DNA from: Clostridia bacterium
GTDB taxonomy: Bacteria; Bacillota; Clostridia; Christensenellales; Aristaeellaceae
NCBI GenBank assembly: GCA_024404275.1
Contig: JAKSQG010000027.1
Coordinates: 1 to 14,869, forward strand
Length of the DNA stretch: 14,869 bases
Direction of reading: 5' to 3'
Both the position numbers and the translations under genes were made by a program. Shown here one piece after another: positions 1 to 14,869 of this stretch; positions within the stretch are counted from its first letter, which is position 1; each line of letters starts with the position of its first letter. Under the pieces are notes generated by a model. The model saw only the letters and a program-made list of their open reading frames with translations, did no database searches and was not told where the DNA came from.

Positions 1-1833
1 AACAAAACGCTGGCGGCGCAGCTGTGCAGCGAGTTCCGCGCTTTCTTTCCCGACAGCGCGGTGGAGTATTTTGTTTCTTATTACGATTACTATCAGCCCG
101 AGGCGTACATTGCCTCGACGGATACCTATATTGAAAAGGACTCGTCCATCAATGAAGAGATCGACCGCCTGCGCCACAGCGCCACGGCGGCACTGCAGGA
201 ACGGCGCGATGTGATCATCGTGGCGTCGGTCAGCTGCATCTATTCGATGGGTGACCCGAGCGAATACCTGGGGCAGATGATCTCGCTGCGCCCGGGCATG
301 GCCATGAACCGCGAGGAGCTTTTGCGGCAGCTGGTGGAGATCCAGTTCGGCCGCAACGATATCGGCTTCTCACGCGGTGAGTTTCGTGTGCGCGGCGATA
401 CGGTGGAGATCATGCCCGCCAGCATGATGGACAACGCCATCCGCGTGGAGTTCTTCGGGGATGAGATCGATCGCATCAGCGAGTTCAACCCCGTGACCGG
501 CAAGGCAACGCATACCCTGCAGCATGTATCGGTCTATCCCGCCACGCATTACATGACCAATGCCGCCGAAAGGGAAAAGAACATTGCCGTCATTGAGCAT
601 GACATGCATGTGCAGGCGGAAATGTTTGAAAATGAAGGAAAGCCCTTGGAGGCGGAGCGCATTCTGCAGCGTACGCGGTATGACATCGAGATGCTGCGGG
701 AGATCGGCATGTGCAGCGGTATTGAGAATTACAGCCGCTATTTTGATGGACGTCAGCCGGGGGATCCGCCGTTCTCACTGCTGGACTACTTCCCAAAGGA
801 TTTTATCTGCTTCATTGATGAGAGCCATCAGACCATACCGCAGATCCGCGCCATGTTCAACGGCGACAGGATGCGCAAGAGCGCGCTGGTCAATTATGGC
901 TTCCGCCTGCCTTCGGCGTTTGACAACCGCCCGCTGCGCTTTGATGAGTTTGAAGAGCGCATCGGTCAGACAGTGTTTGTATCGGCGACGCCCGGTCCTT
1001 ACGAGGCGGAGCATTCGCTCAGGACGGTGGAGCAGCTGATCCGCCCGACGGGTCTTCTCGATCCGAAGATCATTGTGCGTTCCGCAAAGGGACAGGTGGA
1101 TGATCTGTTGGGCGAGATCCGTGAGGTGACGGCAAGACATGAAAGAGTGCTGGTGACGACACTGACCAAAAAGATGGCGGAGAGCCTGACAGAATACCTG
1201 GAGGATTCCGGCGTCAAGGTGCGTTATCTGCACAGCGATATCCATACGATGGACCGTATGGAGCTGATACGCGATCTGCGCCGCGGCGCGTATGATGTGT
1301 TGGTGGGTATCAACCTGCTGCGTGAAGGTCTGGACATTCCCGAGGTATCGTTGGTGGCCATTCTGGATGCCGATAAAGAAGGCTTTTTGCGCTCCGAGAC
1401 CAGTCTGGTGCAGACCATCGGCCGTGCGGCGCGAAACGCTTCTGGACGGGTCATCATGTATGCGGATGTGCTGACAGACAGCATGACAAGGGCCATCTTT
1501 GAAACGAACCGCAGACGATCCATTCAGGAGGCGTACAACACTGAGCATGGCATTACGCCGCAATCGGTACAGAATGCCATCCGTGCACTGCTGGAGATCA
1601 CGGACGCAGCGGACAACGAAGCTGAACGCGAAGAGGGCGTCAGCGACGAGGAGAAGGCACAGCTCATCCGCGATCTGGAGGACAAGATGCTGGATGCTGC
1701 CGGCAGCCTTGACTTTGAAAAGGCGGCAAAGCTGCGTGATCAGCTGTTTGCGCTGAAAGGACAGGCCCCTGCCGCCCGCCCGCAGCCGCAGCACCGCAAG
1801 CGCCGTGAGTATTACAAGCACGGCAAATCGTAA
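1..1833 (+). CDS. uvrB: Excinuclease ABC subunit B (UvrB), 5' end truncated by the window edge
   Basis: Frame 1 is open from base 1 ([36 protein letters not shown]...). It carries the DESH box ([11 protein letters not shown]), helicase C motifs ([17 protein letters not shown]) and a C-terminal UVR domain ([13 protein letters not shown]). It ends in TAA at 1831-1833. Confidence 0.97.
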
Positions 1834-1847
1834 AGGAGCCTGACAAG

Positions 1848-2789
1848 ATGAAAGTCTATCTTCCGCAGGATATGGATGCCGCGGGCAAGGAATACCTGAT
1901 TGAACGCGGCTATGAAATCAAGATGGGAACGGGTACAACACCCGAGATCATGGCAAAAGAGATCGTGGATTGTGACGCGGTCATTGTGCGTGTGGCACAG
2001 TTTCCTGCGTCTGTGATCAACGCGGCGCCGAAACTCAAGGTAATCGGGCGGCACGGTGTCGGTACGGATAACATCGATGTGGCGGCGGCGACGGCACGCG
2101 GCATCCGTGTGACCAACGGACCGTATTCCAATACAGAATCGGTGGCTGAACATGCCGCGGGGATGATTTTAGCGTTGGCGCATCGCATTCCGCTGCTCAA
2201 TGATGCGGTGCGTGAGGGCAACTGGGGCATTCGTAATTCGCCGATCGGCATGAGCGATATCAAAGGCAAAACACTGGGGTTGGTGGGTTCGGGACGCATT
2301 GCCCTGTCGCTAGCGGAGAAGATGCATTTCGGGTTTGGCATGAAGGTCATTACCTACGGCACACGCCATCCCGAACGGCTGCCGGAATATGTGACGATGG
2401 CGGCATCGTTGGAGAGCCTGTTTGCAGAGGCGGACGTGGTGTCGCTGCATTGCCCGCTGACGGAGGAGACCCGTCTGATGGTGAATGCCGAATTGCTGAA
2501 CCGGATGAAGCCGACGGCGCTGCTGGTCAATACTGCCCGCGGTGAAGTGGTGGATGAAATGGCGCTGTACGAAGCGCTGAAAAACAAGAAGATCACCGGA
2601 GCGGCGGCGGATGTGGCGGCGGGGGAAGTGATGGATAAGAATCATCCGCTGCTGACACTGGATAACTTTATCGTGTCGCCGCACTGTGCCTCCCATACGC
2701 GGGAGGGGAAGATCAACATGGCGGTGCATGCTGCGATGGGCGTGGATGAGGTGCTCAGCGGCAAGGAACCGACCTGGCCGGTCAACTGA
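1848..2789 (+). CDS. NAD-dependent D-isomer-specific 2-hydroxyacid dehydrogenase (phosphoglycerate/hydroxypyruvate reductase-like)
   Basis: 313 aa. It has a GxGxxG NAD fold (GLVGSGRIALSLAEK), the conserved NTARGEVVDE motif and a catalytic His region (SPHCASHT). An AGGAG RBS lies 8 nt upstream of the ATG. The stop is TGA. Confidence 0.9.
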   Translation: MKVYLPQDMDAAGKEYLIERGYEIKMGTGTTPEIMAKEIVDCDAVIVRVAQFPASVINAAPKLKVIGRHGVGTDNIDVAAATARGIRVTNGPYSNTESVAEHAAGMILALAHRIPLLNDAVREGNWGIRNSPIGMSDIKGKTLGLVGSGRIALSLAEKMHFGFGMKVITYGTRHPERLPEYVTMAASLESLFAEADVVSLHCPLTEETRLMVNAELLNRMKPTALLVNTARGEVVDEMALYEALKNKKITGAAADVAAGEVMDKNHPLLTLDNFIVSPHCASHTREGKINMAVHAAMGVDEVLSGKEPTWPVN

Positions 2790-2790
2790 T

Positions 2791-3096
2791 ATGGAAGTAC
2801 AGGGAAAAGCAATGGACAATGCAGCTGCGATCGAAAGAATCAAGGCAATGGAACAACGGTTTGACAGTGCGTTGAAAGCAGCGGCGGAGCTGGATGAAGC
2901 GATTGAACGGTTCAAAGATTCTGCAAAAGACGTGGAAGCGTTGATTGCTTATTATGAATCCGATGCGTGGCGCAACGATTTTGAGGCGGACGCGGAAGGA
3001 AGATTTCCGGCCAACCTGAAACGCGGCGTTTTGTCAGAGGATGGTATTTATAACCTGCTGACGGATTATCAAAGACTGAAGGAAATACTCGTCTGA
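2791..3096 (+). CDS. DUF4298-family small protein
   Basis: It has the YYES..W..DFE.D..G..P..LKRGVLSEDG.YNLL signature that I recognise from DUF4298 proteins. I chose the ATG at 2791, just after the upstream TGA; the ATG at 2812 is an alternative start. The stop is TGA. Confidence 0.75.
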   Translation: MEVQGKAMDNAAAIERIKAMEQRFDSALKAAAELDEAIERFKDSAKDVEALIAYYESDAWRNDFEADAEGRFPANLKRGVLSEDGIYNLLTDYQRLKEILV

Positions 3097-3129
3097 GGGC
3101 TTGCTCCAGATGAAAGGGGGTTCATCGGT

Positions 3130-3612
3130 GTGGAACTGTGGGATGCTTATGATGGGGATTTTAACAAGATTGAGAACATGACGCTGGTCCGAGGTGAAAG
3201 CATACCCAAAGGGGTTTTTCATTTGGTATGTGACGTGATCGTGAAGCATAGTGATGGAACCTTCCTGCTGATGCAGCGGGACTTTCGTAAGCATTATGGA
3301 GGCCTGTGGGAAGCAACCGCCGGCGGTTCGGCTTTGCAGGGAGAAGATGCCGAGACCTGTGCAAGAAGAGAACTGCGGGAAGAAACGGGCATCGCGGCGG
3401 AACATCTGGCTGAAGTGGGGCGTGTGTGGAAAGACCAGACGATCTATACAGAGTTTTTGTGTGTGACAAGCTGTGCGAAAGACAGTGTGACGCTGCAGGA
3501 AGGGGAAACCGTTGCCTATCGTTGGGTGAGCCGCGATGAATTGATTGAGATGAAAGAGGATGAACTGGTAACACAAAGGATGCAGACCTTTATTGAAGAG
3601 CTGCAGCGGTAA
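3130..3612 (+). CDS. NUDIX hydrolase
   Basis: Nudix box GGSALQGEDAETCARRELREETGI (Gx5Ex7REUxEExGU). It starts at GTG, preceded by GAAAGGGGG. The stop is TAA. Confidence 0.9.
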   Translation: MELWDAYDGDFNKIENMTLVRGESIPKGVFHLVCDVIVKHSDGTFLLMQRDFRKHYGGLWEATAGGSALQGEDAETCARRELREETGIAAEHLAEVGRVWKDQTIYTEFLCVTSCAKDSVTLQEGETVAYRWVSRDELIEMKEDELVTQRMQTFIEELQR

Positions 3613-3632
3613 ACGGACTGCGAAGGAGAAAA

Positions 3633-3896
3633 ATGAGCACGAGATCACATTTTATGTGCAGCCTGATCCATAACGGTGTGCTTGGCGGTGGGTTGACGCC
3701 GGATGAGAAGGGCGTTACCTTCAGAACCGGCAAGGTGACCGTTGACGCATAATACAGAAACCTCGTCATCGACAGGGGCGAAATCCGTTCACTCACGTGG
3801 AAAGGCGTGATGGCGGTGTTTGCCATGAAGAACAGGGAAGAATACCGCTTTTTGATTGTCAATAAGCGGCGGTATGTGAGAAATTACGAAGGATAA
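3633..3896 (+). pseudogene. Small PH/GRAM-like domain protein interrupted by an in-frame TAA at 3750-3752
   Basis: A GAAGGAG RBS sits at 3622-3628 and the ATG at 3633. The frame reads MSTRSHFMCSLIHNGVLGGGLTPDEKGVTFRTGKVTVDA*YRNLVIDRGEIRSLTWKGVMAVFAMKNREEYRFLIVNKRRYVRNYEG and ends in TAA at 3894-3896. Both halves are in the same frame and each is under 60 aa, so neither appears in the ORF track. The bacterial PH-like assignment comes from remembered sequence patterns only. Confidence 0.45.
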
Positions 3897-3915
3897 ACAG
3901 AAGACAATCATTTTG

Positions 3916-3950
3916 AAGATGAAGTGCGATGCATTTCATCTTTTTGTTTG
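3916..3950 (+). terminator. Rho-independent terminator after the uvrB-to-PH-like gene string
   Basis: Stem AAGATGAA (3916-3923) pairs with TTCATCTT (3935-3942) and is followed by TTTGTTTG. Confidence 0.6.
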
Positions 3951-3956
3951 ATAAGC

Positions 3957-3976
3957 ATTTAGAAAAATATCTAAAT
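3957..3976. promoter_or_regulatory. Palindromic operator copy 1 (ATTTAG-N8-CTAAAT)
   Basis: ATTTAG at 3957-3962 and CTAAAT at 3971-3976 form a perfect inverted repeat with an 8-nt spacer, just upstream of the -35 element. Confidence 0.55.
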
Positions 3977-3981
3977 ACCTA

Positions 3982-4010
3982 TTGACAGAGATCAAGCATT
4001 GATATATAAT
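3982..4010 (+). promoter_or_regulatory. Sigma-A type promoter for sdpR/sdpI
   Basis: Consensus -35 TTGACA (3982-3987), a 17-nt spacer and consensus -10 TATAAT (4005-4010), about 50 nt upstream of the sdpR ATG. Confidence 0.7.
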
Positions 4011-4030
4011 ATTTAGGCAGTCATCTAAAT
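4011..4030. promoter_or_regulatory. Palindromic operator copy 2 (ATTTAG-N8-CTAAAT)
   Basis: ATTTAG at 4011-4016 and CTAAAT at 4025-4030, with the same half-sites and spacing as copy 1. It lies immediately downstream of the -10 element, 54 bp from copy 1. Confidence 0.55.
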
Positions 4031-4061
4031 AGTTGACTGATGAAACGAAAGGAGATGTACG

Positions 4062-4337
4062 ATGAGCTTCAATGAAACGATGAAGGCTCTGGCAGATCCT
4101 ACAAGACGGGCGATATTGAATATGCTCAAGGAAGGCAGCTTGCCTGCCGGAGAGATCGCCGAAAAGTTCGATATGACCGGAGCAACGATCTCCCATCATC
4201 TGTCCACGCTGAAGAAGGCGGGGCTGGTGAATGAGGAGAGGAAAAGGAACTTTATCTTCTACACGTTGAATGCTTCCGTTCTGGAAGAGATTCTGTTGTG
4301 GATCAGCGAACTGAAAGGAGAGGAAAACAATGATTAA
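4062..4337 (+). CDS. sdpR: ArsR-family winged-helix repressor, SdpR-like autorepressor
   Basis: 91 aa. FKALADPTRRAILNMLKEGSLPAGEIAEKFDMTGATISHHLSTLKKAGLV closely resembles B. subtilis SdpR (YvbA) as I recall it. A GGAG-containing RBS lies upstream. The TAA stop overlaps the start of the next gene. Confidence 0.85.
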   Translation: MSFNETMKALADPTRRAILNMLKEGSLPAGEIAEKFDMTGATISHHLSTLKKAGLVNEERKRNFIFYTLNASVLEEILLWISELKGEENND

Positions 4338-4983
4338 GATGAACAGAGAAGAAAAAAAGGAATTGGTACTGACCACGCTGGTGTGCCTGATTCCGCTGAT
4401 CGCCGGGCTTTTGCTGTATTCGAAACTGCCGGAGGAGATGGCGATCCATTGGGATGCGCAGGGCAATGTGAACGGAACCAGCAGCAAGCTGGTGGGGACG
4501 ATTGTGCTTCCTGGCATTCTGGCGCTGCTCAACCTGATCTTCCCGATGCTGCTGCGTATCGACCCGAAATATGAAAACATGAATGGCAAGCTGAAGACAC
4601 TGACCCACTGGATCATTCCTGTGACCGCGGTTTTCTGCTCCGGAGTCACGCTTGCGGCAGCGCTTGGCGTGAAGACGCATATAGAAGTAATCGCTCCGAT
4701 GCTGGTGGGTGTACTGTTGGTTCTAATCGGCAATTATCTTCCCAAGACAAAACAGAGCTACACCATGGGCATCAAACTGCCCTGGACGCTGAACAGTGAG
4801 GAAAACTGGAATCATACCCATCGTATGGCGGGTTTCCTGTAGGTCATCGGCGGTATGGTGATGATCGTCAGTGGATTCTTTTCCTTCCGCTATATCGCTT
4901 TCATTGCGATTATGGTTGTGATGGTTGCAGTGCCTACTGTGTACTCCTATCTGTATTATAAAAAAGAGAATCATGCGAAATAA
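4330..4983 (+). CDS. sdpI: SdpI-family membrane protein (DUF1648 plus SdpI domain) with an in-frame TAG at 4840-4842; a pseudogene under standard code 11
   Basis: An AAAGGAGAGG RBS sits at 4314-4323. It has an N-terminal DUF1648-like LPEEMAIHWDAQGNVNG and the SdpI core YLPKTKQSYTMGIKLPWTLNSEENWNHTHRMAGFL. After the TAG the same frame continues as a hydrophobic helix, VIGGMVMIVSGFFSFRYIAFIAIMVVMVAVPTVYSYLYYKKENHAK, to the TAA at 4981-4983. The ORF track shows only 4330-4842. Confidence 0.8.
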
Positions 4984-4998
4984 CAACTGAAACACATG

Positions 4999-5040
4999 AA
5001 AAAAAGGATCCGCGGAAGGAAATCTCCGCGGGTCCTTTTG
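4999..5040. terminator. Bidirectional rho-independent terminator between convergent sdpI and the ydcF-like gene
   Basis: Stem AGGATCCGCGGA (5005-5016) pairs with TCCGCGGGTCCT (5025-5036) with one G-U pair. An A-run lies upstream and a T-run downstream. Confidence 0.65.
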
Positions 5041-5045
5041 CAATA

Positions 5046-5654
5046 TCAGTAAGGGAGAAGACCGGCTTTCTGGCACCAGTATTTGACCCAGGCAAGCGCT
5101 TCACGGCAGTGGTTTTTGAGCCAGTACTGGGGGAGCGTGGCACTGCCGGCGCCCTGTGCGTCAAAGCCGGCATCGGCTGCAAGCGCAAGGGCACGGGCGA
5201 CATGGTAATCGCTGGTTACAATCAGCACCGAGGTGGTGCCTTCCGGCAGCATCGCCTTGGCGTTGTCGAGGTTTTCCCGGGTATTGACGGAGGTGTCCTC
5301 CATCAGGATATCCTGCGCCGGGACGCCGAGCGACAGCAGATAGGTCTTCATGGCCTGCGCTTCGGTGATGGGTTCGTTGTACCCACGGGCGCCGCATACA
5401 ACAATGGGACGGGGACGGAGGCAGTAGTGCTGATAGGCCATGTCGAGACGGTCCTTCAGCTGACGGCTTAATGTGCCGTCTTCTTTTACCTGCGCGCCGA
5501 GCACGATGATGGCACTGTCGTTATCGTCAGGGGTTGGGATGGTCCATTCCCGGATGGCGACATAGCCGACAAGGGCGAAAAAAACGACAGCAGCCAGGAT
5601 GAGCAGCAACAAAAGGGTGTGTATCAAAGGGTGTTTCCTTTCTCTTTTGGACAT
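5046..5654 (-). CDS. YdcF/DUF218-family membrane-anchored protein (SanA/ElyC-like)
   Basis: 202 aa with an N-terminal TM helix, then IIVLGAQV..DG..S..L..RLD, VCGARG..E..EA..M..YL...GV and VTSDYH..RA motifs typical of DUF218. An AAGGAG RBS is present. The stop is TGA. Confidence 0.85.
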   Translation of the reverse strand: MSKRERKHPLIHTLLLLLILAAVVFFALVGYVAIREWTIPTPDDNDSAIIVLGAQVKEDGTLSRQLKDRLDMAYQHYCLRPRPIVVCGARGYNEPITEAQAMKTYLLSLGVPAQDILMEDTSVNTRENLDNAKAMLPEGTTSVLIVTSDYHVARALALAADAGFDAQGAGSATLPQYWLKNHCREALAWVKYWCQKAGLLPY

Positions 5655-5669
5655 TGGGGCTGTGCTCCT

Positions 5670-6401
5670 TCAGTAATGATAAAGAATGGTGTTTTGCCCG
5701 GCAGTCAACGGGGAGGCGTTCCCGCTTGCATCGGGCATGAGGCCGCTGAGCAGAAAACTGAAGCTCTCGTTTTCGGCTGAGATAATGTGGTCAAACAATG
5801 TGATGCCGATGCGGCGCAGTGTTTCGTGCAATTCCAGCGTCAGCGAAACATCGGCTTCGGAGGGGGCGGCGCTGCCGCCGGGGTGATTGTGGGCGAGGAT
5901 CAACCCGCAGGCGCCGCTTTGTGTGGCGACGCTGACGATGTGCCGTGTATATACGCGTACCTATGTGGTATCGCCCGAACCGATTTGGGCTGCGCTGAGG
6001 CGTTTCATGCGCGCATCCAGACAAATGACATAGAATTTTTCGTATTTTTCCCCTTCAAACAGGGCTTCGCAGTAGCGGGCGGCGGCGGTGGGAGAAGAGA
6101 GGATCGGCGAATCCTCCTATACGCTTTTGCGGTAGGCACGGAAGAGCGGCAGCATCAGCGCAATCAGGGAGGCGGCATTGTCCCCGATGCCATCGATGGT
6201 TTGCAATTCGTCGGGCGTGGCCTGCAGTACAGCGTGGAGCGAGCCGAACCGTTGGAGCAGCGCATGGGCGATGGGATTGGTATCCCGCCGCGGGATGGCA
6301 AAGGAGAGCAGGAACTACAGCACTTCGTGCGGTGCAAACGCTTCAAGACCGGCGGTTTCAAAACGCGTCCTGAGACGCTTGCGGTGTCCTTCGTGCTGCA
6401 T
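5670..6401 (-). CDS. radC: RadC-family protein (HhH plus JAB/MPN domain) with three in-frame TAG codons; a pseudogene under code 11
   Basis: The minus-strand frame starts at the ATG at 6399-6401, with a GGAGG RBS. It reads MQHEGHRKRLRTRFETAGLEAFAPHEVL*FLLSFAIPRRDTNPIAHALLQRFGSLHAVLQATPDELQTIDGIGDNAASLIALMLPLFRAYRKSV*EDSPILSSPTAAARYCEALFEGEKYEKFYVICLDARMKRLSAAQIGSGDTT*VRVYTRHIVSVATQSGACGLILAHNHPGGSAAPSEADVSLT...DHII. The TAGs appear as CTA on + at 6315-6317, 6117-6119 and 5961-5963. The stop is TGA at 5670-5672. Confidence 0.85.
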
Positions 6402-6429
6402 ACCGGAGCCTCCTTTCGCTGATGTGTCT

Positions 6430-6458
6430 ATCATATCACACTTTATCCGATGACTCAA
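6430..6458 (-). promoter_or_regulatory. Putative radC promoter
   Basis: On the minus strand: TTGAGT (-35, 6453-6458 on +), a 17-nt spacer and TG-n-TATGAT (extended -10, hexamer at 6430-6435 on +). Confidence 0.45.
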
Positions 6459-6469
6459 CAGATTTGCGG

Positions 6470-6498
6470 TTGTTGAAACAATTCGGATATGGTAAAAT
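6470..6498 (+). promoter_or_regulatory. Putative addB promoter with extended -10
   Basis: TGgTAAAAT, with the hexamer at 6493-6498, and a weak -35 TTGTTG at 6470-6475 after a 17-nt spacer. Confidence 0.35.
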
Positions 6499-6520
6499 AA
6501 AAACACAAGGGGGCAGAATA

Positions 6521-9500
6521 ATGGTTTCGATTTATGGCGGGCGTCCCAACAGATTGTGGCCGCATCTGGTGCGGCTCATTCGTTCGGCACGTTCTGAAAA
6601 CAAAAAATGCGTGTTGATTGTGCCCGGAGATTTCACACTGCAGGCGGAGAGGGCTTTGATCCGCGATCTGGACTGCAAGGGCTTTTTTGATATAGAAGTA
6701 TATTCGCTTACCCGATTGACAGGGCAGATTTTGTCGTCCAGACCCCTCTTTGGCCGGAAAGCGATTGATGAAAACGGCAAAAACGTAGCAGTGGCCAGGG
6801 CTGTGCTGGAGCGGAAAAAGGAATTGCGTTATTTTGCCCGTATGTCGGAAAGCACGGGCTTTGTCCAGCGCTGCGGCAGCTGGATTGCCGATATGAAACT
6901 TGCTCAGATCGGTCCCGCGCAGCTGAAAAAATATGTGGATCAAATGCAGGAGGGTGCTGAGAAGGAAAAACTGAGCGATCTGAACGGCATTTTTGAAACT
7001 TATACGGCAATCCTGAGCGATAAGTTTGTGGATAATGAGGATATCCTGACGGCGTCGATTGAAGCATTGCCTGTCAGCGGCATCTTGAATGACACCGAAA
7101 CGATACTTTATGGATTTGACCGGCTGAATGAGGATTATATCCGGTTTTTATGTGCTGCAGCGCCGTTGGCGTCGCATGTGGCAGTCTATCTTGCGATGGA
7201 CCGTGAAGACGCTCCCGACGGTGATTGCTTTGAAACGGTCCGCCAAAGTGCTGAAAACCTGCGGCTGCGTCTGCGCAATCAACATCAGCAGCGGGAATGG
7301 CTCTGGATCGATGAAGAAGCAGACGACAACAGTCCCGTGGAACTCAAATGGCTGCGGGCGCATCTGCTGCAGCCCGGAGTAAAACCGTGGTCTGAGCAAT
7401 GTGACGCGGTGACTCTTTTTCAGGCTTCGGTGCCTTATGTGGAGGCACAGTACCTGACCGAAAGTGTATTTGCCCTTCTGGAAAAAGGGGTGAATCCAGA
7501 AAAAATCGTGATTCTGTGCGGACATCTGGATATCATGGAGCCGCTGCTTTCCGCTCTGTTTGCTGCCTGTGGCATACCGGCCTATTTTGATGTACAGGCG
7601 CCGCTGATTCGGCATGGATTGGCGCGGATGCTGCTGGCAGCCTGCCGTGCGGTCAACGATGGTTATCGCCCGGAGGACATGCTGGAGCTGATCAAATCGG
7701 GATACGCTCCGCTGAGGAGTCCGGAGGGTTGGGCTCTTGAAAACTATATACTGAAGAATGGCGTAACCGGGGCAAAATGGAAGACATCCTTTGACACGGA
7801 TGGCACGGATGGGGAGGTCGAAGCGGCCCGGGTCAAACTGATGGACATGCTGGAAATGCTGAAGGATGAGCTGAAAAACGCACGCACAGGTGCGGAATCC
7901 CTGACGGCTCTTGTCCATCTGATGACGAACGCGCAGGTACCGGACAGGCTGGCGGAAGTACAGGAACAGTTGACAAACGCCGGACTGGGAACGGCGGCAG
8001 TGCAGAACCGTCAGGTATGGGAAACCATCACCGGCGTACTGGAGCAGATGAACGAAATTGCCGGAGAGGAACGCATTCCCGCGGGTGTGATCACCACGTG
8101 GTTGGAAGCGGGACTGATGGGAGCAAAGCTGTCAGCACTGCCGCCTGTTTCCGGCTGTGTCACAGTGGGAGATATCGGTCGGATGATCCCCTTTGAGCCG
8201 GAGCATGTTTTCCTTTGCGGCCTGAGCGATGAAGCGGGGGCAGACCGTATCAATCTGATGAGTGAAGAAACTGTCGAAGAGATGGCAGAAAGCATGCAGG
8301 TTACCATTGGGGAGAGCCTGAAGGATGCCGACAGCATGGATGAACTGACACGGTGGAAACTGGTCTATGCTGCAAAGAAGCACCTGTATCTTTCCTATCC
8401 GCAGGCGTCTCAGGATGGCGCAGCGGCTCGCTGTGACCGTTTTGTGCAGACAGTGACGCGTTTGCTTCCGCAGATGCAGAAGGACGGCAGCCTTGCGGAA
8501 TCACCGCTGCACGCGGTGTCACCCTTGATCGCGCTCGATGAAATCGGCGTCCGCCTGCGGGAGGGGGCACTGAAGGGAGAATGGCTGAAGGCGTGGAACT
8601 GGCTGCTGATGGACGAAAAATACCGGGCAATTGCCGAACAATTGCTGGTACACGCACAGGGACGGCAGAAAACGGAGCAGTTGAGCGAAGAACGTGCCGG
8701 AAAGCTTTTCCGGGATAAGAAGATGAGCATCAGCCGACTGGAGACCTTCGCAGGTTGCCCGTATCGGCATTTTGTGCAGTATGGCTTGAAACCCAAGGAA
8801 AGATAGATGTGGGGCTTTTCGCCCATTGACAAGGGCAACTTTTATCATGCTGCCATTGAGGGCTTTACCAAAACACTGGCAGAAGAACCGGCATGGCCGA
8901 AAATCACCCGCAAAACCTGTGACCGGTTGATGGAAAAAGCGTTGGAACCGCTCGTTGAACAGTGGCGCGGCGGCTTTCTGGAGGGCAGCGCACGCGCCAG
9001 AACGGAAGGAGAACGCTACATTCGTTTGTGCAAGCGGCTGGGGTGGGTGTTTACCCGCGGGGCACAGTATTCGAACTTTAAACTATGCGGAAGCGAGATA
9101 GACTTTGGTACAGAAGGCAGCCGTATGGAGGCGCTGACGCTTGGATTGACCGATGGCTCCAAGGTACTGCTGGAAGGACGCATCGACCGTGCGGAGGAGT
9201 ATGTGAATGAAGATAAAAGATATATCCGCGTGGTCGATTATAAGTCGGGTCATAAGGAACTGAAGCCTGAACAGATTCACATCGGCATGCAATTGCAACT
9301 TTTATTGTATCTGAAGGCGATGCTGAACGACGATCCATCAGCGGTGCCCGCCGGCGCCTTTTATCAATGGATGGGTGATCCGCTGGATAAACCCGACAGC
9401 GAGAAGGATGCGGATGTGCGGCTGGTGGAAGCCCTGAAGCTTAGAGGCGTTGTGTTGGCTGATCAAGAGACGATACGCGCCATGGATGACGAGGATAATC

Positions 9501-9817
9501 CTGCATCAATGGAAAAAATGCTCAAAAAGGACGGAGCAGCGTTTGCGAATAAGCTGGCACTTCGTCTTGAATAGATGGATACCCTGATCGGAAAGGCTTG
9601 CAAGACCGCCGCAAAGCTGACAGAAGAGCTTCGAAAAGGCGAAATTGCCGCTGCTCCTGTGCGGACGGACGACACACACTGTGTTTGTGATTATTGTGCC
9701 TATGATGGCATCTGCCGCCGGGATAAAAGTGACCGCAGCAGGGAAAGAAAGCTGAAAAAAATGAGCCCGGAAGCATTGCTTCAAGCAGAAGAAACGCCCG
9801 TGACAGATCCCTTCTGA
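6521..9817 (+). CDS. addB: Helicase-nuclease AddAB/RexAB subunit B (AddB) with two in-frame TAG codons; annotated under code 11 it would be three ORFs or a pseudogene
   Basis: An AAGGGGG RBS sits at 6507-6513 and the ATG at 6521. The total is 1098 codons, a typical AddB length. Segment 1 (6521-8806) ends ...SISRLETFAGCPYRHFVQYGLKPKER, which includes the first Fe-S cysteine. Segment 2 (8807-9574) carries the RecB-type nuclease motifs GRIDRAEE...IRVVDYKSG...GMQLQLLLY. Segment 3 (9575-9817) carries CVCDYCAYDGIC, the remaining Fe-S cysteines. The TAGs are at 8804-8806 and 9572-9574, all segments share one frame, and the final stop is TGA. Confidence 0.88.
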
Positions 9818-9838
9818 TCGACAGTCGATGGATAGATT

Positions 9839-9870
9839 AAAAAAAGAACGGCTATCATGCCGTTCTTTTT
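9839..9870. terminator. Bidirectional rho-independent terminator between convergent addB and cvpA
   Basis: AAAAAAGAACGGC-tatcat-GCCGTTCTTTTT: a perfect 9-bp GC-containing stem flanked by an A-run and a T-run. Confidence 0.75.
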
Positions 9871-9887
9871 GAATGAGCCGAAGTGCG

Positions 9888-10598
9888 TCAAACACCGTTG
9901 ACAATGAGATGGAATGCCGAGTTGCTGTAGAAAAAGGACATGAGACTGCTTTCGGAAAACAGCGCCGTTACCTGACGCACCGGAATGACGGTGAGAACAA
10001 TGGGCGTCAACTGACAGATGACAAAAACGACAACGGCTCCGCGCAGAAGCCCGAAGATGGCGGCAGTGATGCTTTCACCATGGCGCAGCAGCGGGAAATA
10101 GGTTGTATGACCGATGGCGTTGATGACGGTATGCAGCACCACAAAGCAGAGAAAGAAGCAAATCGTATAGGAAAGGGATTGGATGACCGCCATGACAACG
10201 GTGTGGGAAACATACTCGTTGACGGTGGAAAGACCGAACGGAGCGAGCGAAAGCGATTGCATGTTGGCCCGAAGCAGGGACTCGATGCCGATAGGGAGGC
10301 CGACACCCTTCATGACGCTTTCAAGCGCTGTGCCTGTCAGCCCGGCAGCTGGGGACATGGCCAGGGAATAGTCACCTACCAGTGATCCGGCATCGGTGTA
10401 GGTAACCAACAATTGCATAACGGCCTTGTTCCGGCTGAGCAGTTGAACCAACTGCGGGTAGAATAGTCCCGCCAGCAAAAGGCTGAGAAGGGAAACAAAG
10501 AATCCAAGCGCGGAGGATACCGACCCTCTGTATAGCGAAAAGATGACGCTGGCGACGAGGATCAGCAGTAAAAACAGATCAATGATGTTCATGGTCAT
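9888..10598 (-). CDS. cvpA: CvpA-family (colicin V production-like) integral membrane protein
   Basis: 236 aa with multiple TM helices. The N-terminus MNIIDLFLLLILVASVIFSLYRGSVSSALGF is typical of the CvpA family. Its ATG overlaps the upstream gene's TGA (ATGA at 10595-10600). Confidence 0.8.
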   Translation of the reverse strand: MTMNIIDLFLLLILVASVIFSLYRGSVSSALGFFVSLLSLLLAGLFYPQLVQLLSRNKAVMQLLVTYTDAGSLVGDYSLAMSPAAGLTGTALESVMKGVGLPIGIESLLRANMQSLSLAPFGLSTVNEYVSHTVVMAVIQSLSYTICFFLCFVVLHTVINAIGHTTYFPLLRHGESITAAIFGLLRGAVVVFVICQLTPIVLTVIPVRQVTALFSESSLMSFFYSNSAFHLIVNGV

Positions 10599-11704
10599 CA
10601 GGGAAGCACGACGGCATAGACAGAAGCACCGCTGGCCAACAGGGCACAGCCGTTGGAAGTGATTCCGAGGAAGGCGGTAACGTTGCCGTTGACGGGGATA
10701 TCCAGTCCGGTGAAACGGTTATCGCTGATATCGGCACGGTAAATACCGGAGGCGGAGAAAGCATAGACCTTGTTCTTGTACAAAGCGGCACCGACACATT
10801 CGGAAGGAAGCGTGTAGCGGGTGTCATTTGTACCCTTGAGCAGGCGCAGTTCGGTAAAGCCGCTGCCGTTCTCCACCTGCTGTACAGGCGTGAAGAGCAG
10901 GTAGGCGGAGGAGCCGTTTGTCAGGGAGCTGACGAGCTGCCAGCCGTAGACGGTGGCGGCACCGGCGGGATTTTCAGTGCCGTGGTAATCAAACTGGCGC
11001 AGCTCACGCGTATCGATGACATTGAGCGTGCTTCCGCAGTAGACAACGGAATAGGGCAGACGCTGGCCGAGGTTGGCAGAACCGGTGTTCATCTGTCCGG
11101 CACGGTAAGTGATGAGCGAGGATTGAGGAACAGTGCCGTAAACATCCAGCGAGGTGGTCCAAATGTAGGAACCATCCCCGAAGAAGCCGCAGTCCAACAG
11201 CATGACGTCTTCGTAGTTGTTGCTTTCTGTATCGATGACAGAACCGTTGACATCGATAATCGTCAGCGTGGGGCTGATGTTATCGCCGGTTACCACGGCG
11301 ACATACTTTTCGCCGGTACGGGCGAACTGAATGGTGTCGCCGAGCATGTTGTTGTAGGTGGCGTGACCGTTACGGTCGAGGATCTGCAGCTGACGGCCGC
11401 TCCAGACGGAAATGTAACGGGAACCGGCGTCGAACTGCGCGCCGTTGCCGATGGAAACGCTCCACACCTCCGCACCGGAGCTGGTCAGACAGAACAGTGT
11501 TCCATTGCTGTAATACAGCACACGATCACCGAAGACCGTCACATTCTGATTGACCTGACAGCGCAGGGAATAGGTTTTGATCTTGGAACTGCCCATGTAC
11601 TGGGAAACAAGATAGACCATCAGTACGATAAACACAGCGGCGAGAACAATGATCAGTGCCGCCATGGGTGTTCTTTTTTTCTGCTCGGAACGATAACGCG
11701 GCAT
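10598..11704 (-). CDS. Membrane-anchored repeat protein, probably beta-propeller-like; resembles the DUF5711 family
   Basis: 368 aa. It has a basic N-terminus and a single TM helix (MAALIIVLAAVFIVLMVYLV), followed by a Gly/Ser/Thr/Tyr-rich beta-type ectodomain. It is translationally coupled to cvpA and has an AGGAGG RBS. The family assignment is from memory. Confidence 0.6.
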   Translation of the reverse strand: MPRYRSEQKKRTPMAALIIVLAAVFIVLMVYLVSQYMGSSKIKTYSLRCQVNQNVTVFGDRVLYYSNGTLFCLTSSGAEVWSVSIGNGAQFDAGSRYISVWSGRQLQILDRNGHATYNNMLGDTIQFARTGEKYVAVVTGDNISPTLTIIDVNGSVIDTESNNYEDVMLLDCGFFGDGSYIWTTSLDVYGTVPQSSLITYRAGQMNTGSANLGQRLPYSVVYCGSTLNVIDTRELRQFDYHGTENPAGAATVYGWQLVSSLTNGSSAYLLFTPVQQVENGSGFTELRLLKGTNDTRYTLPSECVGAALYKNKVYAFSASGIYRADISDNRFTGLDIPVNGNVTAFLGITSNGCALLASGASVYAVVLP

Positions 11705-11730
11705 AAGTACCTCCTGAAATCGCTGAGGAT

Positions 11731-11760
11731 ATTATAATCGAAAGGGGCCGCACGCGTCAA
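11731..11760 (-). promoter_or_regulatory. Putative promoter for the DUF5711-like/cvpA pair
   Basis: On the minus strand: TTGACG (-35, 11755-11760 on +), an 18-nt spacer and TATAAT (-10, 11731-11736 on +), within the 72-nt gap after the SNF2 gene's stop. Confidence 0.55.
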
Positions 11761-11776
11761 CAATAAAGGAAGATCA

Positions 11777-14700
11777 TCAATCCTCGAACAGCCGGAGCAG
11801 GTCCTCATCCGAAAGTTTGGTGGGGATACTCTCGCCGGGGGTAATCAGCTTGTCGAACAGCTTGCGCTTGCTCTGACTCATGTTGACGACCTGTTCCTCA
11901 ATGGAATCGTGAACCAGCAAACGGATGACTTCCACCTCTTTGGTCTGGCCGATACGGTGAGCACGGTCGACGGCCTGTTCCTCGGCAGCGGGGTTCCACC
12001 ACGGGTCATAGTGAATGACCATATCGGCACCGGTCAGGTTCAATCCCGTGCCGCCGGCTTTGAGCGACAGCAGGAAGACATTGCCGTGGCCGCCGTTGAA
12101 GCTCTCACAAAGACGGACACGCTCGTCAGCAGGGGTTTCACCGTCCAGATAAAGGCAGCCGATGCCTTCCTGACTGAGACGCTGCTCGATGAGGCGCAGC
12201 ATGCGTGTGAACTGGGAAAAGACCAATGCACGGCGGCCGTTTTGCAGGGCGGGAATCAGAATATCCACAAGCATTTCCAGCTTGCCGGATGCGGCGGTGT
12301 AATCGTTCAGGCACAAAGCCGGATGGCAGCAGATCTGACGCAATTCGGTGATGGCACTGAGCACTTCGGCACGGCCTTTGGCCATGCCGCGGGTGGTAAG
12401 AATCTGACGCACATAATCGCGCCGGCGCAGCAGGCTGGCCGAATAGACCTTTCGCTGCTCGGCAGACATTTCGGCCATCATGATCCGCTCGAGTTTGTCG
12501 GGCAGCTCGGTCAGCACATCCTTCTTGAGGCGGCGCATCAGGAAAGGACGGATGCGCTGCATCAGTTCCTCGCTGTTTTCACCTTCGCCGTAACGGTGCA
12601 TGAAAGCGGAAACACGCGGCAGGTAACCGGGAAGAATAAAGTCAAAAATACTCCACAACTCACCCGCGTGGTTTTCCATGGGCGTACCGGTCAAAGCGAT
12701 GCGGGTTTCGGCTTTGATGGTCTTGACTGCGTGAGCCGCCACACTGGAGGCGTTCTTGATCTGCTGCGCCTCATCCAGCACGGCAAAACGGAAGGTCACC
12801 TCGGACAGAAGCGGTGCATCGCGGCGGATCAGCGGATAACTGGTCAGTACGATGTCGGGTGCTTTGGAGGAGGAAAGACGTTCGATCTGCTCGGCACGGG
12901 TCAGCTGACTGCCGCTGATGAGCATGACATCCAGCTCGGGAGCAAAGCGTTTGAACTCACTCAGCCAGTTGTAGGTCAGCGAAGTGGGGGAAACGATGAC
13001 AGAGGGTTTACGTTCCGGTTCGGTACGGATGTAGAACAGTAGGGCGGCGATGGTCTGAATGGTTTTGCCAAGGCCCATATCATCGGCCAGAATGCCGCCC
13101 ATGTGCAGGGAATGCAAGGCGCAGAGCCACTCGAAGCCGCGCTGCTGATAGGGGCGAAGGCAGGTAAGCGGCGATTTTACCTCGGCGACTTCCATGCGGG
13201 CGGCACGCTGTGCTTCCTCGTCCAGCGTGACAGGCAGGTGATGGGCACGGATGAGCGCTTCCATATAGGAAGCACGGTACATGCCCATTTCCTGCGTGCC
13301 GGTCAGCTCGTTCGATTCGCAGACGGCTTCTGCCAGTGGCTGCCAGTCGTCGGTATCTTCCAGTGAAATGAAGGAACCATCCTTGAAACGGAAATAGGAG
13401 GAACGGTCGCGAAGAGCACGCATGAGCGGCAGCAGTTCCTCAGTGATTTCGTCATCCTGCAGCAGATCGAGCTTCAATTGGCCGCCTGCACCGCGCAGCA
13501 TGCCGGTAAGGCGGGGCTTACGGGGGGTGAGTTTTTTGAAATCGTTGCTGAAAAATACCTCGGCATAGTGTGTCAGCTCGCCGTCGCCTTCGGAGACAAA
13601 ACGATAGATCTCATCATTGCCGCTCAGATAGACAAGACCGCCGGAAACACGGAAGCCGGCGTTGGCGAGCACTTCGGTCACTTCCTGCTCATGCTGCGCG
13701 TCACGCAGCAGCAGTGGAGAAACACTGTCGTTGGGGGCAGCGAAGGGATCGATCACGGTATCGCCGTAAACAAATTCCGTGCGGGCGGTGACACCGACGC
13801 CCTCACGATCTAGGTAGACCCGTGCACGGAAGGGTTCCCGGATCAGTTGGCATTCCAGCTGGGGAGCGAAGCGCAGATCACCGATGCGGCTCAGCCAGAG
13901 CACAAGCTGGCTCATGACACGCCCGGTGCGGGCGGGTTCGAACAGAAACTCCGTGACGCCGTTGATGCGGTCTTTGACACACAGGCCGGCGACAGCTCGC
14001 TGCGCTTCGGGGACGCGCGTGACATAACCATCGACCAGTGCGTAGGAGCAGTCGGCTGTCAAAGGGATGAAATCACTGTCAAAACCCGCTTCGATGCACA
14101 GATGATGGACACCCTGGCGCGCCCGGTCGGACAGCGTAAAGGTGAGCGGAAGAGGATCGGTCTTGACCCCTTGCTGCGCAATGGCGGTGGTGCCGACCTG
14201 CAGGCGATAATCCAACCGCTCCAGAAGTTCCCAGACACGGGCAGCGGTGGTCTGCGGCAGGGGCATCATGCGTGCATCCTGAATGCCGATGGAAATACCG
14301 GCAAAACGCAGCGTATCACAGTGGGAACGCAGAATTTGCAAAAGTTCTTTTTGCGGCGCGGGAAAACGCATCCAGTCGGCGAAAAAGGTAAAGCCTTTGC
14401 CGACCTGCAGGGAACGGTTGCCGTCGATGGTGTCCAGCAATTCGGGGATGGAGCGCACCACATACATACGGTCCTGACCGATGCGCAGTCCAATGCTGAA
14501 GGAAGAGGGGGTAATGCGAAGCTCAGGCTCAAGACGAATCAGGGTGGATTCGGGCAGCGCGTATTCCATCATAGAGAACAGGGTCTCGGAACGTTCCTTG
14601 GCCTGCAGTTCCTTGAGGGATTTGAGGGCTCCTGATTCTCCGGCAGAGAGCAAGGCGGCGAGAAGATGGCGGCAGCGGGGAGAGGCGTCGCAGCTGCATT

Positions 14701-14869
14701 CGCCGCTGCCATTGGCAAACAAGTGCACTTCATTGCGTACGCCAGCCACTGAGTAGGAAATATATTCGGGGCAGCGCTTGTTTTCAGTCACCGCACCGCG
14801 GCGGTAAAGCATTCTGCCTGCATCAAATTCTTCGTTTCCGAAGCGTTCCAGTAATCTGGTTACATCCAT
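11777..14869 (-). CDS. SNF2-family DEAD/H helicase with an N-terminal SWIM zinc finger; the start is at or beyond the window edge
   Basis: At least 1030 aa. SWIM CxC..CxH motif (GECSCDASPRCRHLLAALL), SNF2 motif I (GGILADDMGLGKTIQTIA), motif II DEAQ (VLDEAQQIKN) and helicase C motif VI (QAVDRAHRIGQTKEVEVIRL). An ATG falls exactly on the last 3 bases of the window, so the true start is uncertain. The stop is TGA. Confidence 0.9.
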   Translation of the reverse strand: MDVTRLLERFGNEEFDAGRMLYRRGAVTENKRCPEYISYSVAGVRNEVHLFANGSGECSCDASPRCRHLLAALLSAGESGALKSLKELQAKERSETLFSMMEYALPESTLIRLEPELRITPSSFSIGLRIGQDRMYVVRSIPELLDTIDGNRSLQVGKGFTFFADWMRFPAPQKELLQILRSHCDTLRFAGISIGIQDARMMPLPQTTAARVWELLERLDYRLQVGTTAIAQQGVKTDPLPLTFTLSDRARQGVHHLCIEAGFDSDFIPLTADCSYALVDGYVTRVPEAQRAVAGLCVKDRINGVTEFLFEPARTGRVMSQLVLWLSRIGDLRFAPQLECQLIREPFRARVYLDREGVGVTARTEFVYGDTVIDPFAAPNDSVSPLLLRDAQHEQEVTEVLANAGFRVSGGLVYLSGNDEIYRFVSEGDGELTHYAEVFFSNDFKKLTPRKPRLTGMLRGAGGQLKLDLLQDDEITEELLPLMRALRDRSSYFRFKDGSFISLEDTDDWQPLAEAVCESNELTGTQEMGMYRASYMEALIRAHHLPVTLDEEAQRAARMEVAEVKSPLTCLRPYQQRGFEWLCALHSLHMGGILADDMGLGKTIQTIAALLFYIRTEPERKPSVIVSPTSLTYNWLSEFKRFAPELDVMLISGSQLTRAEQIERLSSSKAPDIVLTSYPLIRRDAPLLSEVTFRFAVLDEAQQIKNASSVAAHAVKTIKAETRIALTGTPMENHAGELWSIFDFILPGYLPRVSAFMHRYGEGENSEELMQRIRPFLMRRLKKDVLTELPDKLERIMMAEMSAEQRKVYSASLLRRRDYVRQILTTRGMAKGRAEVLSAITELRQICCHPALCLNDYTAASGKLEMLVDILIPALQNGRRALVFSQFTRMLRLIEQRLSQEGIGCLYLDGETPADERVRLCESFNGGHGNVFLLSLKAGGTGLNLTGADMVIHYDPWWNPAAEEQAVDRAHRIGQTKEVEVIRLLVHDSIEEQVVNMSQSKRKLFDKLITPGESIPTKLSDEDLLRLFED

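Follow-up and report, generated by a model that had tools for sequence, protein, structure and literature searches.

UGA encodes tryptophan in Mycoplasmatales and some endosymbionts (genetic code table 4) and glycine in Absconditabacteria/Gracilibacteria (table 25), and UGA reassignments lose the matching release factor, RF2. In both codes, a codon that once meant stop is read as sense along a bacterial chromosome: conserved housekeeping genes contain it in frame, and termination falls to the remaining stop codons. UAG is an amino acid codon in other settings. Some bacteria and archaea decode it as pyrrolysine, which needs pylTSBCD and which bacteria restrict to a few methyltransferase genes. 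Some gut phages (code 15-like; crAss-like, Lak, and other large phages) read TAG as glutamine by means of a suppressor tRNA-CUA; this recoding is confined to the phage genomes, and the hosts use the standard code. Among eukaryotes, UAR encodes glutamate in the nuclear codes of peritrich ciliates (table 30) and Blastocrithidia (table 31), so UAA is reassigned as well as UAG, and the release factor is eRF1. Finally, in man-made strains of E. coli (C321.deltaA and related strains), the removal of UAG stops made RF1 dispensable, RF1 was deleted, and UAG was free for a tRNA-CUA.

Here we describe a lineage of uncultured gut-type Clostridia in which TAG is translated in the housekeeping genes of a Firmicute. 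This had been proposed by a sequence-only reading, and it held: it is shown by three genomes, conserved sites, low dN/dS downstream of the TAGs, and the lack of TAG stops. UAG is likely to be a rare sense codon that is read mainly as glutamate, with UAA and UGA doing all of the terminating. We searched the literature and found no earlier report of a TAG-to-Glu change in any bacterial chromosome. The lineage resembles tables 4 and 25, but the codon is UAG (the RF1 codon) instead of UGA (the RF2 codon), and the residue is Glu; because there is no in-frame TGA, the code is neither table 4 nor table 25. Unlike UGA-reassigned genomes, this one is neither AT-rich nor reduced (the GC content of the window described below is ~55%). 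It shares with the phages the sense use of UAG and gut-type communities, but its TAGs lie in chromosomal radC, addB, ligA, and pcrA, the strains retain bacterial synteny, and TAG stands for Glu instead of Gln. UAG has the same meaning as in tables 30 and 31, but TAA here is an ordinary stop that is used often. When MAGs are falsely called as TAG-to-Glu, protist contamination is usually to blame (10.64898/2026.04.02.715157; PMC8629427); we rejected this explanation, as the contigs are unmistakably bacterial. In contrast to pyrrolysine decoding, TAG is interchangeable with GAG/GAA across many unrelated genes. The engineered E. coli strains follow the same logic, and if our interpretation is correct, the lineage would be a natural counterpart of these UAG-free, RF1-deleted strains, although a loss of RF1 in it is only a possibility.

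The window is a stretch of 14,869 nucleotides from the MAG GCA_024500545.1. For the lineage, we compared this MAG with the Logan assembly of SRR27361835 and with the MAG GCA_045599485.1 ("SGB_3710"). Two independently assembled relatives of the window, L003 and L001, are 93.9% and 89.5% identical to it at the DNA level. A second region is common to two of the three genomes (L095 and L096, 87% identical). In all, we analyzed ~90 kb of lineage sequence, which is only parts of the three genomes, and genes that end in TAG could be present elsewhere in them. In this sequence, we found TAG in frame at 20 distinct sites, which fall in 10 conserved genes: radC, addB, sdpI, an SNF2 helicase, pcrA, ligA, an mrfA-like helicase, a DUF512 radical-SAM gene, a HIGH-nucleotidyltransferase (NTase) gene, and a Cof-type HAD gene.

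TAG is not used to end genes in this lineage, as far as we sampled it. All 12 of the window's supported gene ends (positions 1 to 14869; support is from Pfam) are TAA (4) or TGA (8). The sequence-only reading had likewise found no TAG at gene ends, but it counted 13 of them (5 TAA and 8 TGA). Across the lineage, we examined 34 distinct genes and found no TAG end among them. TAG ends are likewise missing from the sister lineages L005, L007, and L011 (0 of 50 genes), which have no in-frame TAG either, so in the genes sampled from them, TAG is neither a stop nor a sense codon. With the more distant L013 included, there were no TAG ends in 68 genes and no in-frame TAG in 25,118 codons, but TAG does occur 104 times out of frame. 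As a baseline, TAG ended 125 of 676 ORFs (18.5%) at outgroup loci; these are from a crude ORF caller and include some antisense ORFs. L013 belongs to a mixed clade (B): it had 0 of 18 TAG stops, but the SNF2 gene of its relative L015 ends in TAG. Thus, the limits of the TAG-free clade are poorly defined.

Within the window, TAG interrupts radC three times, addB twice, and sdpI once, as the sequence-only reading had reported. It had also reported family motifs downstream of the TAGs, and these were confirmed (HNHPGG, VVDYKSG, and CxxCx5C). radC (5670 to 6401, minus strand) has UPF0758_N/HhH and RadC JAB domains, 243 codons, and a TGA end. With X put in place of each TAG (here and for addB below), Pfam PF04002 matches at 6e-31, and the JAB domain (residues 102 to 217) runs over TAGs. 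All three TAGs are TAG in all three genomes. Codon 29 (6315 to 6317, minus strand; CTA on the plus strand) aligns with Glu in 49 of 49 homologs, and the adjoining codons differ synonymously between genomes. At codon 95 (6117 to 6119, minus strand), the homologs have E (28 of 49), A (9), or L (5), and at codon 147 (5961 to 5963, minus strand), E (45 of 49) or Q (3).

addB/rexB (6521 to 9817, plus strand) encodes ADDB_N and a PD-(D/E)XK nuclease with Fe-S cysteines. It has 1098 codons, counted from the homolog-supported start MVSIYGG, and ends in TGA. The Pfam matches (PF21445 and PF12705; ADDB_N and PDDEXK_1, the latter at residues 735 to 1066) cross the TAGs, and C746, C1056, C1059, and C1065 are invariant across 60 homologs. 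Codon 762 (8804 to 8806, plus strand) is GAA in L003 and GAG in L001, and K (18), R (17), or E (9) in 60 distant homologs. Codon 1018 (9572 to 9574, plus strand) is TAG in all three genomes, with a plurality of E in homologs (26 of 60; Q in 14 and D in 8). L003 has additional TAGs at codon 432 (7814 to 7816, plus strand), which is GAG in the window, and at codon 109 (6845 to 6847, plus strand), which is TCG (Ser) in the window and GCG in L001; the latter column is variable (A in 32 of 59).

sdpI (4330 to 4983, plus strand; DUF1648 and SdpI) has 217 codons, if its TAG at codon 171 is read through, and a TAA end. Pfam PF07853 and PF13630 both extend over this TAG when X is placed there, but NCBI annotates just the 170-residue truncation (MCQ2453523.1). 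Codon 171 (4840 to 4842, plus strand) is an outlier: the aligned residue is Trp, not Glu (43 of 44 homologs). The TAG is found in the window, L003, and two more Logan strains, and an ENA relative from the same 90%-identity cluster, P0365, has W ("GFLWVIGG"), encoded by TGG. In a three-way comparison, codon 8 (4351 to 4353, plus strand) is GAA in the window and TAG in L003. The SNF2-family helicase (11777 to 14869, minus strand; supported by Pfam) is 1030 codons long, lacks TAG in the window, and ends in TGA, and its protein is identical to MCQ2453530.1 from NCBI. Codon 114 (14528 to 14530, minus strand) is GAG in the window, GAA in L001, and TAG in L003, where the gene was called as two pieces (113 and 896 amino acids); the homologs have E in 18 of 25.

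Outside the window, L095 and L096 both keep TAGs in the DUF512 radical-SAM gene, at codon 615 of pcrA, and in motif V of the mrfA-like helicase. The last of these corresponds to the Glu in "STNALELGVDIG" of two solved-structure homologs, YprA/MrfA (6znp) and Lhr. Solved-structure homologs of PcrA have Glu at its TAG sites, in "EMEEERRL" and "HLLE," and another solved structure, 9cg1, has Glu at the TAG position, in "HTTNPELR." ligA and pcrA, which both carry TAGs, are normally essential or core genes.

All six TAGs in the window are genuine and do not reflect damage. Downstream of each TAG, dN/dS is 0.05 to 0.12 at dS of 0.36 to 0.67 in the window region, which indicates strong purifying selection, and 0.02 to 0.12 at dS of 0.38 to 0.74 in the second region. 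Compared to L001, dN/dS for radC is 0.086 overall and 0.05 to 0.105 in the segments that follow each TAG, and for addB it is 0.069 before, 0.058 between, and 0.123 after the TAGs. No window gene has an in-frame TAA or TGA, and no frameshift accompanies the TAGs. Four TAGs (radC codons 29, 95, and 147 and addB codon 1018) are kept in both L003 and L001 amid synonymous changes in flanking codons, and these relatives also have TAGs that the window lacks. The same TAGs recur when assemblies are compared from four or more independent samples. Because TAGs are common to genomes separated by dS of ~0.5, they are old.

TAG acts as a synonym of GAG/GAA. We counted a site as matching Glu if the sister strain has GAG/GAA or if the homolog column is Glu, and 15 of 19 informative sites match. 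These include eight strain-specific TAGs that are GAG/GAA in the sister strain (addB-762, addB-432, SNF2-114, sdpI-8, NTase-91, pcrA-664, ligA-643, and HAD-101). The four exceptions are mrfA-156 and mrfA-831 (each TAG in one strain and CAG in the other), addB-109 (TCG/GCG), and sdpI-171 (Trp/TGG). In a likelihood comparison over ten sites, E scored +11.6 nats and the next residue, Q, scored -6.7. Among the first 11 informative sites, 9 had Glu (binomial P = 2e-5, given that GAG makes up only 20% of the sense codons that a single step separates from TAG). Between the conservation across assemblies and the excess of Glu, the pattern exceeds chance. Since TAG lies within selected genes at Glu positions and is absent from gene ends, it most likely encodes Glu.

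The residues that the sequence-only reading had expected at the TAGs were right in part: Glu at the first radC site and an aromatic residue at sdpI held, but at the first addB site, expected to be Lys/Gln-like, distant homologs have K, R, or E, and the codon is GAA or GAG in the two nearest genomes. Its suggestion that ambiguous suppression or recent nonsense mutations fit better than a clean reassignment was not supported, given the Glu matches and the age of the TAGs.

Leaky suppression is the most serious alternative, but we consider it unlikely. RF1 would be retained, and a natural suppressor tRNA or near-cognate tRNAs would read UAG part of the time, so each gene with a TAG would make both truncated and full-length protein. 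In its favor, TAG is concentrated in DNA-repair and presumably low-expression genes and avoids uvrB, engA, plsY, and others; four sites are not Glu, one of them a conserved Trp; and the state of RF1 in the lineage is unknown. However, the absence of TAG stops from the lineage (0 of 34) and its sisters (0 of 50) is hard to square with normal RF1, and near-cognate reading would not yield Glu positions at 15 of 19 sites. Also, addB has up to four TAGs (across strains) and radC and mrfA have three each, so losses to truncation would be multiplied. It is less plausible still that UAG is a sense codon for glutamine or for a Glu/Gln mixture, via a suppressor derived from tRNA-Gln(CUG) that is charged with Glu by a non-discriminating GluRS and amidated by GatCAB. 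The tRNA-Gln(CUG) and tRNA-Glu(CUC) genes are adjacent in this lineage, the sister strain has CAG at two of the strain-specific TAGs, and Q is second at addB-1018 (14 of 60) and present at radC-147 (3 of 49). Furthermore, TAG recoding associated with prokaryotes, in phages, is not known to be to anything but Gln (PMC10879173). Against this, Q is ~18 nats less likely than E; the sister strain has GAG/GAA eight times and CAG twice, even though C-to-T transitions are usually commoner than G-to-T transversions; and TAG replaces Glu that is invariant in homologs (49 of 49 at radC-29, helicase motif V, and "EEERRL" of PcrA).

The remaining alternatives can be all but ruled out. Pseudogenes, recent nonsense mutations, or errors in sequencing or assembly might be suspected, as NCBI and other gene callers annotate the TAG genes as truncated fragments, and sdpI-171 looks like a classic single transition (TGG to TAG), with TGG kept in a close relative. 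But the recurrence across independent samples, the low downstream dN/dS at dS of ~0.5 without accompanying TAA, TGA, or frameshifts, and the number of conserved genes affected (10, including ligA and pcrA) argue otherwise, and random nonsense mutations would not give the excess of Glu positions. There is no more room for pyrrolysine or another non-standard residue genome-wide. No natural amino acid other than pyrrolysine is known to be encoded by UAG in bacteria, pyl genes occur in some Clostridia, and a preprint proposes that certain archaea read every TAG as pyrrolysine (10.1101/2024.09.30.615893). However, TAG swaps with GAG/GAA among strains and occupies positions of invariant Glu, which makes a bulky lysine derivative implausible, and we found no methylamine methyltransferase or pyl genes in the lineage sequence analyzed. 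Nor is it credible that the TAGs are true stops that split the genes, with re-initiation by stop-start coupling. Both addB TAGs in the window do adjoin ATG (8804 to 8809 and 9572 to 9577), but at addB-762, relatives have GAG-CTG or GAA in place of TAG-ATG; the codons after the radC and sdpI TAGs (TTC, GAG, GTA, and GTC) are not starts; and the cuts would fall inside single folded domains (JAB, the Fe-S nuclease, and helicase motifs V and VI).

If UAG is read as glutamate, as we favor, it may have arisen by codon capture. TAG stops would have been purged first, from the wider clade, leaving RF1 dispensable or weak. Later, in this lineage, a Glu-charged tRNA with anticodon CUA would have arisen, most likely from tRNA-Glu(CUC) by a C36-to-A change, charged by a GluRS that tolerates changes at position 36. 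GAG-to-TAG changes would then be neutral, and TAG would spread, chiefly through genes for DNA repair and replication whose expression is weak. Neither a tRNA with anticodon CUA nor a release-factor gene is present in the ~90 kb of lineage sequence, so the decoding machinery is entirely inferred, and the earlier suggestion that RF1 was lost or is out-competed by a tRNA-CUA remains a proposal.

We also noted how TAG is distributed. No TAG occurs in uvrB, engA, plsY, an aminoacyl-tRNA synthetase gene, a phosphorylase gene, or others; most TAGs are in genes for DNA repair or replication or in other genes whose expression is presumably low. Overall, there are ~0.8 to 1.5 TAGs per 1000 codons, and TAG accounts for ~1.7% of the Glu codons in the window.

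The sequence-only reading had placed six TAG codons in the window, in sdpI (codon 171), radC (codons 29, 95, and 147), and addB (codons 762 and 1018), all of them in frame, and had stated that no gene in the window ends in TAG. Both claims held. With each TAG replaced by X, Pfam models crossed the TAGs without a break in all three products, and scored above the gathering thresholds: DUF1648 (PF07853, 61 bits) and SdpI (PF13630, 68 bits) in the sdpI product; the RadC JAB domain (PF04002, 107 bits), together with an N-terminal HhH part, in the radC product; and ADDB_N (PF21445, 142 bits) and the PD-(D/E)XK nuclease (PF12705, 121 bits) in the addB product. The HNHPGG, DYK, and CxxCx5C motifs are present, each downstream of TAGs, and the four Fe-S cysteines of AddB are invariant across 60 homologs. 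The remaining genes encode UvrB, a D-2-hydroxyacid dehydrogenase, a DUF4298 protein, a NUDIX hydrolase, an ArsR regulator, a DUF218 protein, a CvpA-like protein, a DUF5711 protein, and a 1030-aa SNF2 helicase. The 12 supported genes end in TAA (4) or TGA (8) and never in TAG, and none of them contains an in-frame TAA or TGA in any of the three genomes that we compared. The window has a G+C content of about 55%, and a search of it for tRNA genes found none.

Two proteins of the window, the SNF2 helicase and the truncated product of sdpI, are identical to NCBI proteins (MCQ2453530.1 and MCQ2453523.1, respectively) of the metagenome-assembled genome (MAG) GCA_024500545.1; an exact-protein look-up of the DUF218 protein gave no match. 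We compared this genome with two relatives, the MAG GCA_045599485.1 (S1) and a Logan assembly of run SRR27361835 (S3). Contig JAZRWA010000097.1 of S1, which we covered up to position 39,253 of 59,239, has 89.5% DNA identity over positions 5027 to 14869 of the window. S3 is represented by L003, with 93.9% identity to the window, and by L096, which comes from a second region and has 87% identity to S1; both are Logan contigs. Extra sdpI fragments came from other samples (Logan and ENA). The lineage is sampled by about 90 kb from three genomes, not by whole genomes.

Across these three genomes, there are 20 in-frame TAG sites in 10 genes, including ligA and pcrA, and Pfam and PDB matches span them. 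All three genomes have the TAGs at radC codons 29, 95, and 147 and at addB codon 1018, and the neighboring codons differ synonymously among them. S1 and S3, the two genomes that cover the second region, both have TAG in the DUF512 radical-SAM gene, at codon 615 of pcrA, and in motif V of a YprA/MrfA-like helicase. Seven TAG sites are common to all of the genomes that cover them. The segments after the TAGs have dN/dS of 0.05 to 0.12 between the window and S1 (dS of 0.36 to 0.67) and 0.02 to 0.12 between S1 and S3 (dS of 0.38 to 0.74), as computed by the Nei-Gojobori method, which is on par with adjacent TAG-free genes. It is very likely that TAG is translated in this lineage. In-frame TAGs number 6 for the window (4,716 codons), about 9 for S1 (about 11,800 codons), and about 16 for S3 (about 10,500 codons). 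Because several of the gains are lineage-specific, the codon is still spreading.

The in-frame TAGs cluster in genes for DNA repair and replication: radC has three, the mrfA-like helicase has three, pcrA has two, and ligA and SNF2 have one each, while addB has up to four across strains. TAG is absent from uvrB, engA, plsY, an aminoacyl-tRNA synthetase gene, hprK, a glycogen phosphorylase gene, and transporters. This bias might reflect a rare codon and a scarce tRNA; some residual inefficiency at UAG is also allowed.

Which amino acid does TAG encode? In alignments of 25 to 60 homologs each, glutamate is the leading residue in the column at five of the TAGs: 49 of 49 homologs at radC codon 29, 28 of 49 at radC codon 95, 45 of 49 at radC codon 147, 18 of 25 at SNF2 codon 114, and 26 of 60 at addB codon 1018 (where 14 have glutamine and 8 have aspartate). 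Solved structures also have glutamate at the TAG positions of the helicase motif V STNALELGVDIG (6znp, Lhr), of EMEEERRLAYVG and "HLLE" in PcrA, and of "HTTNPELR" in the radical-SAM protein (9cg1). The sister strain has GAG or GAA at eight of the TAG sites (addB-762, addB-432, SNF2-114, sdpI-8, NTase-91, pcrA-664, ligA-643, and HAD-101), CAG (glutamine) at mrfA-156 and mrfA-831, and, at addB-109, TCG or GCG (serine or alanine). The ratio of GAR to other partners, 8:4, is what purifying selection would be expected to give if TAG and GAG are synonymous. The CAG and serine/alanine partners are at variable positions and may be ordinary missense changes.

At the 19 informative sites, the tally is 15 for glutamate, 2 for glutamine, 1 for serine/alanine, and 1 for tryptophan. 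Summed over ten aligned sites, the Codetta-style log-likelihood was +11.6 nats for glutamate and -6.7 for the runner-up, glutamine. Among the first 11 informative sites, 9 were glutamate, which is improbable under random nonsense mutation (P = 2e-5) because just 20% of the window's sense codons that are one mutation from TAG are GAG. The tryptophan site is sdpI-171. At least three strains have TAG there, but the homolog column is tryptophan in 43 of 44 sequences, and a close relative has tryptophan as well (we saw only its protein, not its codon). If TAG is glutamate, then this site is a tryptophan-to-glutamate change within the membrane segment "GFLWVIGG" of a non-essential immunity-type protein. 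Perhaps the protein tolerates the change, or perhaps sdpI is decaying, but the substitutions are too few to distinguish the two. Overall, TAG behaves as a synonym of GAG and GAA and terminates no gene in the sequence that we read, and we consider it likely that it is read mainly as glutamate and has no role in termination.

None of the 34 distinct lineage genes in the sampled 90 kb or so ends in TAG. Relatives were found through homologs of the SNF2 protein: three sister loci (L005, L007, and L011, at 69-72% identity) and a more distant one (L013, 54%). By the database's gene calls, TAG stops number 0 of 16 in L005, 0 of 14 in L007, 0 of 20 in L011, and 0 of 18 in L013. There is also no in-frame TAG in these 68 called genes (25,118 codons); out of frame, TAG occurs 104 times. 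In about 80 more distant metagenome loci, 125 of 676 crude ORF ends (18.5%) were TAG, a baseline that antisense ORFs raise to some extent. When applied to the sister loci, the crude longest-ORF caller gave a few ORFs ending in TAG, all of them antisense shadows of Pfam-supported genes; the stop counts for the sisters therefore come from the gene calls of the database, and the crude caller served solely for the baseline of the outgroups.

The three genomes with TAG as a sense codon form one tight clade, and their nearest sisters lack any in-frame TAG. A neighbor-joining tree of SNF2 places the recoded lineage inside the clade that holds L005, L007, and L011. The clade just outside is mixed: the SNF2 gene of L015 ends in TAG at its normal C terminus, whereas L013 has no TAG stop in 18 genes. 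The wider clade (L005, L007, and L011, and L013 as well) seems free of TAG codons, as would be the case if UAG had no assigned meaning in it. Since the sisters and the lineage both lack TAG stops and only the lineage has in-frame TAG, the loss of TAG stops probably preceded the return of TAG as a sense codon; our sample does not fix the extent of that loss.

These observations match stop-codon reassignment in that the TAGs are in unrelated conserved genes with intact frames that are under selection, correspond mainly to one residue, and are accompanied by no TAG stop in the genes sampled, and the phylogeny is coherent. Could the TAGs instead be recent nonsense mutations, in pseudogenes for instance, or assembly errors? 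The low dN/dS after the TAGs and their presence in independent assemblies rule this out. If the interrupted genes were stop-start split genes, ATG should follow the TAGs, and in the window it does so only in addB. A-to-I editing (UAG to UIG) was considered for the tryptophan site of sdpI. TadA edits a TACG motif, and on sequence context alone (TAGG, not TACG) we rejected it. The preprint on the KACI screen warns that TAG-to-Glu/Gln calls in MAGs mostly stem from contamination by protists (10.64898/2026.04.02.715157). Such contamination is excluded here, since gene content and synteny are bacterial across three assemblies and TAA serves as an ordinary stop codon. The eukaryotic tables 30 and 31 do give UAG the same meaning (glutamate), but the reassignment of UAA that goes with them is absent.

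NCBI tables 4 and 25 similarly turn a stop codon into a sense codon, but their in-frame TGA is not seen in the 12 window genes of the three genomes, and TGA ends 8 of these genes. The TAG-to-Gln recoding of phages (similar to code 15) also works alike, but here the context is chromosomal (uvrB, addB, ligA, pcrA, engA, and plsY) and glutamine is strongly disfavored. As for pyrrolysine, neither pylTSBCD nor methylamine methyltransferase genes were found in the roughly 90 kb of lineage sequence, and the residues aligned to TAG are glutamate, not lysine-like. To our knowledge, UAG is not known to be recoded outside phages (to glutamine), pyrrolysine enzymes, and eukaryotes. In 2021, the Codetta paper listed only UGA among bacterial stop-codon changes (PMC8629427); a 2024 preprint counted three codes in Bacteria (10.1101/2024.09.30.615893); and in 2026 the KACI screen, which covered about 2.7 million assemblies, listed CGG, CGA, AGG, and UGA as the bacterial codons known to be reassigned and added three new candidates, none of them with TAG (10.64898/2026.04.02.715157). 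In the other papers that our searches returned, too, each bacterial stop-codon change named was one of UGA. The literature that we searched did not describe a bacterial UAG reassignment or these assemblies, which are also absent from the KACI supplement that we examined (10.64898/2026.04.02.715157).

Of what the sequence-only reading proposed, the observation is confirmed and the reassignment of UAG is strongly supported. The mechanism, a tRNA-CUA and the loss of release factor 1 (RF1), is only inferred, and neither gene is in the sequence that we reached. No tRNA with a CUA, UUA, or UCA anticodon was found in the window or in 96 loci, and no release-factor gene was found in the lineage sequence (a tblastn search with the conserved GGQ region matched only an unrelated outgroup locus). 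The sole, indirect support for loss or alteration of RF1 is the missing TAG stops, including those of the sister lineages. The only tRNA genes found, by Rfam as well, are tRNA-Gln(CUG) and tRNA-Glu(CUC) (positions 7442 to 7594 of L095, the second region of S1), two tRNAs that are each one anticodon change away from an amber suppressor. They are in tandem, 3 nt apart, upstream of pcrA, and likewise in L096 (7443 to 7595), with a promoter-like region before the pair. By our reading of the sequence, tRNA-Glu(CUC) has a G1-U72 wobble pair.

The route that we propose would begin with the purging of TAG stops, followed by loss or weakening of RF1. A glutamate-charged tRNA-CUA would then arise, and changes from GAG to TAG would become neutral. 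A plausible source of this tRNA would be a duplicate of the tRNA-Glu(CUC) upstream of pcrA, in which a C36-to-A change would suffice. Many Firmicutes lack GlnRS, and their GluRS is non-discriminating and accepts either C or G at position 36. GatCAB picks tRNA-Gln by U1-A72 and the D-loop rather than by the anticodon, so a CUA suppressor with the body of tRNA-Glu would be predicted to deliver glutamate.

A bolder reading, which we consider probable, is that this is the first natural bacterial chromosomal code with UAG reassigned (to glutamate), and that codon capture is still at an early stage. The wider clade, made up of gut-type Clostridia, would have purged UAG from all frames and probably lost RF1, and one sub-lineage would have regained UAG as a rare glutamate codon, via a tRNA-CUA, that spreads by drift from GAG to TAG. 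If so, then RF1 is naturally dispensable, as in a natural parallel to the engineered RF1-free E. coli; the lineage and its TAG-free sisters would be a living series for testing the codon-capture model step by step; and synthetic biology would gain a natural glutamate-accepting amber suppressor pair. UAG recoding would probably also affect which phages or mobile elements can express their genes in these hosts. Annotation with table 11 splits a share of these organisms' proteins: the NCBI entry for sdpI is a protein of 170 aa, and addB, radC, pcrA, and mrfA were called in pieces. Such fragmentation skews both the number of pseudogenes counted in these MAGs and the estimates of their completeness.

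Both TAGs in addB are directly followed by ATG (positions 8804 to 8809 and 9572 to 9577 of the window, "ATAGATG" twice), so gene callers output neat "split genes." The first of these sites is GAG-CTG or GAA in relatives, and the ATGs are probably a coincidence. The addB gene (6521 to 9817) has no adjacent addA and is flanked by the divergent radC and the convergent cvpA-like gene, as in both relatives. There is an upstream in-frame ATG at 6422; homologs begin at 6521 (MVSIYGG). An intergenic region of about 450 nt (3613 to 4061) with lower G+C (about 47%) separates the NUDIX gene from the arsR-sdpI pair; it contains neither an Rfam match nor a supported ORF. Two of the window's TGA stops are TGC in a relative. 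The stop of the DUF4298 gene (3094 to 3096) is TGC in L003, where this gene and the NUDIX hydrolase (3130 to 3612 in the window) are called as one fused protein of 266 aa (13323 to 14123 of L003). The stop of SNF2 (11777 to 11779) is TGC in S1 (loci L001 and L004), which adds one cysteine (1031 vs. 1030 aa).

Follow-up and report, generated by a model that had tools for sequence, protein, structure and literature searches.

In-frame TAG codons in radC and other genes of a group of gut and rumen Clostridia probably specify glutamate

The window, i.e. the whole stretch of 14,869 nucleotides of a Clostridia bacterium analysed here, contains six in-frame TAG codons in genes that are otherwise intact. 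Three of these are located in radC, one in an sdpI-like gene, and two in addB. The features concerned are as follows.

4330..4983, plus strand: sdpI-like gene, with a TAG at codon 171 (4840-4842) that is spanned by the SdpI domain.
5670..6401, minus strand: radC, encoding a RadC/JAB family protein with an N-terminal HhH region; 243 codons and a terminal TGA, the gene being intact provided that TAG is a sense codon.
6315..6317, minus strand: TAG at codon 29 of radC, the Glu position of the HE-x-L-E-LLL motif; TAG in 4/4 clade genomes.
6117..6119, minus strand: TAG at codon 95 of radC, where 22/33 homologues have E; TAG in 4/4 clade genomes.
5961..5963, minus strand: TAG at codon 147 of radC, in the motif SGD-x-x-E-V-x-V; TAG in 4/4 clade genomes.
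5787..5891, minus strand: JAMM/JAB metal-binding motif of RadC, H171-x-H173-x7-S181-x2-D184 through D204-H205, in invariant alignment columns.
6521..9817, plus strand: addB, 1098 codons from the NCBI start; TAGs at 8804-8806 and 9572-9574 split the gene into three same-frame ORFs.

The radC gene starts with ATG, and the ribosome-binding site GGAGG precedes this codon at a distance of 7 nt. Its three TAGs lie in a single frame, and the gene contains no other stop codon or frame change. The HhH segment IDGIGDNAASLI (residues 69-80) is located between the first and second TAGs, and the segment HNHPGGSAAPSEAD...DH (residues 171-205) follows the third. When the translation was compared with Pfam with the TAG positions masked, residues 102-217 matched positions 2-117 of the 121-position profile of the RadC-like JAB domain PF04002 (E=6e-31, 107 bits; cutoff, 22.1), and the match spans the TAG at codon 147. 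HHH_2 was also matched (E=2.5e-6, 28 bits; cutoff, 27), as was UPF0758_N, the latter with 24.5 bits (E=2.9e-5) and thus slightly below its cutoff of 27.1, with the masked residue X at position 29. In an alignment with 33 homologues, H171, H173, S181, D184, and the conserved upstream Glu E121 occupy invariant columns, and all are present in the RadC protein of the window. The translation and the Pfam matches thereby bear out the original prediction, made from the DNA alone and without naming the strand, that TAG occurs in frame at radC codons 29, 95, and 147 while the HhH and JAB motifs stay intact. The protein shares with the RadC/JAB family (PF04002, UPF0758) the HhH-containing N-terminus, the C-terminal JAB domain with its HxHx7Sx2D signature, and the conserved radC-DUF218 neighbourhood; it differs from the family only in the three TAG codons and in a C-terminal tail that is shorter than those of its closest relatives. 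Gene callers miss radC and predict an antisense ORF in its place.

The clade referred to here consists of four genomes obtained from different samples and with different assemblers, i.e. the window, L081 (ENA ERZ27247129; 97.9% nucleotide identity to the window), L086 together with L090 (Logan SRR27361835; 93.9%), and L085, L088, and L089 (NCBI GCA_045599485.1; 89.5%). In the last of these, 34 kb of a 59-kb contig was covered, and 14.5 kb was covered in the contig of another relative. Proteins that match those of the window exactly are present in the NCBI MAG GCA_024500545.1, 'Clostridia bacterium' (locus tags MJ136_, proteins MCQ24535xx). Outside the clade, the closest RadC proteins among the matches listed are ~60% identical and are derived from gut and rumen MAGs (L001-L004; GTDB representatives), and full-length RadC proteins of related Clostridia MAGs exhibit 54-61% identity to that of the window. 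The genome has a GC content of 55%; it is not AT-rich and shows no visible reduction.

All three radC TAGs are kept in the window, L081, L086, and L085, i.e. down to a nucleotide identity of 89.5% and a dS of ~0.5. The dN/dS values of radC, calculated by the Nei-Gojobori method, were 0.097, 0.035, and 0.086 against L081, L086, and L085, respectively, and those of neighbouring genes ranged from 0.02 to 0.15. When radC was divided at its TAGs into four segments and each was analysed separately against L085, values of 0.04, 0.10, 0.05, and 0.11 were obtained. Because these values are alike and indicate purifying selection in every segment, the constraint downstream of each TAG equals that upstream. 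The values for addB were 0.07-0.10, while the part of sdpI downstream of its TAG contains one synonymous and one non-synonymous change, which is too little variation for a selection test. Neither TAA nor TGA was found in frame in the genes shared by the four genomes, and the sole indel within these genes removes 1 nt from the last codon of radC in L085. Since independent assemblies agree on the TAGs, sequencing or assembly error is excluded as their source. The earlier suggestion that radC might be the most decayed gene of the set is refuted by these data: the relatives carry the same TAGs and not sense codons, the catalytic motifs are intact, there is no disabling change besides the TAGs, and dN/dS is like that of the neighbouring genes. 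A pseudogene status of radC can be ruled out, given that TAG is the only stop type in frame, that omega is ~0.04-0.10, and that the TAGs are identical in four genomes. The gene is not decaying, and TAGs are tolerated at conserved positions of genes that are under purifying selection.

In the clade sequence covered (~35 kb), 17 in-frame TAG sites were identified in 10 genes; 13 of these sites correspond to Glu, 2 to Gln, 1 to Ser/Ala, and 1 to a conserved Trp. The alignment of RadC orthologues agrees with the proposal that the first TAG lies at a Glu position of E-L-L-E-L-L, as all 33 homologues have E in this column. Glu also predominates at the other two, with 22/33 at codon 95, including most of the closest homologues, and 29/33 at codon 147 (the rest being Q in three and L in one). 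The outgroup codons at these columns are GAG or GAA, and GAG is present at codon 147 in four outgroups. In addB, the two TAGs of the window lie within a PDDEXK_1 domain that spans both and covers profile positions 2-247 of 247, and NCBI has annotated the gene as three separate proteins. At addB codon 762, L085 has GAG and L086 has GAA, and the proteins P0245 and P0248 read 'KPKERE'; the column of codon 1018 contains E in 12, Q in 8, and D in 3 of 28 homologues. Sister strains carry GAG or GAA at addB 432, sdpI 8, and snf2 114, and position 101 of a HAD hydrolase is E in a 79%-identical protein (P0273). Two further TAGs were found in pcrA, one at codon 583, which aligns to the leading glutamate of the helicase motif EEERRL in PcrA of Geobacillus, and the other at codon 632, where L090 has GAG and PcrA has E. 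The TAG at ligA 639 is replaced by GAG in L089, and that at mrfA/yprA 357 corresponds to the E of NALELGVDIG in helicase motif V (Bacillus subtilis YprA, Lhr).

The remaining four sites are different. The TAGs at mrfA 69 and 744 are swapped with CAG (Gln), both specifically in strain SRR27361835, and the TAG at addB 109 is swapped with TCG or GCG (Ser/Ala); such swaps are expected where a Glu codon undergoes ordinary non-synonymous change. All of these Gln and Ser/Ala sites come from one Logan-assembled strain, which has unusually many TAGs. The TAG at sdpI 171 corresponds to TGG (Trp) in the near-identical P0271, and its column is aromatic in 36/40 homologues, with W in 27 and F in 8 of them, and is never E. 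As this residue lies in a membrane helix, Glu would be a radical change, and the site is a real misfit to a Glu reading. It may represent a W-to-E substitution or a loss of function, either of which an accessory immunity-type gene might tolerate, or else ambiguous decoding.

Among the codons that are one step away from TAG, GAG contributes 20% in the coding sequence of the window. With this proportion as the null, the binomial probability of at least 13 of 17 sites falling at Glu is 8e-7. A log-likelihood based on column frequencies was -27.4 for E and -69.0 for the next best residue, Q, a difference of 42 units. If the TAGs were nonsense mutations of the G:C-to-T:A type, two-thirds of such mutations would produce TAA or TGA, and none was found (P ~2e-7). 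TAG is thus the only stop type that is tolerated in frame, and it occurs at Glu positions far more often than by chance. The swaps observed between strains are chiefly TAG/GAG transversions, which argues against a reading of TAG as Gln, Trp, Tyr, or Lys because synonymous transitions (TAG/CAG and TAG/TGG) should then dominate. As for termination, 27/27 clade gene models, including 11/11 genes of the window, end in TAA or TGA. The absence of TAG from these 27 terminators is not discriminating, since outgroups also scarcely use it: in the wider family, TAG was the stop in 3/80 long ORFs, one of which is the radC gene of L001 itself. The TAGs share no nucleotide context (the +4 bases are G, T, G, G, A, A, G, G, C, and C), which disfavours context-dependent read-through.

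Taken together, the sequence comparisons suggest that radC is likely to be an intact, expressed gene and that UAG is a sense codon, most probably for Glu, in the clade, where only TAA and TGA are seen as terminators. A little less firmly, we favour the view that these genomes represent an undescribed bacterial code of a genus-level group of gut and rumen Clostridia, in which UAG would be read as Glu by a dedicated tRNA, RF1 would have been lost or have become non-functional, and codon capture would have been the route of the change. The radC TAGs would then be old Glu codons that arose from GAG by a single G-to-T change, predate the split of the sampled genomes (dS ~0.5), and persist as synonymous Glu codons. 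The decoder would presumably be a Glu-tRNA dedicated to UAG, e.g. a tRNA-Glu with a CUA anticodon, charged perhaps by a GluRS with relaxed recognition of anticodon position 36, and RF1 would be lost or weakened. The reassignment may have taken place in a family that had already nearly dropped TAG terminators; the rarity of TAG stops in the wider family, which is the precondition for codon capture, fits such a route. The prior for a UAG-to-Glu change is low, as the literature searched offered no bacterial precedent.

Neither tRNA genes nor Rfam matches were found in the window, and ~50 kb of clade DNA (the window, L081, L085/L088/L089, L086, and L090) yielded no tRNA(CUA). In the outgroups, a tRNA-Gln(CUG)-tRNA-Glu(CUC) pair adjoins radC/DUF218. 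The same pair is located upstream of pcrA in the clade, where the anticodon stem-loops are unchanged and the stems contain only compensated changes. A conversion of the family tRNA-Glu(CUC) to CUA by a C36-to-A change was considered and is rejected for this pcrA-adjacent copy, which has kept CUC. Searches for a CUA version of the family tRNA-Glu yielded no match in the IMG/VR viral set, and in JGI metagenomes they yielded only an unrelated high-GC contig (L087) with truncated tRNA-like genes.

The lack of a CUA tRNA in the clade DNA examined is also compatible with UAG being translated without a single meaning, i.e. RF1 would be lost or weak, near-cognate tRNAs (Gln, Tyr, Trp, Lys, and Glu) would read the codon, and the resulting mixture of products would be tolerated in weakly expressed genes. 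The confinement of the TAGs to repair-type or accessory genes is in keeping with this possibility, as are the non-Glu sites at sdpI 171 (Trp), mrfA 69 and 744 (Gln), and addB 109 (Ser/Ala). When near-cognate tRNAs read UAG, the residues inserted are chiefly Gln, Tyr, and Lys rather than Glu. Ambiguous decoding predicts that TAG would be found mostly at CAG, TAY, and AAG sites, which make up only 2 of the 17, whereas 13 are Glu sites, some of them invariant glutamates in motifs of PcrA, MrfA, and RadC, and the likelihood strongly favours E. We consider such unspecific decoding unlikely.

The frequency of TAG within radC raises the separate question of whether this gene is special. The window-wide rate of 6/4558, or 1.32 per 1000 codons, agrees with the ~1.3 per 1000 given by the original prediction, which also described a clear local excess in radC. 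An excess exists, and it is only modestly significant after correction. The gene holds 3/6 of the TAGs in 5% of the codons of the window (hypergeometric P 0.0027, ~0.03 when corrected for 11 genes), and in a set of 27 genes TAG accounts for 3/18 of the Glu-type codons in radC vs 7/745 elsewhere (P ~7e-4 raw, ~0.02 corrected). The excess is therefore real but modest, and radC was singled out after the fact. The genes that bear TAGs (radC, addB, pcrA, mrfA, ligA, snf2, sdpI, and HAD) are of repair or accessory type and GAA-rich, and TAG was absent from the clade gene models of asnS, the ABC transporter genes, glgP, hprK, and uvrB. A rare codon usually behaves in this way in genes of low expression, and the TAG density of radC is most likely due to such a codon drifting upward in weakly expressed, GAA-rich repair genes.

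A device specific to radC, in which the three TAGs would throttle or tune output through the efficiency of UAG decoding, has in its favour that radC has the highest TAG density (the corrected P of ~0.02 above) and that all three TAGs are kept across the clade. Their retention is nonetheless unremarkable because the sole synonymous exit is one specific transversion; by a rough estimate, the chance that all three persist over a dS of ~0.5 is ~0.6. Other old TAGs (addB 1018, pcrA 583, and mrfA 357) have been kept equally well, the TAGs share no context or structure, and codon drift at low expression is simpler. A regulatory device of this kind is improbable. The earlier idea that radC tolerates, or is regulated by, UAG read-through was thus right in direction, in that UAG seemingly acts as sense; its restriction to radC does not hold, with 17 sites in 10 genes, no shared context, and no sign of regulation.

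A different residue at UAG appears slightly less probable still. Gln (as in phage code 15) and pyrrolysine (certain archaea and bacteria) are known prokaryotic and phage uses of the codon, and two strain-specific TAG/CAG swaps as well as the Q in 8/28 homologues at addB 1018 are compatible with Gln. Under a Gln reading, however, synonymous TAG/CAG transitions should dominate, and only 2 of 17 sites are of this type vs 13 at Glu; this reading would in addition put Gln at positions of invariant Glu (RadC E29, 33/33; PcrA EEERRL; MrfA LELGVD), and its log-likelihood is the 42 units worse mentioned above. Pyrrolysine, a bulky lysine derivative, is even less plausible at invariant glutamates of unrelated enzymes. 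Finally, that radC, addB, and sdpI are plain pseudogenes, or that the TAGs are sequencing or assembly errors, is highly improbable: public annotation does treat the genes as broken (addB in three, an antisense ORF at radC) and the sdpI TAG at Trp resembles a classic TGG-to-TAG nonsense mutation, but four independent assemblies have the same TAGs and never TAA, TGA, or an inactivating frameshift, purifying selection continues downstream of the TAGs in radC and addB, and TAGs lie upstream of motif VI in pcrA and within motif V of mrfA.

The reading of UAG as Glu has its nearest counterparts in eukaryotes. Peritrich ciliates use a nuclear code in which UAR specifies Glu. The same assignment of UAR is reported for the trypanosomatid Blastocrithidia nonstop (PMC12153298). 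These systems resemble the clade in that UAG specifies Glu and GAG is one step away; they are, however, eukaryotic nuclear codes in which UAA has been reassigned too and eRF1 is altered, whereas the clade is bacterial, with RF1 and RF2 as separate factors, its change concerns UAG alone, and TAA often serves as a terminator. In bacteria, every stop-codon reassignment known in 2021 involved UGA (Shulgina and Eddy, PMC8629427), and later papers that we found added further UGA cases only. The bacterial table 4 (UGA-to-Trp) and table 25 (UGA-to-Gly) codes are likewise stop-to-sense changes with one stop type in frame in conserved genes, and typically the matching release factor has been lost and a new tRNA acquired. 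The clade differs from them in that UAG and presumably RF1 are involved and in that its genome is neither AT-rich nor visibly reduced. The prokaryotic repertoire has been given as tables 4, 11, and 25 plus a genome-wide UAG-to-Pyl assignment in archaea (2026 preprint on translation-table prediction), and UAG-to-Gln (code 15) is found in gut phages. Both of the latter also use UAG as sense, and coding density barely falls in the archaeal Pyl genomes, so that standard pipelines miss the change. The clade departs from both, since the residue is inferred to be Glu and the codon occurs in housekeeping and repair genes on a bacterial chromosome. A read-through survey (PMC7918605) also reported purifying selection on bacterial genes with in-frame stops; the events described there are scattered and attributed to read-through, whereas the clade has one stop type at 17 sites with a consistent residue. 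In the literature searched, there was no report of UAG-to-Glu, or of UAG to any standard amino acid, in bacteria. Stop-to-sense reassignment is thus a change of a known kind, and the combination of codon, amino acid, and domain of life would be new.

If the Glu reading is true, this would be the first case of a bacterial chromosome in which UAG has come to specify a standard amino acid. Standard annotation fragments or drops genes in these MAGs, by which pseudogene counts are inflated and completeness estimates and functional profiles are distorted. A natural, Glu-specific decoding of amber codons would also be of interest to genetic-code engineers. For the lineage itself, the finding, if true, would add a new entry to the natural genetic codes in a free-living bacterial group of normal GC content, and it would provide a natural test of codon capture, given that the surrounding family is already poor in TAG.

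The window addB is a single gene in which two in-frame TAGs separate three ORFs, all in the same frame, that are annotated by NCBI as three proteins (MCQ2453525, MCQ2453526, and MCQ2453527). Two sister genomes have a GAG or GAA codon at the position of the first TAG.

6521..9817, + strand: addB, with in-frame TAGs at 8804-8806 (first) and 9572-9574 (second)

A single site is at odds with the assignment of TAG to Glu, namely codon 171 of the sdpI-like gene, where the aligned column contains W in 27 and F in 8 of 40 homologues and the near-identical strain represented by P0271 carries TGG. The overlap of this gene with the preceding regulator gene resembles the sdpR-sdpI arrangement.

Window features:
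4062..4337, + strand: ArsR/HTH_5-type regulator, overlapping the start of the sdpI-like gene
4330..4983, + strand: sdpI-like gene
4840-4842: in-frame TAG, sdpI codon 171, at a conserved Trp/Phe position in a membrane helix

In L081, the ENA contig of the TAG clade, the first ~132 codons of sdpI represent an allele strongly divergent from window 4330..4725, and the remainder of the contig is 98% identical to the window; the sequence comparison places a putative recombination breakpoint between the two near window position 4726.

Seven lineage-specific in-frame TAGs (sdpI 8, addB 109, addB 432, snf2 114, ligA 639, mrfA 69, and mrfA 744) were identified in the two Logan SRR27361835 loci, L086 and L090, compared with 0-2 in the other genomes. 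This surplus reflects either the spreading of TAG in this strain or a lower-quality assembly. A single 266-aa ORF, called at 1415..2215 of L086, covers DUF4298 and the NUDIX hydrolase, which are separate genes in the window (2791..3096 and 3130..3612, respectively) with a TGA in between.

In the nearest outgroup loci (L001-L004 and L077; GC ~55-60%), terminators are mostly TAA and TGA, and a simple ORF count over these 20-kb loci found that TAG very rarely serves as a terminator, in only 3 of 80 long ORFs. A tRNA-Gln(CUG)-tRNA-Glu(CUC) tandem is conserved between the outgroups and the TAG clade, adjoining DUF218/radC in the former and lying upstream of pcrA in the latter. The anticodon loops do not differ between the two groups, and in the TAG-clade tandem the acceptor and T stems have undergone compensated changes.

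tRNA-Gln(CUG)-tRNA-Glu(CUC) tandem:
Outgroups: L001 1528-1680; L003 11493-11646; L004 11488-11641
TAG clade: L089 2405-2557; L090 2411-2563

Two tRNA-like genes of 64-67 nt, both seemingly without a D-arm, are present on an unrelated high-GC contig (L087; JGI Ga0187893_10017680) at 4425-4488 (anticodon CUC) and 8201-8267 (CUA), the second of which was called tRNA-Pyl by ARAGORN.

Gene calling at ENA and Logan yields an ORF on the opposite strand instead of the TAG-broken radC.

5787..6422, + strand: 211-aa ORF, antisense to radC

This ORF is an annotation artefact, and it masks radC in protein databases.

Follow-up and report, generated by a model that had tools for sequence, protein, structure and literature searches.

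Probable reading of UAG as a sense codon in addB and other genes of a Clostridia lineage

Results

The addB locus

The window (the whole stretch of Clostridia bacterium DNA that was analysed, 14,869 nucleotides) carries on its forward strand, at 6521-9817, a gene for an AddB-type helicase-nuclease subunit which, when two in-frame TAG codons are read through, forms a single open reading frame of 1098 codons. The frame begins at the ATG at 6521, with the sequence AAGGGGG 6 nt upstream of it, and ends at the TGA at 9815-9817. Read through, the product scores 142 bits against Pfam ADDB_N and 121.5 bits against PDDEXK_1 (positions 2-247 of 247), and its residues 27-1085 align end to end with residues 32-1151 of B. 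subtilis AddB (3U44_B, E = 5.9e-85). Both Pfam and this alignment give the order ADDB_N followed by a C-terminal RecB-type PD-(D/E)XK nuclease domain, and the preliminary description was correct in calling the gene addB. The product shares with B. subtilis AddB (PDB 3U44, 3U4Q, 4CEH) this domain order and the stapling of the nuclease domain by a four-cysteine Fe-S cluster. It differs from it in the two in-frame TAGs, in an N-terminal stretch that reads GGRPNRLW and is without a GK[ST] Walker A motif, in having no addA next to it, and in a TIGR02773 (addB_Gpos) score of 505.6 bits, below the equivalog cutoff of 903.7. Judged by that score, it is a divergent AddB-type protein; the NCBI name for its relatives is “PD-(D/E)XK nuclease family protein”.

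The residues that define the nuclease are distributed over the whole frame. Cys746 (FAGCPY, codon 8756-8758), the first Fe-S ligand, lies upstream of the first TAG and is a cysteine in 18/18 ungapped homologues. The RecB-type motifs GRIDR (886), VVDYK (904) and QLQLLLY (924) lie between the TAGs, at 9176-9310, and within them D244, Y245, K246 and Q264 (alignment A1 numbering) are invariant. Cys1056, Cys1059 and Cys1065 (CxxCx5C, codons within 9686-9715) lie downstream of the second TAG in the sequence CVCDYCAYDGIC of the third piece, and are cysteines in 19-20 of 22 homologues. All four Fe-S cysteines are present, and they are kept in 18-20 of 22 homologues. These positions bear out the earlier statement that the Fe-S and nuclease sites are spread over three segments; it was also right that AddB can work only if both TAGs are read through or three chains assemble.

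The gene is flanked upstream by orf211 and downstream by a convergent cvpA, and no UvrD/AddA-type gene adjoins it in the window. Between addB and cvpA, at 9844-9870, a hairpin that belongs to neither strand in particular can be read from the sequence (aagaacggc/gccgttctt, with A and T runs at its flanks). It was not flagged by a consensus terminator scan, and from its sequence it is likely to be a bidirectional terminator; addB would for this reason be without a downstream partner gene.

The two TAG codons of addB

The first TAG (TAG-1) is codon 762, at 8804-8806, and is followed by an ATG at 8807-8809 (aga TAG ATG tgg, 8801-8812); the second (TAG-2) is codon 1018, at 9572-9574, and is followed by an ATG at 9575-9577 (gaa TAG ATG gat, 9569-9580). 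The presence of two in-frame TAGs on the forward strand, each with an adjoining ATG, was as previously reported. In the protein the junctions read GLKPKER-X-MWGFSPIDK and LALRLE-X-MDTLIGK, where X is the TAG. The relatives considered below as the lineage are the window's species (GCA_024500545.1) and the sister species SGB_3710 (GCA_045599485.1, locus L002), a small sample: two metagenome-assembled genomes (MAGs) with about 36 kb of sequence between them. TAG-2 was found in four independent assemblies: that of the window's species, L001 (ENA ERZ27247129), L004 (Logan SRR21150928) and L002. TAG-1 was found in two of them, the window and L001.

Comparison with addB of related genomes gave different results at the two junctions. 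At junction 1 the sister species has the sense codons GAG CTG and its reading frame is continuous, while TAG-2 is still present there; TAG-2 is thus older than the split of the two species. Among homologues the column of TAG-1 holds Arg (8), Lys (4), Glu (4), Gln (1) and Ala (1), and that of TAG-2 holds Glu (9), Arg (5), Gln (4), Asp (3) and Lys (1). The column after TAG-2 is Met in 10 and Leu in 12 of 22 homologues and, because it is Met or Leu in all 22, the alignment identifies the ATG after TAG-2 as an ancestral internal methionine. The column after TAG-1 is CTG in the sister species and Glu or Pro elsewhere, so that only the ATG at this junction is new.

The preliminary description had noted an AAGGA at 8795-8799, 7 nt before the ATG at 8807, as resembling a Shine-Dalgarno (SD) sequence, and had seen none before the second ATG. 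Its position and the lack of an SD at junction 2 were confirmed; the AAGGA itself is coding sequence for the conserved Lys-Glu of KPKER, and the sister species, which has no stop and no start at this junction, has it unchanged. The proposed role of the AAGGA as an SD is not supported.

By the method of Nei and Gojobori, dN/dS between the window and the sister species is 0.069, 0.058 and 0.123 for addB pieces 1, 2 and 3, with dS around 0.55. It is clear that all three pieces are under strong purifying selection.

In a confident AF2 model (pLDDT 85.5), TAG-1 falls in loop 95-105 and TAG-2 in a linker directly before helix 358-376. The predicted structure fails as an arbiter between read-through and a split protein, since a position in loops fits either. 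Folding of the RNA 3' of the TAGs gave z-scores of -0.7 to -1.1, the same as control coding segments, and a local recoding RNA element was not found there by this means.

In-frame TAGs in other genes

A gene for a DUF1648/SdpI-family membrane protein, at 4330-4983 on the forward strand, is interrupted in frame by a TAG at 4840-4842, with GTC as the next codon, and ends with a TAA at 4981-4983. If translation halted at the TAG the SdpI domain would cover only positions 1-31 of 71 (41.8 bits), as against 1-71 of 71 (68.4 bits) when it is read through. The site is spanned as a single open reading frame in 150 homologues of around 210 amino acids, in which the TAG column holds Trp (103), Phe (19), Met (7), Tyr (7) and Leu (4), and the position four residues further on is Gly in 142/150. 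This TAG is also kept in L001. In the sister genome, a gene for a Cof-type HAD hydrolase has a TAG at 15870-15872 of locus L095, followed by CTT; Hydrolase_3 matches over 1-255 of 255 (152.8 bits) when the TAG is read through, compared with separate pieces covering 1-91 and 145-255, and the TAG column is variable in PDB alignments. In the protein these two junctions read MAGFL-X-VIGGMVMIVSGFFSFR and AYEIVRP-X-LEFFELFANGEIMVDR, and the nearest ATG lies at a distance of 5 codons from the SdpI TAG and of 12 codons from the HAD TAG.

In-frame TAGs in the lineage therefore number four, spread over three unrelated genes (addB twice, SdpI and HAD) within about 9,500 codons, a low density of around 1 per 2,400 codons, and there are no in-frame TGAs, in-frame TAAs or frameshifts in the same codons. 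The PDDEXK_1, SdpI and Hydrolase_3 domains are complete solely when the TAGs are read through, and each of the four TAGs either is followed by a purine or lies at a permissive site. The comparison between diverged species covers addB, and either the SdpI TAG or the HAD TAG could be a recent nonsense mutation. By the codon usage of the genome half of one-step nonsense mutations would give TAG, and the finding of four TAGs out of four has a probability of P = 0.06, which is not decisive.

Terminators, tRNA genes and relatives

The 24 gene ends in the lineage are TAA (12) and TGA (12), with no TAG. In 80 loci of other bacteria TAG accounts for 20.1% of gene ends, and for 17.9% when the GC content is similar; against this background 0/24 gives P = 0.005-0.009 (about 0.01) on a small sample. 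In sister lineages at 74-77% HprK identity TAG ends are 1/11, 0/17 and 0/11, although the stops of orthologues are not independent of one another. The called genes of the loci at this distance (L011-L014 and L096-L098) contain no in-frame TAG and, as far as is visible from these sequences, the trait appears confined to the two species.

The lineage loci, about 36 kb, contain no tRNA genes of any kind, and hence no tRNA(CUA), and no pylT, pylS or pylBCD. A second tRNA-like string in the sister locus L096 proved to be merely the duplicated 3' end of tRNA-Arg. A scan of genome collections for further sequence from the lineage found L002 alone, a metagenome scan with UvrB gave nothing above 73% identity, and a look-up of 2-Hacid_dh and addB piece 2 returned no record.

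The identity of an inserted amino acid was assessed from the three TAG columns of addB and SdpI, for which the log-odds are Trp +0.39, Arg -0.12, Glu -0.32 and Gln -0.76. The columns disagree with each other, pointing to Trp for SdpI but to Arg/Lys/Glu and Glu/Arg/Gln for addB.

Discussion

The two addB TAGs are most likely translated and not obeyed as stops, because in this small group of gut-type Clostridia TAG occurs in frame within several healthy genes and is never used to end one. On the sequences compared here it is probable that this Clostridia lineage as a whole decodes UAG as sense and that AddB is one chain of around 125 kDa. UAG would then not be an efficient terminator in these organisms and would be translated by the ribosome at every occurrence; addB would be an ordinary single gene, its product would have the Fe-S-stapled nuclease domain intact, and the ATGs after both TAGs would be ordinary internal methionines. 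The decoding tRNA would presumably carry a CUA anticodon, and release factor 1 (RF1) would probably have been lost or weakened as well. Sense decoding may have arisen after a clade-wide fall in TAG terminators (a codon-capture route), with TAGs now re-emerging at permissive positions via single-base changes such as GAG to TAG and TGG to TAG. The chances appear evenly balanced that UAG is sense genome-wide here, for the first time in a cellular bacterial lineage; these uncultured Clostridia, a group at genus level, would then be observed shortly after the switch, with TAG terminators already purged clade-wide and RF1 presumably lost or disabled. The prior for a UAG reassignment is low, since large screens report none in bacteria.

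Alternatively, translation could terminate at each addB TAG and reinitiate at the adjoining ATG, giving chains of around 87, 29 and 9 kDa which would come together around the Fe-S cluster, with the SdpI and HAD TAGs being unrelated recent pseudogene mutations. This was put forward in the preliminary description, and it would account for the ATG directly after both addB TAGs, for the fact that at junction 1 the window and the sister species are separated by precisely the two changes needed to place a stop next to a start (GAG CTG to TAG ATG), and for the predicted positions of both junctions in loops or linkers, where a split could be tolerated; purifying selection on every addB piece would be equally expected. 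Yet the ATG of junction 2 belongs to a Met/Leu column conserved in the family, the supposed SD of junction 1 is coding sequence and junction 2 has none, and the stop-start kept at junction 2 contrasts with the sense codons of the sister species at junction 1. A start codon adjoins only two of the four TAGs, SdpI (GTC) and HAD (CTT) being without one, and a restart further on would remove conserved residues such as the Gly at +4 in SdpI. Two added coincidences would also be needed: about 24 genes, otherwise intact, would have to include 2 pseudogenes interrupted by TAG alone, and TAG terminators would have to be absent altogether (P around 0.01). Reinitiation is therefore poorly supported and we consider it unlikely. 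Decay of addB and the other TAG-bearing genes, with another intact addB or rexB doing the work, would need nothing but ordinary one-step nonsense mutations (TGG to TAG, GAG to TAG), and both NCBI and Prodigal annotate the addB pieces as separate genes. For addB it is rejected on the low dN/dS past the TAGs (0.06-0.12 at dS around 0.55); furthermore TAG-2 is kept in two species, frameshifts and further stops are absent, and the catalytic and Fe-S residues are all intact, which together make inactivation very improbable. It is true that every source is a metagenome assembly, but different samples and pipelines yielded the same TAGs, in as many as four independent assemblies, and an artefact of sequencing or assembly is hardly credible.

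UAG could also be read genome-wide as pyrrolysine (Pyl), as in the archaeal “Code 34”, of which this would be the bacterial equivalent; pylT, pylS and pylBCD would then be needed. Some anaerobic Firmicutes carry the Pyl machinery, and UAG to Pyl is the sole known UAG sense code that is genome-wide in prokaryotic cells. Further, no standard amino acid fits all the TAG columns, which would be explained if pyrrolysine were tolerated at each; a bulky uncharged lysine derivative could suit both the membrane-interface Trp column and the surface Lys/Arg/Glu columns. Against this, pyl genes and their tRNA were not seen in the 36 kb of lineage sequence, bacterial Pyl is reported in just a few methyltransferases and one serine dehydratase, and there is no structure 3' of the TAGs, although a PYLIS element is not obligatory. 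Pyrrolysine seems on balance rather improbable here.

UAG reassignment is known from phages, eukaryotes and, as pyrrolysine, some archaea. In the literature searched, bacterial stop-codon reassignments are all of UGA, to Trp in table 4 (Mycoplasmatales, some endosymbionts, Eggerthellaceae) and to Gly in table 25 (Gracilibacteria, Absconditabacteria), and no report of a genome-wide bacterial UAG sense code was found. As in those bacteria, the lineage has a stop codon inside conserved genes that is unused as a terminator and inherited in the clade; in contrast, its codon is UAG, RF1 and not RF2 would be expected to be affected, and the density of recoded codons is so much lower that coding density under table 11 is hardly altered. 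Archaeal Genetic Code 34 is a genome-wide reading of UAG as pyrrolysine (Kivenson et al., bioRxiv 10.1101/2024.09.30.615893) that likewise places UAG in ordinary prokaryotic housekeeping genes, with in-frame TAGs that are few and variable and a distribution that is sporadic and at genus level; its “Category 1” detection logic, homology on either side of the TAG plus a long extension, is the same as that used here. It is known just in archaea with the Pyl machinery, whereas the present lineage is bacterial and known here from about 36 kb. In phage genetic code 15 (PMC9523058, PMC7886860), TAG is read as Gln by crAss-like and other gut phages, again in gut-associated genomes and usually with a suppressor tRNA; phages, however, recode late genes, while the lineage genes are chromosomal housekeeping genes with uvrB, asnS, hprK and glgP as neighbours, and their TAG columns do not indicate Gln. 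Where a stop and a start adjoin, coupled translation or reinitiation is known (PMC7518266), and addB shares with such sites an ATG abutting the stop (TAGATG), but that arrangement is absent from the sister species at junction 1 and from the other two TAG sites, and the addB junctions lie inside one protein domain, not between genes.

If UAG is indeed a sense codon in these organisms, no such genetic code would have been known in a bacterium before; theirs would be a new natural code and a natural counterpart to the engineered RF1-free E. coli, possibly with a new orthogonal tRNA/synthetase pair. The low density of recoded codons would offer a rare early-stage snapshot against which codon-capture and ambiguous-intermediate models could be compared. 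Such genomes would be silently mis-annotated under table 11, with split genes and pseudogene calls, and heuristics based on coding density would be blind to them, so that MAG collections may contain further, undetected cases.

The evidence does support read-through, the other option for addB in the preliminary description, though as a lineage-wide trait rather than one specific to addB. That description was based on one gene alone, and lineage-wide read-through was not weighed in it. The TAG-ATG pairs, which it had taken to be improbable by chance, carry less weight than was claimed: the new ATG after TAG-1 still counts, while the ATG after TAG-2, lying in a Met/Leu column, does not. With a Met frequency of about 3%, the chance of one unexplained ATG among three TAG sites is roughly 0.09.

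In-frame TAG codons in addB

The addB gene (6521-9817, + strand) runs from an ATG at 6521, with AAGGGGG 6 nt 5' of it, to a TGA at 9815-9817. As the preliminary description had reported, its frame in the window holds two TAG codons, TAG-1 (8804-8806) and TAG-2 (9572-9574), each with ATG directly after it. The residue map offered there was also correct; the Fe-S cysteines and nuclease motifs are spread over all three pieces, with Cys746 (FAGCPY) upstream of TAG-1, GRIDR, VVDYK and QLQLLLY all between the two TAGs, and Cys1056, Cys1059 and Cys1065 (CxxCx5C) downstream of TAG-2. These four cysteines recur in most homologues (18-20 of 22). Read through, the gene encodes ADDB_N and a full PDDEXK_1 domain (2-247/247, 121.5 bits), and the product gives a single alignment with B. 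subtilis AddB (3U44_B; residues 27-1085 against 32-1151, E 5.9e-85). Its TIGR02773 score of 505.6 bits lies under the equivalog cutoff of 903.7, which marks it as a divergent AddB-type protein. AlphaFold (confident model, pLDDT 85.5) puts both TAGs in loops or linkers, a predicted position where an odd residue could be tolerated and which would equally suit a split site.

An N-terminal Walker A motif (GxxGxGK[ST]) is expected from B. subtilis AddB; at that place the window protein has GGRPNRLW (6521-6600). No addA adjoins addB (flanks 5787-6520 and 9818-10598), which lies between a 211-aa ORF without known function and a convergent cvpA; a hairpin (9844-9870) separates it from cvpA.

Both TAGs are kept in L001, an independent ENA contig (97.9% nucleotide identity to the window), and TAG-2 is kept in a Logan contig (L004) and in the sister species (L002/L095; JAZRWA010000097.1, GCA_045599485.1, "Clostridia bacterium SGB_3710", 89.5% nucleotide identity). 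This recurrence in independent assemblies rules out sequencing error as the source of the addB TAGs, and an artefact is a negligible explanation. Between the window and L002, dN/dS (Nei-Gojobori) is 0.069 for piece 1, 0.058 for piece 2 and 0.123 for piece 3, with dS around 0.55; translation of, and selection on, the DNA downstream of each TAG therefore go back to before the species split. Values this low in every piece argue strongly against decay of addB. Decay of the TAG-bearing genes is considered very improbable.

In-frame TAG codons in other genes

The DUF1648/SdpI-family gene (4330-4983) contains a TAG at 4840-4842, followed by GTC. With TAG as a stop the SdpI domain ends at 31/71, and with read-through it is complete (68.4 bits); 150 homologues of around 210 aa each cross the site in one unbroken ORF. 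A Cof-type HAD hydrolase gene of the sister genome (L095 15570-16400) has a TAG at 15870-15872, followed by CTT, and Hydrolase_3 is matched over 1-255/255 (152.8 bits) only when it is read through. In total, about 9,500 codons of the lineage (the window and sister species) hold four in-frame TAGs, spread over three unrelated genes, and no in-frame TGA, in-frame TAA or frameshift was found in them. Half of one-step nonsense mutations in the window genome would give TAG, and that all four stops are TAG (P = 0.06) is only mild evidence.

The N-terminal ~130 residues of the SdpI protein (window 4330-4725, L001 60-443) are about 50% identical between strains that are otherwise ~98% identical, and the C-terminal ~85 residues, TAG included, are near-identical. 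The alignment suggests that recombination joined two alleles, both with intact frames, with the breakpoint close to 4726. The ~700 nt between the NUDIX and SdpI genes (3613-4329) have no family match; a 265-aa minus-strand ORF there (3936-4733) shares 404 nt with the SdpI gene, is probably spurious or not as long as given, and was excluded from the terminator counts below.

Terminator usage

The 24 scorable genes of the lineage end in TAA (12) or TGA (12) and never in TAG. In 80 UvrB-anchored loci of other bacteria, treated with the same crude gene caller, TAG makes up 20.1% of terminators overall and 17.9% at 50-60% GC, against which 0/24 has a probability of 0.005-0.009. Among the closest sister lineages (74-77% HprK identity), TAG terminators occur in 1/11, 0/17 and 0/11 genes (L011, L012-L014 and L096-L098; 1 of about 39 called genes in all), and none of the called genes has a TAG in frame; the counts of lineage and sister lineages have orthologues in common and are only partly independent. 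Disuse of TAG as a terminator thus seems to predate, and to spread beyond, the in-frame TAGs, which suggests that stop-codon usage shifted clade-wide before they appeared.

TAA is dominant in the sister lineages even at 58-59% GC (L012 12/17, L096 8/11). Their only TAG-terminated gene, L011 2043-3005 (-), has an in-frame TGA two codons past the TAG; read-through would add just two residues, and whether this TAG is stop or sense is ambiguous.

Decoding of UAG

The preliminary description stressed termination at each addB TAG with restart at the adjoining ATG, on the ground that two TAG-ATG pairs were improbable by chance. In L002, however, junction 1 is GAG-CTG (Glu-Leu) and pieces 1 and 2 form one ORF, and neither the TAG nor the ATG of this junction is ancestral; TAG-2 is still present there, and addB is a single ORF in this relative only as far as junction 1 is concerned. 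The position after TAG-2 is M in 10/22 and L in 12/22 homologues, and its ATG is thus an inherited internal Met. Given both, the pairs are far less surprising, the chance of one unexplained ATG among the TAG sites of the lineage being estimated at ~0.09. The AAGGA put forward as a Shine-Dalgarno sequence for restart is coding sequence for conserved KPKER residues, unchanged in L002. A split AddB would further require that the SdpI and HAD TAGs are unrelated pseudogenes and the missing TAG terminators chance, and it is judged unlikely. UAG is probably decoded as sense throughout the lineage, a reading favoured because one cause accounts for all of the observations.

The residue inserted is less clear-cut. 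The SdpI column is Trp in 103/150 homologues, the addB columns are R/K/E (TAG-1, where the sister codon is GAG) and E/R/Q/D (TAG-2), and even the best-scoring residue, Trp, has a summed log-odds of only +0.39. Such scatter could come from a young reassignment in which TAGs arose as tolerated missense changes, from a residue outside the standard set, for instance pyrrolysine, or from ambiguous near-cognate decoding. The four TAG sites fall in "Category 1" of the paper on archaeal UAG to pyrrolysine decoding (bioRxiv 10.1101/2024.09.30.615893), by which genome-wide use is confined to archaea and TAG is otherwise a stop in bacteria. No special RNA structure was found after the in-frame TAGs, nor any tRNA gene in the lineage loci, a small sample of ~36 kb from two genomes; a pyrrolysine-based version of sense UAG is considered rather improbable.

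According to the papers searched (PMC8629427, gTranslate preprint, PMC13462651), every stop-codon reassignment known in bacteria concerns UGA; TAG to Gln is found in gut phages (PMC9523058). If whole-genome analysis confirms it, this would be a stop-codon reassignment of UAG in a cellular bacterium.

Other features of the loci

A SNF2-family helicase gene (1030 aa, 11777-14869, minus strand) has its ATG in the last bases of the window, 14867-14869, where the alignment with L002 also ends. Immediately 5' of hprK, the sister lineages have a pair of genes, one ZorA-like and one with an OmpA domain, that resembles the Zorya defence system (L011 7213-9823, L012 5790-8377, L096 5271-7881); glgP and the SNF2 helicase gene occupy this position in the TAG-containing lineage. 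L096 also carries a tRNA-Arg(ACG) gene (11540-11616), with a copy of its last ~24 nt (GTCGAATCCCGCGGGGCGCGCCA) ~110 nt downstream (11726-11765) and then a long AT-rich inverted repeat (11806-11907). The tRNA and its duplicated 3' end, which looks like the attachment-site scar of an integrated element, are also present in L097 and L098.
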